32,000 bases of DNA, taken from positions 90,001-122,000 of the forward strand of contig JBAZYK010000004.1 of the NCBI GenBank assembly GCA_041659405.1. Reading direction: 5' to 3'. The DNA is from Candidatus Altimarinota bacterium (GTDB lineage Bacteria; Patescibacteriota; Gracilibacteria; UBA1369). Numbering within the stretch: the first letter of the stretch is position 1; each line of letters opens with the position of its first letter. A program made the position numbers and the translations under genes. Below the pieces are notes generated by a model. It saw nothing but the letters and a program-made list of their open reading frames with translations, searched no databases and was not told where the DNA came from. Positions 1 through 32,000 of the stretch are shown piece after piece.

Positions 1-28
1 CACCACGACGTACAACTTAAATTTCCCC

Positions 29-1189
29 ATGCTCAAAACTCAACAGCAACTTTTGGAGGACGAAGCTAAAATATTGGCTTCTTATGCCATGAAAAATGCG
101 GAAAGTGCCGGACGAGTTTATAAAGAGCCGGAAGATCCTTACAGATTACCTTTTCAACGTGATCGCGCCAGAATTATTCATTCCAAGTCTTTTAGAAGGC
201 TGCAAGCCAAAACTCAGGTTTTTGTTTCTTATTTTGGCGATCATTATCGTGATCGCATGACACATTCAATTGAAGTCTCGCAAATTGCGCGCGACATTAG
301 CCGAACTTTGGGTTTAAACGAGGATTTAAGCGAATGTTTGGCACTTGCCCATGATTTGGGTCACCCACCGTTTGGACATGGTGGAGAGGCCGCTTTGGAT
401 GAAGTTTTGCAACCTTTTGGATTACATTTTGAGCACAATGAACAAAGTCGTCGCATCATTGAGAAACTTGAAAAAATTCATCCGGAATATGATGGACTTA
501 ATGTCACTAAAGAGGTTTTGGATGGCTTACTTAAGCACCATCCGGAGCTATATAAAAAATATCTGGAGTTTGAAACTTCGCCACATTTGGAAGCCCAGGT
601 TGTGGATCTTTCGGATGAAATTGCCTATACCAATCACGATATTGATGACGGTCTGCGCTCCGGATTGATTACGATTGAGCAATTACAGCAATTTACACTT
701 TGGCAAAATGCGGAAAAAATGGTTAGTAACGAAATCGGAACAGGCATTTCATTAGAAGATAATGACAAAAAAGACCGATTTTATTTGCGGGTAATCAGCA
801 CTTTAATTAAGTTGATGATTCATGATCTTTATTCTACGACCCATGAAAATCTTGAGCGGAATCAGATAAAAACGGTTCATGATGTTAGGGCGCATAAAGG
901 AATGCTGGTTGGATTTAGCACGGAAATGAAACAACAATTGGCTGATCTGCGCGCATTTTTGATGAAAAATTATTATTTGAATCCCAAGGTTTCTGATGTA
1001 ATTGATAAAGGTAAGCAAATTTTGAAGGATCTTTTCCGGCATTACCTTGACCATCCGGAAAAATTGCCTCATCCTTCAGACGAAAACGTAAAAGCTTCCG
1101 AAAGGCTGGAGGTTGTGATAAAAGATTACTTGGCAGGCATGACCGATCATTATGCCGAAGAGATGCATTCAAAAATTACCAATTCCTAA
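29..1189 (+). CDS. dgt: dGTP triphosphohydrolase-like HD-domain phosphohydrolase
   Basis: 386-aa ORF. It has the HD-domain signature HSIEVSQIARDI...LAHDLGHPPFGHGGE and the C-terminal DYLAGMTDHYA motif typical of Dgt-like dNTPases. Confidence 0.85.
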   Translation: MLKTQQQLLEDEAKILASYAMKNAESAGRVYKEPEDPYRLPFQRDRARIIHSKSFRRLQAKTQVFVSYFGDHYRDRMTHSIEVSQIARDISRTLGLNEDLSECLALAHDLGHPPFGHGGEAALDEVLQPFGLHFEHNEQSRRIIEKLEKIHPEYDGLNVTKEVLDGLLKHHPELYKKYLEFETSPHLEAQVVDLSDEIAYTNHDIDDGLRSGLITIEQLQQFTLWQNAEKMVSNEIGTGISLEDNDKKDRFYLRVISTLIKLMIHDLYSTTHENLERNQIKTVHDVRAHKGMLVGFSTEMKQQLADLRAFLMKNYYLNPKVSDVIDKGKQILKDLFRHYLDHPEKLPHPSDENVKASERLEVVIKDYLAGMTDHYAEEMHSKITNS

Positions 1190-1198
1190 TCAACAAAA

Positions 1199-1645
1199 AT
1201 GGTCTGTCCAAAGTGCAAACAGGATGACACCAGAGTGCTGGATTCACGCGACACGCACGAGAAAAAAGAGATTCGTCGTCGTCGTGAATGTATTAAATGT
1301 CAGCACCGTTTTACCACTTTTGAAAGAGTGGAAACGGCCAATTTTATTGTTATTAAAAGAGACAATTCCCGTGAAAGTTATGACCGTGAAAAGCTGGCGC
1401 GCGGCGTTTGGAAAGCCTGCGAGAAAAGGCCGGTTACCCAGGAACGTGTCGAAAAACTATTAAATGAAATCGAAGAAGAATTGGGGAATTTTGGTAAAGA
1501 AATTCCCAGTAAAATGTTGGGCGAAGCACTCATGGAAAAGCTTAAGAAACTGGACGAAGTGGCTTACATCCGCTTTGCATCCGTGTATCGCCAATTTAAA
1601 GATTTGGAGAGTTTCAAAAAGGAACTCCAAAAATTGATTGACTAG
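1199..1645 (+). CDS. nrdR: Transcriptional repressor NrdR (Zn-ribbon plus ATP-cone)
   Basis: 148 aa. N-terminal CPKC...CIKC zinc ribbon with DSRD...RRRREC...RFTTFERVE, followed by an ATP-cone-like region (VIKRDNSRESYDREKL). It starts 9 nt after the dgt stop. Confidence 0.92.
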   Translation: MVCPKCKQDDTRVLDSRDTHEKKEIRRRRECIKCQHRFTTFERVETANFIVIKRDNSRESYDREKLARGVWKACEKRPVTQERVEKLLNEIEEELGNFGKEIPSKMLGEALMEKLKKLDEVAYIRFASVYRQFKDLESFKKELQKLID

Positions 1646-1746
1646 AAAAACCGTCCCATCCGCATTTTTCAGCCATTTTTTTGTAATACAAAACTCGACG
1701 AAGAGTTGTATTTAGTGTAAGAAGAAACCTAATCATCACTTTATAT

Positions 1747-1774
1747 TTGACATATATTCTGTATGTGTTATAAT
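1747..1774 (+). promoter_or_regulatory. Sigma70-type promoter for the L,D-transpeptidase gene
   Basis: TTGACA (1747-1752), a 16-nt spacer, then an extended -10 TGtTATAAT (1766-1774). It lies 30 nt upstream of the GTG start at 1804. Confidence 0.6.
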
Positions 1775-1803
1775 TTGATGATTCATTTATTTACATAAAA
1801 ACC

Positions 1804-3024
1804 GTGAAAAATCTTGATAAAAAAATTCTACTCTTCATTGTCTTCGGTCTTGTTTTTGCAACACCGGGACTTATGGCAAAACTTGCCAACTGGCAGGATC
1901 TTCAAAACAAAACAAACGAATTAAAAGCAAGTCCGGTTGTTTTGCAGGCTAATGTAAATAATCCAGTCGTGACTATAGTAAGCCAACAGCCGGTAACTCA
2001 GCCCACTCAAACTCAAACACAGGCACAAACTCAAGCATTACACGATGCTGCCGCCAGTACGCCGGACGGTGCAATTCAAACTAATTCACCAACATTACCC
2101 GCTACAACTCCACCAACAATTGACTGTAATTTTACCAAACCAACTAAGTCCGTTTATTCCGCAAAATTGGTCAGTATTCAAAAAAAGCCCGTGGTTGGCC
2201 CCGGTGAAGCTTTTCAAACTGAAATTTACATGGAAAATACCGGAAATGCTCCCTGGTTTTCCGAAAACAGCGGCTGCGAAAATGTTAATGTAACCTATTT
2301 GGGCACAACTCACGAAAAAGATCGCACAAGCCCATTTTCGGCTGATGGAAGCCTTTGGGATAGTCATTGGGTATCCGGCAATCGCATCAAAATGGATGCC
2401 AGCCGTATAGATCCAAAAGGAATGGCCAAATTTACTTTTTGGTCCAGAGCCCCACAGGAAATGGGTTACTATCGCGAATTTTTTGCACCGGTAATTGAAG
2501 GCGTAAGCTGGATAAATAACGAAGAGGCGACCGTAGCAATGGATATTCGCGTTGGCGAATTTGAATTAACTCCGGAACAAACACAATATTTGCCATACAT
2601 TGAATTAAGCACAAATCTTTCCAAATTGGATTTCAGTGGCGAGAAAAAAATAGAAGTTAGTCTAAAGCAACAAAAAATGTGGTTAAAAATTGGGGATATA
2701 ACAATCAGCTCTTTTGTGGTCAGCACGGGGGCATACAAAACACCAACCCCAAAAGGAACCACCAAAATCATTCTAAAGCAGAATGTGCGCGTGGCCGGAT
2801 CAAGGCCACACTACATTATGCCTTTATTTATGATGTTCAGAAGTGGCGGATTTGGTTTCCATGCTCTGCCAAGCTTAGCCAACGACAAGGGAGTTTTTTG
2901 GAGAGAGGCGTTAGACCACATCGGCACACCACGAAGCCACGGCTGCATCCGCTTATTACCGGAAGACGCCAAAGTGGTTTTCAACTTTGCCGACATTGGA
3001 ACCAAGGTAGAGGTTAGGGCTTAG
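1804..3024 (+). CDS. L,D-transpeptidase (YkuD domain) with N-terminal membrane anchor or signal and TQ-rich linker
   Basis: 406 aa with a GTG start. It has a hydrophobic N-terminus (ILLFIVFGLVFATPGLMA), a low-complexity stretch (QPVTQPTQTQTQAQTQ) and the C-terminal catalytic motif FHALP...SHGCIRL. Confidence 0.8.
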   Translation: MKNLDKKILLFIVFGLVFATPGLMAKLANWQDLQNKTNELKASPVVLQANVNNPVVTIVSQQPVTQPTQTQTQAQTQALHDAAASTPDGAIQTNSPTLPATTPPTIDCNFTKPTKSVYSAKLVSIQKKPVVGPGEAFQTEIYMENTGNAPWFSENSGCENVNVTYLGTTHEKDRTSPFSADGSLWDSHWVSGNRIKMDASRIDPKGMAKFTFWSRAPQEMGYYREFFAPVIEGVSWINNEEATVAMDIRVGEFELTPEQTQYLPYIELSTNLSKLDFSGEKKIEVSLKQQKMWLKIGDITISSFVVSTGAYKTPTPKGTTKIILKQNVRVAGSRPHYIMPLFMMFRSGGFGFHALPSLANDKGVFWREALDHIGTPRSHGCIRLLPEDAKVVFNFADIGTKVEVRA

Positions 3025-3036
3025 CACGGCTTTTTT

Positions 3037-3285
3037 CTAATGACTTTTTCTCTTTCCCTTTTTTGCAGCTAAACTCTCTCGTTCCCTAATAGTATGTTCT
3101 GGTGTAGTGAGACCTACCTGCTTTTTTATTCCAAAAACAATCTCATCAAAATCCTCACCGGTTAAATCAAATGCATCATCCCCGACAGCTACTGCGCATG
3201 CTGCAGTAGTATCATGGTCGGATTTTTCATCTTCTACTAATTCTATTACAAATGGTTGCGCTTCAGAAGTCGTTTGGTGACCCAT
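3037..3285 (-). CDS. Hypothetical small acidic protein
   Basis: 82-aa ORF with no competing ORF. It is very acidic with a basic C-terminal tail (AAKKGKRKSH). I recognise no family. Confidence 0.4.
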   Translation of the reverse strand: MGHQTTSEAQPFVIELVEDEKSDHDTTAACAVAVGDDAFDLTGEDFDEIVFGIKKQVGLTTPEHTIRERESLAAKKGKRKSH

Positions 3286-3313
3286 ATAGAAAAATTAAAA
3301 TCAAGATAATATC

Positions 3314-4135
3314 TTACGACAACTCTGCGTAACGTGTCAAGTTGTTTCTTAAAACAAGCTTTTGTCTATGAAAATAGACCAATTGACCTTTAGTAGTTTT
3401 CTTGTCATTACTCCCATCGAGGATGATAGCAGTAATGGCTCTTAGCCTAGAGTCATTCATTGAATGATCATATCCGGAACCCCAGATATCATTAACCAAA
3501 ATTTTAACTATTTCCATGTAAAGAGGAAGCTTGCCGGTTTCCCCATTCACAAAAGCTTCAGTATCTCTTAAAGCTAAAAGTTTATCCGCTGCACCATCAA
3601 AATCCAAAGCAGCTGGGATAGCTTTAAGGCCTGGATTAATCATTAAGAAAAAATGAAATATTGCCTTTTGACCATTTAGTTTTGCAAATTCTTTTTTTTC
3701 TTCGAGGAGTACATTGTATGGTCTTCCAATTTGTCCTCCTGCCACAAGTGGAGGTGTGTCGGCCTTTGTTCTATAATTTGCAGTAGGGAAGGTATCGCTT
3801 ACTAATTTTTCTCTTTTGGGTGATGTTTTTTTTGCAGGGGCTCCTTTTCTTTTACCTCGTTTAAAATCAACAACAACAAGATTACTTAAAGCTTTACCCG
3901 CTTTTTTGCGAGTATCACCCGTGATCTCTTGCCTTTCATCAGCTAAAACACCATCAACGTCCTCAGAAGCACTACGATCTTCTTCAGGTCGTGAATCTGA
4001 GCCTTTTTCTTGTTTAAGCCATGTGCTAATATCAATCACACCTTTAGGTAAAGGTAAATCTCGCACACCACCATTGCCTTCATTGTTGTCTACGCCTTCC
4101 ACCATAAGAAAGAATATTAGGATTAGACAGTACAA
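3314..4135 (-). CDS. Hypothetical protein (charged disordered N-terminal half, globular C-terminal half)
   Basis: 273-aa ORF with no recognised motif. The start is uncertain: Met11 (MVEGV...) at 4105 is an alternative that would leave room for the uvrD promoter. Confidence 0.5.
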   Translation of the reverse strand: MYCLILIFFLMVEGVDNNEGNGGVRDLPLPKGVIDISTWLKQEKGSDSRPEEDRSASEDVDGVLADERQEITGDTRKKAGKALSNLVVVDFKRGKRKGAPAKKTSPKREKLVSDTFPTANYRTKADTPPLVAGGQIGRPYNVLLEEKKEFAKLNGQKAIFHFFLMINPGLKAIPAALDFDGAADKLLALRDTEAFVNGETGKLPLYMEIVKILVNDIWGSGYDHSMNDSRLRAITAIILDGSNDKKTTKGQLVYFHRQKLVLRNNLTRYAELS

Positions 4136-4168
4136 TACGTCATTTTAGTTAATTTTGTCAAGTCTTTC

Positions 4169-6505
4169 ATGTCAGACCTCTTATCCAATCTCAATCCAAA
4201 GCAGCAGGAAGCCGTAAAAGCCACTCACGGACCTGTTTTGGTAATCGCCGGTGCGGGCTCTGGCAAGACCAAGGCACTTACCAATCGCATCGCTTACATG
4301 ATTGAAGAGGAGCATGTGAGCCCCTGGAATATTTTGGCTGTGACTTTCACGAATAAAGCCGCGAATGAAATGAAAGAGCGCATCGTGAAGCTTTTAAAAA
4401 AAGACGCTCCGCTTGCGTTTAGTGAATATAGTTCTCAGGGTTCTGGCAGCCGGGATTTGCCTTCTGTCGGCACTTTTCACTCCACTTGCGTGCGCATTTT
4501 GCGTCAAAATATCCACCTTTTGAATTACGAAAATCAGTTCGTTATTTACGACACTGCCGATCAACAAATTCTGGTTAAGCAGATCATGAAAGATTTGCAG
4601 ATTGATGAAAAACAGACCAATCCGCGCGCAGTTTTAAACTTTATTTCCAGCGCCAAAAATCAGCTGATTGGGCCCACACAGTACCATCAATTTGCCAATA
4701 ATTACTTCACCGAAAGAGTGGCGGAAGTGTATGAAAAATATCAGAAAGCACTCCATAAAAATAACGCGCTGGATTTTGATGACATCATCATGAAAACGGT
4801 TCAGCTTTTTCAGTCTGAGCCAAAAGTTCTTGATCATTATCAGGAAAAATTCCGGTTTATTTCCGTTGATGAGTATCAGGATACCAACGAGGCGCAATAT
4901 ATTTTAACCAATATGTTGGCCAAAAAATATCGCAATTTGTGTGTAATCGGTGATTCCGACCAGAGCATTTATAGCTTTAGAGGAGCCAATATCGGCAACA
5001 TTCTCAATTTTGAAAAAGATTATCCGGATGCCAAGGTGGTTAAGCTTGAGCAGAATTATCGCTCCACTCAGACGATTTTGGATGCAGCTCATGGAATTAT
5101 TGTTAAAAATGCCAAGCGCAAAGACAAAAAACTTTGGACGCAGCGTGAAGGTGGCGAAAAAATTAAACTTGTTTCGGTTGATAACGAACGCCAGGAAGGT
5201 GAATTTGTAGCCAGGGAAATTATGGATCGTCTGCGCGCTTATGAAACGCCGGACTATCGCGATTTTGTGATTTTATACAGAACCAATGCCCAGTCACGCG
5301 TGTTGGAAGAAGTTTTTTTGCGTTATGCGATTCCCTACAAAATTGTGGGTGGTATAAAATTTTACGAACGCAAAGAGGTGAAGGATATTATCGCTTATTT
5401 AAGGGTTATTCAGAACCCCAGCGATTCGGTAAGTATGATGAGAATTATCAATACACCAACCAGGAAAATTGGCACCAAATCGATTGAGCAACTAAGACAT
5501 TACGCGCAGATTCACAATTTAACTTTGTTTGAGGCCATGGAACAGGTGGGAAACAACAGGCAGGAAGTAGAAAACGGGATGTTGGATTCGGGAGATTTTG
5601 ATTTGCAGGATTCCAAAATCGAATCTATTCAAAGATTTGCAAAAGTCATTCGCGATTTGCAACAGATCAATAGGGAGTTTTCGGCTTCGGGAGTCATTAA
5701 ACACGTCCTTGAATACACAGGTTATAAGCAGATGATTGACGATAACACGGCAGATGGCGACGCCCGCGTTGAGAATATTTATGAATTGGTTGGTGTGTCC
5801 AGCAAGTACGATAAACTTGAGCCGGGCACTTCACTCAGTATTTTTTTGGAAGAGGTCGCTTTGATTGCCGATGTGGACAGCATGAGCACTCAGGATAATG
5901 CTGTAACTTTTATGACGATTCATTCCGCCAAAGGTTTGGAATTTCCAAATGTGTTTTTAGTTGGGCTTGAGGAAGGCATTTTCCCGCATTCCCGCAGTTT
6001 GTTGGAGCGTGACGAGTTGGAAGAAGAACGTCGTTTAATGTACGTGGCGATCACCCGCGCTAAAGATAAACTCTATTTGCTGAATGCCAAAAACCGCATG
6101 CTTTACGGAGAATCTCATGCCAATGCCGCTTCACAATTTTTGGCCGATATTCCGGCGGAATTATTTGAAGACGTGCAACCACAACGCCGGATTTTGCGTC
6201 GTGAAGAAATTAGTGGCACACCAATTCCAATGGAAGGAGTCGTGGAGGGGATCGCAGAAGGAAACTTGGCAAATGCCGGCGGATTTTCAAATGCAAGCGA
6301 CGGCCCACGTTTTGTGCCGGACGAAGACTTTGCGGACAGCTCCAATCCGGAAAGTTATTCCGATGGCGATAAGGTTTATCACAATTCTTTTGGTGAAGGC
6401 GTGGTTGTAACCGTAACCGGAGGAGTGGCTACAGTCCGCTTTAAAAACGCCAGATACGGCATCAAAAAACTGGCACTTTCAATCGCGCCACTAAGGAAAA
6501 TGTAG
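4169..6505 (+). CDS. pcrA: UvrD/PcrA/Rep-family ATP-dependent DNA helicase
   Basis: 778 aa. Walker A GAGSGKT, DEYQDTN, QNYRST, TIHSAKGLEF, RRLMYVAITRAK, and a C-terminal Tudor-like tail (GDKVYHNSFGEGVV). Confidence 0.92.
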   Translation: MSDLLSNLNPKQQEAVKATHGPVLVIAGAGSGKTKALTNRIAYMIEEEHVSPWNILAVTFTNKAANEMKERIVKLLKKDAPLAFSEYSSQGSGSRDLPSVGTFHSTCVRILRQNIHLLNYENQFVIYDTADQQILVKQIMKDLQIDEKQTNPRAVLNFISSAKNQLIGPTQYHQFANNYFTERVAEVYEKYQKALHKNNALDFDDIIMKTVQLFQSEPKVLDHYQEKFRFISVDEYQDTNEAQYILTNMLAKKYRNLCVIGDSDQSIYSFRGANIGNILNFEKDYPDAKVVKLEQNYRSTQTILDAAHGIIVKNAKRKDKKLWTQREGGEKIKLVSVDNERQEGEFVAREIMDRLRAYETPDYRDFVILYRTNAQSRVLEEVFLRYAIPYKIVGGIKFYERKEVKDIIAYLRVIQNPSDSVSMMRIINTPTRKIGTKSIEQLRHYAQIHNLTLFEAMEQVGNNRQEVENGMLDSGDFDLQDSKIESIQRFAKVIRDLQQINREFSASGVIKHVLEYTGYKQMIDDNTADGDARVENIYELVGVSSKYDKLEPGTSLSIFLEEVALIADVDSMSTQDNAVTFMTIHSAKGLEFPNVFLVGLEEGIFPHSRSLLERDELEEERRLMYVAITRAKDKLYLLNAKNRMLYGESHANAASQFLADIPAELFEDVQPQRRILRREEISGTPIPMEGVVEGIAEGNLANAGGFSNASDGPRFVPDEDFADSSNPESYSDGDKVYHNSFGEGVVVTVTGGVATVRFKNARYGIKKLALSIAPLRKM

Positions 6506-6506
6506 G

Positions 6507-6525
6507 TGTGCACGTGCACAGATTT
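6507..6525 (+). repeat. TGTGC-N4-GCACAGATTT motif, copy 1
   Basis: TGTGCACGTGCACAGATTT. The 14-bp core is a perfect palindrome. It begins 2 nt after the helicase stop. A near-identical copy lies at 21982-22000. Confidence 0.5.
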
Positions 6526-6537
6526 CCATGTGAGCTT

Positions 6538-6789
6538 TTAAAGTTTATCCGCATTAATCGCCTTTTTTTCCACTTCGCTCAAAACAGTGGCAACTTTTCC
6601 TTCTTCTTTGATGCGATAAAAATTGCGAATGCTTTTTTCGCTTCCAAAAGCCACATTTTTAGTGTTACAAATGCTGCATTTATAAGCGAATTTTCTGCCT
6701 ACGGGCATAGTCTGAACAATTTTTTCACAGTCTTTACAGTAGCAAATAACTCCTTCGGGCAATTTATTGTCTAGTTTTGATATGAACAT
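6538..6789 (-). CDS. Hypothetical zinc-ribbon protein
   Basis: 83 aa with two CxxC pairs (CYCKDC ... CSIC). Confidence 0.5.
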   Translation of the reverse strand: MFISKLDNKLPEGVICYCKDCEKIVQTMPVGRKFAYKCSICNTKNVAFGSEKSIRNFYRIKEEGKVATVLSEVEKKAINADKL

Positions 6790-6832
6790 AAATTCAATTC
6801 TTCAATAAATAAAAAACTTTAAATGGTCAAAA

Positions 6833-7738
6833 CTAAAGGTCCATTCGGTAAGCTTGAGGTTGAGGTGCGTTTCCGGTATTAGTCCCGGCTGCAGCAACGG
6901 CGCTTCCAACAGTAGCTCGGGCCGCATTTTCGGCGGCACCAACAGTATTCTCGGCACTATCAGCGGCAATCGAGACGGTTTGTTTTTGCTCATCCGGTGT
7001 TTCACGAAGCGCAGGATTAGGCTTTGGAGTTGGATATGCTGTGCGCATTTCCGGATGCACAGTTCTGAATTCCGGACGATTTTGTTTAGTATCTTGATGA
7101 ATGCGGGTTTCCTGCTGAATACGTGCCTCTGTCTGAGTTGAAGAAATTTCAGGCTTAATAGAAGCCATTTCCGGTCGGACCGAATTTGTTTCCGGTCGAA
7201 CACTGCGCAGACTTTCTCGTGATTTTTGTTGCACAGCAGCCATTATTGGATCTCTTGTTTCTTCTTCAAAAGCTTTAATTGCGTGAGTCTTTTCACGGGT
7301 ATTCAGATAGCCTCCGATTGTCAGACTTGATGCGGCCAAAAAGGCGATAAACATGCCATATCCCGGGTTTTTATCGGTAAGATTTACACCAAAATTTTTG
7401 TCAAAATAAATCGAATTGGTTACAAACAAAAGATAAAAAGAAAAAATCCCAAAACTCAAATAAAGCTTTGGAGATTTTAAAGATTCAAAAGGAATTTTAA
7501 CTCTCAAATGATTGGCAATAATTAAAGCCAGGGTCATTCCGGCCATAGCCAAAAAAGTGAGCCCAATCAAATACAGCGGGCCATTGATCCCAATAAAAGT
7601 TTGTCCATAATGGAATGTATCCAAATCGCTATACCAAGGCAAAAACAGACTCAAAATCATCAACAGGGAGCCGGCCCCAATCAGTTTTTTTTCAAAAGAA
7701 AGTTCTGAAACTATCTGATTAATGCGTTTATTTGGCAT
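6833..7738 (-). CDS. Integral membrane protein with repetitive RPE-rich C-terminal tail
   Basis: 301 aa. The N-terminal half has about 5 hydrophobic segments. The C-terminal tail has degenerate repeats (VRPETNSVRPEMASIKPE...NRPEFRTVHPEMRT). Confidence 0.65.
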   Translation of the reverse strand: MPNKRINQIVSELSFEKKLIGAGSLLMILSLFLPWYSDLDTFHYGQTFIGINGPLYLIGLTFLAMAGMTLALIIANHLRVKIPFESLKSPKLYLSFGIFSFYLLFVTNSIYFDKNFGVNLTDKNPGYGMFIAFLAASSLTIGGYLNTREKTHAIKAFEEETRDPIMAAVQQKSRESLRSVRPETNSVRPEMASIKPEISSTQTEARIQQETRIHQDTKQNRPEFRTVHPEMRTAYPTPKPNPALRETPDEQKQTVSIAADSAENTVGAAENAARATVGSAVAAAGTNTGNAPQPQAYRMDL

Positions 7739-7885
7739 AAAAATTTTTATTTATAGATTTGACGTGTGTGTTTGAACTATAAAAAGAAAAGTGCTATTTG
7801 TAAAGCAAAACCCCAATATTTTTGAGTACCCAAGTCGCACAAAAGCGAGTAGAATAGTGCAGAATTTTAGACTTTATTTTCTGCA

Positions 7886-9088
7886 ATGAAAGAAGCTTCC
7901 ATCACGCACAAAGTGCCTATTTCTACCGCGAGCGGAGCGAGTTCCATCATCGCACAGGCGACTCAGGCACACGCCCCACTTCGCATTGCCATAGACATCC
8001 GCGAGGCCGGCCACGAAAAAACCGGTAAAGGCTGGTATACATATAATTTGGTTCAGGCACTGCTGGAAATTGATTCGCATAATGAATACATCCTTTATAC
8101 CGATCAGGAAAAAAATTCTTACAAGGAATTTAAAAATGCTCACATTAAAACCGTAAAAGGGAAGTCGGTAATTTGGCATTTGAATGTTTTGAAAGACCTT
8201 AAAAAGAGTCCGCCGGTCGACATTTTCTTTGCGCCGACCAGTTATATTATTCCCTGTTTTGCTCCAAAAAATTTGCGAGTGATTATTACCGTTCACGATT
8301 TGGTCGCATTTTTATTTCCAGGATCACATAATTCCAAAGCTGTTTTAATTGAACGCGTAACGTTGAGAAAAGCGCTCAAGAAAGCCGCAAACGTCCTTGT
8401 GGTTTCCGCGAATACCGAGAAGGATTTGCTGGATCGTTTCCATTATCCCAAAGAAAAAATCCACGAAGTTCCCTGCGCAACAACCGAATTTTATAAAGAA
8501 GAAATCGGCGAGCGCGAGTTAACCGCATTCAAGAAAAAGCACCATCTTCCCGATAAATTTATTTTAGCGGTTGGAACTCTTGAACCCCGCAAAAACTTTT
8601 CCACACTGATTAAAAGTTTTGTGATTGTTAAGCGAAAATATCCCGATTGCAAACTTGTAATTGTTGGCAAAAAAGGCTGGAAATATAAACTGATTGAAGA
8701 GGCTTTAAAAAAATATCAGTTGGAAAGTGATGTGATTTTTCCGGGATATTTGGTGGATGAAGATCTCCGCAAAATGTATCACCTGGCGAGCGTTTTTGTA
8801 TTTCCATCTTTGTATGAAGGATTCGGGATTCCGCCTCTGGAAGCCATGGCTTGCGGGTGCCCCGTGGTAAGTTCCAACGTTGCGTCTTTGCCGGAAGTTA
8901 TTGGAGACTCGGGACTTTTGATCGATCCAAAAAACGCCCACAAATGGGCCGACGCGGTTTGCAGTTTGCTCGACAACGAACAAACCAGAAATATGCTGAT
9001 CGAAAGAGGTCATCGCCGCGCCGAAAAATTCAGCTGGGCCAACTCCGCAAAAATCGCCCTGGAAGTTTTTGAAAGTTATGCAAGATAG
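7886..9088 (+). CDS. Glycosyltransferase, GT4 (GT-B, retaining) family
   Basis: 400 aa. C-terminal motif [38 protein letters not shown] (EX7E type). The roughly 30-aa N-terminal extension may mean the true start lies downstream. Confidence 0.85.
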
Positions 9089-9102
9089 AGATAAGCCTAT
9101 CT

Positions 9103-9131
9103 TTGCGCAACCAACCGTGCAGGCATATAAT
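9103..9131 (+). promoter_or_regulatory. Putative sigma70-type promoter for nadK
   Basis: TTGCGC (9103-9108), a 17-nt spacer, then TATAAT (9126-9131). It lies 27 nt upstream of the ATG at 9158. Confidence 0.45.
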
Positions 9132-9157
9132 TTGAGCGCTTCATTAAGCAAGTTTTT

Positions 9158-10066
9158 ATGGCTAATCAAACATCTTCACAGGCCCACTCCCTCCAGAAAA
9201 TCGGCATTATCACCAAAAGTAATATTGGTGAGCGCAAAAGCGATCTAAAAAAAATTGTCGCGATGCTGAAGAAATTTAAAAAAGAGGTTTTGCTGGATGT
9301 AAATTCCGCGCCGGTTTTAGGTGTAAAAAATGGCCACAGAAAGACCGAACTGCTTCAGGTTTGTGATCTTGTTTTGACCCTTGGCGGCGATGGAACTTTG
9401 CTCAGAGCTGCCCGATGTACAGCCAATAAACCGACCTTAATCCTTGGTGTGAATTTTGGAAATCTGGGATTTTTGACTGAATCAATACCTGAAAAACTTG
9501 AGCAGGATCTTAAAAAATTATTTGAAGGTCATTATTATATTGATGAACGTTTTCTTTTGCGCATCAATCATTATCGCAACGGTCAAAGAATTAATACCTT
9601 TTTAGCTCTAAATGATGCGGTAATTAACCAGGGAGCTTTTGCCAGACTGATTGAAATGCAGGTCGAAATTAACAAACAGCGCATGGTTACTTTTAAGGCC
9701 GATGGCTTGATCGTGAGCTCTCCGACCGGTTCAACGGGTCATGCCCTTTCTGCCGGAGGACCAATTGTTCATCCTTCTTTGCCCGCTTTTATTCTTACCC
9801 CAATCTGCCCCGCAACGCTTTCCGTACGCCCAATCGTCATTCCAAATGATCGCGAAATAAAAATAACTTTGACTACCCAAAGAAAAGAAAACCAAAATGT
9901 CGGTTTAACCTTGGACGGCCAAAAAACCATTCCGCTTCAATATGGAGACGAAATCAAAATCCGCCAATCCAAGCGCAAGTTTTTACTGATTCGCCTAAAA
10001 GGTGGCAGCAGCTATTACCGCATGCTCCGCAGCAAACTCCACTGGGGCGAGCATCATGGGGATTAA
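9158..10066 (+). CDS. nadK: NAD+ kinase
   Basis: 302 aa with the motifs GGDGTLL, NDAVI and SSPTGSTGHALSAGGPIV. Confidence 0.9.
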   Translation: MANQTSSQAHSLQKIGIITKSNIGERKSDLKKIVAMLKKFKKEVLLDVNSAPVLGVKNGHRKTELLQVCDLVLTLGGDGTLLRAARCTANKPTLILGVNFGNLGFLTESIPEKLEQDLKKLFEGHYYIDERFLLRINHYRNGQRINTFLALNDAVINQGAFARLIEMQVEINKQRMVTFKADGLIVSSPTGSTGHALSAGGPIVHPSLPAFILTPICPATLSVRPIVIPNDREIKITLTTQRKENQNVGLTLDGQKTIPLQYGDEIKIRQSKRKFLLIRLKGGSSYYRMLRSKLHWGEHHGD

Positions 10067-10109
10067 AACAGCCAAATTCCGCTTATATAGCTCTCACACA
10101 GCCTGGCCA

Positions 10110-10138
10110 TTGAAGAAATTGCCGTTTTTTGGTATAAT
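10110..10138 (+). promoter_or_regulatory. Putative sigma70-type promoter for the 279-aa surface protein gene
   Basis: TTGAAG (10110-10115), a 17-nt spacer, then TATAAT (10133-10138). Confidence 0.5.
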
Positions 10139-10180
10139 AAAGAGAAATAAAAAATCAGCACTCTTTAAACCCAAAAAAAT

Positions 10181-11020
10181 ATGCAAAAAAACAAAAAAAA
10201 TCTTCTAATCGCTGGCGTCATAGTGCTAGTCGTTTTAGCAATAACCGGCCTGGTTTTAACTCAAGGCCAGAACTCTAATCTTCAGGGACTTTTGCCTTCA
10301 CCATTTAGAAGCGGAACACCTTCTCAGGATCAAAATCGAGGGGGCCAAGTACCAGCGAGCCCTGCTGAAAAACAAGCTGCTCAAAAAGCCGCTGACGCTG
10401 AAGCTGCTAAAAAGGCTGCTCTTGATGCAGCTGCTAAACAAGCCGCTGCCGACAAATTAGCCGCTGAGCAAGCCGCTGCAAAAAATGACAAACAGCCAAT
10501 GGGCAGCCCCAGTCAGGTCCAAAACCTGGTAGTTAAGATGTCAGCTCAACCGTTCGGTGGACAAAAAAATCCTAAAACAGATGGTCTCGATTCAGTCGCA
10601 GGTTTTGATATTTTGAGCAATAACCAGGCTCTGGTCGTTATAAAATCCATGACCTTTAATATTAAAGGTGATAACAGCCCAAATGTTACTAATTATGAAC
10701 TTTGGGCAAACGAAACCCAATTAACAACTGACAAGCCAGATGTTAATATTAGCAATAAAACAGTTACATTTAATAACATCAGGTTCGTTGATTTTGACCA
10801 ATTTAAACAGGTATTGATCGCACAAACCAAATCAATAAATGTGGTTGTTAAAGCAACAACGGCCAATGTTCTCTCAGGAAAAAATCAAGGTGTGTCAGTT
10901 TTATATTGGCTTGAAGTAAAGTCGATTGCACTTGATTACGTCTTCAACGGTCTAAAGACCCCATATACTGCGGAATTTACCCCGGCAGTTGCGGGACAGG
11001 TATCAATCTACACAAAATAA
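10181..11020 (+). CDS. Hypothetical membrane-anchored or secreted protein with Ala/Lys/Gln-rich helical linker
   Basis: 279 aa. N-terminal TM segment (LLIAGVIVLVVLAITGLVL), an AEKQAAQKAADAEAAKKAALDAAAKQAAADKLAAEQAAA stretch, then a beta-rich C-terminal domain. Confidence 0.6.
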   Translation: MQKNKKNLLIAGVIVLVVLAITGLVLTQGQNSNLQGLLPSPFRSGTPSQDQNRGGQVPASPAEKQAAQKAADAEAAKKAALDAAAKQAAADKLAAEQAAAKNDKQPMGSPSQVQNLVVKMSAQPFGGQKNPKTDGLDSVAGFDILSNNQALVVIKSMTFNIKGDNSPNVTNYELWANETQLTTDKPDVNISNKTVTFNNIRFVDFDQFKQVLIAQTKSINVVVKATTANVLSGKNQGVSVLYWLEVKSIALDYVFNGLKTPYTAEFTPAVAGQVSIYTK

Positions 11021-11035
11021 AAGATTTCAAAATAA

Positions 11036-11078
11036 TAAAAAAGGGGAGGCACACATTGTGAACCTCCCCTTTTTTTAT
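11036..11078. terminator. Bidirectional intrinsic terminator between convergent genes
   Basis: The 9-bp GC-rich stem AAGGGGAGG (11041-11049) pairs with CCTCCCCTT (11063-11071). An A-run lies upstream and a T-run downstream, so it can serve both the 279-aa gene and ppdK. Confidence 0.75.
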
Positions 11079-11113
11079 TTAAAACAATTTCTCACGCACG
11101 AAGTGAATTCCGT

Positions 11114-13861
11114 TTAATTCCTATTCAAGATCGCCGCCTGCGCCGCTGCAACTCTGGCAATCGGAATTCTATAAGGTGACAAACTCACAAAGTCCAAACC
11201 GATTTTGTGGCAGAATTTGATTGAATCCGGCTCTCCACCCTGTTCACCACAAATGCCGATTTCAAGCGGTTTCTGGCCTTCTTTACGCGGTACACCCCGT
11301 CCCAATTCCACGCACATCTGCATCAAACGGCCAACCGCTTTTTGATCGATTGATTCCGTTGGATCACGGTCCAAAATTCCATGCTCAAGATAATAATTTA
11401 AGAATTTTCCGGCATCATCACGGCTATATCCCCAGGTCATTTGTGTCAGATCATTTGTTCCAAAAGAGAAAAAGTCCGCATAAGGAGCCAGTTCATCGGC
11501 AGTCAAACAGGCACGTGGCAATTCAATCATTGTTCCGATTTTATATTCAAATTTAATTTGCCCGGCATACCTTGCAATCACACCTTCAGCTGTTTTTCGG
11601 CTTACAATAAGCTCTTTTAAGTCCGCGATAAATGGCAATTCAATTTCCGGCACAGGAACAATTCCACGGTTGCTTACCTCAATCGCCGCCTCAATAATGG
11701 CCTGCACCTGCATTTCATAAATTTCCGGATAGGTGATTCCAAGGCGCGCCCCACGGTGTCCAAGCATTGGATTTACCTCATGCAGATTCTCCACAATTTT
11801 TTCAATATCGGCGAGTTGCATGCCCATTTCTGTGGCCAATTCCTGCATTTGTTCCGTGGTCTTAGGCACAAATTCATGCAGTGGGGGATCAAGCAAACGA
11901 ATCGTTACCGGCAGCCCACTCATCACTTCAAAAATCCCGATAAAATCAGCTTTTTGCATTGGCAACAATTTCGCCAAAGCCTTTTTGCGGCCTTCCACCG
12001 TGTTTGCCACAATCATTTCACGCACTACATCAATGCGATCACCTTCAAAAAACATGTGCTCGGTGCGGCAAAGTCCAATTCCTTCAGCACCAAAATCCTT
12101 GCCAACCTGCGCATCTTTTGGAGTATCGGCATTTGTACGAATCCGCAATTTTCTAACCGCATCGGACCATGCCAAAATCGTTTTAAAATCTTCGGTGATT
12201 TCCGGCTCAACCATAGGAACCGCGCCAAGCATTACTTCGCCGGTACTTCCATTTAAAGTAATCACATCACCTTCATGAATAACCAAATCGCCAATTTTTA
12301 CAGTTTTGGTTTTTGCATCCACCATAATATCCGCGCAACCGGCCACACAGCACTTGCCCATACCGCGGCAAACCACAGCGGCATGCGAAGTCATTCCTCC
12401 GGTAGAGGTCAAAATTCCTTTGGATACATGCATTCCATGAATATCTTCCGGTGAAGTTTCACGTCTTACCAAAATAACTCTTTCATCGCGTTCAAAAGTC
12501 CAATTAACAGCGTCATCGGCACTAAAAACAACCTTACCAACCGCCGCACCTGGTGAAGCCGGCAAGCCCTTGGCAATCACGTTTTTAGAAGCTTTAGGAT
12601 CCAGATCCGGATGCAAAAGTTGTTTCAAACTGCTCGCGTCAATTCGTAATAAAGCTTCATCTTTTGTAATCAATTTTTCACCGACCATATCCACCGCAAT
12701 TTTAATCGCCGCCTTTGCCGTGCGCTTACCGTTGCGGGTTTGCAGCATGTAGAGTTTGCCTTCCTGAATTGTAAATTCAATATCCTGCATGTCACGATAA
12801 TGATTTTCCAGATTCTCACGGACCTGATTTAGCTGCGCAAAAATCTCCGGCATCACTTCCTGCAATTGCGTTAATTTTTGAGGAGTACGAATTCCGGCTA
12901 CCACATCTTCACCCTGTGCATTCATCAAAAACTCGCCATAAAACTCTTTTTCACCGGTTGAAGGATTGCGAGTAAAAGCCACGCCCGTACCGGAAGTATT
13001 TCCCATATTTCCAAAAACCATCGCCTGAATATTTACCGCTGTTCCATTCAAACCGGTAATATTATTTAGTTTTCTGTAGGTATTCGCACGATCATTATTC
13101 CAGGACTTAAAAACGGCTTCTATGGCCAGTTTAAGCTGTTCTTTTGGATCAACCGGGAAATCAATTCCAGCCTTTTCTTTTACAATTCGTTTGAATTCTC
13201 CGACTAAAAATTTCAAATCGGCCGCATCAAGATCGGTATCCAGCTTCACATTTTTTTTAGTCTTCAATTTATCAATTTCATCTTCAAACATTTCATGTGA
13301 AATGCCCAAAACAACATTTCCAAACATGTTCACAAAGCGTCTATAAGCGTCATAACAAAAACGTTCATTGCCCGTTTTTTTCACGAGTCCTGCAGCGGTT
13401 TCATCATTAAGGCCCAAATTTAAAATTGTATCCATCATCCCCGGCATCGACATTTTGGCTCCGGAACGCACCGAAACCAATAATGGATTTTGCGCGTCAC
13501 CAAACTTCATTCCACTTTTTTCTTCCAGCTCTTTTAAATTTGTCTCAAGTTCAGTCTGAAATCCTTCCGGATAGTCGCCCCACTCTGCCGATGAATCAGC
13601 TCCACCACGTTCTGCCCTCTGATCCAAATAATACTTGCAGACATCGGTTGTAATCGTGAAACCTGGAGGCACAGGAAGCCCCAGATTGGTCATTTCGGCC
13701 AAATTGGCACCTTTACCGCCAAGTAGATCCTTCATGTCCTTATTTCCCTCTTTAAAAGCGTAAATAGACTTAATCATACGTGTATGTGGTTGTATGTGTG
13801 AAGTGCTGGAAGTGGCTGATGCTTTAGTCGCTTCACCTTTAGTAATAATAGCCTGGGACAT
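11114..13861 (-). CDS. ppdK: Pyruvate, phosphate dikinase
   Basis: 915 aa with LLGGKGANLAEM, GGMTSHAAVVCRGMGK (phosphohistidine region) and FFSFGTNDLTQ. The family-typical start is probably Met29 (MIKSIYAFKEG) at 13777. Confidence 0.95.
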   Translation of the reverse strand: MSQAIITKGEATKASATSSTSHIQPHTRMIKSIYAFKEGNKDMKDLLGGKGANLAEMTNLGLPVPPGFTITTDVCKYYLDQRAERGGADSSAEWGDYPEGFQTELETNLKELEEKSGMKFGDAQNPLLVSVRSGAKMSMPGMMDTILNLGLNDETAAGLVKKTGNERFCYDAYRRFVNMFGNVVLGISHEMFEDEIDKLKTKKNVKLDTDLDAADLKFLVGEFKRIVKEKAGIDFPVDPKEQLKLAIEAVFKSWNNDRANTYRKLNNITGLNGTAVNIQAMVFGNMGNTSGTGVAFTRNPSTGEKEFYGEFLMNAQGEDVVAGIRTPQKLTQLQEVMPEIFAQLNQVRENLENHYRDMQDIEFTIQEGKLYMLQTRNGKRTAKAAIKIAVDMVGEKLITKDEALLRIDASSLKQLLHPDLDPKASKNVIAKGLPASPGAAVGKVVFSADDAVNWTFERDERVILVRRETSPEDIHGMHVSKGILTSTGGMTSHAAVVCRGMGKCCVAGCADIMVDAKTKTVKIGDLVIHEGDVITLNGSTGEVMLGAVPMVEPEITEDFKTILAWSDAVRKLRIRTNADTPKDAQVGKDFGAEGIGLCRTEHMFFEGDRIDVVREMIVANTVEGRKKALAKLLPMQKADFIGIFEVMSGLPVTIRLLDPPLHEFVPKTTEQMQELATEMGMQLADIEKIVENLHEVNPMLGHRGARLGITYPEIYEMQVQAIIEAAIEVSNRGIVPVPEIELPFIADLKELIVSRKTAEGVIARYAGQIKFEYKIGTMIELPRACLTADELAPYADFFSFGTNDLTQMTWGYSRDDAGKFLNYYLEHGILDRDPTESIDQKAVGRLMQMCVELGRGVPRKEGQKPLEIGICGEQGGEPDSIKFCHKIGLDFVSLSPYRIPIARVAAAQAAILNRN

Positions 13862-13894
13862 AGTAGCAGTTTTAAATTGTAGAGCAAGATTTGC

Positions 13895-14563
13895 TTAAAA
13901 ATGAAAAAACTTCAAGAAAGATTCCATGATTGGGCCTGGGAAAACCGCCAAAGGAATCGCCAAAAAGTATGCGATCATTTGCCCGGTAAAAGCCGCAAAT
14001 AGCGGTATGGTCAGGTTATCATCCAGTTTGCCGGTAAATAATTCCACAATACTGGCCACAAAAGCCATACTCAAAAAAATCACCGGATAAAGCGGCAAAA
14101 ACAGATATCCAATTACGCAATTCACCGCCAAGCCTCCCAAAAATCCTTCCAGCGTCTTGTTTTTATGGATTTTATGTCGTCCAAATTTGATTCCAATCAA
14201 CGCAGAAGCTAAATCCCCAAAAATAGTTAAAAGCATCGCTGTCATTGCAATCGGATAATCAAAAGCGGAAAAAGCAATGATTGTCGCGGCAATAAAGAAA
14301 ATCGTACCGGTCACATTATTCATTTCCCGTTTTCTAAGCGCGATGAAATTTGGCAATTTTGGCATGTATTCAAGCCGTACATATTCAACTTCAAGCAGTA
14401 TCAAAAACAGCAGGGTTAAGCCCAAAATACCCACCCTTTGCGAAAAATATTGTCTCAGCAATGTGTACGCCAAAAGCACCGGAAGCTCCATCAAATGAAA
14501 AAGTTTCCGAATTATTTCCTTATAAAGCGAATGTTTTTTCATAATTATTGCGCAGCTCATCAA
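13895..14563 (-). CDS. CTP-dependent polyprenol/dolichol-kinase or CdsA-family integral membrane protein
   Basis: 222 aa and polytopic, with FGRHKIHKNKTLEGFLGGL resembling the cytidylyltransferase/dolichol kinase family. The start may be Met8 (MKKHSLY). Confidence 0.55.
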   Translation of the reverse strand: MMSCAIIMKKHSLYKEIIRKLFHLMELPVLLAYTLLRQYFSQRVGILGLTLLFLILLEVEYVRLEYMPKLPNFIALRKREMNNVTGTIFFIAATIIAFSAFDYPIAMTAMLLTIFGDLASALIGIKFGRHKIHKNKTLEGFLGGLAVNCVIGYLFLPLYPVIFLSMAFVASIVELFTGKLDDNLTIPLFAAFTGQMIAYFLAIPLAVFPGPIMESFLKFFHF

Positions 14564-14657
14564 ACTCCGGCTCGATTATACGCCCGCAGGAGTCAATTAT
14601 AAATCAAAAATTATGAATTATAATTCTTCAAACAAAACAATTCGTAATTCGTAATTT

Positions 14658-17600
14658 CTAATTCGTAACCATAAACATTCTTCCTTCCGACCTACCAAAC
14701 ACTTCAGGGAAATAGGTCTCGGAAGCCATCGCCGGTAAATCATGATAAGTGCCCGGGGTGGTCGCTCTTACAAAATAATTAATTTCATAAACACCTTTTG
14801 GCAGGAAGTCCGCAAAATAAGTCATGCGATCATCCAAAACTTCGGAATGATTAAATCTCCAGAGTTCGTTATAACAGTCCCAAGTTAGGCACATACTGCC
14901 TTTGCCATCATTTTGGTCCTGCAACTGTTGCTCTGAAGTCTTCAAGCTGAAATCAACGCCTTCCAAACCGGCAGGCAAAAAGTCTTCAACCAAAACGTAA
15001 TAGCTATCTTCAGGCACAATGATTGTCATTTTTCCTTTCAAATTTTCACCAACTTTTATTGAAGTCAGCGGATTTTCTTCCTTTTTATCATCAGTCGCAA
15101 AATATTGTTGATGAACCTCAATTCCTTCATCGCGTGCCTTAATTTGCTCGGTTGGCAGGAAGTATTGCAGATTCATATCAAAATACATTTTTCCATTGCC
15201 GTTACGTACCGCCGTGATCTCGTTATCAAGATTATTTTGCAGCAAATCTTTAAGCGGAATTGTCACTTCTTCACGCGCTTCAATATTATTTTCAGTGAAG
15301 CCCTTATGGAGTTTTTCTGCTCCATTAACGGTCACAATGCCATCATAATCAACGTTTAATTCACCGCTGGTTTTTAGGTATTCAATCAACGCCATCAAAC
15401 TAACCGCCGTTTCCTGGGTAGAAGCAAAGTGCCCATTTTTCTTTTCCAAAAGCATGTAACGCAACATCTTTGGAACCAAAGGATTGGCCGGATCCAAGCG
15501 GTTTAACATCTGCAAAATCAAAGCTGTAGTACGATTATTTGTATCAAAAAACTGATAATCCAAAGTGTTTTCTTCAAAATGCACGCCGCGTGGAGATTCC
15601 TTTGCTCTAGCCAAAATTTCGTTTTTGATAGTGTCGATTTTCTTTTGCACTTCCTGTAAAGCGGCACCACCAAGTTTTTCCTGGGTAATCAATTTCTGCA
15701 GATCCATCACCAGATAAGCCTGCGCGGAAAGATTTAAATTCTTGCGTAAATCAAACAAATTATTACTTAAAGCCAAATCGCCTTTGCCCATTTCCGCCAG
15801 TACGTAAAGCGCAAAAGCACGTGAATCTAAATTATATTTATCGTATTTCGTGCTGCTAAGAGTGCTGTTTGTTAGTTGTGAAATTTTAACAGAATTACTG
15901 CCAATTTTACTCTTTAAGAAATTCACACCACGATTCATCACATTATCATCAACGGTATAGCCGGCCTTTTTGCTTTCATTCAAGGCAAATAAAACATAGC
16001 TGGTTAAATGCGGAGTCGCTTCACTGGTTTCCCAAAGGCCCCAACCGCCATTACCCTGTTGCAGTTTATATAAAGCCTGCAAGCCACTTTCCACATTTTT
16101 TTGTAGAGTTTTTTGATCCACCAATTTTGCCGCAATTTTTCCAAGTGCCGGCAAACTCAACATTTGTTTAATGGTCACATTTGGCAAGAGCGCGCTGGCA
16201 ACCTGTTCAGCGCAGCCATAAGGATAAGTCATTAAATATTCAATGCCCTTGGTGATGGAAGAAGCTAAAGTAGGCGCAACCGCAATCGTTAATTTTCCAA
16301 ATTTCGGATCGATATTATTTGGCAGCCAAACGGTCTCAACATGCTTATCACCATTATCAATTACTGTCGAAGTAGCAACAGTTTCCGGGAAACTGTAAGG
16401 ATGAATTGGCATTTTATTTTCCAGAATATCACCGATATTGGAATCATTAACGGCAATAGCCTTAAATGTAATTACGGCTTCCGCTTCATCTAAAACGGTT
16501 GCTTTAAATTCAACTTTCTTTTCTTCGCCGGAACCCAAATGAATTCGCTGTTTATTAGAACCATTCAAAGTCACGCCACTCGCTTCAACCGAAACATCCA
16601 AATCAACCGCATTGGTAAGATAATTATGAACAATCGTTCCAACCGTAATCTCATCATTCACAATTAAAAATCTTGGCAAAATAGGTCGCACCAAAACATC
16701 TTTGCTGACAATAAAGTCCGTTTTTTGGCTTCCAACCAAGGTATTTGCAGTAGCGCCAATCGCCAGTATCTGCCAGGTGGTCAAATTATCCGGCAATTTA
16801 AATTTAATAGTTCCCACACCTTGTTCATTTGTATTCAAAGCAGCCTGCCAATAAGCGGTATCTTTAAAGTTTCCACGTTTTTGTAATGTACCGCCTCCAC
16901 CACCTTTTAACCCCGATTCAACCTGCACATTTATGCGTGATAAAGCCTTGGTTAAAGTTTCCGAAGTCATTACGCCCAAAGATCTCTTTCTGTAAAAATC
17001 ATTTAAAAGATCAGCCGTAAAGTTTTCCACCAAAGACAAAACACTCTTATCCACAACACTTAAAGACATTTCCGCTTTCACGGGTTTTCCATTCACGTCA
17101 GTTGTTTTTACATTGATCGTAACTTCATCGCCGGGGTGATATTTTTGTTGATTTGTCTGCACGCTAACCAACAATTTTCTACTTGAAGTATCAACTTGAA
17201 GCGTTGCATAACCCATTTTAAACGAGGCCACACTGCGCTCATCAATGGCATCTTTGCCCGTAGGTTGCGCCAAACCGGCCTGATTATTATCGCCCTTAAT
17301 CAGCACCACGGAAACAAATTCATTTGGGATCGATTTATCGGTAATCGGCACATCAATCACATCCGAATTGGATTTAATTTTGATAACTTTTTTATCCAAA
17401 ATTTCGCCGCGTTCATAAGTAACCAAAGCATAAACATTTTGATACGGTGACTTCACCATTACATGGGCGGTATCACCAATCTTGTATTCCTGCTTGTCCG
17501 CAACCAATTCAATACGGTCATTATTTGCCTGTCCCCAGTTAACAAAACTACCTGAAGAAACATAAACAGTTGTTGACGAAGTTATTTTATTTCCACGACT

Positions 17601-20600
17601 ATCTTTGCTTTCGGTTCCAACTTTAAACACACCGCCTTCTTTTGGAATAAAGCTTACGTTAGCCTTCCCCTGATTATCGGTTGTAACAGTTTTCTTTTCG
17701 ATCAGGACGTCATCATAACTGTTTTCAAAATAATAATCGCTGTCCACATTCTTCTTTTTTACAGTGTTCCAATTGCGTTTATACAAAGTAACTTCAGTCG
17801 ATTTTCCGCCAACCACCTTGCCATTTTCATCAACACTGACAAGATCAAATTTAGCCTCTTTCCCGGCCTGAACAACATCATTTATGCTCATAATGCCAAC
17901 ATAATATTCACCTTCATGAACCGAAACCGTCACACGATCGGAAACACTCTGATTATTCAAATCAAAAGCCGTAACCTCAACCGTATAAAATTGACTCATT
18001 TTTTTATCCGCAATATTTAACGGAAGTTCAATTGTGTATTCGCCATTAGCGTCTAATTTGGCTTTCCCCTGGGAGACAACGGCTGTTTGTCCCTGACAGC
18101 CAAAGTAACAGGAATATCCTTCATCCGAAAAACTAAAGAACGGACTTAAATTATTATCACTATTCAAAAAGAAGAAATAATCCTGACTTTTTACAGTCCA
18201 TTGAATCGGCGCATTTGGCAGCGGCGCGCCAAAAAAGTAACTCGCCTTCACTTTCAATTTCAAAGTATCGCCATTTACATAACTCTTTTTATCCGTATTT
18301 AAATTGATCTGATAATCCGGTTTTCGGTACTCTGCAACGTGGAAACTCTGGTACGACCCGATGACATTACTTTGCCCCTTGCCTGTTACCACTCCATTAT
18401 TGCCGACAGCAACATTTAGAAAATAATCACCTGTAGCCGCCTGATTGCCAAGTTGCAATTCACCGGCAAAACTTCCATTCGCATTTAAATCCAAAGTTTT
18501 GCTATAAACAGCATTTCCCATACTGTCATCAATCGTGACCATAGCCTGTTTTACATCCGGCAACTTAAAGGCAGCATCTTTATCAACACGCAGAATCCCT
18601 TTGAAATAAACGGTATTTCCCGGTCTATAAATCGGCCTATCCATATAAACATAGGCATAATATTTTGGAGCGTACGGATTGTAATCAATATTAAAACTGC
18701 TTGGATCAACACCTTCACTCCAGGTGGTGTGGGTCAGCGTAATGTCATTATTTTTCTTTCCAAAAATTAAATATTGGCGATTATAAATATTTTCAGAGCC
18801 AGCCGACGCAGGCAAATCAAAAGTCACCAAACCATTTTGATCTGTTTTTCCGCTATAAAGAGCCTTTCCGTCGGTACTGCCATTTTGTATAACCGAAATA
18901 TCCATGCCCGCATTTGGTGCGCCATCAGCAAAATTTGTCGCCCAGATAAGCAGTTTTGTTGGACTCATCTTCATGGTTAATCCACTGTAGCTCACCATAA
19001 AAATATGACGTTCAATTCTTAAATTAAGCGCTCCATCTTGTCCCGCGTAAGGGTTTTTTACCTGCGGACTCGAAACATCAAAATAATAATATCCCGGCGC
19101 CATAGCCATATTCGTCTCTTTCCCAAGATCGATTTTGGTTGTTACAGTTTGATTAAACTGCTTGGCGATAGTTTTTGAAAAGCTCGTAAAAGGTCCGGCT
19201 GGAATATTGCTGCGCCAATCAATATAACCTCGTTGATAAATTTTCTTAAATTCTTCTTCGGAAAGTTTTTTAAAATTAAGATTCATGGTATCAACATTGG
19301 TCGATTTTACATAAAAAACAGTCGGTTTATTGGCATCCACAACAGTTATATCGGTTGGGCTCATTACTTCAAAAGTAGGCGAAATAGCCGCAGTTTTAAA
19401 AGTAAGAACAAAGTCCTGATTCAAAGTTTTTCCAAACTGATCCTTAACACCTTTTTGAATTGTGATCTTATAATCTGTGGACGGTTTGATCGCGTAAGAA
19501 ACGTTCAAAACGGTGTCACTCAGACTTAAAGTAAGGTCAGGTTGATTCTCCAGTTTGGTATCTGCATCGATGGATTTTGGCTCAATCGCAAATTTTTCTT
19601 TGATGCTGTCCAAATCCATCGGCTGGCTAAATGTCAAAGAAATGCCACCACTTAGCGGATAATCTTTCACTCCATTTTTAGGAGCAGTACTATTAACGGT
19701 AATTTCACCAACTGTTTTAAAGAGAATTCCTTTATCTTCGCCAAGTGTTAAAGTGCCTTCCACGCCGCCAAAATCCTTATCAACTTTCACCAGATAATAT
19801 TGATCATAACCCAAAGGTTGCGCCGGACTTAACATCAAAGTTTTCTTTAGTTCTTCAGGTTCCGGCAATGTTATTTGAGTATCACCTTCTTTATATTCAC
19901 TATCGGTTTTAAACTGATTCAAAGTGTAATAAGAAACCTGGAAAGGTACTTCGGCCCAATCATTGGCATTAAATTGTTTCAAGACGTCTTCCGTTGATTG
20001 TGGAGCAGATTTACCTGAACCACTAATGTTAGTACTCTGCGGGCAGTCTCCTCCACATCCAAAAAATTTCAATCTATTCTTATCACCCTTATAACTCCAC
20101 AAATGAATCTTGGATGAAGCTTTATCAGCATTCATTATCTGGTTAAAGAGAAGTTGAATATTTGAACTGCTAGCTGGAAAATCGGAAAGATCGGAAAAAA
20201 AGAGTTGAGGGCCATTATATTTGCCCAAGTTTAGTGGAACCGTATTGATCAACTCCGGTTTCAAAGTATCAAACGTCGCCACAAAATCCTGATCGGTTTG
20301 ACCACCCTCTGCCGAAAAAGTACCTTTTGGAATCGTCAAAGTATAGTGAGTTGAATATGCCAATTTATCAGGTATAAAGCGGATAGAATCAGTTCCAAGC
20401 CACTTCATTTTGCCGTTTGTTGGAGGATCAATTTTTACCGCGATTGCATTTTCAACACCCTGATCCAAAGTGGTTAATTGCGTCATCGGTCGATCAAAGT
20501 GCATCGTAATTTGCGCATCTATAGGCACATCAACCGAACTTGCAGCAGGAGAAAAAAGTAAAACCTGCGGTGGTCCGGTTATCTCAAAAACCTCTTCATA

Positions 20601-21173
20601 ATCATAACGTAACGATTTTTGGAAAATACTTTTAGCCGCGCGATCCACAAATACATTAAAGGTTTGTCCAACTTTAAATTGATCTTTTGGATAGAACATT
20701 AAAGCATTCCCGGACCAGTCAAATCGCCCTTCAACCTGCGGATTAACGCGGAAAGCCTTTTCAACCGAACCATGGTCCATCAACTGCGTAAAGACAACTT
20801 TTATTGGCGCATTATAAGAAATTTTTCGCACATTTGCCCTTAAGTTGTAGCCCTGAACTTCCGGAGCCGGAATAAATGGATAACTAGCAAATCCAACAGT
20901 AATAACCAAAAGTATAGCCACAACAAATGCCCAGCCTTTATTAAGTGATCCAAAATTAAATTTAGGCCAAGTAAATCGCGCCACACTACCCTCACGCATC
21001 ACCTCTTTATGCTTCATCATTAACTTCGTCCGCAAATTCTTCTGGAACTGCGCGCGTGGAATTTCCGACGCATTGCTGGAAATTGCGCTCACCAATTTCT
21101 GCAGATCCTCAGGCCGTTTTTTGGCCTCCAGCATCTTCATGAATTCTCTAATTTTTTTGGTGAGAAAGAACAT
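14658..21173 (-). CDS. Alpha-2-macroglobulin-family protease-trap protein, N-terminally membrane anchored
   Basis: 2171 aa. Thioester context YPYGCAEQVASALLPN. Ig-like/MG-type repeats fill the N-terminal two thirds. The alpha-helical TED-like region includes QGNGGWGLWE. Residues 81-100 form a single hydrophobic helix, and the first 110 residues contain no Cys, so there is no lipobox. Confidence 0.9.
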   Translation of the reverse strand: MFFLTKKIREFMKMLEAKKRPEDLQKLVSAISSNASEIPRAQFQKNLRTKLMMKHKEVMREGSVARFTWPKFNFGSLNKGWAFVVAILLVITVGFASYPFIPAPEVQGYNLRANVRKISYNAPIKVVFTQLMDHGSVEKAFRVNPQVEGRFDWSGNALMFYPKDQFKVGQTFNVFVDRAAKSIFQKSLRYDYEEVFEITGPPQVLLFSPAASSVDVPIDAQITMHFDRPMTQLTTLDQGVENAIAVKIDPPTNGKMKWLGTDSIRFIPDKLAYSTHYTLTIPKGTFSAEGGQTDQDFVATFDTLKPELINTVPLNLGKYNGPQLFFSDLSDFPASSSNIQLLFNQIMNADKASSKIHLWSYKGDKNRLKFFGCGGDCPQSTNISGSGKSAPQSTEDVLKQFNANDWAEVPFQVSYYTLNQFKTDSEYKEGDTQITLPEPEELKKTLMLSPAQPLGYDQYYLVKVDKDFGGVEGTLTLGEDKGILFKTVGEITVNSTAPKNGVKDYPLSGGISLTFSQPMDLDSIKEKFAIEPKSIDADTKLENQPDLTLSLSDTVLNVSYAIKPSTDYKITIQKGVKDQFGKTLNQDFVLTFKTAAISPTFEVMSPTDITVVDANKPTVFYVKSTNVDTMNLNFKKLSEEEFKKIYQRGYIDWRSNIPAGPFTSFSKTIAKQFNQTVTTKIDLGKETNMAMAPGYYYFDVSSPQVKNPYAGQDGALNLRIERHIFMVSYSGLTMKMSPTKLLIWATNFADGAPNAGMDISVIQNGSTDGKALYSGKTDQNGLVTFDLPASAGSENIYNRQYLIFGKKNNDITLTHTTWSEGVDPSSFNIDYNPYAPKYYAYVYMDRPIYRPGNTVYFKGILRVDKDAAFKLPDVKQAMVTIDDSMGNAVYSKTLDLNANGSFAGELQLGNQAATGDYFLNVAVGNNGVVTGKGQSNVIGSYQSFHVAEYRKPDYQINLNTDKKSYVNGDTLKLKVKASYFFGAPLPNAPIQWTVKSQDYFFFLNSDNNLSPFFSFSDEGYSCYFGCQGQTAVVSQGKAKLDANGEYTIELPLNIADKKMSQFYTVEVTAFDLNNQSVSDRVTVSVHEGEYYVGIMSINDVVQAGKEAKFDLVSVDENGKVVGGKSTEVTLYKRNWNTVKKKNVDSDYYFENSYDDVLIEKKTVTTDNQGKANVSFIPKEGGVFKVGTESKDSRGNKITSSTTVYVSSGSFVNWGQANNDRIELVADKQEYKIGDTAHVMVKSPYQNVYALVTYERGEILDKKVIKIKSNSDVIDVPITDKSIPNEFVSVVLIKGDNNQAGLAQPTGKDAIDERSVASFKMGYATLQVDTSSRKLLVSVQTNQQKYHPGDEVTINVKTTDVNGKPVKAEMSLSVVDKSVLSLVENFTADLLNDFYRKRSLGVMTSETLTKALSRINVQVESGLKGGGGGTLQKRGNFKDTAYWQAALNTNEQGVGTIKFKLPDNLTTWQILAIGATANTLVGSQKTDFIVSKDVLVRPILPRFLIVNDEITVGTIVHNYLTNAVDLDVSVEASGVTLNGSNKQRIHLGSGEEKKVEFKATVLDEAEAVITFKAIAVNDSNIGDILENKMPIHPYSFPETVATSTVIDNGDKHVETVWLPNNIDPKFGKLTIAVAPTLASSITKGIEYLMTYPYGCAEQVASALLPNVTIKQMLSLPALGKIAAKLVDQKTLQKNVESGLQALYKLQQGNGGWGLWETSEATPHLTSYVLFALNESKKAGYTVDDNVMNRGVNFLKSKIGSNSVKISQLTNSTLSSTKYDKYNLDSRAFALYVLAEMGKGDLALSNNLFDLRKNLNLSAQAYLVMDLQKLITQEKLGGAALQEVQKKIDTIKNEILARAKESPRGVHFEENTLDYQFFDTNNRTTALILQMLNRLDPANPLVPKMLRYMLLEKKNGHFASTQETAVSLMALIEYLKTSGELNVDYDGIVTVNGAEKLHKGFTENNIEAREEVTIPLKDLLQNNLDNEITAVRNGNGKMYFDMNLQYFLPTEQIKARDEGIEVHQQYFATDDKKEENPLTSIKVGENLKGKMTIIVPEDSYYVLVEDFLPAGLEGVDFSLKTSEQQLQDQNDGKGSMCLTWDCYNELWRFNHSEVLDDRMTYFADFLPKGVYEINYFVRATTPGTYHDLPAMASETYFPEVFGRSEGRMFMVTN
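16203..16214 (-). other. CAEQ thioester motif (CxEQ) of the macroglobulin
   Basis: The codons TGC GCT GAA CAG are read on the minus strand. The Cys is residue 1654 by frame arithmetic. Confidence 0.8.
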
Positions 21174-21207
21174 ATTATAAGGTAAAATAATATTTTTTTT
21201 AATTCAT

Positions 21208-21248
21208 CGCCGGTTTAGTGGCCGGCGGGGAACCGTCTTCGCGGTCCC
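21208..21248 (-). promoter_or_regulatory. Two adjacent GC-rich hairpins between the sigma factor stop and the macroglobulin start
   Basis: CGCCGG (21208-21213) pairs with CCGGCG (21222-21227) around an 8-nt loop. GGGAACC (21228-21234) pairs with GGTCCC (21243-21248) around an 8-nt loop and one bulge. No U-tract follows on the coding strand, so this is not a canonical terminator. Confidence 0.35.
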
Positions 21249-21251
21249 TGG

Positions 21252-21836
21252 TTAAGCGAAATATTGTAAATCAGGTTTTATTTTACGAAGAGTACGGTAA
21301 AGGATAATCGCGACATTACTTTCGGAAAGACCGGTCATCTGGACAATTTCTCGATTCGACAATTCGCTAAAAAATTTCAACTGTATTACTAAAAGTTCTC
21401 GTTCAGGTAAAGTTTTCATAACCTTTTTAACCACATCGGAAAGCTCTTCGCGGGCTGCTTTAATGTGTGGCGAAGCTTTTTCTTCCGGCTCGGAAACACC
21501 GTAAGCCCGCTCAATATCGGATGTCCTGGTTTTATTATGTCTCTGGTAATAATCATTCAAAACATTGCGGGCTATGCGGAAAACCCAGGCACCAAAGGGT
21601 ACACCGCGCCATTCAAATTTTTGGATATTTTCCAGCACCTTCATGAAAATATCACTCACCAGATCCTCGGCATCATCACGATCATTTATCTTGGCAGCAA
21701 CAAAAGAATAGACCTTTGGAAAATAAAAATCATAAAGCTTCCCAAAACTTTCGTTATTTGATTTGGCATCCATCACAAGCTGTTTTTCGTCGCTGAGATC
21801 CATCTTTTTTGTGGGAGAAAAGGCGATTGATCGCAT
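21252..21836 (-). CDS. ECF-type (group 4) sigma-70 family RNA polymerase sigma factor
   Basis: 194 aa. Region 2 (DAEDLVSDIFMKVLENIQKF...FGAWVFRIARNVLNDYY) and region 4 HTH (LSNREIVQMTGLSESNVAIILYRTLRKI) are present, and region 3 is absent. The start may be Met12 (MDLSDEK) at 21803. Confidence 0.85.
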   Translation of the reverse strand: MRSIAFSPTKKMDLSDEKQLVMDAKSNNESFGKLYDFYFPKVYSFVAAKINDRDDAEDLVSDIFMKVLENIQKFEWRGVPFGAWVFRIARNVLNDYYQRHNKTRTSDIERAYGVSEPEEKASPHIKAAREELSDVVKKVMKTLPERELLVIQLKFFSELSNREIVQMTGLSESNVAIILYRTLRKIKPDLQYFA

Positions 21837-21981
21837 TCCGCATCGATCACCGATACCCCAACAGTATAAGAAAGCGTTAGCATAAGCAAGGCGATCGAAA
21901 GAAAAATCACTATTAATAACAGCGCCCCAAAAAAAGTATTACAAAGTTAGACTTTGCTCCAGACTCGGCACTTTAATAAGT

Positions 21982-22000
21982 TGTGCGTGCGCACAGATTT
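21982..22000 (+). repeat. TGTGC-N4-GCACAGATTT motif, copy 2
   Basis: TGTGCGTGCGCACAGATTT lies in the 194-bp gap between the PBP stop and the sigma factor start. Compare TGTGCACGTGCACAGATTT at 6507-6525. Confidence 0.5.
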
Positions 22001-22030
22001 AAGTCTAGAAAATGGCTTCTGCGAGCCAAA

Positions 22031-24622
22031 TTATCTTACTTCAAAAGCAACATTTTTACTCTTCAATACCTTGCCATCACTCAGAACCACCTCTGCCCGC
22101 AATTTGTGTGACCCTTTTATCGGCAGCCACAAGGCACTAAAAGGGGATACCTTATTGGCGACAACCAAAGTTTCATCAATAAAATATCTAACTTCACCGG
22201 TATCAAGCGGCACCGTAACCCGCAAAGGAATTTTTTGATCTTTTAAAGGAAGCGTTCCTTCGATCATGTATTCATCGCCATTCCGTGGCGAATCAATTAT
22301 CACCTCCGTAAAGTTCGCGCCCGCACTGCCCGCCGCCCCCGCGCCGCCCGTCGAGCCTGCACCGCTTGCCCCAGTCTGCGCACTCACCGTCTTCCCGCAC
22401 GGCTCCACATAAGGCAAAGCCAGGCTTTCCCCAACCGCCCATTTTTGAAATTTTGGCGGATAAACAACAAAAGTTTTTTGTTGCAGGTTGGCCGGCACGC
22501 CTTGGCTACTCAGCGCACTTTCACCTTGCGGCCCACCGCCCAGCGCGCCACCGTCAGCGCTCCCACCCACGCAGGCATCCTGAATAATATGTCCGGAATT
22601 TTTATCGACCCAAAATTGTTTATAATAATCATCTTTTTCTTTTGGCTCTGTTCCGGGCACAAACAGTTCAAAAACCCGATCCTGACACAAATCCGTAGGC
22701 AATTTGCCGGAAATTCCACAAATTTCCACCTGTTTTAATCCCGCCGGTTTCACAAAATCCGTTACCGCCATCCCACTTCCGCCGCCCCCCAAAGCCCCCA
22801 ACGCCGACTCCATAAAATCATGCCAAATTGGACCCGCTCCATCCACGCCGCTTATATTATTCATCGGCGTTGCGTCTGCGTTTCCAACCCAAACCGCTGT
22901 TAAAAGTTGCGGAGTAAATCCAACCGTCCAGTTATCACGAAAATTTCTGGTTGTACCGGTTTTAACCGCTGCTGGCCTGCTTAATTCAAGCACGCTACCT
23001 TCTCCAAAACCGCCAAGTCTGGCCAACGGATCTTTTAAAATATCAATAATTTGATAAGCGTGTTCCTTTCCATGTTGTCCCAAAACAAATTGTTCCGGTG
23101 GGGGAGTCCACTGATACAAAATTTTCCGCTGCGAATCTTCAATTTTTAAAATTGTGCTCAAATCCCTTTCGTTACCGTAATTCGCCAACATATTAAAAGC
23201 GCGCGCAAAATCCAGCATTCTAACTTCGGCTCCACCAAGCGTTAAAGCCAGCCCATAAAAATTCGGATCCTGATCCAGAGTATTAATTCCAATTTTTCTT
23301 AAAAAAGAAATAAACGCCTCAACTCCCACAAAATCCAAAGTTTTCACCGCCGGAATATTAAAAGAACTCGCTAAAGCATTACGCAAACGCACCGGACCAT
23401 GATACCGCAAATCATAATTTTTCGGCTCATAAGCGCCGGTATCGGTCGAAAAAGTTGTGGGAACATCATCCAAAATTGTCGCAGGTGTATACCCTTTTTC
23501 CAGTGCCAGTAAATAATTAAATGGCTTAACGGCAGAGCCAGGTTGTCGCAGCGCTGTAACCATATCCACCGCTCCATCAATATTTTCATTAAAATAATTT
23601 TCACTTCCAACCCACGCTAAAATCTGTCCGGTTTTTGGATCCAAAGAAAGTAACGCTCCATTTGTAACATGTTTATCATGCAAAAGTTCAACCTGCCTGG
23701 AAACCGTATTTTCAGCCTTTAATTGCAGATTGTAATCCAGTGTTGTGTAGATGGATAGCCCCCCGCGATTCATGATTTGATCGCCCAATTCATTGATGAC
23801 ATACTGCACAAAATGCGGTGCTTTCATTTCGGTTTTATTGCGACGCAAATGGAGTGGTTCTTCGTAAGCCGCCTTGTTTTCCGCATCTGAAATAAATCCA
23901 TTTTTAGTCATTTGATCCAAAACATATTGCTGTCTTTTTTTTGCCGGATCAAAATACAAAAATGGATTATAAGCAGACGGCGCTTGTGGAAGCCCCGCCA
24001 GGAACGCGCTTTGGGCCAGATCCAAATCATTAACATGCTTGTCAAAATAATCCAAAGCCGCAGAATCCGATCCATAAGCCAAATTTCCGTAATAAATTTT
24101 ATTCAGATAAAGTTCCAAAACCTGATCTTTTGTATAAGAGTGACTCAAACGAACTGCATATAAAGCCTCCATAATTTTGTCACTCAGGCCGCGTTCCCTA
24201 TTAACTCCAAGCAGATTTCTTACGAGTTGCTGCGGAATAGTGCTGGCTCCACTCACAATTCTTTGCTCGCGCACATTAAAGAAGAGCGAACGCAAAATCG
24301 CCCCAAGATCAACGCCACCATGTTCATAAAAATTTATATCCTCTGCCGCTAAAGTGGCATTAATAAAATTTTTTGGAATCTGATTTAGCGGAACAAAAGT
24401 CTTTTTCCCCGAATCCGGCTGCAGAATTTCATATAAAAGCACTCCATTCCGATCAAGAATTTTAGTAGAAGGCAACTGATTACCCGCCACAAACAAATCC
24501 GGCAACGGCATCACATAAGCAACGTACAAATAAAAACTAAAGCTTAAAAATAGCAGCCCAAAAACAGCGGCCAATAGCCAAAATATAATGGGGTGATCCT
24601 TCCTGTGAAAAAAAGTTTTCAT
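22031..24622 (-). CDS. Class A penicillin-binding protein (transglycosylase/transpeptidase) with PBP1C-like C-terminal beta domain
   Basis: 863 aa with an N-terminal TM segment. GT51 motifs: EDINFYEHGGVD and GASTIPQQLVRN. Transpeptidase motifs: SAVK, SSFN and KTGTT. A Gly/Ala-rich linker precedes a roughly 100-aa C-terminal beta domain. Confidence 0.9.
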   Translation of the reverse strand: MKTFFHRKDHPIIFWLLAAVFGLLFLSFSFYLYVAYVMPLPDLFVAGNQLPSTKILDRNGVLLYEILQPDSGKKTFVPLNQIPKNFINATLAAEDINFYEHGGVDLGAILRSLFFNVREQRIVSGASTIPQQLVRNLLGVNRERGLSDKIMEALYAVRLSHSYTKDQVLELYLNKIYYGNLAYGSDSAALDYFDKHVNDLDLAQSAFLAGLPQAPSAYNPFLYFDPAKKRQQYVLDQMTKNGFISDAENKAAYEEPLHLRRNKTEMKAPHFVQYVINELGDQIMNRGGLSIYTTLDYNLQLKAENTVSRQVELLHDKHVTNGALLSLDPKTGQILAWVGSENYFNENIDGAVDMVTALRQPGSAVKPFNYLLALEKGYTPATILDDVPTTFSTDTGAYEPKNYDLRYHGPVRLRNALASSFNIPAVKTLDFVGVEAFISFLRKIGINTLDQDPNFYGLALTLGGAEVRMLDFARAFNMLANYGNERDLSTILKIEDSQRKILYQWTPPPEQFVLGQHGKEHAYQIIDILKDPLARLGGFGEGSVLELSRPAAVKTGTTRNFRDNWTVGFTPQLLTAVWVGNADATPMNNISGVDGAGPIWHDFMESALGALGGGGSGMAVTDFVKPAGLKQVEICGISGKLPTDLCQDRVFELFVPGTEPKEKDDYYKQFWVDKNSGHIIQDACVGGSADGGALGGGPQGESALSSQGVPANLQQKTFVVYPPKFQKWAVGESLALPYVEPCGKTVSAQTGASGAGSTGGAGAAGSAGANFTEVIIDSPRNGDEYMIEGTLPLKDQKIPLRVTVPLDTGEVRYFIDETLVVANKVSPFSALWLPIKGSHKLRAEVVLSDGKVLKSKNVAFEVR

Positions 24623-24700
24623 AATAACTCAAACACGCCAAAGATTCAGTTCGTGCAAAATTATAAACCCTTTCAGCCAAATTCCTATTACAAAATTCTT

Positions 24701-25126
24701 TTACTTCCAAACCTGATACCACTTCCTTTTTGGCTGTTCCAAGAGTTTAAATTGATTTTCCAAACTCAAAAAACGATCCTGAAACGCCTTCATAAAACGC
24801 ATAAAACTTTCTTTGTCCTTCTTGTTACCTTCCAGCAAACCTTCAACGTGCGCCTGCAATTTTTGAAGATCCTGCAAAGTTGCAACCTCGGCGGAAACGG
24901 CCTTTGACTCTTCCTTGATTGAGCGTTGTTCACGATCAAAAATCGAACTCTGGCCAAGTTTATAAAACTTAACAAGACTTTCCTGGGTAATCAAATAATT
25001 AAAACCCTGTGGAGTCCTTTTTTTCTTTGCCTGAAGCTTTTTGCCTTTCAAAGCACGACGAATGGTTTGTAGCGATTTACCACTTATCTTAGCGGCTTCT
25101 TGAAGCGTTAGCAGAGTTTCAGGCAT
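24701..25126 (-). CDS. Excisionase/MerR-type helix-turn-helix DNA-binding protein with coiled-coil C-terminus
   Basis: 141 aa. N-terminal LLTLQEAAKISGKSLQTIRRALKGKKL (HTH_17-like). The remainder is helical and charged. Confidence 0.6.
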   Translation of the reverse strand: MPETLLTLQEAAKISGKSLQTIRRALKGKKLQAKKKRTPQGFNYLITQESLVKFYKLGQSSIFDREQRSIKEESKAVSAEVATLQDLQKLQAHVEGLLEGNKKDKESFMRFMKAFQDRFLSLENQFKLLEQPKRKWYQVWK

Positions 25127-25166
25127 GAATTTTTATTAAAAAATCTTTTAAAAAACTATCACCGGC

Positions 25167-25196
25167 ATTATAGTGAATAGTCGTTTGGATAATCAA
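25167..25196 (-). promoter_or_regulatory. Putative sigma70-type promoter for the HTH gene
   Basis: Read on the minus strand: TTGATT (25196-25191), an 18-nt spacer, then TATAAT (25172-25167). Confidence 0.5.
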
Positions 25197-25219
25197 GAGA
25201 GAAAATCAAAAAATCCTTA

Positions 25220-25249
25220 TTGACCATTATGATGAGCCAATGCTACACT
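25220..25249 (+). promoter_or_regulatory. Putative promoter for the candidate sRNA, back-to-back with the HTH promoter
   Basis: TTGACC (25220-25225), an 18-nt spacer, then TACACT (25244-25249). Confidence 0.4.
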
Positions 25250-25255
25250 ATAACT

Positions 25256-25336
25256 ACAAAGACCTTGTCTCCAAATTGTCACCGTATGGTGGCGTTTCCA
25301 TGATTTCCATGGAATAGGAGCGGGGTCGTTTTTTTA
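25256..25336 (+). ncRNA. Candidate ~80-nt small RNA or leader element with a three-way-junction fold and U-tract
   Basis: The outer helix pairs 25261-25272 (GACCTTGTCTCC) with 25317-25327 (GGAGCGGGGTC): 11 pairs including 3 G-U, with 1 bulge. It encloses hairpin GTCACC-GTAT-GGTGGC (25278-25293) and hairpin TTCCATG-ATTTC-CATGGAA (25296-25314). A run of 7 T follows at 25329-25335. I recognise no family. Confidence 0.35.
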
Positions 25337-25499
25337 TTTAAATTCCCAAATATCATCGATTAATTTGTTGATGATTTTTCTTTGTGTATTTTAAAACCTG
25401 CGTCCCCCGATTCATCTATAAAAACGATCATAGTATTTTCAATACGGTGAAAATTACTACTATCTTAGTGGTTTGGCTCTTTTGAAAACCGACTGGTGC

Positions 25500-25596
25500 A
25501 GGGCACGCAGTGATGCCTGACACCGCGTGCTCTGGAAAACATAATGCTAAAATCTGCGCCGCCTGAGGCGGGGGGCAGGTAGCACGGGGCGTTTTT
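25500..25596 (+). promoter_or_regulatory. GC-rich structured element with mutually exclusive pairings ending in a U-tract
   Basis: Stem alpha pairs 25500-25508 with 25525-25533. A GC hairpin spans 25554-25578. Segment 25581-25588 (AGCACGGG) can instead pair with 25523-25531, and TTTTT follows at 25592-25596. The 41 nt at 25549-25589 are absent from the homologous right-hand arm. Confidence 0.3.
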
Positions 25597-25715
25597 GGGT
25601 AAAAAAGCCTTGCATCTTTAAAAAGATATTGGTAGGATAACCCTCCTTATCATTAAGCGCCATTTATGTTAGAAATAAGAGACCAGATAAACTTAATTGA
25701 CGATAGCCATATAAC
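25591..25715 (+). repeat. Inverted repeat, left arm (promoter, leader, ATG and first 17 codons)
   Basis: My hand alignment to the reverse complement of 31446-31580 gives 8 substitutions plus one 7-nt indel. Positions 25606-25647 are identical. Weaker homology extends outward to about 25480. Confidence 0.85.
25610..25638 (+). promoter_or_regulatory. Putative promoter of the aspS operon (inside the left repeat arm)
   Basis: TTGCAT (25610-25615), a 17-nt spacer, then TAGGAT (25633-25638). It lies 27 nt upstream of the ATG at 25666. The sequence is identical in the right arm. Confidence 0.5.
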
Positions 25716-27009
25716 CAAACCAGTCGAGATTGATGACTTAAGCAAGAGGTCAGGGGAGACCGTGCAAATGGAAGGTGCTGTTCACAAGATTAGAAGCTTG
25801 GGGAATGTAGCTTTTATCGTTATTCGAACTATAAGGGATAAATTACAGGTTGTTCTGGATGGTGAATCCATGCAATTACTTTCCGGTTTGAAAGAAGGCG
25901 ATTTTGTAAAATTCAGTGGCGTTGTGGAAGAAAATCCTAAAGCATATAAAGGGCAGGAAGTTAGAGCAACAGCCATAGATAAGTTAAGTGGAGCAAAGGA
26001 TGTATTAGAAGTTAATCTTGGGGCAAAAGAGCTTCCAATGAATCTTGAAACAAAATTGGATCGTAGGATTTTAACATTAAGGCATTTGCGTGAAAGAGCG
26101 GTTTTCAAACTGCAGGAAGGAGTTGGTGTTGCTTTTCGAGAATATCTTTTGGATCAGAGATTTACCGAAATACATTCGCCCAAAATAGTTGCAGCAGGAG
26201 CTGAAGGAGGAGCCAATATATTTAAACTTGATTATTTTGGACGACCTGCTTTTCTTGCTCAAAGTCCTCAATTTTATAAACAATTTATGGTTCCTGTGTA
26301 TGGTAGAGTTTTTGAAGTGGGGCCAGTTTTCCGCGCGGAGAAACATGCGACTTCGCGTCATATTAACGAATACACATCATTAGATTTTGAAATGGGTTTT
26401 ATTGATTCTTTTAGAGATGTTATGTCGATGGAAGTTGGTTTTTTGAAATATCTTATAGGGGTTTTGGGGCAGAGGTATGGACATGAACTTGAATTGCTTG
26501 GCATAAAACTGCCGGATATTAGTAGTGTCCCAGCTATTAAATTCGCTGATGCTAAGGAACAAGTAGCAAAAAAATATAACAGAAAATACAGAGATCCTTA
26601 TGATTTAGAACCAGAAGAAGAAAGATTGATCGGAGACATGGTTAAGCAAGAAACAGGAAGTGATTTCGTATTTCTAACCCATTACCCTAAGGCCAAACGT
26701 CCATTTTACACTATGTCGTCTACTGAAGATCCAAATTATACCGAAAGTTTTGATCTGCTTTTCAAAGGATTAGAAATTACCACTGGTGGTCAACGAATTC
26801 ATGATTATGACACACAGGTAGAAGCCTTAAGAGCAAAAGGGTTAAATCCAGATGACTTTAAGGATTATCTTGAATTACACAAAAATGGCACTCCTCCTCA
26901 TGGTGGTTGTGGAATTGGACTTGAGAGGTTAACATTAAAACTTTTAGGAGGAACCAATGTTAGAGAAGCAACGCTCTTCCCAAGAGATTTGAATCGTCTT
27001 ACTCCTTAA
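25666..27009 (+). CDS. aspS: Aspartate--tRNA ligase, archaeal/eukaryal type (class IIb) with a short N-terminal appendage
   Basis: 447 aa. OB-fold N-domain, QSPQFYKQ, motif 2 FRAEKHATSRHINEYTSLDFEM and motif 3 PPHGGCGIGLERL. The first 17 residues are shared with the unrelated ORF at 30029-31498. Confidence 0.85.
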   Translation: MLEIRDQINLIDDSHITKPVEIDDLSKRSGETVQMEGAVHKIRSLGNVAFIVIRTIRDKLQVVLDGESMQLLSGLKEGDFVKFSGVVEENPKAYKGQEVRATAIDKLSGAKDVLEVNLGAKELPMNLETKLDRRILTLRHLRERAVFKLQEGVGVAFREYLLDQRFTEIHSPKIVAAGAEGGANIFKLDYFGRPAFLAQSPQFYKQFMVPVYGRVFEVGPVFRAEKHATSRHINEYTSLDFEMGFIDSFRDVMSMEVGFLKYLIGVLGQRYGHELELLGIKLPDISSVPAIKFADAKEQVAKKYNRKYRDPYDLEPEEERLIGDMVKQETGSDFVFLTHYPKAKRPFYTMSSTEDPNYTESFDLLFKGLEITTGGQRIHDYDTQVEALRAKGLNPDDFKDYLELHKNGTPPHGGCGIGLERLTLKLLGGTNVREATLFPRDLNRLTP

Positions 27010-27020
27010 AGTGTAAAATT

Positions 27021-27779
27021 ATGTATCGAGAAGGTATTGAAGTGAAAAGGGATACAAATGCTGGCATACTCCTCGAATACCCTTCTTGTCTCGAAGTTGT
27101 TGAGAAACTCTTTCCTGATAGTTGTGAAAGAATTTATTATCCGAATGACGAAGATTCTGTTGTTCATGTGAATCGTGAAGGAATAGATGTTGCATTCATT
27201 GCAGGACATGGGGCAAGTATCGCAGCGTGCATGGCAGAAAGACTGCGCGTATATGGGGCACAAGCATTAGTACGTATTGGAACGTGCGGTGCCCTTTCAA
27301 AAACAGTGCGCCTTTGGGAACCGATCATCACTACGGCATGTTTTAGCGACGAAGGTACTTCGAGACATTATCTTCCCGAAGGATTTCCTATTGTTTCAAA
27401 TCCAGCATTAAATCTGGCTCTTCGTGAGCATTTTGAAAAAAGCGGGATAACTCCGCAAGAAGGCATATCCATTACGACTGACGGAAGATGGCGGGAGGAT
27501 CCAGGGCTTTTTAAAAAGTTACATGAACTTGGGGTAGTTTCGGTTGAAATGGAAACTGCAGCCATTCTTGCTGTAGCGCAATATCGAAAACTATTTGGCG
27601 CTGCGATTAATATCGCGACAGATTTGCCAGCAGATGTAGAGAGTGAACATGATTTTAAGGGGATTCCTGATCGTGAAAACTATGACGAAAATTTTGATAA
27701 GAGCTTACGGATAATTATCCCGATAGTTATCGATACGCTTGTTGCCTTTCAGAGAGTTGTTTTAGCTTCTCATCTATGA
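27021..27779 (+). CDS. PNP/UDP-family (PNP_UDP_1) nucleoside phosphorylase or nucleosidase-like protein
   Basis: 252 aa with AGHGASIAACMAERL...ALVRIGTCGAL and VSVEMETAAILAVAQ, typical of the DeoD/Udp/MTAN fold. Substrate is unknown. It starts 11 nt after the aspS stop. Confidence 0.7.
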   Translation: MYREGIEVKRDTNAGILLEYPSCLEVVEKLFPDSCERIYYPNDEDSVVHVNREGIDVAFIAGHGASIAACMAERLRVYGAQALVRIGTCGALSKTVRLWEPIITTACFSDEGTSRHYLPEGFPIVSNPALNLALREHFEKSGITPQEGISITTDGRWREDPGLFKKLHELGVVSVEMETAAILAVAQYRKLFGAAINIATDLPADVESEHDFKGIPDRENYDENFDKSLRIIIPIVIDTLVAFQRVVLASHL

Positions 27780-28411
27780 AAAGAGAATGGAATAACATTT
27801 CTGATGATACTGAGACGATGGTATTTACAACCCCTTTGCCAGATGCGCGAATTTTATCGTTAGCGCCGCCTGAGTCTTCAAGTGTGCTTGATATAGGTTG
27901 TGGTTATGGTCGTGTCTTAAAACATATGTATGAAATGGGATATCGAGATCTTACTGGGATTGACGTTTCCGATGGACTTATATTAAGAGCTAAACAATTG
28001 TGTCCTGATGCCGTCTATCGCATTCAAGATATTGAGAGTATCCAACTTGAACAAAAATATGATCTGATTTTAATCATGGGAGTTATTGAATATATTTTGA
28101 GTGATGAAAATCAGAAAGAATTTTTTGGTAAAGTGAGTAGAGCTCTTCGCCCTAATGGACACGTATTATTAGAAACATTTGTTCTTGACCCTACAAATAT
28201 ATGTCAGTACATGGCTGGACTATTGAAAACAGGCCATTTGGGCAGATTTACGAATAACAGTAAGGGATTTGAGTGTCATCATCAATCTTATGCAGTTGTA
28301 GATAGACTTGTGTCTGAATTTTTTGAGGTAATAATCCGAACTCGCCAAAAATTTTTAACCTGGACTGGCTATGAATGTAACGGGTATTCACTTATTCTTC
28401 GGGCTAAATAA
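27776..28411 (+). CDS. Class I SAM-dependent methyltransferase
   Basis: 211 aa. Motif I VLDIGCGYGRV and an acidic post-I DLTGIDVS. An ATGA start/stop overlap joins it to the upstream gene. Confidence 0.75.
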   Translation: MKREWNNISDDTETMVFTTPLPDARILSLAPPESSSVLDIGCGYGRVLKHMYEMGYRDLTGIDVSDGLILRAKQLCPDAVYRIQDIESIQLEQKYDLILIMGVIEYILSDENQKEFFGKVSRALRPNGHVLLETFVLDPTNICQYMAGLLKTGHLGRFTNNSKGFECHHQSYAVVDRLVSEFFEVIIRTRQKFLTWTGYECNGYSLILRAK

Positions 28412-28416
28412 TTTTT

Positions 28417-28617
28417 GTGATATACTTTCAATATATGATATCTTCGCAACACAACTCTTCTCTACGCCAGCTAGAACGTCTAATGCAAGAAAAGGATGAG
28501 GAACTGACCCGTCTAGACAATCTTAAAAAAAATGAATTTAGAGATATGCGGCGATTATCTGAAATAGATATGACGATACAAGAAATAAGGCGTAAAATGA
28601 TGTTTCACCATGAATAA
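28417..28617 (+). CDS. Small hypothetical helical protein
   Basis: 66 aa from the GTG start, or 60 aa from the ATG at 28435. It is charged and coiled-coil-like. Its stop overlaps the HIT start by 8 nt, which is the main argument that it is translated. Confidence 0.35.
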   Translation: MIYFQYMISSQHNSSLRQLERLMQEKDEELTRLDNLKKNEFRDMRRLSEIDMTIQEIRRKMMFHHE

Positions 28618-29020
28618 ATGTGTTTTTTGCATTATTGCGCGACGCGAAAAATCTGCCAACATTGTGTGGGAAGATGATTATGTGATGGCTTTTTTGGATA
28701 TTGATCCTATTTCAGATGGTCACACCCTTGTGATTCCAAAAAATCATATTCGCGATGTAAGTGGGCTAGACGAAAAAACAGGCTCTCACGTGATGAGTGT
28801 TGCAAAAATTTTAGCATCCGTTATAGAAAAAACTTTTGGATTCGATGGTATCGAAATCAGAGCTGTAAGTGGACATTTCCAAGATGTTCCTCATTTTCAT
28901 TTGCACGTTTTTGGCAGAAATAAGATAAATGACATAAAGATTATATATCCTAAAGGAATCAATAACTCTCCCGAATATTTGGCTAAAAACGCTAAAAAAA
29001 TCAAGGATGAATTGAAGTAA
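28610..29020 (+). CDS. HIT-family nucleotide hydrolase (histidine triad)
   Basis: 136 aa. N-terminal CVFCII, DGHTLVIPK, and the histidine triad HFHLHVFG. Confidence 0.85.
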   Translation: MNKCVFCIIARREKSANIVWEDDYVMAFLDIDPISDGHTLVIPKNHIRDVSGLDEKTGSHVMSVAKILASVIEKTFGFDGIEIRAVSGHFQDVPHFHLHVFGRNKINDIKIIYPKGINNSPEYLAKNAKKIKDELK

Positions 29021-29027
29021 AATTTTA

Positions 29028-30026
29028 CTATACGATCTTTGGTAATTTCTTTCCATTCCTATAAGAGTCAACTAAATCTGTATAATCTGATTTTTTATTC
29101 CCCTGTTTACTTGGACTAAAAGCAGTTAGATATCTGTTTCCAGAATCTGGACATAAAACAACTAAATTTTTTCCAGTAAGCCCGTTATCGTCTACAAACT
29201 GTTTTGCCGCTGCCACTGCCAATCCGCTAGAGCCTCCAATGTAAATTCCAGTTTCAGTTATTAGATTTTCTATTTCCATCAATGCTAGTGCATCCCGTAC
29301 TTCCACTACATTTGCGAGAATATCCAAATTTAAGTTTTTAGGGATGAAATCTTCACCAACACCTTCTATTGCAGTTACCACGTTTCTACTCTCATTTATT
29401 CCATGAAATTTTGTGTAGTAAACTCCTGAATCTGGAGTTACTCCTACAACTTTCGTAGGAAGATCTTCATCTTTAAAATACTGTGCAACGCCGGAGGCCG
29501 TCCCTCCAGTTCCCATAGGACTAAATACATAATCTGCATTTGGAACATTGTTATGTATTTCAGGGCCGGTCGTTTTTTTATGAGCTTCTGGATTTAAAGG
29601 ATTATTAAATTGATCTATGAAAATCGAATCACGAGTATTTTGTGCAATGATTTCAGCGAAACCTCTAAAACCCAATGGGGATTCTGAATGTACGGATTCA
29701 TCCACCATAATCAATTCTATTCCGTATCTTTGTAAAAGCTTAACCTTATCAGGACTAGTTTTGGATGTTATTATTAGCACTAATCTAAATCCATAAATTT
29801 TTGAAGCCATAGCCAGTCCAATTGCCAAATTACCACTGCTATATTCAACTACTGTTCGTCCGCGTAAACCTATTTTTTTATCTAATGAATTACATACATG
29901 AAAAGCAACACGATCTTTTATAGACAAACCTGGATTCGCTCCTTCAAGTTTTAAATGTAGGCGATTGTCTTTATAAGGTATTTCAACGATTGGAGTATTA
30001 CCAACCAAATTTTCCGCATTACGCAT
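29028..30026 (-). CDS. Fold-type II PLP-dependent enzyme of the cysteine synthase/cystathionine beta-synthase (CysK/CysM) family
   Basis: 332 aa with GNTPIVEI, the PLP lysine context NPGLSIKDR, SSGNLAIGLA, GTGGTASG and GGSSG. The true substrate is unknown. Confidence 0.8.
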   Translation of the reverse strand: MRNAENLVGNTPIVEIPYKDNRLHLKLEGANPGLSIKDRVAFHVCNSLDKKIGLRGRTVVEYSSGNLAIGLAMASKIYGFRLVLIITSKTSPDKVKLLQRYGIELIMVDESVHSESPLGFRGFAEIIAQNTRDSIFIDQFNNPLNPEAHKKTTGPEIHNNVPNADYVFSPMGTGGTASGVAQYFKDEDLPTKVVGVTPDSGVYYTKFHGINESRNVVTAIEGVGEDFIPKNLNLDILANVVEVRDALALMEIENLITETGIYIGGSSGLAVAAAKQFVDDNGLTGKNLVVLCPDSGNRYLTAFSPSKQGNKKSDYTDLVDSYRNGKKLPKIV

Positions 30027-30028
30027 AG

Positions 30029-31498
30029 CTATTTTTTGTTAAAAAAACGTCTAAAAAGTAAAGAATCTGGGACTTCTAAGCGCGGTCCATCACAAACACG
30101 TTGATATATCCAGCCTAAACCATCAACAAATTGCGGAATTTCTCCATGAGAAGCTATCGTCGGAACCCTGCGTCCAAAATATTGTTCATACGGCATTACT
30201 CTATCGTCATCATTTAAATGATCTGCTGGCAAAGCAGAATAATCAACTCCCAATTTTGCACTCATTTTTTCCCTGTCACCAACAAAATTTAATGACTGAT
30301 CAGTATTTGAGCTATCAACTGTTTGATATCTACCCGAGTATCTCTGGTCAAGATATTCTGCAACTTTTGGATTGAAAGGCAGTTCTTTGGAGAAAAGTTG
30401 ACTTTCTGCAATAACGTCTTTCCCATATTTAGCTACAAGCTTGTCGTATAATGGATTTCCAAATAAATAACCTGGTGTATCAATTACTTGAGGCATTTCT
30501 CTAAGATACTCGTATCCTTTTAAATGCATTGCAGTACTTGCGAGTTTTATACGTTGACATTTGTCGCAATATCCACAATCAGAGGCATTTTCGCTATTCC
30601 AGCATGATACGCGAGATTCAAGTGCTGCAAGTCCGAATTTACGTCGTATGTATTCAAATACTGAATATGTGCTTAAGGTGGCAAGAGGGTAAGTAAAACT
30701 TACCGATGGTCCCAATAATGATTCCAAATACTTTTGATGCAATTCCATTGCCATCGGACTCTCATAAGGAGCTCTTCTTCGATTTGAATTAAATCCCAAA
30801 ACATCAAATGAATGACCAATTGCAATGTGTTGAGGAACTCTATCTTCGACGTTCCATAAAGATGCAAAGTATGTCATTGAAATATCAAATGGCTCATATC
30901 TACCATCAAGTCCATTCCTACAAACATCGTGCTCATAAGTAGAATAATCAGCATTATCAGTAGGGTTCTTCTTATCATAATCAATTTTGTAGTCGCGAAG
31001 ATCAAACCCGCATGCTTTTAATATTTCAGCTGATACAAAAGAGTCTCTTCCTCCGCTATTTCCAATTACAATTTGATTTGGAACAGCAGTGACCGGGTCT
31101 GGATGTAATTCCGTCAATGTCCTCGCGGTCACAAGTGGTGGACGAGCATCATCCAGCGAACCAATGACCCCCGAACTGAGACGGCCGATAAATTCAAAAG
31201 ATCTAGGATCTAAATCAAAATCTAAATTGATTATCATGGATTGACGAAATTTGCCAATCATCGCGGCAATAAGTGCAGATTTTATTATTTCAAGACCAAC
31301 CTCTGTTGGCTTCTCTTTTGCAGTAAATCCAATTACCGATAAAATTTTACTTTGTATATCACTAGCTCTAAGTACAGCGGAATTTTGTGCGTGTTCAAAT
31401 TCGCAATTAATTATTGCATCTGAACTGACTTCACTACCTTGTTTATTGGTTATACGATTATCGTCGATTAAGTTTACCTGGTCTCTTATTTCTAACAT
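30029..31498 (-). CDS. PP-loop (N-type ATP pyrophosphatase) protein, QueC/ExsB-like core with N- and C-terminal extensions
   Basis: 489 aa. SGGRDS is at residues 148-153. SCWNSENASDCGYCDKC gives C-x8-C-x2-C-x2-C (residues 299-314), the spacing I recall for the QueC zinc site. About 145 aa N-terminal and 160 aa C-terminal have no recognised similarity. The stop lies 2 nt before the CysK-like start. Confidence 0.7.
   Translation of the reverse strand: MLEIRDQVNLIDDNRITNKQGSEVSSDAIINCEFEHAQNSAVLRASDIQSKILSVIGFTAKEKPTEVGLEIIKSALIAAMIGKFRQSMIINLDFDLDPRSFEFIGRLSSGVIGSLDDARPPLVTARTLTELHPDPVTAVPNQIVIGNSGGRDSFVSAEILKACGFDLRDYKIDYDKKNPTDNADYSTYEHDVCRNGLDGRYEPFDISMTYFASLWNVEDRVPQHIAIGHSFDVLGFNSNRRRAPYESPMAMELHQKYLESLLGPSVSFTYPLATLSTYSVFEYIRRKFGLAALESRVSCWNSENASDCGYCDKCQRIKLASTAMHLKGYEYLREMPQVIDTPGYLFGNPLYDKLVAKYGKDVIAESQLFSKELPFNPKVAEYLDQRYSGRYQTVDSSNTDQSLNFVGDREKMSAKLGVDYSALPADHLNDDDRVMPYEQYFGRRVPTIASHGEIPQFVDGLGWIYQRVCDGPRLEVPDSLLFRRFFNKK
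30557..30604 (-). other. Cys4 motif C-x8-C-x2-C-x2-C
   Basis: Residues 299-314, CWNSENASDCGYCDKC. Coordinates come from frame arithmetic. Confidence 0.7.
31040..31057 (-). other. PP-loop motif SGGRDS
   Basis: The codons AGC GGA GGA AGA GAC TCT are read on the minus strand in the frame of ORF 30029-31498. Confidence 0.8.
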
Positions 31499-31580
31499 AA
31501 ATGGCGCTTGGCGCTTAATGATGAGGAGGGTTATCCTACCAATATCTTTTTAAAGATGCAAGGCTCTTTTACACAAAAAC
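31446..31580 (-). repeat. Inverted repeat, right arm (promoter, leader, ATG and first 17 codons)
   Basis: Its reverse complement aligns to 25591-25715. It carries a 7-nt tandem duplication (AAGCGCC AAGCGCC) in the leader. Distal homology blocks lie at 31581-31602 and 31830-31860, separated by a 227-nt arm-specific insert. Confidence 0.85.
31533..31561 (-). promoter_or_regulatory. Putative promoter of the QueC-like/CysK-like operon (inside the right repeat arm)
   Basis: Read on the minus strand: TTGCAT (31561-31556), a 17-nt spacer, then TAGGAT (31538-31533). It is identical to the left-arm promoter. Confidence 0.5.
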
Positions 31581-31856
31581 GGGATCATACGTTTTCCACA
31601 GATCAGTAGTTTTTTATTATGCGAACAAAAGTACACAACAACACAATTCTGGAAGGATTTAGCAAAATTCATTTTGGCTTGCAGGTGCGGACTTTTGACC
31701 ATTTTCGCCTTCACTGGAAGGAATTCCCCACAATTTTTAGCACTCGTTAGTGTGCATTTACAAAGAAATTTTCCCGAGTTTTGATTTGAAATTATTTCAA
31801 AGAAAAAAGCGTATGACCCCAAAAATATCCTGCGCTGCCTGCACCAGTTGGTTCTC

Positions 31857-31885
31857 AAAAAAAACCTCTGTAGGTTAGCCTACAG
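31857..31885 (-). terminator. Intrinsic terminator downstream of the tRNA gene
   Basis: The 7-bp stem CTGTAGG/CCTACAG (31868-31885) has a 4-nt loop. On the minus strand it is followed, after 3 nt, by a run of 8 T (31857-31864). Confidence 0.55.
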
Positions 31886-31965
31886 TTCATCTAAAATATA
31901 TTCTAGCAGAGTTGTATAATCCCTTCAAAAAACCGAAAATTTTCATTTTAACGGTATTGAATCCC

Positions 31966-32000
31966 TGGTGGGCTAGATCGGAATCGAACCGATGACCATC
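31966..32000 (-). tRNA. tRNA gene, 3' portion only (truncated by the window edge), with encoded CCA
   Basis: The reverse complement reads ...GGTCATCGGTTCGATTCCGATCTAGCCCACCA. This gives a T-arm ATCGG-TTCGATT-CCGAT, a 3' acceptor strand CTAGCCC, discriminator A and CCA. The anticodon lies outside the window, so identity is unknown. Confidence 0.7.

What the first reader, a model, noticed from the sequence alone, without database searches (positions are those of the whole stretch)
14658..24622. PBP, ECF sigma and alpha-2-macroglobulin module in which the macroglobulin carries an anti-sigma-like N-terminus
Bacterial alpha-2-macroglobulins of the YfhM/ECAM type are typically co-operonic with pbpC (PBP1C). 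They are thought to pair protease trapping with peptidoglycan repair. Here the same pairing is present, with a class A PBP that has a PBP1C-like C-terminal domain. An ECF-type sigma factor gene is inserted between the two genes, immediately upstream of the macroglobulin. That is the position normally occupied by the cognate anti-sigma factor.

The macroglobulin has no lipobox. Instead it has about 80 charged, helical, presumably cytoplasmic residues (including ...PEDLQKLVSAISSNASEIPRAQFQKNLRTKLMMKHKE...). One TM helix follows (residues 81-100), then about 2070 extracytoplasmic residues. This is the topology of a single-pass anti-sigma factor.

My hypothesis is that attack by foreign proteases on the bait or thioester domain is transduced to sigma release, which induces the repair and defence genes.
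Basis: partly seen in the sequence, partly recalled or inferred. Interest (0 to 1): 0.65.

Follow-up and report, generated by a model that had tools for sequence, protein, structure and literature searches.

The report
Sigma factor tethered to protease-trap protein

Summary
On the minus strand lie a PBP1C-type gene (22031-24622), an ECF sigma gene (21252-21836) and a 2171-aa thioester alpha-2-macroglobulin (A2M, 14658-21173). The A2M has no lipobox. It has about 79 basic cytoplasmic residues, one TM helix, and then the ectodomain.

The anti-sigma reading is well supported by comparative evidence, but not by homology.
- All 25 other sigma orthologues examined are followed, within -16 to +23 nt, by a partner carrying a conserved three-helix N-terminal extension.
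- In the window's family, 22 genomes have both the sigma and the extension. Seven have neither, although their A2M is intact. None is discordant. This amounts to six independent contrasts, all concordant.
- One relative keeps the sigma and an extension-TM stub, and has no A2M domain in its genome.
- A conserved ECF-type promoter (TGTAATAC-N15/16-GTT) precedes every orthologue and tracks sigma presence.
- An AlphaFold model of a read-through fusion is compact (pTM 0.76), with the sigma in the closed form seen in anti-sigma complexes.

Against it, no Pfam or PDB anti-sigma similarity was found, and no binding has been shown. The protease trigger and a "repair" regulon remain untested, and the link to pbpC is loose.

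I found no published description. Earlier notes of this scan report similar sigma-A2M pairs in at least 82 other genomes; I did not check those.

The parts
24701..25126 (-). HTH_17 gene. It is the conserved upstream neighbour of pbpC.
   Evidence: Pfam HTH_17, E = 9.6e-6. The hth-pbpC pair recurs in L073, L076, L080, L083, L090 and L094.
24666..24692 (-). Possible ECF-type promoter before pbpC (TGTAATAG-N16-GTT, followed by TATAAT). Uncertain.
   Evidence: Genome scan. Among the relatives it was found only in L076. With the relaxed core, the enrichment at this spacing is weak.
22031..24622 (-). Class A PBP of the PBP1C type.
   Evidence: TIGR02073 scores 526.8 bits, above the 494.2 cut-off. 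Transgly and Transpeptidase domains are present.
22013..22028 (-). Terminator-like hairpin just after the pbpC stop codon.
   Evidence: consensus scan only.
21917..21943 (-). Conserved ECF-type promoter of the sigma-A2M operon: TGTAATAC (21943-21936), 15 nt, GTTA (21920-21917).
   Evidence: The motif is present upstream of all 20 sigma orthologue loci with enough upstream sequence, whatever the upstream gene. There is a spacing-specific excess in the window's genome. The motif tracks sigma presence across the family.
21252..21836 (-). ECF sigma factor (sigma-2 and sigma-4 regions only). The likely start is M12, at 21803.
   Evidence: Pfam and NCBIfam hits. Orthologues are 44-86% identical, against 39% or less for paralogues.
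21174..21251 (-). 78-nt spacer specific to this genome. It holds two GC-rich hairpins and a TATAAT that abuts the A2M ATG.
   Evidence: the gap is -16 to +23 nt in all other loci. The spacer is unique within the genome. TTAAAA-17-TATAAT lies at 21202-21174.
21000..21173 (-). A2M residues 1-58: the three-helix cytoplasmic extension, the candidate sigma-binding (anti-sigma) module.
   Evidence: Conserved motif MFFxxKKIRxL...P.DL..VV.AIE..AP....FQK.LR.QLL.KH. AF2 predicts helices at 2-16, 22-34 and 41-65. The module co-occurs with the sigma.
20937..20999 (-). Residues 59-79: a variable Lys-rich juxtamembrane linker.
   Evidence: Length and sequence vary, with indels, among orthologues.
20871..20936 (-). 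Residues 80-101: the single TM helix, followed by the conserved YP(L/F)IPAP motif.
   Evidence: Hydropathy analysis. Conserved in both sigma-bearing and sigma-less A2Ms.
14658..20870 (-). Extracytoplasmic A2M body. It holds 3 Big_5 domains, the MG domains, the bait-region domain (17031-17513), the thioester GCAEQ (16203-16217), TED and bMG10.
13895..14563 (-). CdsA-like (CTP_transf_1) membrane protein. It always follows the A2M and often overlaps its stop codon.
   Evidence: Pfam match, E = 5e-8. Found downstream of the A2M in every locus where the flank allows it to be seen, with or without the sigma.

Best explanation
The first ~58 residues of the A2M form a three-helix cytoplasmic module. 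This module is the cognate binding partner, most likely the anti-sigma domain, of the ECF sigma factor encoded just upstream.

Both genes are transcribed as one unit from a promoter that this sigma recognises (TGTAATAC-N15/16-GTT), which gives an autoregulatory loop. At rest, the membrane-anchored A2M holds the sigma at the membrane.

The following steps are inferred, not shown. The ectodomain is spent or destroyed, either by bait cleavage and thioester firing or by direct proteolysis. The stub left in the membrane is then cut by the RseP-type site-2 protease and cleared in the cytoplasm. The sigma is released and re-transcribes its own operon, so a single-use trap is replaced, together with a few envelope genes.

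The module is not a member of any known anti-sigma family by sequence.
For: 1. Adjacency. In all 25 other loci with a sigma orthologue that could be read, the next gene starts -16 to +23 nt after the sigma stop and carries the same N-terminal extension.

2. Family tally, 36 genomes:
- 22 have the sigma orthologue and an A2M with the full extension.
- 7 have an intact A2M but no sigma orthologue anywhere in the genome (the best paralogue is 29-37% identical). Six of these lack the extension entirely and one keeps only helix 3.
- 5 have neither gene.
- 2 cannot be decided because of contig ends.
- None is discordant.

3. Tree. On a careful maximum-likelihood tree built without the extension's columns, there are 6 independent contrasts on starred branches, and 6 of 6 are concordant (sign test p = 0.031). 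The AU test rejects the sigma-bearing rows as a single clade (p = 0.0006).

4. G446 (96% complete) has the sigma orthologue and a 268-aa partner made of the extension, a TM helix and one Big_5 domain. It has no A2M domain anywhere in the genome.

5. G414/L092 keeps the promoter and helix 3, but has lost the sigma and helices 1-2.

6. Linkage to the sigma is tighter than to pbpC. The sigma-A2M pair stays together in 8 loci where pbpC is displaced or not seen.

7. Promoter. The motif lies before 20 of 20 orthologues. In the window's genome, GTT follows the strict core at spacing 15 six times, against 0-3 times at each of the other spacings. The extended motif occurs 33 times in 22 sigma-bearing genomes and once in 12 sigma-less genomes, and that one site is the relic in G414.

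8. AF2 model of the read-through fusion. pTM is 0.76. pLDDT in 10-residue blocks over the first 60 residues of the extension (fusion residues 211-270) is 78-96, against 72-87 for the same residues folded alone (whole-model pTM 0.37). The best global fits of the sigma part are closed sigma chains from anti-sigma complexes: CnrH/CnrY (TM 0.73, rmsd 5.6 A) and RpoE/NepR (TM 0.68, rmsd 4.7 A). Holoenzyme-bound forms fit at 25-27 A.

9. Topology. The N-terminus is inside (net charge +11) and there is one TM helix.

10. Context in the window's genome. All five ECF sigmas have an adjacent single-pass partner, and none of the partners has a zf-HC2 domain. RseP-like and ClpP genes are present.
Against: - The extension has no Pfam, NCBIfam, PDB-sequence or Foldseek match to any anti-sigma domain.
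- hhalign against the partner N-termini of a paralogous sigma gives only 49% probability, over helix 3 alone.
- The AF2 evidence is indirect. It is a monomer model of a fusion, most alignment rows are unpaired, and no PAE values or contacts were returned. AF2 may also favour the closed sigma form by default.
- The sigma and the extension are physically adjacent, so a single deletion can remove both. This weakens the co-loss argument.
- All the cases descend from one ancestral gain within one order.
- The extended promoter motif was defined after I had seen the data.
- Nothing here tests whether protease attack is the signal, or whether the partner inhibits the sigma and does not assist it.
Confidence: 0.7

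Rival explanations
1. The extension binds the sigma but is not a protease-triggered inhibitor. It could be a pro-sigma or tethering domain, as the N-terminus of FecR is for FecI. Or it could be a stoichiometric feedback device that reports how much A2M has been inserted into the membrane, with no proteolytic signal from the ectodomain.
For: The co-occurrence data show functional coupling but not its sign. The only universally conserved target is the operon itself, which also fits simple feedback on abundance. In G446, the extension-TM stub works with the sigma without any A2M body, so the A2M ectodomain is not needed for the pairing.
Against: Across all ECF systems studied, an N-in single-pass partner encoded just downstream of an ECF sigma usually acts as an inhibitor (PMC8999054, PMC7406223). 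The model puts the sigma in the closed form typical of inhibited complexes.
Confidence: 0.15
2. The extension has a role unrelated to the sigma, such as membrane insertion, localisation or stability of a 2171-aa type II membrane protein. The sigma is merely the dedicated transcription factor of the A2M gene. Joint loss would then reflect single deletions that span two adjacent features.
For: There is no homology to anti-sigma domains. Because of adjacency, most deletions that remove the sigma would also cut into the roughly 240 nt that encode the extension. The gain in pLDDT on adding the sigma is modest.
Against: Seven A2Ms lack the extension but keep the TM helix and an intact ectodomain, so the extension is not needed for insertion or for A2M function. 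G446 keeps the extension with the sigma after losing the A2M body. No genome keeps the sigma with an A2M that lacks the extension. Helices 1-3 are better conserved than the protein as a whole: 47 of 58 residues are identical to the same-genus copy (my count), against 69% overall.
Confidence: 0.12
3. The extension is an artefact of a wrongly called start codon or of an accidental open frame.
For: A TATAAT abuts the ATG, and the public gene call starts at M12.
Against: MFFxxKKIR and the three helices are conserved in more than 25 orthologues, down to 34% identity over residues 1-250 (about 24% over the 70-residue tail alone).
Confidence: 0.02

Closest known systems
Single-pass membrane anti-sigma factors released by regulated intramembrane proteolysis (RsiV-SigV, RsiW-SigW, RseA-RpoE, RsiP-SigP)
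   Same: The partner gene lies directly downstream of an ECF sigma and is co-transcribed with it. The partner has an N-in cytoplasmic helical domain, one TM helix and a large sensing ectodomain. The promoter is autoregulatory. A site-2 protease gene is present in the genome.
   Different: The cytoplasmic domain has no detectable similarity to class I anti-sigma domains: there is no zf-HC2 or RskA match and it has three helices. The ectodomain is a complete thioester A2M of about 2070 residues, which I did not find described as a sensor domain in any paper I could search. Neither binding nor proteolysis has been shown.
Short non-canonical anti-sigma domains: class II (CnrY, two helices) and class III (RsbN with BldN, three helices), as summarised in PMC7406223
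   Same: The module is a short helical segment of about 60 residues or fewer. Three helices are predicted. The sigma's best NCBIfam match is the BldN-family model, though below its cut-off. The modelled sigma conformation is closest to CnrH in the CnrY complex.
   Different: There is no sequence similarity. These classes are defined by structures of the complexes, and no such structure is available here.
E. coli ECAM/YfhM and Salmonella A2M with PBP1C (PMC4498604, PMC3328433)
   Same: The MG, bait-region, thioester (CxEQ), TED and C-terminal MG architecture is shared. The protein is anchored to the cytoplasmic membrane. A pbpC-type gene lies next to it.
   Different: The anchor is a TM helix with a cytoplasmic extension, not a lipid. 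There are three extra Big_5 domains at the N-terminus. An ECF sigma gene lies between pbpC and the A2M. pbpC appears to be a separate transcription unit, and in relatives it is often not adjacent.

Membership tests
Bacterial thioester alpha-2-macroglobulin (ECAM/YfhM type) | MG domains, bait-region domain, A2M domain, TED and C-terminal MG domain | tested here: met
   The Pfam families bMG3, MG2, bMG6, A2M_BRD, A2M, TED_complement and bMG10 all score above their cut-offs.
Bacterial thioester alpha-2-macroglobulin (ECAM/YfhM type) | CxEQ thioester motif | tested here: met
   GCAEQ at residues 1653-1657.
Bacterial thioester alpha-2-macroglobulin (ECAM/YfhM type) | Lipoprotein anchor (lipobox cysteine) | tested here: not met
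   There is no Cys in residues 1-79. A single TM helix lies at about residues 80-101.
Bacterial thioester alpha-2-macroglobulin (ECAM/YfhM type) | Protease trapping through bait cleavage | not testable with these tools
   This needs biochemistry.
ECF (group IV) sigma-70 factors | Only regions sigma-2 and sigma-4 are present | tested here: met
   Sigma70_r2 and Sigma70_r4_2 are present. TIGR02937 scores 104.5 bits, above its cut-off of 42.9.
ECF (group IV) sigma-70 factors | Own gene preceded by a cognate -35/-10 promoter (autoregulation) | tested here: met
   TGTAATAC-N15/16-GTT is conserved before 20 of 20 orthologues and tracks sigma presence. Transcription itself was not measured.
Class I anti-sigma domain (ASDI; ZAS and non-ZAS) | Four-helix domain detectable by the zf-HC2 or RskA-type profiles; Hx3Cx2C motif in ZAS members | tested here: not met
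   No Pfam hit at E <= 10, either for the window's sequence or for 19 orthologues. No PDB anti-sigma hit with a profile search. The segment has no Cys and three predicted helices.
Class II / class III short anti-sigma domains | Two or three helices that clamp sigma-4 and sigma-2 in a closed complex | tested here: inconclusive
   Three helices are predicted. The fusion model is compact (pTM 0.76) and its sigma part is closest to CnrH/CnrY and RpoE/NepR. No contact map or multimer score was available.
Membrane-bound anti-sigma factor (functional class) | Encoded next to its ECF sigma, co-transcribed with it, and N-in single-pass topology | tested here: met
Membrane-bound anti-sigma factor (functional class) | Binds and inhibits the sigma, and releases it on a signal | not testable with these tools
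   Only the co-occurrence data and the indirect model bear on this.
PBP1C | Equivalog model TIGR02073 above its cut-off, including the C-terminal region | tested here: met
   526.8 bits against a cut-off of 494.2. The match covers residues 51-843 of 863. Pfam BiPBP_C was not reported.

The most novel reading that the evidence does not exclude
The A2M is a protease-sensing receptor and a self-replenishing trap. When its bait is cut and its thioester fires (a single-use event), its own membrane anchor becomes a substrate for intramembrane proteolysis. The ECF sigma held by the three-helix tail is released and re-transcribes the sigma-A2M operon and a few envelope genes. The tail would define a new structural class of anti-sigma domain.
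Probability: 0.35. Interest if true: 0.8.

Novelty: new variant of a known kind. Interest (0 to 1): 0.68.

Why it matters
The physiological role of bacterial alpha-2-macroglobulins is still largely conjecture. The usual proposal is protease defence paired with PBP1C repair (PMC4498604).

A lineage in which the trap is physically wired to a transcription factor would make that role directly testable. One could add proteases and read out a promoter. It would also show a way of turning an irreversible, single-use extracellular event into gene expression.

It would add a sensor domain, and probably a new short sigma-binding module, to the ECF repertoire. It would also give a handle on envelope stress signalling in CPR bacteria, which cannot be cultured alone. 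The compact sigma, tail and promoter set could be moved into E. coli for testing.

Tried and rejected
- Pfam and NCBIfam scans of residues 1-120 and of 19 orthologous tails found nothing relevant.
- A profile search of PDB sequences gave only chance hits with E >= 0.048.
- Foldseek with the tail alone found nothing.
- phmmer of residues 1-100 against 1.8 billion representative proteins gave two hits, at least one of them (P0007) a full-length A2M relative, so the tail is lineage-specific.
- hhalign against the partner N-termini of the paralogous sigma gave a weak match, 49% probability over helix 3.
- The idea that the spacer is a repeat element is rejected, because it is unique in the genome.
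- The idea of a hidden small anti-sigma ORF at the locus is rejected, and there is no zf-HC2 match anywhere in the genome.
- The idea that pbpC belongs to the conserved regulon is not supported. The motif lies before pbpC only in the window and in L076.
- My first regex coding of the extension misclassified three divergent tails (G422, G441, G444). I recoded them from the sequences.
- The A2M-core homologue search listed only close relatives among its best 120, and none carried a Pfam anti-sigma domain.
- Literature searches for anti-sigma with macroglobulin found nothing relevant.
- The supplement of PMC7826278 is not held.
Full report
**What is there**

The window is G000:C4:90001-122000, from a 1.51-Mb assembly that is 98% complete. 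The related records are named Candidatus Peribacteria or Peregrinibacteria MAGs.

The minus strand carries these genes in order:
- an HTH_17 gene (24701-25126);
- a class A PBP (22031-24622) that passes the PBP1C equivalog model (TIGR02073, 526.8 bits against a cut-off of 494.2);
- an ECF sigma gene (21252-21836) with Sigma70_r2 and r4_2 domains;
- a 2171-aa alpha-2-macroglobulin (A2M, 14658-21173);
- a CdsA-like membrane protein (13895-14563);
- pyruvate phosphate dikinase.

The A2M has three Big_5 domains, bMG3, MG2, bMG6, the bait-region domain, the A2M domain, TED and bMG10. Its thioester motif GCAEQ is intact at residues 1653-1657. The protein has one hydrophobic segment, at about residues 80-101. 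Before it lie 79 residues with 18 K+R, 7 D+E and no cysteine. So there is no lipobox and no zinc-type anti-sigma motif, and the N-terminus should face the cytoplasm.

**Is the N-terminal extension real and conserved?**

It is real. Orthologues start with MFFxxKKIR. They share three helical blocks, KKIRxLxxxL, PxDLxxVVxAIE and FQKxLRxQLLxKH. After these come a variable Lys-rich linker and a well-conserved TM helix that ends in YP(L/F)IPAP.

The ATG at 21173 is therefore the real start, and the public gene call of 2160 aa starts at M12. Against the same-genus copy, helices 1-3 are identical at 47 of 58 positions (my count), compared with 69% for the protein as a whole.

**Comparative test**

I searched 60 relatives with the sigma. 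There is a clean gap between orthologues (44-86% identity, E <= 8e-50) and paralogues (<= 39% identity, E >= 1e-38). In all 25 orthologous loci that could be read, the next gene begins -16 to +23 nt from the sigma stop and carries the extension. The window is the only locus with a long gap of 78 nt.

A2M orthologues from other orders and classes of the phylum behave differently. They have short or unrelated N-termini and no sigma within about 1.1-1.4 kb upstream.

Within the window's own family, the 36 genomes divide as follows:

| Class | Genomes |
|---|---|
| Sigma orthologue present, A2M with full extension | 22 |
| A2M intact, no extension, no sigma orthologue anywhere in the genome | 6 (G426, G407, G410, G423, G415, G402) |
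| As above, but helix 3 retained | 1 (G414) |
| Neither gene | 5 |
| Undecidable because of contig ends | 2 |
| Discordant | 0 |

I built a careful maximum-likelihood tree of the ectodomain with the extension's columns left out. On it the sigma-less rows are nested among sigma-bearing ones. There are six independent contrasts on starred branches, and all six are concordant (sign test p = 0.031). In an earlier tree of 37 A2M rows, the AU test rejects the sigma-bearing rows as one clade (p = 0.0006).

Two natural cases are especially telling:
- G414/L092 still has the promoter and helix 3, but has lost the sigma and helices 1-2.
- G446 (96% complete) has the sigma orthologue followed by a 268-aa protein made of the extension, a TM helix and one Big_5 domain. 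It has no A2M domain anywhere in its genome.

The extension therefore follows the sigma, not the A2M body. A2Ms also do without the extension once the sigma is gone.

There is one caveat. The two features are adjacent, so a single deletion can take both, and all cases descend from one ancestral gain.

**Linkage to pbpC**

pbpC lies directly upstream of the sigma in about eleven loci. In eight it is displaced, inverted or not seen, while the sigma and A2M stay together. One sigma-less relative (L094) has hth-pbpC-A2M with nothing between pbpC and the A2M. In the window, a terminator-like hairpin follows the pbpC stop (22028-22013). The sigma-A2M pair is therefore the tight unit, and pbpC is a frequent neighbour.

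**Promoter**

Every orthologue with enough upstream sequence (20 of 20) has ttTGTAATACttttt, then GTT(a/t) 15-16 nt after the C. The motif lies 63-178 nt before the sigma start, whatever the upstream gene. In the window this is 21943-21917.

In the window's genome the strict core occurs 32 times. GTT follows it at spacing 15 in six cases and at spacing 16 in one, against 0-3 cases at every other spacing from 5 to 34. The seven sites all lie before ORFs. One is the sigma gene itself. The other six are ORFs whose products begin with a signal-peptide-, lipoprotein- or TM-like N-terminus.

Across the family, the extended form TGTAATAC[AT]TT[TC]...GTT occurs 33 times in 22 sigma-bearing genomes. 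It occurs once in 12 sigma-less genomes, and that one site is the relic in G414. I defined the extended form after seeing the data, and related genomes are not independent.

A weaker version (TGTAATAG-N16-GTT, followed by TATAAT) lies 70 nt before pbpC in the window (24692-24666). Among relatives this recurs only in L076. The conserved regulon is therefore the operon itself, plus a few envelope genes that differ between genomes.

**Is it a known anti-sigma domain?**

Not by any test available here.
- Pfam gives no hit at E <= 10, for the window's tail or for 19 orthologous tails.
- A profile search of PDB sequences gives no anti-sigma hit.
- The tail alone gives no fold match.
- phmmer against 1.8 billion representative proteins finds only two proteins, at least one of them a full-length A2M relative.
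- hhalign against the partner N-termini of the closest paralogous sigma gives 49% probability (E = 1.7e-4) over helix 3 only.

All five ECF sigmas of this genome are followed by single-pass proteins with similar basic helical N-termini. The genome has no zf-HC2 match at all. This lineage therefore appears to use non-canonical partners throughout.

**Structure prediction**

The sigma and the A2M are in the same reading frame in the window. I translated through the two intervening stop codons. This gives the sigma from M12, a natural 27-residue linker, and A2M residues 1-70. I folded this with an alignment of 6 paired read-through rows and 25 unpaired rows.

The model has mean pLDDT 83.8 and pTM 0.76. 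Tail blocks score 78, 90, 91, 85, 96 and 94. The tail folded alone scores 72, 80, 84, 80, 87 and 83, with pTM 0.37. The two sigma domains make up about 0.6 of the chain, so a pTM of 0.76 suggests that the tail is placed confidently against them. This is an inference, because no PAE was returned.

Foldseek shows that the sigma part fits best onto sigma chains taken from anti-sigma complexes in the closed form:

| Target | TM | rmsd |
|---|---|---|
| CnrH/CnrY (4cxf) | 0.73 | 5.6 A |
| RpoE/NepR (5uxx) | 0.68 | 4.7 A |
| SigW/RsiW | 0.65 | about 9 A |
| Holoenzyme-bound ECF sigmas | lower | 25-27 A |

This is supportive but not decisive.

**Mechanism proposed**

Shown:
- the genes and the topology;
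- the coupling of the sigma and the tail across genomes;
- the conserved promoter.

Inferred:
- The tail binds and inhibits the sigma, by analogy with ECF systems generally (PMC8999054, PMC7406223).
- Release occurs by regulated intramembrane proteolysis. An RseP-like gene lies at C7:46523-48064 and a ClpP gene at C2:91258-91797.
- The trigger is consumption or destruction of the single-use trap, so the cell re-makes it. The large conformational change of bacterial A2Ms on bait cleavage is established for ECAM (PMC4498604), but nothing here tests it.

**Novelty**

I found no paper linking anti-sigma factors with macroglobulins. The main text of the ECF re-classification paper does not mention them either. 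Earlier AI notes of this scan report ECF sigma plus A2M-type partners in at least 82 other genomes, including Planctomycetes and other CPR lineages. I did not verify any of those, and they do not count as evidence here.

I classify the finding as a new variant of a known kind: an ECF sigma / membrane anti-sigma system with an undescribed sensor domain and a non-canonical short tail.

Noticed in passing
window 21174-21251: The 78-nt spacer between the sigma and the A2M is an insertion specific to this genome. The same-genus relative reads TAATATG here. The spacer has two GC-rich hairpins and TTAAAA-17-TATAAT abutting the ATG, and it is unique in the genome. A transcript started from that TATAAT would begin after M1 and could only give a protein starting at M12 or M14, which would lack the start of helix 1.
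   Followed up: partly
window 13895-14563, and L072-L092: A CdsA-like (CTP_transf_1) multi-pass membrane protein follows the A2M in every locus where the flank allows it to be seen, and often overlaps its stop codon. This holds whether or not the sigma is present. I know of no description of this A2M partner.
   Followed up: partly
L092 (G414) 5824-5962: This locus keeps a relic. The sigma-type promoter TGTAATAC...GTT and helix 3 of the extension remain in front of the A2M, but the sigma gene and helices 1-2 are gone, and no orthologue exists elsewhere in this 99%-complete genome.
   Followed up: yes
L137 (G446) 8788-10147: The sigma orthologue is paired with a 268-aa protein made of the extension, a TM helix and one Big_5 domain. 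The genome has no A2M domain. This could be either a truncated descendant or a model of the ancestral anti-sigma.
   Followed up: partly
G000 C13:29995, C10:1768, C3:30020, C4:88466 (the last just upstream of the window): All four other ECF sigmas of the genome are followed by single-pass membrane proteins with basic helical N-termini that contain an F/L-K-x-x-L-R/K-x-x-L-type helix. The genome has no zf-HC2 match.
   Followed up: partly
window 1682-1707 (+); G000 C5:40981, C5:33423, C7:24221, C9:70561, C12:34943: Six further strict TGTAATAC-N15/16-GTT sites lie 55-125 nt before ORFs whose products begin with signal-peptide-, lipoprotein- or TM-like N-termini. They form a candidate small envelope regulon.
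   Followed up: partly
window 22031-23000: The PBP1C carries Gly/Ala/Ser-rich low-complexity inserts near its C-terminal part. These raise the local GC content to 0.50, against about 0.40 elsewhere.
   Followed up: no
L094 (G459) 3610-9883: In this sigma-less relative the A2M is split into two ORFs, of 1872 and 214 aa. This suggests a frameshift or an early stage of decay.
   Followed up: no
window 14658-21173: The public gene call for the A2M (P0009, 2160 aa) starts at M12. Conservation of MFFxxKKIR shows that the start is 11 codons upstream.
   Followed up: yes

What the first reader, a model, noticed from the sequence alone, without database searches (positions are those of the whole stretch)
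25480..31860. Two convergent operons are each headed by an inverted copy of the same promoter-leader-start module
The left arm (25591-25715) and the reverse complement of the right arm (31446-31580) align by hand with 8 substitutions. There is also one 7-nt tandem duplication (AAGCGCC twice) in the right-arm leader. That is roughly 93-94 percent identity.

A 42-nt block (25606-25647) containing TTGCAT-17 nt-TAGGAT is identical in both arms. The repeat covers the putative -35 and -10, the ~27-nt leader, the ATG and the first 17 codons of two unrelated genes that face each other across 5.7 kb.

Weaker homology continues outward (25480-25548 versus 31581-31602 and 31830-31860). It is interrupted by arm-specific insertions: 41 nt on the left and 227 nt on the right. 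No transposase, integrase or invertase ORF lies inside or beside the segment.

I see two non-exclusive readings. One is a duplicated portable expression module that enforces co-regulation of the two operons. The other is a substrate for homologous inversion of the whole segment, which would swap the different upstream contexts between the operons.
Basis: partly seen in the sequence, partly recalled or inferred. Interest (0 to 1): 0.85.

Follow-up and report, generated by a model that had tools for sequence, protein, structure and literature searches.

The report
aspS promoter-and-start copied onto partner gene
In one uncultured Peribacteria-type (CPR) bacterium, about 130 bases carrying the promoter, leader and first 17 codons of the aspartyl-tRNA synthetase gene were copied in inverted orientation onto a neighbouring gene of the same conserved gene set, so both halves of the set now start from the same signals; this is a clean natural case of promoter capture, not a new kind of genetic switch.

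Summary
A computed alignment pairs 25590-25718 with the reverse complement of 31446-31581: 8 substitutions, one 7-nt tandem duplication, 93.8% identity, E=8e-46. It is the only long repeat in the window.

The left arm is the native 5' end of aspS. Orthologous aspS genes carry the same TTGCAT-16/17-TGG-nAnnAT promoter, leader and N-terminus. The right arm is a lineage-specific copy that replaced the promoter and start codon of gene B, a rare PP-loop/QueC-like enzyme. B orthologues lack the 17 residues. B has no other start codon before codon 80. Most differences between the arms are derived in the right arm.

The two operons are not functionally unrelated. AspRS, HIT, B and a CysK-like PLP enzyme, often with a PNP-like enzyme and a methyltransferase, stay adjacent in every locus found that is long enough to show B's neighbours. 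They do so through many gene orders and in three phyla. In several relatives aspS and B are co-transcribed.

The best reading is promoter capture that re-couples a split gene set. I found nothing that supports an inversion switch: no recombinase, both arms carry the promoter, the arms differ by 6%, and the one independent assembly I could read has the same orientation. Inversion is not excluded. This is a new member of a known kind and of moderate interest.

The parts
25480..25514 (+). Outer homology piece, left copy. It lies in the intergenic DNA upstream of aspS.
   Evidence: Local alignment to 31860-31827 scores 41, against a shuffle mean of 19 and maximum of 32. The motif occurs only twice in the window.
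25554..25596 (+). G+C-rich hairpin followed by a T-run, immediately upstream of the aspS promoter. It is present only at the left arm and is probably an insulating terminator.
   Evidence: It is homologous to the hairpin upstream of aspS in L003 and L006 (GCGCCGCC..GGGGGC..). It is absent from the right arm. The terminator role is inferred.
25590..25718 (+). Left arm, the native aspS 5' region. It holds the -35 TTGCAT (25610-25615), a 17-nt spacer ending in TGG, the -10 TAGGAT (25633-25638), a 27-nt stretch to the ATG at 25666, and codons 1-17 plus two bases of codon 18.
   Evidence: define the repeat. It is orthologous to the aspS 5' regions of L003, L006 and L002, which conserve TTGCAT-16/17-TGG-nAnnAT. 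The N-terminus is shared with AspRS orthologues P0021-P0023. The same promoter layout sits upstream of other genes in the window.
25666..27009 (+). aspS, an archaeal-type (non-discriminating type) aspartyl-tRNA synthetase of 447 aa. It is the first gene of the left operon.
   Evidence: Pfam tRNA-synt_2 and OB fold. NCBIfam NF003483 scores 532 bits against a cut-off of 353.
27021..29020 (+). Rest of the left operon: a PNP/AMP-nucleosidase-like gene (27021-27779), a SAM methyltransferase (27776-28411), a 66-aa ORF (28417-28617) and a HIT hydrolase (28610-29020).
   Evidence: The genes are tightly spaced or overlap.
29028..30026 (-). CysK/SbnA/CBS-like PLP enzyme (PALP, 332 aa), the second gene of the right operon. 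Its stop codon lies 7 nt from the HIT stop codon, and there is no G+C-rich terminator between them.
   Evidence: all matches are below the equivalog cut-offs. Searches show no terminator.
30029..31498 (-). Gene B, a 489-aa PP-loop (SGGRDS) enzyme with a QueC-like four-cysteine site. Here it is a chimera: residues 1-17 come from aspS and the rest is native B.
   Evidence: Orthologues lack the 17 residues. There is no in-frame ATG, GTG or TTG between codon 1 and codon 80. Residues 1-25 have pLDDT below 50 in the AF2 model. The core matches QueC, MnmA and TtuA weakly.
31446..31581 (-). Right arm, the copied aspS 5' region. It holds the -35 (31561-31556), the -10 (31538-31533), the tandem AAGCGCC pair (31503-31516), the ATG (31498-31496) and 17 grafted codons.
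   Evidence: At 6 of the 8 substitutions the right arm carries the derived base, judged against the nearest outgroup.
31582..31826 (-). A 245-nt A+T-rich stretch found only at the right arm, between the module and the outer homology piece. Its origin is unknown.
   Evidence: It has no match in the window or in any fetched locus. It has no Rfam match and no significant fold on either strand.
31827..31860 (-). Outer homology piece, right copy.
31868..31885 (-). Terminator-like hairpin followed by a T-run, downstream of tRNA-Lys. It would insulate the right arm from upstream transcription.
31966..32000 (-). 3' part of tRNA-Lys(UUU), cut by the end of the window.
   Evidence: ARAGORN and Rfam find the full gene on contig copy L001 at 7024-7099, which maps to window 31966-32041.

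Best explanation
A single, lineage-specific inverted segmental duplication copied the 5' end of aspS onto the start of gene B, at the far end of the same gene set. The copy holds an extended -10 promoter (TTGCAT-17-TGG-TAGGAT), an unstructured leader without a Shine-Dalgarno sequence, the ATG and 17 codons. The copied tract was originally about 240 nt. It replaced B's own promoter and start codon.

As a result, B is now transcribed from a copy of the aspS promoter. It is translated from the aspS start codon as a chimera with a 17-residue, probably disordered, AspRS-derived tail.

AspRS, the PNP-like enzyme, the methyltransferase, HIT, the CysK-like PLP enzyme and B form one conserved functional gene set. 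In several relatives aspS and B are co-transcribed. The graft therefore restores common control to two halves that an earlier rearrangement had left as convergent operons.

Shown: the repeat, its direction (aspS to B), its uniqueness to this lineage, the chimeric reading frame, and the conserved linkage of the genes. Inferred: that TTGCAT/TAGGAT is the active promoter, that the two operons are co-expressed, and that co-expression is why the graft was kept.
For: The repeat is real and unique in the window.

Direction of the copy:
- AspRS orthologues at 80-88% identity start MPEIKEQFSLIDDSHLAK, MPEIKDQISLIDDHSLQK and ..MEEITGKMDLIDDCSLTK. Their upstream DNA aligns with the module, including the -35, the TGG and the -10.
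- The 15 full-length B orthologues aligned (44-65% identity) all lack the segment and start where the graft ends.
- Six of the 8 substitutions are derived in the right arm, judged against the nearest outgroup.
- The G+C-rich hairpin upstream of the left arm is shared with L003.

Uniqueness to this lineage:
- L002 has the same convergent layout but no inverted repeat of 30 nt or more. Its gene B has its own TTGTGT-17-TGGTATAAT promoter.
- No comparable repeat is found in six other loci.

B is still functional:
- It has only one possible start codon.
- It keeps every family-invariant residue.
- An intact frame after 3-6% neutral substitution would be expected in only 11% to 1% of cases.

Promoter reading: the same TTGNNN-13..15-TGn-TAnnnT layout lies 28-43 nt upstream of other genes and 12 nt upstream of the DUF3800-IX RNA.

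Functional linkage:
- aspS, HIT, B and PALP are adjacent in every Peribacteria locus that carries B and is long enough to show them, in co-directional, divergent and convergent orders.
- B homologues of only 21-27% identity in Elizabethkingia anophelis, Metasolibacillus meyeri and a 28% G+C metagenome contig still sit with PALP and an AspRS. Two of these three loci also have HIT, one has PNP and two have a methyltransferase.
Against: No transcription data exist. The generic sigma-70 scan does not call TTGCAT/TAGGAT a promoter, because it matches only 7 of 12 consensus positions.

The 42-nt identical core is not statistically special (P about 0.25), so it is not evidence of selection on the promoter.

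Only 39 kb of the genome could be searched for further copies.

The structure of the right arm (outer piece, then 245 unrelated nt, then the module) needs at least one further event that I cannot reconstruct.

Adaptive value is inferred. The graft could be a neutral replacement of one adequate promoter by another.
Confidence: 0.72

Rival explanations
1. Neutral promoter replacement. The duplication is real and runs from aspS to B. It was fixed by drift because any adequate promoter and start will do, so the shared signals have no regulatory meaning.
For: The relative L002 runs the same convergent layout with an unrelated promoter for B. The grafted peptide drifts: 3 of 17 residues are replaced and it is predicted to be disordered. 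The identical core is compatible with chance.
Against: The genes are co-transcribed or share a divergent control region in most relatives, which argues that coordinated expression matters. The donor of the copy is the functional partner, which is what selection for coupling would predict. However, the partner is also simply the nearest donor.
Confidence: 0.2
2. Invertible segment. The two arms are substrates for recombination that flips the 5.9-kb gene set, swapping upstream contexts or the orientation relative to replication as a switch.
For: Inverted repeats of 129/136 nt with a 42-nt identical core flank the whole gene set. Gene order and the strand of HIT differ between relatives, so the region has a history of small inversions. 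An excisionase-like HTH protein lies beside the left arm.
Against: Each arm carries the promoter and start, so neither orientation silences anything. No tyrosine or serine recombinase or transposase is present in 39 kb. The arms differ by 6%, with changes concentrated in one arm, which is not the pattern of frequent exchange. The left-flank hairpin is still the ancestral aspS context. The one independent assembly I could read is co-linear with the window and identical over the segment. The 90%-identity clusters of both proteins hold a single sequence each, so no arm-swapped variants are on record.
Confidence: 0.07
3. Dispersed mobile promoter or MITE-like repeat. The module is one of many copies spread through the genome.
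For: Short promoter-bearing repeats of this kind exist, for example Correia and ERIC elements and the 'putative mobile promoters' (PMC3575422).
Against: There are exactly two copies in 39 kb. The core has no exact match in the two public collections scanned, which however do not hold this genome either. Relatives carry a single copy at aspS, where it is vertically conserved. I saw no terminal inverted repeats or target duplications in the aligned arm ends. The repeat ends inside two reading frames.
Confidence: 0.03
4. Shared functional peptide. The 17 residues are kept on both proteins because they act as a common tag, for example for docking, localisation or turnover.
For: Both proteins start with the same 7 residues and share 14 of 17. 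The LIDD motif is conserved among close AspRS orthologues.
Against: No B orthologue has such a segment. Three of the four coding changes in the shared codons replace residues, and all are on the B copy. The AF2 confidence for residues 1-25 is below 50. More distant AspRS orthologues lack the motif.
Confidence: 0.05

Closest known systems
Promoter reuse / 'putative mobile promoters' (Matus-Garcia, Nijveen and van Passel 2012; summarised in PMC3575422) and promoter capture by duplication (the E. coli Cit+ case cited there)
   Same: Two non-homologous genes in one genome are preceded by near-identical upstream DNA. Pairs in that survey average 92% identity (PMC3575422); the arms here are 94% identical. 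No mobile element is involved. The expected effect is rewiring of transcription.
   Different: The donor can be named (aspS) and the direction of the copy is polarised by outgroups. The copy runs through the start codon and 17 codons, giving an in-frame chimera. That survey filtered out such cases by design. Donor and recipient belong to the same conserved gene set, and the copies form an inverted repeat around it.
DNA-inversion systems with inverted repeats in 5' coding regions (Ureaplasma mba/UU172, PMC3047005; by my own recollection also Mycoplasma vsa, hsdS shufflons and fimS-type invertons)
   Same: The inverted repeats include the start of the coding sequence and bracket several kb. Recombination between them would exchange what follows a given promoter and N-terminus.
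   Different: Those systems have one expression site and silent partners, plus a dedicated recombinase, and both orientations coexist. Here both arms are complete expression sites, no recombinase is present, and only one orientation is on record.
Shared upstream-plus-leader blocks in gene families, such as the Borrelia 'upstream homology box' erp/mlp loci (from my own knowledge; the term appears in PMC12018966 and PMC10016077, which I did not read)
   Same: A conserved promoter region and the first codons are shared by otherwise different genes, giving common regulation.
   Different: Those are multi-copy families on prophage plasmids, and the shared codons encode a lipoprotein signal peptide. 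Here a single pair of cytoplasmic enzymes carries a non-functional-looking tail.
Natural-product gene clusters that carry an extra aminoacyl-tRNA synthetase as self-resistance (for example mupirocin/IleRS, albomycin/SerRS and agrocin 84/LeuRS; HIT-type immunity to microcin C-like aspartyl-adenylate mimics). Cited from my own knowledge.
   Same: An aaRS and a HIT hydrolase are embedded with small-molecule enzymes. The set occurs sporadically in unrelated phyla, next to an MFS exporter, carrier-protein genes and a transposase.
   Different: No product is known. I could not determine whether the Peribacteria AspRS is a second copy. None of the known clusters has this PP-loop plus CysK-like pair.

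Membership tests
Promoter reuse pair (putative mobile promoter, sensu Matus-Garcia et al. 2012) | At least 80% identity over at least 50 nt of upstream DNA of two genes in the same genome | tested here: met
   The 76 nt upstream of the ATG (25590-25665) differ by 3 substitutions and one 7-nt indel. Overall E=7.6e-46.
Promoter reuse pair (putative mobile promoter, sensu Matus-Garcia et al. 2012) | The match lies in the -150 to -50 interval used by the published pipeline | tested here: not met
   Contiguous homology reaches only to -76. The next matching piece is at about -186 to -152. The strict published filter (PMC3575422) would therefore miss this pair.
Promoter reuse pair (putative mobile promoter, sensu Matus-Garcia et al. 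2012) | The downstream coding sequences are not paralogous | tested here: met
   AspRS and the PP-loop protein have different Pfam families. Homology stops after codon 17. The shared 51 coding nt would trip the published paralogue filter.
Site-specific invertible element (inverton or shufflon) | Inverted repeats flank the segment | tested here: met
Site-specific invertible element (inverton or shufflon) | A dedicated tyrosine or serine recombinase is encoded nearby | tested here: not met
   Pfam and PHROG scans of the long ORFs in the window and of unannotated ORFs in the 7 kb to the right, together with precomputed Pfam hits for the other flank genes, find no recombinase. The only related hit is a 141-aa HTH_17/excisionase-like protein without a catalytic domain.
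Site-specific invertible element (inverton or shufflon) | Orientation decides which gene is joined to the single promoter or expressed 5' end | tested here: not met
   The -35, -10, leader and ATG are present in both arms, and the 40-nt core is identical.
Site-specific invertible element (inverton or shufflon) | Both orientations coexist in the population | not testable with these tools
   The one independent contig I could read (L001) has the same orientation as the window. Each protein cluster holds one sequence. No reads were available.
MITE or dispersed intergenic repeat (Correia, ERIC, REP types) | Many copies per genome | tested here: inconclusive
   There are two copies in 39 kb. The two public collections scanned have no exact match, but they do not hold this genome either. 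The rest of the genome was not available.
MITE or dispersed intergenic repeat (Correia, ERIC, REP types) | Own terminal inverted repeats, a target-site duplication, and independence from any one gene | tested here: not met
   The unit is the vertically conserved 5' end of aspS and ends inside two reading frames. No terminal repeats or target duplication are visible at the aligned arm ends.
cis-regulatory RNA leader (riboswitch, T-box or attenuator) | A conserved, stable structure in the 5' UTR, or an Rfam match | tested here: not met
   No Rfam match covers either arm at E up to 1. The leader plus early codons fold no better than shuffles in both arms and in two orthologues, with z from -0.36 to +1.42.

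The most novel reading that the evidence does not exclude
The six genes bracketed by the repeat may be an uncharacterised, horizontally spread gene set. In it a rare QueC-like PP-loop enzyme and a CysK/SbnA-like PLP enzyme would make an aspartate- or asparagine-like metabolite or aminoacyl-nucleotide. The archaeal-type AspRS and the HIT hydrolase would serve as the resistant target and as immunity, or the chemistry would act on Asp-tRNA. Under this reading the promoter graft locks production and protection to the same promoter, a toxin/antidote-style coupling achieved by copying a promoter. The same core (AspRS, PALP and B, with HIT in one of the two) occurs in the cultivable bacteria Elizabethkingia anophelis and Metasolibacillus meyeri, which would make the chemistry testable.
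Probability: 0.15. Interest if true: 0.7.

Novelty: new member of a known kind. Interest (0 to 1): 0.4.

Why it matters
This is an unusually well-resolved natural example of regulatory rewiring by promoter capture. Donor, recipient, direction, junction (within a codon or two of the recipient's old start) and relative age can all be read from the sequence and from outgroups. It shows how a gene set split into two convergent operons can regain common control without being re-fused into one operon. It does so in an organism that uses no Shine-Dalgarno sequences, where the unstructured first codons are plausibly part of the 'start module'. It also flags a very small protein family (42 representatives among 1.84 billion). 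That family's constant company (AspRS, and usually HIT and a CysK-like enzyme, often with PNP-like and methyltransferase genes) across three phyla points to unknown chemistry linked to aspartyl-tRNA synthetase.

Tried and rejected
- RNA element in the arms: rejected. Rfam finds nothing at gathering or at E up to 1. The leaders fold no better than shuffles. The G+C-rich left upstream region has z=-1.24.
- Structured RNA or gene in the 245-nt right-specific stretch: rejected. There is no significant fold on either strand and no similarity to anything held.
- Generic sigma-70 scan: it does not list the module, which matches 7 of 12 positions. I kept the promoter reading only because the motif is conserved in orthologues and recurs upstream of other genes in the window.
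- Further copies or other strains: exact scans of genome contigs and metagenome contigs for the 37-nt core found nothing, not even this genome. These scans are therefore uninformative about copy number.
- A second, older graft: the B orthologue P0009 starts MLNLKD..DDN and looked similar. Its own AspRS starts differently and its upstream DNA is unrelated, so I treat this as a chance resemblance.
- Arm-swapped protein variants: not looked up separately, because the 90%-identity clusters of both proteins contain one sequence each.
- Selection on the 42-nt identical core: not supported (P about 0.25).
- Alternative genetic code (the NCBI label is 'Gracilibacteria'): the ORFs are long and tightly packed under table 11, and the relatives are Peribacteria, so I kept table 11.
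- Assembly artefact: rejected. The arms differ by 6% and share at most 42 identical bases. An independent k141 assembly is identical over the segment.

Full report
**1. The observation**

The repeat is there as described. The repeat finder reports inverted pairs 25590-25662/31509-31581 (73 nt, 96%) and 25655-25718/31446-31509 (64 nt, 92%), offset by a 7-nt indel. blastn of the window against itself returns one hit, 25590-25718 vs 31581-31446 (136 columns, E=7.6e-46). It is the only long repeat in 32 kb.

A base-by-base count gives 8 substitutions, a tandem AAGCGCC pair in the right arm, 93.8% identity, and an identical block at 25606-25647. The 40-nt core occurs exactly twice in the window, against 0 expected.

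Two claims need trimming:
- A 42-nt identical run is expected in about 25% of random placements of the nine differences.
- Of the outward homology, only 25480-25514 vs 31860-31827 exceeds chance (score 41; shuffle maximum 32). The 14-nt piece does not.

**2. What the arms head**

The left arm leads into a five-gene operon on the + strand:
- an archaeal-type AspRS (NCBIfam 'aspartate--tRNA(Asn) ligase', 532 bits against a cut-off of 353);
- a PNP/AMP-nucleosidase-like protein;
- a SAM methyltransferase;
- a 66-aa ORF;
- a HIT hydrolase.

The right arm leads into two genes on the - strand: gene B and a CysK/SbnA-like PLP enzyme. Gene B encodes a 489-aa protein with a PP-loop (SGGRDS) and a QueC-like four-cysteine cluster. 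The HIT and PLP-enzyme stop codons are 7 nt apart, and no G+C-rich terminator lies between them.

NCBI labels the organism 'Candidatus Gracilibacteria'. The relatives found in GTDB genomes are Candidatus Peribacteria. The genes read well under table 11 and none has a Shine-Dalgarno motif.

**3. Which arm is the original**

The N-terminus MLEIRDQINLIDDSHITK belongs to AspRS. Orthologues of 80-88% identity begin MPEIKEQFSLIDDSHLAK, MPEIKDQISLIDDHSLQK and ..MEEITGKMDLIDDCSLTK. Their upstream DNA aligns with the module and conserves TTGCAT, a 16-17 nt spacer ending in TGG, nAnnAT, the leader and the ATG. The G+C-rich hairpin just upstream of the left arm is also shared with the L003/L006 aspS region.

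By contrast, the 15 full-length B orthologues aligned (44-65% identity) all lack the segment. They start about where the graft ends.

In the window, B has no in-frame ATG, GTG or TTG between codon 1 and codon 80, while conserved residues begin near residue 32. B must therefore be translated from the grafted ATG. An AlphaFold model gives pLDDT below 50 for residues 1-25 and high confidence for most of the rest.

At 6 of the 8 substitutions the nearest outgroup agrees with the left arm. The right arm is therefore the drifting copy. Three of its four coding changes in the shared codons replace residues.

**4. The event is lineage-specific**

L002 is the closest relative that carries B (AspRS 80%, B 65% identity). 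It has the same convergent layout but no inverted repeat. Its B gene has its own TTGTGT-17-TGGTATAAT promoter and its own start, MFRNEIE... Six further loci show no comparable repeat.

One apparent second case (P0009) proved to be a chance resemblance.

The graft is therefore younger than the convergent arrangement. It is old enough for the arms to differ by 6%. If B had been free to decay over that divergence, an open frame would survive substitutions alone in only 11% (at 3%) to 1% (at 6%) of simulations. B also keeps every invariant residue of its family. I conclude the chimera works.

**5. Is the module a promoter?**

There is no transcript evidence. The generic scan misses it because it matches only 7 of 12 consensus positions. 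However:
- the motif is conserved across orthologues whose flanks have diverged;
- the same TTGNNN-13..15-TGn-TAnnnT layout lies 28-43 nt upstream of two other genes in the window;
- the same layout lies 12 nt upstream of the DUF3800-IX RNA.

The leader and early codons are unstructured in both arms and in two orthologues. In a genome without Shine-Dalgarno sequences, this makes it plausible that the first codons are part of a working start module. That last point is inference.

**6. The two operons are one functional unit**

| Locus | Host | Gene order |
|---|---|---|
| L010 | Peribacteria-type | aspS>B>PALP |
| L015 | Peribacteria-type | aspS>HIT>B>PALP |
| L017 | Peribacteria-type | aspS>HIT>130-aa ORF>B>PALP |
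| L008, L009, L012, L013 | Peribacteria | aspS divergent from (HIT>)B>PALP |
| Window, L002 | Peribacteria-type | convergent |
| L019 | 28% G+C metagenome contig | aaRS>B>PALP>PNP>MT, then HIT on the opposite strand, next to a transposase |
| L018 | Elizabethkingia anophelis | MT, AspRS, PALP and B, with a serine acetyltransferase and an MFS transporter |
| L020 | Metasolibacillus meyeri | PALP, B, AspRS and HIT, beside carrier-protein, adenylation and ketoreductase genes |

In every Peribacteria-type locus that carries B and is long enough to show its neighbours, AspRS, HIT, B and the PLP enzyme are adjacent, whatever the order.

The B family is tiny: 42 representatives at E of 0.001 or better among 1.84 billion. 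Even so, homologues of only 21-27% identity keep the same company in three distant loci. All of these aaRS genes score as archaeal-type AspRS.

In several relatives they already share a promoter. This is the main argument that the graft re-couples them.

**7. Inversion**

I found nothing that supports an inversion switch:
- Both arms are complete expression sites.
- No recombinase or transposase is encoded in the window or in 7 kb beyond it. The only related hit is a small excisionase-like HTH protein at 24701-25126.
- Divergence between the arms is asymmetric.
- The left flank is ancestral.
- The independent assembly L001 is identical over the segment and co-linear with the window.
- No near-identical protein variants are on record.

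Rare RecA-type inversion through the 42-nt core remains possible. It would have little obvious consequence.

**8. What remains unexplained**

The right arm is a mosaic: the outer 34 nt, then 245 unrelated A+T-rich nt, then the module. The G+C-rich hairpin present on the left is missing. At least one further deletion or insertion followed the duplication. The mechanism that produced an inverted copy 5.7 kb away is unknown.

**9. Comparison and verdict**

This works like the promoter reuse and capture described for thousands of gene pairs (PMC3575422). It would fail that survey's formal filters, because the homology lies close to and across the start codon. It is not an inverton or shufflon of the Ureaplasma mba type (PMC3047005), not a MITE, and not a riboswitch leader.

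Novelty: a new member of a known kind. Interest is moderate (0.4). The by-product is the more open question: a conserved AspRS/HIT/PP-loop/CysK-like gene set of unknown chemistry that also occurs in cultivable bacteria.

Noticed in passing
window 25666-31498; loci L002, L008-L010, L012-L015, L017-L021: AspRS (archaeal type), HIT, a rare PP-loop/QueC-like protein and a CysK/SbnA-like PLP enzyme stay adjacent through many gene orders in Peribacteria, often with PNP-like and methyltransferase genes. A similar core appears in Elizabethkingia anophelis (no HIT seen), Metasolibacillus meyeri and a 28% G+C contig, there next to a serine acetyltransferase, an MFS exporter, carrier-protein genes or a transposase. 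It looks like an uncharacterised, horizontally spread biosynthetic or resistance gene set.
   Followed up: partly
L010 1-30 and 6519-6548: The 6.5-kb Logan contig that carries the whole gene set has identical 30-nt ends, so it looks circular. The repeat lies in a tRNA-3'-half-like sequence, and no full tRNA is found after circularising. It could be an att-like direct repeat, a small circle or an assembly cycle.
   Followed up: partly
window 25261-25331 (+): A full-length match to the Rfam DUF3800-IX RNA motif (62.6 bits against a gathering score of 36.8). It has a promoter-like site ending 12 nt upstream and lies between the HTH gene and the left arm.
   Followed up: no
window 24701-25126 (-): A 141-aa HTH_17 protein with weak excisionase and MerR-like PHROG matches lies next to the left arm. 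It has no catalytic recombinase domain and does not accompany the gene set in other genomes.
   Followed up: partly
window 29018-29030 and 11030-11080: The convergent HIT and PLP-enzyme genes end 7 nt apart with only a weak A+T palindrome between them. Another convergent pair in the window is separated by a 51-nt near-perfect palindrome. Two copies of the same promoter therefore probably transcribe into each other.
   Followed up: partly
window 25614-25627 and 31557-31544: The promoter spacer contains the dyad ATCTTT-AA-AAAGAT, a possible operator. The orthologues have different spacer sequences (L002 has TCATATGA), so it may be chance.
   Followed up: no
whole window: None of 22 gene starts has a Shine-Dalgarno motif. 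Twenty-one of 22 stop codons are TAA or TAG, and the single TGA overlaps the next ATG.
   Followed up: no
L003-L007 (aspS 88% identical): The closest aspS relatives carry aspS>PNP>MT followed by an SHMT-like PLP enzyme, a 382-aa protein and a RimJ/RimL-type (Acetyltransf_3) acetyltransferase, in place of HIT, the PLP enzyme and B. The PNP-like gene is split in four of the five contigs and intact in L006.
   Followed up: no
gene B, window 30029-31498 (-): In the AF2 model (pLDDT 82.7) the top Foldseek PDB hits are ribosomal protein uS11 chains (about 120-145 aligned columns; I take these to be the N-terminal domain), and the longer QueC matches (3bl5, 2pg3) probably cover the PP-loop core. All matches are weak.
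   Followed up: partly
window 31966-32000 (-), continuing in L001: tRNA-Lys(UUU) lies upstream of the right arm. Beyond it, on the longer contig, lie a 223-aa unknown gene, DnaJ, a PIN toxin and an AbiEi/AbiEii pair.
   Followed up: partly
window 28610-29020 vs L002 3032-3439: The HIT gene sits on the aspS strand in the window but on the gene-B strand in L002. A single small gene has therefore flipped between close relatives.
   Followed up: no

What the first reader, a model, noticed from the sequence alone, without database searches (positions are those of the whole stretch)
25666..25719. An aminoacyl-tRNA synthetase and a PP-loop ATPase share the same 17-residue N-terminal peptide
The AspRS begins MLEIRDQINLIDDSHITK. 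The QueC-like protein (start 31498, minus strand) begins MLEIRDQVNLIDDNRITN. After that point the two proteins are unrelated.

In the AspRS, the peptide precedes the point where the OB-fold anticodon-binding domain appears to begin (around residue 30). It therefore looks like an appendage rather than part of the conserved fold.

Four explanations seem possible:
- a common docking, targeting or degradation tag that couples the two enzymes;
- a translation-initiation region (A-rich and probably unstructured) reused in an organism that lacks Shine-Dalgarno sequences;
- a regulatory nascent peptide;
- a neutral by-product of the promoter duplication.

The amino-acid differences (I/V, S/N, H/R, K/N) are mostly conservative, but the sample is far too small to infer selection.
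Basis: partly seen in the sequence, partly recalled or inferred. Interest (0 to 1): 0.7.

Follow-up and report, generated by a model that had tools for sequence, protein, structure and literature searches.

The report
AspRS promoter-and-start copied onto neighbouring gene
A roughly 130-base piece holding the promoter, short leader and first 17 codons of an aspartyl-tRNA synthetase gene was copied in reverse orientation onto the front of a nearby, functionally linked ATPase gene, so the shared "peptide" is most likely a passenger of promoter capture and not a new tag.

Summary
Window 25590-25718 (+) and 31446-31581 (-) form a 92-96% identical inverted repeat, the only repeat of 28 nt or more in the 32 kb.

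It covers three things:
- a conserved promoter-like block (TTGCAT-N17-TGG-TAGGAT);
- a roughly 21-nt leader without a Shine-Dalgarno sequence;
- the ATG plus 17 2/3 codons of both the archaeal-type non-discriminating AspRS and a divergent QueC-like PP-loop ATPase.

AspRS is the donor. Its three closest orthologues (80-88% identical) carry a homologous N-terminus (xEIxxQxxLIDDxxxxKP) and the same promoter block. All 15 PP-loop orthologues lack the peptide, and the closest has its own promoter. The junction lies about one codon from where the native PP-loop ATG would be, and no other in-frame start exists before codon 80.

All seven polarisable substitutions fell on the PP-loop copy, and most in the peptide change an amino acid. 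No related locus has the duplication. The leader RNA is unstructured.

Best reading: a recent, lineage-specific promoter and 5'-end capture gave the PP-loop/PALP operon the expression signals of the AspRS operon. The two operons belong to one conserved gene neighbourhood (AspRS, HIT, PP-loop, CysK-like enzyme) seen in 6 of 6 Peribacteria-type loci and, distantly, in Elizabethkingia. A functional shared tag is not excluded but is disfavoured.

The parts
25590..25718 (+). Left (donor, native) copy of the duplicated unit: promoter-like block, about 21-nt 5' UTR, ATG and 17 2/3 codons of AspRS
   Evidence: Inverted-repeat arms I1/I2; alignments. The same block and N-terminus are present upstream of the AspRS orthologues in L008/L011, L014 and L003.
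31446..31581 (-). Right (derived) copy of the unit, fused in frame to the PP-loop gene. It contains a 7-nt tandem duplication AAGCGCC (31503-31516).
   Evidence: The PP-loop orthologues lack this segment.
25610..25638 (+). Putative sigma-70-type promoter: TTGCAT (25610-25615), 17-nt spacer ending in TGG, TAGGAT (25633-25638). A 14-nt perfect palindrome ATCTTTAAAAAGAT lies at 25614-25627.
   Evidence: Read from the sequence. TTGCAT and the ..TGG-TAnnAT pattern are conserved in the AspRS orthologue loci. It scores below the threshold of the consensus scan, so this is an inferred promoter, not a shown one.
31533..31561 (-). The same promoter-like block in the PP-loop copy (TTGCAT 31561-31556; TAGGAT 31538-31533)
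   Evidence: Exact 36-nt match.
25666..25719 (+). First 18 codons of AspRS (MLEIRDQINLIDDSHITK). Homology with the other copy ends after nt 25718.
31445..31498 (-). First 18 codons of the PP-loop protein (MLEIRDQVNLIDDNRITN)
25666..27009 (+). Archaeal-type non-discriminating aspartyl-tRNA synthetase, 447 aa
   Evidence: NCBIfam NF003483 532 bits (cut-off 353); Pfam PF00152 and PF01336; PDB 1N9W E 1.5e-107.
27021..29020 (+). Rest of the AspRS operon: PNP_UDP_1 nucleosidase/phosphorylase-like (27021-27779), SAM methyltransferase (27776-28411), 66-aa ORF (28417-28617), HIT hydrolase (28610-29020)
29028..30026 (-). CysK/SbnA-like fold-type II PLP enzyme (PALP), second gene of the PP-loop operon
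   Evidence: PF00291 207 bits; below the cut-offs of all NCBIfam equivalogs.
30029..31498 (-). Divergent PP-loop ATPase, 489 aa, with an SGGRDS motif (residues 148-153) and a QueC-like Cys cluster (C299, C308, C311, C314). It belongs to a rare unnamed family.
25480..25510 (+). Weak third repeat arm (partner 31830-31860, 84%). It covers the 5' flank and 5' half of hairpin 1 of a conserved structured element upstream of the AspRS promoter. This suggests the original duplication spanned about 25480-25718.

Best explanation
This is a recent, lineage-specific inverted segmental duplication. It copied the 5' expression unit of the AspRS gene (promoter-like block, about 21-nt SD-less leader, ATG and 17 2/3 codons) onto the 5' end of the PP-loop ATPase gene, and it replaced that gene's own promoter and start codon.

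Shown:
- The direction of transfer is AspRS to PP-loop.
- The junction is in frame and lies at about codon 1-2 of the native PP-loop protein.
- The PP-loop protein has no other usable start, so it must be made with the foreign 17 residues.

Inferred:
- The event was kept because it gives the PP-loop/PALP operon the same transcription and SD-independent translation-initiation signals as the AspRS operon, to which it is functionally linked. In this lineage the two operons are convergent, whereas most relatives have them divergent from one shared intergenic region.
- The 17 residues are a tolerated passenger on an N-terminus that varies in length among orthologues. They are not a shared functional tag.
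For: Donor polarity:
- AspRS orthologues at 88, 82 and 80% identity start MPEIKEQFSLIDDSHLAKP, MPEIKDQISLIDDHSLQKP and M(ILFM)EEITGKMDLIDDCSLTKP.
- Their upstream DNA shares GCCTTGCAT..TGG-TAnnAT.
- All 15 PP-loop orthologues have a gap where the peptide sits, and the closest one (L003) has an unrelated upstream region.

Junction and start codon:
- Homology ends at 25718.
- By alignment with P0002, the native ATG would lie about one codon upstream of the junction.
- In the PP-loop gene the only in-frame ATG/GTG/TTG codons are at codon 1 and then codon 80.

Recency and uniqueness:
- The two copies are 92-96% identical.
- No repeat of 30 nt or more exists in seven related loci.

Asymmetric decay:
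- Seven of eight substitutions can be polarised, and all seven are derived in the PP-loop copy. A tandem 7-nt duplication also lies in the PP-loop copy.
- In the peptide this gives 3 amino-acid changes (4 nt) against 1 synonymous change.

Initiation region:
- 0 of 21 genes has an SD-like motif.
- The AspRS region from -20 to +54 is the least structured (-2.5 kcal/mol) and the most A-rich (0.48) of the 21 genes.
- The 81-nt leader has an MFE of -2.7 kcal/mol, z +1.09, and no Rfam family matches it.

Functional link between the operons:
- AspRS, HIT, PP-loop and PALP are adjacent in 6 of 6 distinct PP-loop loci, and AspRS is divergent from PP-loop-PALP in four of them.
- A distant PP-loop homologue in Elizabethkingia anophelis again sits with an archaeal-type AspRS (46% identical), a methyltransferase and a CysK-like enzyme.

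Structure prediction:
- AF2 gives residues 1-25 of the PP-loop protein a pLDDT below 50.
- Native N-terminal tails of the orthologues vary by about 14 residues.
Against: - This is a single event, so selection for co-expression cannot be separated from neutral fixation.
- The promoter is inferred from conservation only and scores poorly against the E. coli consensus. No transcript or protein data exist.
- The duplicated piece is longer than a ribosome footprint, so 'needed for initiation' does not explain all 17 codons.
- The low pLDDT of the peptide in the PP-loop model is expected anyway, because the alignment has gaps there.
- 14 of 17 residues are still identical, which is also what a young functional tag would show.
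Confidence: 0.75

Rival explanations
1. The shared 17 residues are a functional module (a docking, co-assembly or degradation tag) that physically or kinetically couples AspRS and the PP-loop enzyme. The duplication was selected for the peptide itself.
For: - The two enzymes are genuinely linked by gene neighbourhood in 6 of 6 loci.
- The LIDD core is conserved in the closest AspRS orthologues and retained in the PP-loop copy.
- AF2 gives AspRS residues 11-20 a pLDDT of about 85, so the segment can adopt a defined conformation.
Against: - No other locus with the same gene set shares N-termini.
- The AspRS in L004 has no extension (MERTMIGNL...) and the one in L006 has an unrelated extension, yet both keep the neighbourhood.
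- The changes since the duplication are mostly non-synonymous and all lie in the PP-loop copy.
- Within AspRS the peptide evolves faster than the rest of the protein: about 59% against 88% identity to P0021.
- The peptide is predicted to be disordered on the PP-loop protein.
Confidence: 0.08
2. The repeat is a cis-regulatory RNA or nascent-peptide sensor, for example one that senses Asp/Asn-tRNA charging through the early Asp/Asn codons. It is kept identical in both operons by gene conversion.
For: - The peptide holds Asp codons at positions 6, 12 and 13 and an Asn codon at 9.
- The homology has sharp boundaries, and the promoter half (96%) is better conserved than the coding half (92%).
- aaRS genes are often regulated through their leaders (general knowledge).
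Against: - No Rfam family matches the leader, even at E up to 5.
- The leader is less structured than its shuffles.
- The 5' UTR is only about 21 nt if the promoter assignment is right.
- There is no separate leader ORF; the peptide is continuous with both enzymes.
- The changes are one-sided, which argues against ongoing homogenisation.
Confidence: 0.06
3. The inverted repeats are the ends of an invertible or mobile 5.9-kb cassette (a phase-variation or shufflon-like switch, or a transposon).
For: - Repeats of 130 nt in inverted orientation flank the whole 7-gene cluster.
- An HTH_17 (excisionase-type) protein is encoded next to it at 24701-25126.
- Homologous recombination between the arms could flip the segment.
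Against: - Both arms carry a promoter and an ATG, so inversion would change nothing in expression.
- No recombinase or transposase lies within 7 kb (upstream of AspRS) to 10 kb either side.
- The left arm sits in its ancestral context: the conserved hairpin element and the PBP-AspRS synteny are shared with L008, L014 and L012.
- The genes inside are in different arrangements in relatives that have no repeats.
Confidence: 0.04
4. Assembly artefact: a chimeric join in a metagenome contig.
For: The source is a metagenome-assembled contig, and inverted repeats can arise from mis-joins.
Against: - The copies differ at 8 positions plus a 7-nt indel.
- Both junctions are in frame.
- The same fused protein is recorded in independent NCBI, JGI and ENA records, on contigs up to 128,851 bp.
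Confidence: 0.03

Closest known systems
Promoter capture / partial-gene duplication that creates a chimeric 5' end (for example the experimentally evolved fadA-fwsR fusions of Pseudomonas fluorescens, Farr & Rainey, bioRxiv 10.1101/091744)
   Same: A rearrangement places one gene behind the promoter and first codons of another, which yields an in-frame N-terminal fusion and new regulation.
   Different: - Here the event is an inverted duplication, so the donor stays intact. The P. fluorescens events are deletions between neighbouring genes.
- The transferred piece is only 17 codons, with no recognisable domain.
- Donor and recipient already belong to one conserved gene neighbourhood.
Thermus thermophilus AspRS2 (PDB 1N9W), an archaeal-type non-discriminating AspRS
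   Same: Same fold and family: E 1.5e-107, aligned over query residues 22-447. NCBIfam NF003483 is met.
   Different: The window enzyme has 17 extra N-terminal residues. They are conserved only among its closest relatives.
QueC (7-cyano-7-deazaguanine synthase; PDB 3BL5)
   Same: - PP-loop SGGxDS motif.
- C-x8-C-x2-C-x2-C cluster.
- Foldseek probability 0.99 and target-normalised TM 0.54 for the central domain.
   Different: - The Pfam score is below gathering (19.9 against 22).
- The protein is about 260 residues longer, with an extra N-terminal alpha/beta domain (weakly uS11-like) and a C-terminal domain.
- The family has only 42 representatives among 1.84 billion proteins.
- It is always next to AspRS and a CysK-like enzyme, not next to queuosine genes.
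DNA-inversion switches with repeats inside coding 5' ends (Mu Gin/G segment, shufflons, hsdS switching; from general knowledge)
   Same: Inverted repeats that include the start of coding sequences and flank a gene segment.
   Different: There is no recombinase, and both arms carry a full promoter and ATG, so no alternative expression state exists.

Membership tests
Promoter / 5'-end capture by partial gene duplication | Orthologues of the donor gene carry the shared segment | tested here: met
   AspRS orthologues P0021, P0022 and P0023 share the N-terminus and promoter block.
Promoter / 5'-end capture by partial gene duplication | Orthologues of the recipient gene lack the segment and have their own 5' end | tested here: met
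   15 of 15 PP-loop orthologues have a gap there. The L003 upstream region is unrelated.
Promoter / 5'-end capture by partial gene duplication | In-frame junction and dependence of the recipient on the captured start | tested here: met
   The ORF is continuous, and the next in-frame start is codon 80, beyond the invariant residues T65-K73.
Promoter / 5'-end capture by partial gene duplication | The captured segment actually drives transcription and translation | not testable with these tools
   This needs 5'-RACE or metatranscriptome data and N-terminal proteomics.
Archaeal-type non-discriminating AspRS (NF003483) | Class IIb catalytic core plus OB-fold anticodon-binding domain, scoring above the equivalog cut-off | tested here: met
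   532 bits against a cut-off of 353; PF00152 and PF01336.
Archaeal-type non-discriminating AspRS (NF003483) | Charges both tRNA-Asp and tRNA-Asn | not testable with these tools
   This is a biochemical property.
QueC (PF06508) | Pfam gathering score reached | tested here: not met
   19.9 bits against 22, and only residues 265-316 match. There is no NCBIfam hit.
QueC (PF06508) | PP-loop SGGxDS motif and four-Cys zinc cluster | tested here: met
   SGGRDS at residues 148-153; C299, C308, C311 and C314 are invariant in 16 sequences. That this spacing equals the spacing in QueC is from memory.
QueC (PF06508) | Fold similarity over the whole protein | tested here: inconclusive
   3BL5: E 7.9e-3, probability 0.99, TM 0.54 normalised to the target and 0.24 normalised to the query.
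Site-specific DNA inversion switch | Recombinase gene nearby, and only one orientation expressed | tested here: not met
   There is no recombinase in about 7-10 kb of flank on either side. Both arms carry a promoter and an ATG.
Riboswitch / T-box / other curated leader RNA | Match to an Rfam model, or a stable conserved fold in the leader | tested here: not met
   No hit overlaps 25590-25725. MFE -2.7 kcal/mol, z +1.09.

The most novel reading that the evidence does not exclude
The duplicated unit may be a selected coupling device and not a passenger. Identical promoter, initiation region and nascent N-terminus would synchronise, and possibly dock through the LIDD-containing peptide, AspRS and the PP-loop enzyme. 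Both would belong to an uncharacterised Asp-tRNA- or Asp-AMP-dependent pathway whose core (archaeal-type AspRS, methyltransferase, CysK-like PLP enzyme, rare QueC-like PP-loop ATPase, plus or minus HIT) is conserved from Peribacteria to Elizabethkingia. That pathway could be a tRNA-linked amino-acid conversion, or production of and immunity to an AspRS-directed antimetabolite.
Probability: 0.1. Interest if true: 0.7.

Novelty: new member of a known kind. Interest (0 to 1): 0.35.

Why it matters
The finding is a clean natural example of how a bacterium without Shine-Dalgarno sequences can rewire expression. It copied a whole promoter-plus-initiation-region unit, including early codons, from one gene to a functionally linked one, and tolerated a foreign N-terminal tail. 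That is useful for annotating chimeric N-termini, but mechanistically it is ordinary.

The more valuable by-product is the context. The event marks two convergent operons as one unit. It also draws attention to a rare, unnamed PP-loop ATPase family that is always found next to an archaeal-type AspRS and a CysK-like enzyme, across two phyla. The biochemistry of that family is unknown.

Tried and rejected
- **Third copies of the unit.** Exact scans of genome contigs with the 29-nt promoter block and of metagenome contigs with the 21-nt coding start both gave 0 hits. The source MAG is evidently not in those collections, so other genes with this unit in the same genome could not be checked.
- **Regulatory RNA.** Rfam at gathering and at E up to 5 found nothing on the shared leader. 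Folding shows no structure.
- **Defence-system reading.** PADLOC gave only generic domain hits: HTH to mad1, methyltransferase to mad2, HIT to ThsC, and QueC at E 1.3e-3. I rejected this reading.
- **Code-25 recoding (Gracilibacteria).** The ORFs are uninterrupted under table 11, and the relatives are Peribacteria. There is no evidence of recoding.
- **Simple inversion with staggered breaks as the origin.** I rejected this because the conserved upstream hairpin element and the PBP-AspRS synteny stay with the left (AspRS) copy.
- **Homology of the 250-nt unique stretch upstream of the PP-loop copy (31582-31829).** Its similarity to the native PP-loop or AspRS upstream regions of relatives is not above shuffles.
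- **Literature.** Searches for this gene cluster found nothing specific.
Full report
**1. Observation**

The AspRS ORF (25666-27009 +, 447 aa) and the PP-loop ORF (30029-31498 -, 489 aa) begin MLEIRDQINLIDDSHITK and MLEIRDQVNLIDDNRITN.

The identity is a DNA-level inverted repeat that extends well upstream of the ATG:
- arms 25590-25662 / 31509-31581: 73 nt, 96%;
- arms 25655-25718 / 31446-31509: 64 nt, 92%;
- the two pairs are offset by a 7-nt tandem duplication (AAGCGCC) in the PP-loop copy;
- a weaker arm lies further upstream: 25480-25510 / 31830-31860, 84%.

The shared 21-mer and 36-mer occur exactly twice, against 0 expected. This is the only repeat of 28 nt or more in the 32-kb window. 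The fused protein is on record from NCBI, JGI and ENA contigs. With the sequence differences between the copies, that makes an assembly artefact unlikely.

**2. Anatomy of the unit**

Upstream of each ATG lies TTGCAT (25610-25615), a 17-nt spacer ending in TGG, then TAGGAT (25633-25638). After that come about 21 nt (28 nt in the PP-loop copy) with no Shine-Dalgarno motif.

The block is below the threshold of the E. coli-consensus scan. However, TTGCAT and the TGG-TAnnAT pattern are conserved upstream of the AspRS orthologues. I therefore treat it as an inferred promoter.

None of 21 genes in the window has an SD-like motif. The AspRS region from -20 to +54 is the least structured (-2.5 kcal/mol) and the most A-rich (0.48) of them. 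The 81-nt leader folds no better than shuffles (MFE -2.7 kcal/mol, z +1.09). No Rfam family matches it.

**3. Who is the donor**

The evidence points to AspRS:
- NCBIfam places the enzyme in the archaeal-type non-discriminating AspRS family: NF003483, 532 bits against a cut-off of 353.
- The best solved relative, T. thermophilus AspRS2 (1N9W), aligns from query residue 22 to chain residue 5. The first 17 residues are therefore an extension.
- The extension is native to this AspRS lineage. The three closest orthologues (88, 82 and 80% identical) start MPEIKEQFSLIDDSHLAKP, MPEIKDQISLIDDHSLQKP and M(ILFM)EEITGKMDLIDDCSLTKP, and they have the same promoter block.
- More distant relatives have extensions of similar length but different sequence.
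- AF2 gives AspRS residues 1-10 a pLDDT of 67 and residues 11-20 a pLDDT of 85.
- In contrast, all 15 full-length orthologues of the PP-loop protein (44-65% identical) have a gap where the peptide sits. The closest one (L003) has an unrelated upstream region with its own TGGTATAAT element.

Homology ends after nt 25718, the second base of codon 18. By alignment with P0002, the native PP-loop ATG would lie about one codon upstream of the junction.

In the PP-loop gene the only in-frame ATG/GTG/TTG codons in the first 120 are codon 1 and codon 80 (then 88). Codon 80 lies beyond invariant residues T65-K73. The protein must therefore be made from the captured start.

**4. Age and selection**

No related locus (L003, L015, L006, L016, L017, L012, L008) has any repeat of 30 nt or more that links the two genes.

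I polarised the differences with L008, L014 and L003. Seven of eight substitutions can be polarised, and all seven are derived in the PP-loop copy: positions 25605, 25648, 25687, 25698 and 25706/7/9. For codons 14-15 this rests on L008 only. The tandem 7-nt duplication also lies in the PP-loop copy.

In the peptide the changes are I8V, S14N and H15R (4 nt) against one synonymous change. The AspRS copy is therefore conserved and the PP-loop copy drifts. That is the opposite of what a tag required in both proteins would show.

AF2 predicts residues 1-25 of the PP-loop protein as disordered, with pLDDT below 50. This is weak evidence, because the alignment is gapped there.

**5. Why these two genes**

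The PP-loop protein has SGGRDS and an invariant C-x8-C-x2-C-x2-C cluster. Other comparisons place it only loosely:
- It scores below Pfam's QueC threshold: 19.9 bits against 22.
- Against PDB sequences it matches only through the PP-loop motif (MnmA, TtuA, Cap9).
- By fold, its centre resembles QueC 3BL5, and its N-domain is weakly uS11-like.
- The family is tiny: 19 clusters among 5.8 billion proteins, and 42 representatives among 1.84 billion.

In all six distinct loci with enough flank, AspRS, HIT, PP-loop and a CysK/SbnA-like PLP enzyme are adjacent. These loci are the window, L003, L004/5/15, L006/7, L016 and L017; the named MAGs are 'Candidatus Peribacteria'. In four of them AspRS is divergently transcribed from PP-loop-PALP across one short intergenic region. 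Even an AspRS of a different lineage, without the extension, keeps the adjacency (L004: 39% identical, MERTMIGNL...).

A distant family member in Elizabethkingia anophelis (27% identical) lies in a low-GC cluster. That cluster holds an archaeal-type AspRS (46% identical, NF003483 483 bits), a methyltransferase, a CysK-like enzyme, a serine O-acetyltransferase, a GNAT, a LuxR-type regulator and an MFS transporter.

The two operons of the window thus belong to one functional unit of unknown chemistry. The window and L003 have the unusual convergent layout, in which a shared intergenic control region is no longer possible.

**6. Best explanation and rivals**

The most economical reading is promoter and 5'-end capture. 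An inverted duplication copied the AspRS expression unit and replaced the PP-loop gene's own 5' end. The original copy may have spanned about 25480-25718, judging from the third arm. The event restored or imposed the same expression signals on both halves of the unit.

The extra codons may have come along simply because of where the breakpoints fell. In an SD-less organism an A-rich, unstructured early coding region may also be part of what makes the unit work. Both points are inference.

The rivals are listed with their evidence in the rival explanations: a functional tag, a nascent-peptide or RNA sensor kept by gene conversion, an invertible cassette, and an assembly artefact. None is excluded outright. 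Each is contradicted by at least one test made here.

**7. Novelty**

Chimeric 5' ends created by promoter capture are a known kind of event, for example the fadA-fwsR fusions (bioRxiv 10.1101/091744). This is a new natural instance with a clear polarity.

The uncharacterised AspRS/PP-loop/CysK-like neighbourhood is the more interesting lead. It lies outside the finding as it was stated.

Noticed in passing
window 25261-25331 (+): A DUF3800-IX RNA (Rfam RF02968), 62.6 bits against a gathering score of 36.8. It lies between the HTH_17 gene and AspRS, and no DUF3800 gene was seen nearby.
   Followed up: no
window ~25505-25595 (+); L014 ~88-170; L008 ~9835-9915: A conserved GC-rich two-hairpin element lies immediately upstream of the AspRS promoter block. 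The second hairpin is followed by a T-run and looks like a terminator. RNAalifold on three sequences gives 25 pairs, 9 of them with compensatory double changes. There is no Rfam match. Only its 5' flank and half of hairpin 1 were copied to the PP-loop side.
   Followed up: partly
window 25666-31498; L003, L004/5/15, L006/7, L016, L017; L018 1855-11441: An archaeal-type AspRS, a HIT hydrolase, a rare unnamed QueC-like PP-loop ATPase and a CysK/SbnA-like PLP enzyme, often with a SAM methyltransferase and sometimes a PNP_UDP_1 protein, form a conserved neighbourhood in 6 of 6 Peribacteria-type loci. A distant version in Elizabethkingia anophelis adds a serine acetyltransferase, a GNAT, an MFS transporter and a LuxR-type regulator, and looks like a biosynthetic cluster. 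The function is unknown.
   Followed up: partly
window 30029-31498 (-), protein residues 29-130: In the AF2 model the N-terminal alpha/beta domain of the PP-loop protein gives weak Foldseek matches to ribosomal protein uS11 (E about 1e-3, target-normalised TM 0.4-0.5). This may hint at RNA binding.
   Followed up: no
window 25614-25627 and 31544-31557: A perfect 14-nt palindrome, ATCTTTAAAAAGAT, lies in the spacer of the putative promoter in both copies. It is not conserved in L008, L003 or L014.
   Followed up: no
L008 11356-12104, L009, L010 (against L011 2999-3748): The PNP_UDP_1 gene downstream of the closest AspRS orthologue is split into two overlapping pieces, apparently by a frameshift, in three contigs. 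It is intact in a fourth.
   Followed up: no
window 24701-25126 (-): A 141-aa HTH_17 protein next to the cluster matches the PADLOC model mad1 (E 2e-8), and the cluster's methyltransferase matches mad2 (E 5e-17). These are probably domain-level resemblances only.
   Followed up: no
whole window; L004 8430-8470: Stop codon use is TAA 13, TAG 8 and TGA 1, and no gene has an SD-like motif. The higher-GC relative L004 does have AAGGAG before its AspRS ATG, so SD use differs within the group.
   Followed up: no

Follow-up and report, generated by a model that had tools for sequence, protein, structure and literature searches.

Some PP-loop enzymes, AsnB and QueC among them, amidate adenylated carboxylates, and proteins of the QueC family are known to conjugate deazaguanine to proteins; Q34 is carried by tRNA-Asp and tRNA-Asn. 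Canonical HIT enzymes hydrolyse aminoacyl-adenylates and phosphoramidates, protection against an aspartamide-adenylate is conferred by HIT enzymes, and both extra synthetases and HIT hydrolases serve as resistance devices (PMC7157772). CPR bacteria depend on salvage, and Peribacteria lack most amino-acid biosynthesis (PMC4736985). Within a 32,000-nucleotide stretch of DNA from a Candidatus Altimarinota bacterium (herein the window), PP-loop and HIT enzymes lie close to aspS. Sequence comparison indicates that the neighbours of aspS make up a rare and previously undescribed set of enzymes, found again together with this synthetase in unrelated bacteria; the set probably makes or handles an amino-acid- or nucleotide-like compound.

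The locus (Table 1) comprises two convergent units, of five and two genes, each headed by one arm of an inverted repeat; 7 nt separate the stop codons of the convergent genes for the HIT protein and the CysK-like PLP enzyme (PALP). A preliminary description had placed seven tightly packed genes behind a duplicated promoter. Recomputation of the open reading frames reproduced all seven positions exactly, as well as the gaps of 11, -4, 5, -8 and 2 nt, and profile searches upheld the family assignments. The tight packing stands, but the convergent 5-gene and 2-gene units rule out a single operon. The 66-aa ORF, previously counted as a cluster member, matched no family in the profile searches and has no homologue in any related locus compared; it is a doubtful gene, apparently spurious or lineage-specific and outside the conserved set.

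Table 1. Predicted features of the aspS locus, numbered from the first nucleotide of the window
Feature	Position	Strand	Remarks
Inverted repeat, left arm	25590..25722	+	promoter-like element, 5' leader, first 18 aspS codons
Archaeal-type AspRS (Asp-tRNA(Asn) ligase family)	25666..27009	+	447 aa
PNP/UDP-family nucleoside phosphorylase-/nucleosidase-like protein	27021..27779	+	252 aa
Class I SAM-dependent methyltransferase ("type 1")	27776..28411	+	211 aa; start overlaps PNP stop (ATGA)
66-aa ORF	28417..28617	+	GTG start
Canonical HIT/HinT-like nucleotide hydrolase	28610..29020	+	136 aa
CysK/CBS/SbnA-like fold-type II PLP beta-replacement enzyme (PALP)	29028..30026	-	332 aa
Divergent QueC-family PP-loop ATP pyrophosphatase	30029..31498	-	489 aa
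Inverted repeat, right arm	31442..31581	-	secondary copy of aspS promoter, leader, first 18 codons

The arms of the inverted repeat (~135 nt) are 92-96% identical, and each holds a promoter-like TTGCAT-17-TAGGAT element and 18 initial codons. The left arm carries the native promoter-like element, 5' leader and first codons of aspS (MLEIRDQINLIDDSHITK); since aspS of a relative (L020, 88% identical) is preceded by this promoter-like element and begins with these N-terminal codons, this arm is the original copy. The right arm is grafted onto the PP-loop gene, and its leader has a 7-nt tandem duplication (AAGCGCC). The first 18 residues of the PP-loop protein are a copy of the AspRS N terminus, an extension that homologue comparison found in no PP-loop homologue elsewhere. 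In this genome a duplication placed the aspS promoter and first 18 codons ahead of the PP-loop/PLP operon, and from this duplication we infer that aspS regulation is probably common to both convergent units.

By comparison of loci, the invariant core of the set is the CysK-like PLP beta-replacement enzyme together with the divergent QueC-family PP-loop ATPase. The latter contains SGGRDS and matches C(x)8CxxCxxC exactly (C299-x8-C308-x2-C311-x2-C314), but falls below the Pfam QueC cut-off (19.9 bits against 22). An alpha/beta domain at the N terminus is followed by a PP-loop/Zn domain and a C-terminal domain (AF2 model, pLDDT 82.7); Foldseek matches the model to QueC (3bl5, probability 0.99), and the N-terminal domain weakly resembles ribosomal protein uS11 (TM 0.4-0.5, E about 1e-3). 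Unlike QueC, it lacks the substrate motifs YxQxHxxE, VPxRN and YPDC, and PADLOC returned only a sub-threshold QueC-domain match. The PP-loop proteins are acidic (pI about 5-6.6), as are all three domains. Close relatives number 19 matches among 5.8 billion clusters and relatives in total 42 representatives among 1.84 billion; in GTDB the family is confined to 3 of 185,579 species, all "Ca. Peribacteria". Profile, structure and motif comparison did not group the protein with a known tRNA-modification or primary-metabolism family; such a grouping would, by the preliminary description, have told against its proposal. The protein belongs to a previously undescribed and very rare branch of the QueC family. 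The PALP/CysK-like protein (207 bits, below every equivalog cut-off) shows the SIKDR lysine, SSGNL loop and GTGGT motif. It is 59-73% identical across all loci carrying the HIT, PP-loop and PALP trio, and its gene adjoins that of the PP-loop protein in every locus examined. One genome has them as a single fusion (PALP::PP-loop, P0164), and in P0147 the PP-loop protein is fused to a methyltransferase (PP-loop::MTase).

The HIT protein (PF01230, 81 bits; structure matches to HIT/Hint1 structures) conserves PHFHLHVFGR and DGH in all 8 aligned trio loci. Among AspRS-anchored loci, HIT is found only where PP-loop and PALP also occur; the three that lack PP-loop and PALP lack HIT too. The preliminary description pointed to HIT-type immunity against microcin C-like aspartamide-adenylates; such HIT activity favors a small-molecule pathway, but the window enzyme is a canonical HxHxH protein without the MccH signature, which counts against a small-molecule pathway. 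The PNP protein (PNP_UDP_1, PF01048, 84 bits) has only weak similarity to DeoD, UP and AMP-nucleosidase. Its orthologues adjoin AspRS and a methyltransferase, without the PP-loop trio, in L016, L018 and L020 (the L020 copy is fragmented). The window methyltransferase is 41-62% identical to its orthologues in these loci and only 26-28% identical to those accompanying the PP-loop gene elsewhere. PNP and this methyltransferase constitute a separate, lineage-specific AspRS-PNP-MTase module, also found without the trio. The cluster-associated methyltransferases as a whole are of three types, only distantly related, a further point against a small-molecule pathway.

Scattering of the neighbours in related genomes would, by the preliminary description, have told against its proposal, but HIT, PP-loop and PALP are adjacent in 9/9 Peribacteria-type loci, and AspRS adjoins them in 7 of the 8 loci whose flanks are long enough. 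At least five gene arrangements occur, among them convergent, divergent, colinear and split ones; these loci share ancestry, so that the counts are not independent and weigh less in favor of a small-molecule pathway. Also unfavorable to it is the L010/L011 trio locus, with no AspRS within 8 kb. Metagenomic locus L030, whose PP-loop protein is only 23% identical to that of the window, encodes a racemase-like protein, PALP, PP-loop, a methyltransferase, serine O-acetyltransferase, HIT and an archaeal-type AspRS (440 bits). An island in Elizabethkingia anophelis CMU26 (L022) encodes a methyltransferase, an archaeal-type AspRS (483 bits), GerE, GNAT, a racemase-like protein, PALP, PP-loop, a CysE-like protein and an MFS transporter. 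In both loci the gene combination returns with PP-loop proteins that are only 20-25% identical. The island is strain-specific with 28% GC, and all eight of its proteins are single-contig singletons among 15 billion sequences; its AspRS is therefore an accessory copy travelling with the cassette. Its methyltransferase is 47% identical to that of Peribacteria locus L005, and the best solved relative of its GNAT is puromycin N-acetyltransferase. On an Exiguobacterium plasmid, the locus of a PP-loop relative includes an NRPS-like adenylation protein and an MFS gene, and a purine-PRTase-like gene is also among the neighbours of relatives. We count the MFS efflux pump and the GNAT, NRPS-like and purine-PRTase-like proteins of relatives as hallmarks of secondary metabolism. 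Three distant loci (L024, L026 and L029) have no AspRS within the sequence available, which again counts against a small-molecule pathway. By these comparisons, the core pair recurs with archaeal-type AspRS, canonical HIT and SAM methyltransferase across very distant lineages. This recurrence in independent rearranged loci, together with the fusions, bears out the earlier suggestion of a dedicated pathway rather than a random housekeeping set.

Against NF003483 (aspartate--tRNA(Asn) ligase, cut-off 353), the window AspRS reaches 532 bits; it comprises tRNA-synt_2 and OB anticodon-binding domains, and shows QSPQ, FRAE and GCGIGLERL motifs. It is fully canonical and shares 55-58% identity with thousands of AspRS of the ordinary archaeal type, which argues against the small-molecule reading. 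Its chromosomal context is conserved (PBP1a lies upstream here and in L018, and L020 and L002 have pentose-phosphate genes close to aspS), and it may therefore be the sole housekeeping aspS that these small genomes have. All linked synthetases exceed the equivalog cut-off. Also against the small-molecule reading, the 15 cluster-linked AspRS have no common substitution at sites that ordinary archaeal-type AspRS keep invariant; the Elizabethkingia enzyme lacks each of the three best candidates. The canonical sequence and conserved context would suit historical synteny alone, with unrelated passenger genes in a variable hotspot beside a single housekeeping aspS, as would the common ancestry of the Peribacteria loci and the differing modules that relatives carry next to this AspRS (an SbnA/SbnB-like pair; a SerRS-like protein with an MBL hydrolase; an SHMT-like protein). 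We nevertheless consider this unlikely: adjacency persists through the rearranged architectures, an NJ tree divides the linked AspRS among three separate lineages, the combination recurs in L030 and in the Elizabethkingia island, where AspRS is a singleton accessory gene, and the aspS promoter has been copied onto the PP-loop operon.

With roughly even confidence, we favor an accessory small-molecule pathway functionally coupled to archaeal-type AspRS, its chemistry read from superfamily membership. The PLP enzyme would join an activated serine (O-acetyl- or O-phosphoserine) to a nucleophile, giving a beta-substituted alanine; the PP-loop enzyme would adenylate a carboxylate or amide of this product or of a partner molecule and then couple it to an amine, by QueC/asparagine-synthetase-type chemistry. 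The methyltransferase would tailor the pathway product, and the PNP-like enzyme of this lineage would handle a nucleobase or nucleoside or clear the SAM by-product. Most likely the product, built on that beta-substituted alanine, would be of the aminoacyl-nucleoside/nucleotide type and mimic aspartate or aspartyl-adenylate; AspRS could be an insensitive (resistant) target copy or a partner enzyme that activates or uses the compound, and HIT could be the detoxifier, hydrolysing the resulting toxic adenylate or phosphoramidate. Context favors the aminoacyl-nucleotide and nucleobase-amino-acid options of the preliminary description over tRNA modification or defence, because relatives carry puromycin-N-acetyltransferase-like GNAT, MFS exporter, serine O-acetyltransferase, racemase-like, purine-PRTase-like and NRPS-like proteins, and because the PP-loop proteins are acidic and have no tRNA-Asp/Asn, TGT, Qat or CBASS partners. 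Against the small-molecule pathway, the window itself encodes no exporter, acetyltransferase, serine acetyltransferase or racemase.

A tRNA-dependent amino-acid transformation is quite improbable. Here a non-discriminating-type AspRS would charge Asp, the PP-loop enzyme, as a GatCAB/AsnB substitute, would adenylate the side-chain carboxylate of the tRNA-bound Asp, and the PLP enzyme would supply ammonia, sulfide or an amine, yielding Asn-tRNA or another aminoacyl-tRNA. The scores of the linked synthetases, the amidations by AsnB- and QueC-type enzymes and the uS11 resemblance would accord with this, as would the reduced amino-acid biosynthesis of Peribacteria (PMC4736985). That resemblance is weak, however, all three PP-loop domains are acidic, and 0/15 loci have a tRNA-Asp/Asn gene nearby. 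Nor would such a role suit an extremely rare and patchy family that also occurs in a strain-specific island, together with an efflux pump, a GNAT, a regulator and a racemase-like protein, and on a plasmid that encodes an NRPS-like enzyme; HIT and the methyltransferase would be left without a role. Comparably improbable is an island for resistance or salvage only, in which an external aminoacyl-adenylate-like toxin or nucleoside is detoxified or recycled and none is synthesised. The resistance use of HIT hydrolases and extra synthetases (PMC7157772), the salvage habit of CPR bacteria (PMC4736985) and the missing exporter are consistent with it, but a PLP enzyme for beta-replacement, served by a dedicated serine acetyltransferase and accompanied by a racemase-like protein, a methyltransferase and an ATP-dependent enzyme of the ligase type, makes a biosynthetic rather than a degradative pattern, and efflux pumps and an NRPS-like enzyme occur in relatives.

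Modification of tRNA-Asp/Asn (e.g., with a queuosine-like 7-deazaguanine derivative at position 34) or of a protein N terminus, as for Cap9/QatC, would draw on the SGGxDS and C(x)8CxxCxxC motifs, the QueC fold, the deazaguanine conjugation of the family and Q34 itself, but is very improbable given the absent substrate motifs, the acidic PP-loop proteins, the sub-threshold PADLOC match to the QueC domain only, the absence of TGT, Cap10, CD-NTase and QatA/B/D neighbours from every locus examined and the poor fit to the efflux, GNAT and NRPS context of relatives. Stop codon usage (TAA 10, TAG 7, TGA 1), together with a TGA-terminated PNP gene whose product equals its orthologues in length, indicates the standard code 11.

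The genes for the CysK-like PLP enzyme (PALP) and the divergent QueC-family ATPase (PP-loop protein) form an obligate pair, and AspRS, HIT and a methyltransferase (MTase) are their recurrent partners over very deep divergence; the co-occurrence of these neighbors in other genomes, which the preliminary description had put up for checking, is thus borne out. Among nine distinct loci with close homologs of the PP-loop protein (45-65% identity), the trio of HIT, PP-loop and PALP genes is contiguous in all nine, and an archaeal-type AspRS gene adjoins it in seven of the eight with sufficient flank. The units are convergent in the window; aspS is divergent from HIT-PP-loop-PALP in three comparison loci (L002, L005 and L008), aspS and HIT are divergent from PP-loop-PALP in another (L014), all genes are colinear in two (L012 and L028), and in L010 aspS is not found within 8 kb.

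Judged from sequence, the strongest evidence for the putative cassette comes from loci with distant homologs of the PP-loop protein (19-25% identity). On a metagenomic contig of 26.5% GC (L030), genes for a racemase-like protein, PALP, PP-loop, MTase, serine O-acetyltransferase, HIT and archaeal-type AspRS (440 bits) run in one direction. The locus of Elizabethkingia anophelis CMU26 (L022), an island of 28% GC, encodes MTase, archaeal-type AspRS (483 bits), a GerE regulator and GNAT, and its PALP and PP-loop genes are further accompanied by those for a racemase-like protein, a CysE-like acetyltransferase and an MFS efflux pump. Compared with 15 billion sequences, eight of eight proteins of this island, its AspRS among them, are singletons known from a single contig; because it is a singleton in a much-sequenced species, this AspRS is probably an accessory copy that travels with the cassette, not the housekeeping enzyme of the species. 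The L022 methyltransferase is 47% identical to that of the Peribacteria locus L005, and among solved proteins the L022 GNAT is closest to puromycin N-acetyltransferase, a self-resistance enzyme for an aminoacyl-nucleoside.

Further distant loci extend the range of partners. A purine-PRTase-like gene lies downstream of PALP and PP-loop in one (L029), and an Exiguobacterium acetylicum plasmid carries PALP, a short PP-loop homolog, an NRPS-like adenylation protein and an MFS transporter. L022 and L026 have MFS efflux genes; no transporter gene was found in the window. A protein of four distant loci, labeled X, is alanine-racemase-like and has a KxNxYGxG PLP motif. Related cassettes occur in cultured organisms (E. 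anophelis CMU26, Metasolibacillus meyeri and, on the plasmid, E. acetylicum), and there are two gene fusions, PALP::PP-loop in the tardigrade Hypsibius exemplaris and PP-loop::MTase in metagenomes. The tardigrade fusion may be a form of the cassette gained by horizontal transfer; its gene contains introns and is annotated as cystathionine beta-synthase.

In the window itself, coordinates and spacings of the seven ORFs were reproduced exactly as first described, and profiles support the assignments to AspRS, PNP/UDP, class I SAM MTase, HIT and CysK/CBS/SbnA-like families, with a sub-threshold match to QueC; the 66-aa ORF has zero support. The genes form not one operon but two convergent units, aspS-PNP-MTase-(66 aa)-HIT running rightward (+) and PP-loop-PALP leftward (-), each headed by one arm of an inverted repeat whose arms are 92-96% identical. 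The repeat contains a promoter-like element (TTGCAT-17-TAGGAT), a leader and the first 18 codons, and the N terminus MLEIRDQ(I/V)NLIDD is common to AspRS and the PP-loop protein; the N-terminal extension of the latter is found in no PP-loop homolog elsewhere. Since an 88%-identical relative has the same promoter-like element and N-terminal codons 5' of aspS, the aspS copy is the original, and the PP-loop/PALP unit acquired its own copy secondarily. Most simply, the repeat would put both units under common regulation. The element is termed a promoter on the basis of its conservation, because a consensus scan did no better than in shuffled sequence (23 found versus 22 expected; the TTGCAT/TAGGAT of the repeat not listed).

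Duplication around the repeat is patchy, not one clean block. An extra inverted-repeat patch lies upstream of both promoter copies, at a distance of 80 nt on the left versus 249 nt on the right, and the right-hand leader holds a short tandem duplication. An Rfam scan upstream of both repeat copies gave no T-box, riboswitch or leader RNA; its only match there, unrelated, is a DUF3800-IX RNA that sits in the 540 nt separating the HTH_17 gene from aspS, is oriented towards aspS and was not found in eight related loci. No Shine-Dalgarno sequence is recognizable in the 20 nt upstream of any of the seven genes. TGA is the stop codon of one of 18 genes, that for PNP, where it falls within the ATGA overlap with the methyltransferase start. 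The metagenome-assembled genome is labeled 'Candidatus Gracilibacteria' by NCBI, and related genomes 'Candidatus Peribacteria'; genetic code 25, considered from the 'Gracilibacteria' label, was rejected, and the standard code applies.

Coordinates of features in the window and in loci fetched for comparison
Sequence	Positions	Strand	Feature
Window	14658-21173	-	2171-aa ORF, upstream of sigma-factor gene and PBP1a
Window	24701-25126	-	HTH_17 protein; domain-level PADLOC match to mad1, E 2e-8
Window	25261-25331	+	DUF3800-IX RNA (RF02968), 62.6 bits vs gathering 36.8, E ~1e-11
Window	25480-25510		31-nt inverted-repeat patch, left copy (84% identical)
Window	25590-25722		Inverted repeat (~135 nt), left arm
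Window	27776-28411	+	MTase; domain-level PADLOC match to mad2, E 5e-17
Window	31442-31581		Inverted repeat (~135 nt), right arm
Window	31509-31515		7-nt tandem duplication AAGCGCC
Window	31830-31860		31-nt inverted-repeat patch, right copy
L001 (contig beyond window's right end)	3116-4546		AbiEii and PIN-domain toxin-antitoxin-type genes, DnaJ gene
L016 (relative of window aspS region)	10719-14601		SbnA/SbnB-like L-2,3-diaminopropionate synthase pair beside aspS-PNP-MTase
L018 (relative of window aspS region)	9364-11205		Truncated methanogen-type SerRS-like protein (amino-acid:carrier-protein-ligase-like) and MBL hydrolase beside aspS-PNP-MTase
L020 (AspRS 88% identical)	9356-10104		PNP in two fragments, 129 aa and 73-78 aa
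L023 (Hypsibius exemplaris)	8001-11929		PALP::PP-loop fusion, OWA54050.1, 829 aa

The nearest relatives of the window AspRS (65-88% identity; L016, L018 and L020) keep aspS-PNP-MTase and have neither a PP-loop gene nor HIT; the place of HIT is taken by other amino-acid-activating or -modifying genes, namely an SbnA/SbnB-like pair, a truncated methanogen-type SerRS-like protein with an MBL hydrolase, and an SHMT-like protein. Because this module occurs without PP-loop and HIT, PNP and the window MTase are lineage-specific and linked to aspS, outside the deeply conserved set. The flank of aspS seems to be a variable hotspot of amino-acid-activating genes. In L020, which also lacks PALP, the split of PNP suggests decay of the module.

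The sole family signal of the PP-loop protein (489 aa) is Pfam QueC (PF06508), at 19.9 bits versus a cut-off of 22; there is no NCBIfam match, and a sequence search of the PDB was empty. Its ATP loop SGGRDS (SGGxDS motif; residues 148-153) is that of canonical QueC, with G150 and D152 invariant in near and distant homologs and S148 and R151 in close ones. The zinc motif C(x)8CxxCxxC, defined together with the substrate motifs of canonical QueC in a 2026 survey of the superfamily (PMC13329287), is matched exactly (C299-x8-C308-x2-C311-x2-C314) and is invariant in 21 sequences. None of the QueC substrate/catalytic motifs YxQxHxxE, VPxRN and YPDC is present in the family alignment, where YKISYD, EPFDI..TY, SFDVLG, APYESP and LPYE are conserved instead. 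An AlphaFold model built from 16 homologs is good (pLDDT 82.7, pTM 0.79); in Foldseek searches of the PDB its central domain matches QueC (3bl5; probability 0.99, E 8e-3) and its N-terminal domain has no more than a weak uS11-like resemblance. Each of the three domains of the protein is acidic (pI about 5-6.6), which is a weak argument against a nucleic-acid substrate. Members of the family are exceedingly scarce, with 19 clusters out of 5.8 billion, 42 representatives out of 1.84 billion in a profile search and 3 of 185,579 species in GTDB. The clusters that the 2026 survey (PMC13329287) describes do not include it.

With canonical QueC, Cap9 and QatC the protein shares the PP-loop fold, the SGGxDS loop, the exact zinc motif and, presumably, ATP-dependent carboxylate adenylation followed by amide formation. 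Unlike them, it has roughly double the length and additional domains at both termini, is partnered with PALP, HIT and AspRS, is without the three substrate motifs and falls under the Pfam and NCBIfam thresholds. QatA, QatB, QatD, CD-NTase and a TGT-like Cap10 were found neither in the window nor in 20+ related loci. A defense reading was rejected, as PADLOC gave domain-level matches only and no recognizable defense system; these include a weak QueC-domain match of the PP-loop protein (E 1.3e-3) and a match of HIT to ThsC. The window has no component of the MADS methylation-associated defense system beyond the mad1 and mad2 domain matches.

The window HIT scores 81 bits against PF01230 (gathering threshold 21.5) and has the triad HFHLHVF (HxHxHxx); its best solved relatives are HIT/Hint1 proteins. 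A HIT protein has precedent as protection against an aspartamide-adenylate (PMC7157772). Across the eight aligned HITs of trio loci, the window included, the canonical HxHxH triad is kept in all eight, in the form PHFHLHVFGR with the third His retained, together with a His at position -6 and the N-terminal DGH/GHC His; the MccH signature (ExxxxxHxHxKxx, N-terminal His to Phe) is found in none of them. The window HIT is outside the MccH clade. The PALP falls below every equivalog cut-off applied (cysK, 209 bits versus 351; cysKM, 220 versus 344; SbnA, 204 versus 350), and the window has no SbnB-type OCD-family gene. In L016, which does carry a true SbnA/SbnB-like pair, the PALP is just 31% identical to that of the window. 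The closest solved relative is PDB 9k2p, an entry for which we traced no paper.

The window AspRS is fully canonical. It matches NF003483 (aspartate--tRNA(Asn) ligase) at 532 bits versus a cut-off of 353, has an OB anticodon-binding domain (both PF01336 and PF00152 present) and shows the class IIb motifs AQSPQFYKQ (QSPQ), GPVFRAEK (motif 2 FRAE) and GCGIGLERL (motif 3 GxGxGxxR); every linked AspRS is above the equivalog cut-off (440-538 bits). When 15 linked AspRS were compared at positions invariant in 96 ordinary archaeal-type AspRS, no substitution common to all 15 was found. Of the 15 linked enzymes, 12 depart from the ordinary residue at position 349, 14 at position 360 and 14 at position 387, differences that are not interpretable because the comparison set is a narrow clade; the Elizabethkingia AspRS retains the ordinary residue at all three. 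A rough neighbor-joining tree, merely indicative given its midpoint rooting and long branches, places linked AspRS in three lineages with ordinary archaeal-type AspRS of other organisms between them. The Peribacteria aspS lies in conserved chromosomal synteny, and the clustered AspRS may be the only aspS of these genomes. tRNA genes near the clusters are those for Thr, Gln and Gly, never for Asp or Asn.

We infer that the cassette is a small-molecule pathway. In larger genomes it is found on accessory islands or plasmids that also encode efflux, acetyltransferase and NRPS-like functions, and the dedicated serine O-acetyltransferase of relatives points to beta-replacement on O-acetylserine as the source of a non-proteinogenic amino acid. 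An activated serine would be converted to a beta-substituted alanine, QueC/AsnB-type adenylation would then form an amide or related bond, and methylation would come last; AspRS would be the insensitive target or a catalytic partner, and HIT would clear a toxic adenylate or phosphoramidate. Tying the genes to tRNA, through a tRNA-dependent reaction or a tRNA modification, is disfavored relative to this small-molecule pathway: the patchy accessory distribution, the efflux/GNAT/NRPS context, the acidic proteins and the absence of tRNA-Asp/Asn, TGT, Qat or CBASS partners all count against both models. Pure historical synteny likewise ranks below the small-molecule reading and is disfavored by cross-phylum recurrence and the gene fusions. 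The window version is reduced, with no exporter, acetyltransferase or serine acetyltransferase, and may make, modify or merely tolerate the compound.

The AspRS theme and HIT as a possible immunity factor (MccH precedent, PMC7157772) recall microcin C and McC-like clusters. So do a SAM-dependent MTase-fold enzyme, the PNP/Mtn-family enzyme in the window and, in relatives, a PLP protein of fold type III, a GNAT that acts on aminoacyl-nucleosides and an MFS exporter, a set that parallels MccC, MccD(+Mtn) and MccE. Unlike microcin C clusters, the cassette has neither an MccB (ThiF/E1-like) enzyme, there being no ThiF-family protein among the cluster genes, nor an MccA-type peptide ending in Asn; the 66-aa ORF, the sole short one, has HHE at its C terminus and lacks conservation. 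Its core is instead the CysK-like PLP enzyme with the QueC-family PP-loop ATPase, and its HIT is without the MccH signature. We know of no McC cluster that carries its own AspRS, and to our knowledge microcin C is the sole class of natural AspRS inhibitor. In the clusters for mupirocin, albomycin, agrocin 84 and indolmycin, the aminoacyl-tRNA synthetase that the antibiotic targets is present as a resistant copy. As in those clusters, a synthetase gene lies within or tightly linked to biosynthetic-type genes, and in Elizabethkingia the gene for an accessory, strain-specific AspRS neighbors that for an efflux pump; unlike in them, the Peribacteria AspRS may be the sole copy, and obvious resistance substitutions are absent. 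SbnA/SbnB (L-Dap), DcsD (cycloserine) and plant heterocyclyl-alanine synthases share the CysK-like fold-type II PLP enzyme, and a dedicated serine O-acetyltransferase is likewise found in cassette relatives; the window PALP differs in scoring under the SbnA, CysK and CysM cut-offs, in having no SbnB partner and in always accompanying the PP-loop enzyme.

A more specific proposal, which we consider improbable, is that the cassette is a new route, independent of MccB and of a peptide, to an antimetabolite directed at AspRS: a mimic of aspartate or of aspartyl-adenylate would be made from a beta-substituted alanine by the CysK-like enzyme and the QueC-family ligase, its producers would be shielded by the archaeal-type AspRS and HIT, and episymbiotic CPR bacteria (Peribacteria) would use it on hosts or competitors with bacterial-type AspRS. 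We found no description of the cassette in the literature. If the small-molecule reading is true, a CysK-like PLP enzyme and a new QueC-family branch would constitute a new enzyme pairing, and the biosynthetic logic behind a compound that either targets aspartyl-tRNA synthetase or depends on it would be new as well. CPR bacteria are usually regarded as metabolically minimal, and this would be among very few candidate secondary-metabolite pathways in them. Such a synthetase-linked biosynthetic cluster with a new enzyme core would be directly testable in its cultured carriers; an unannotated clade is added to the QueC superfamily map, and the gene fusions offer a firm start for biochemistry.

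The remaining genes of the window are ordinary housekeeping genes. Its 2171-aa ORF belongs to a giant-protein class reported to be typical of Peribacteria, and just past the right end of the window the toxin-antitoxin-type genes and the DnaJ gene flank the PP-loop side of the locus.
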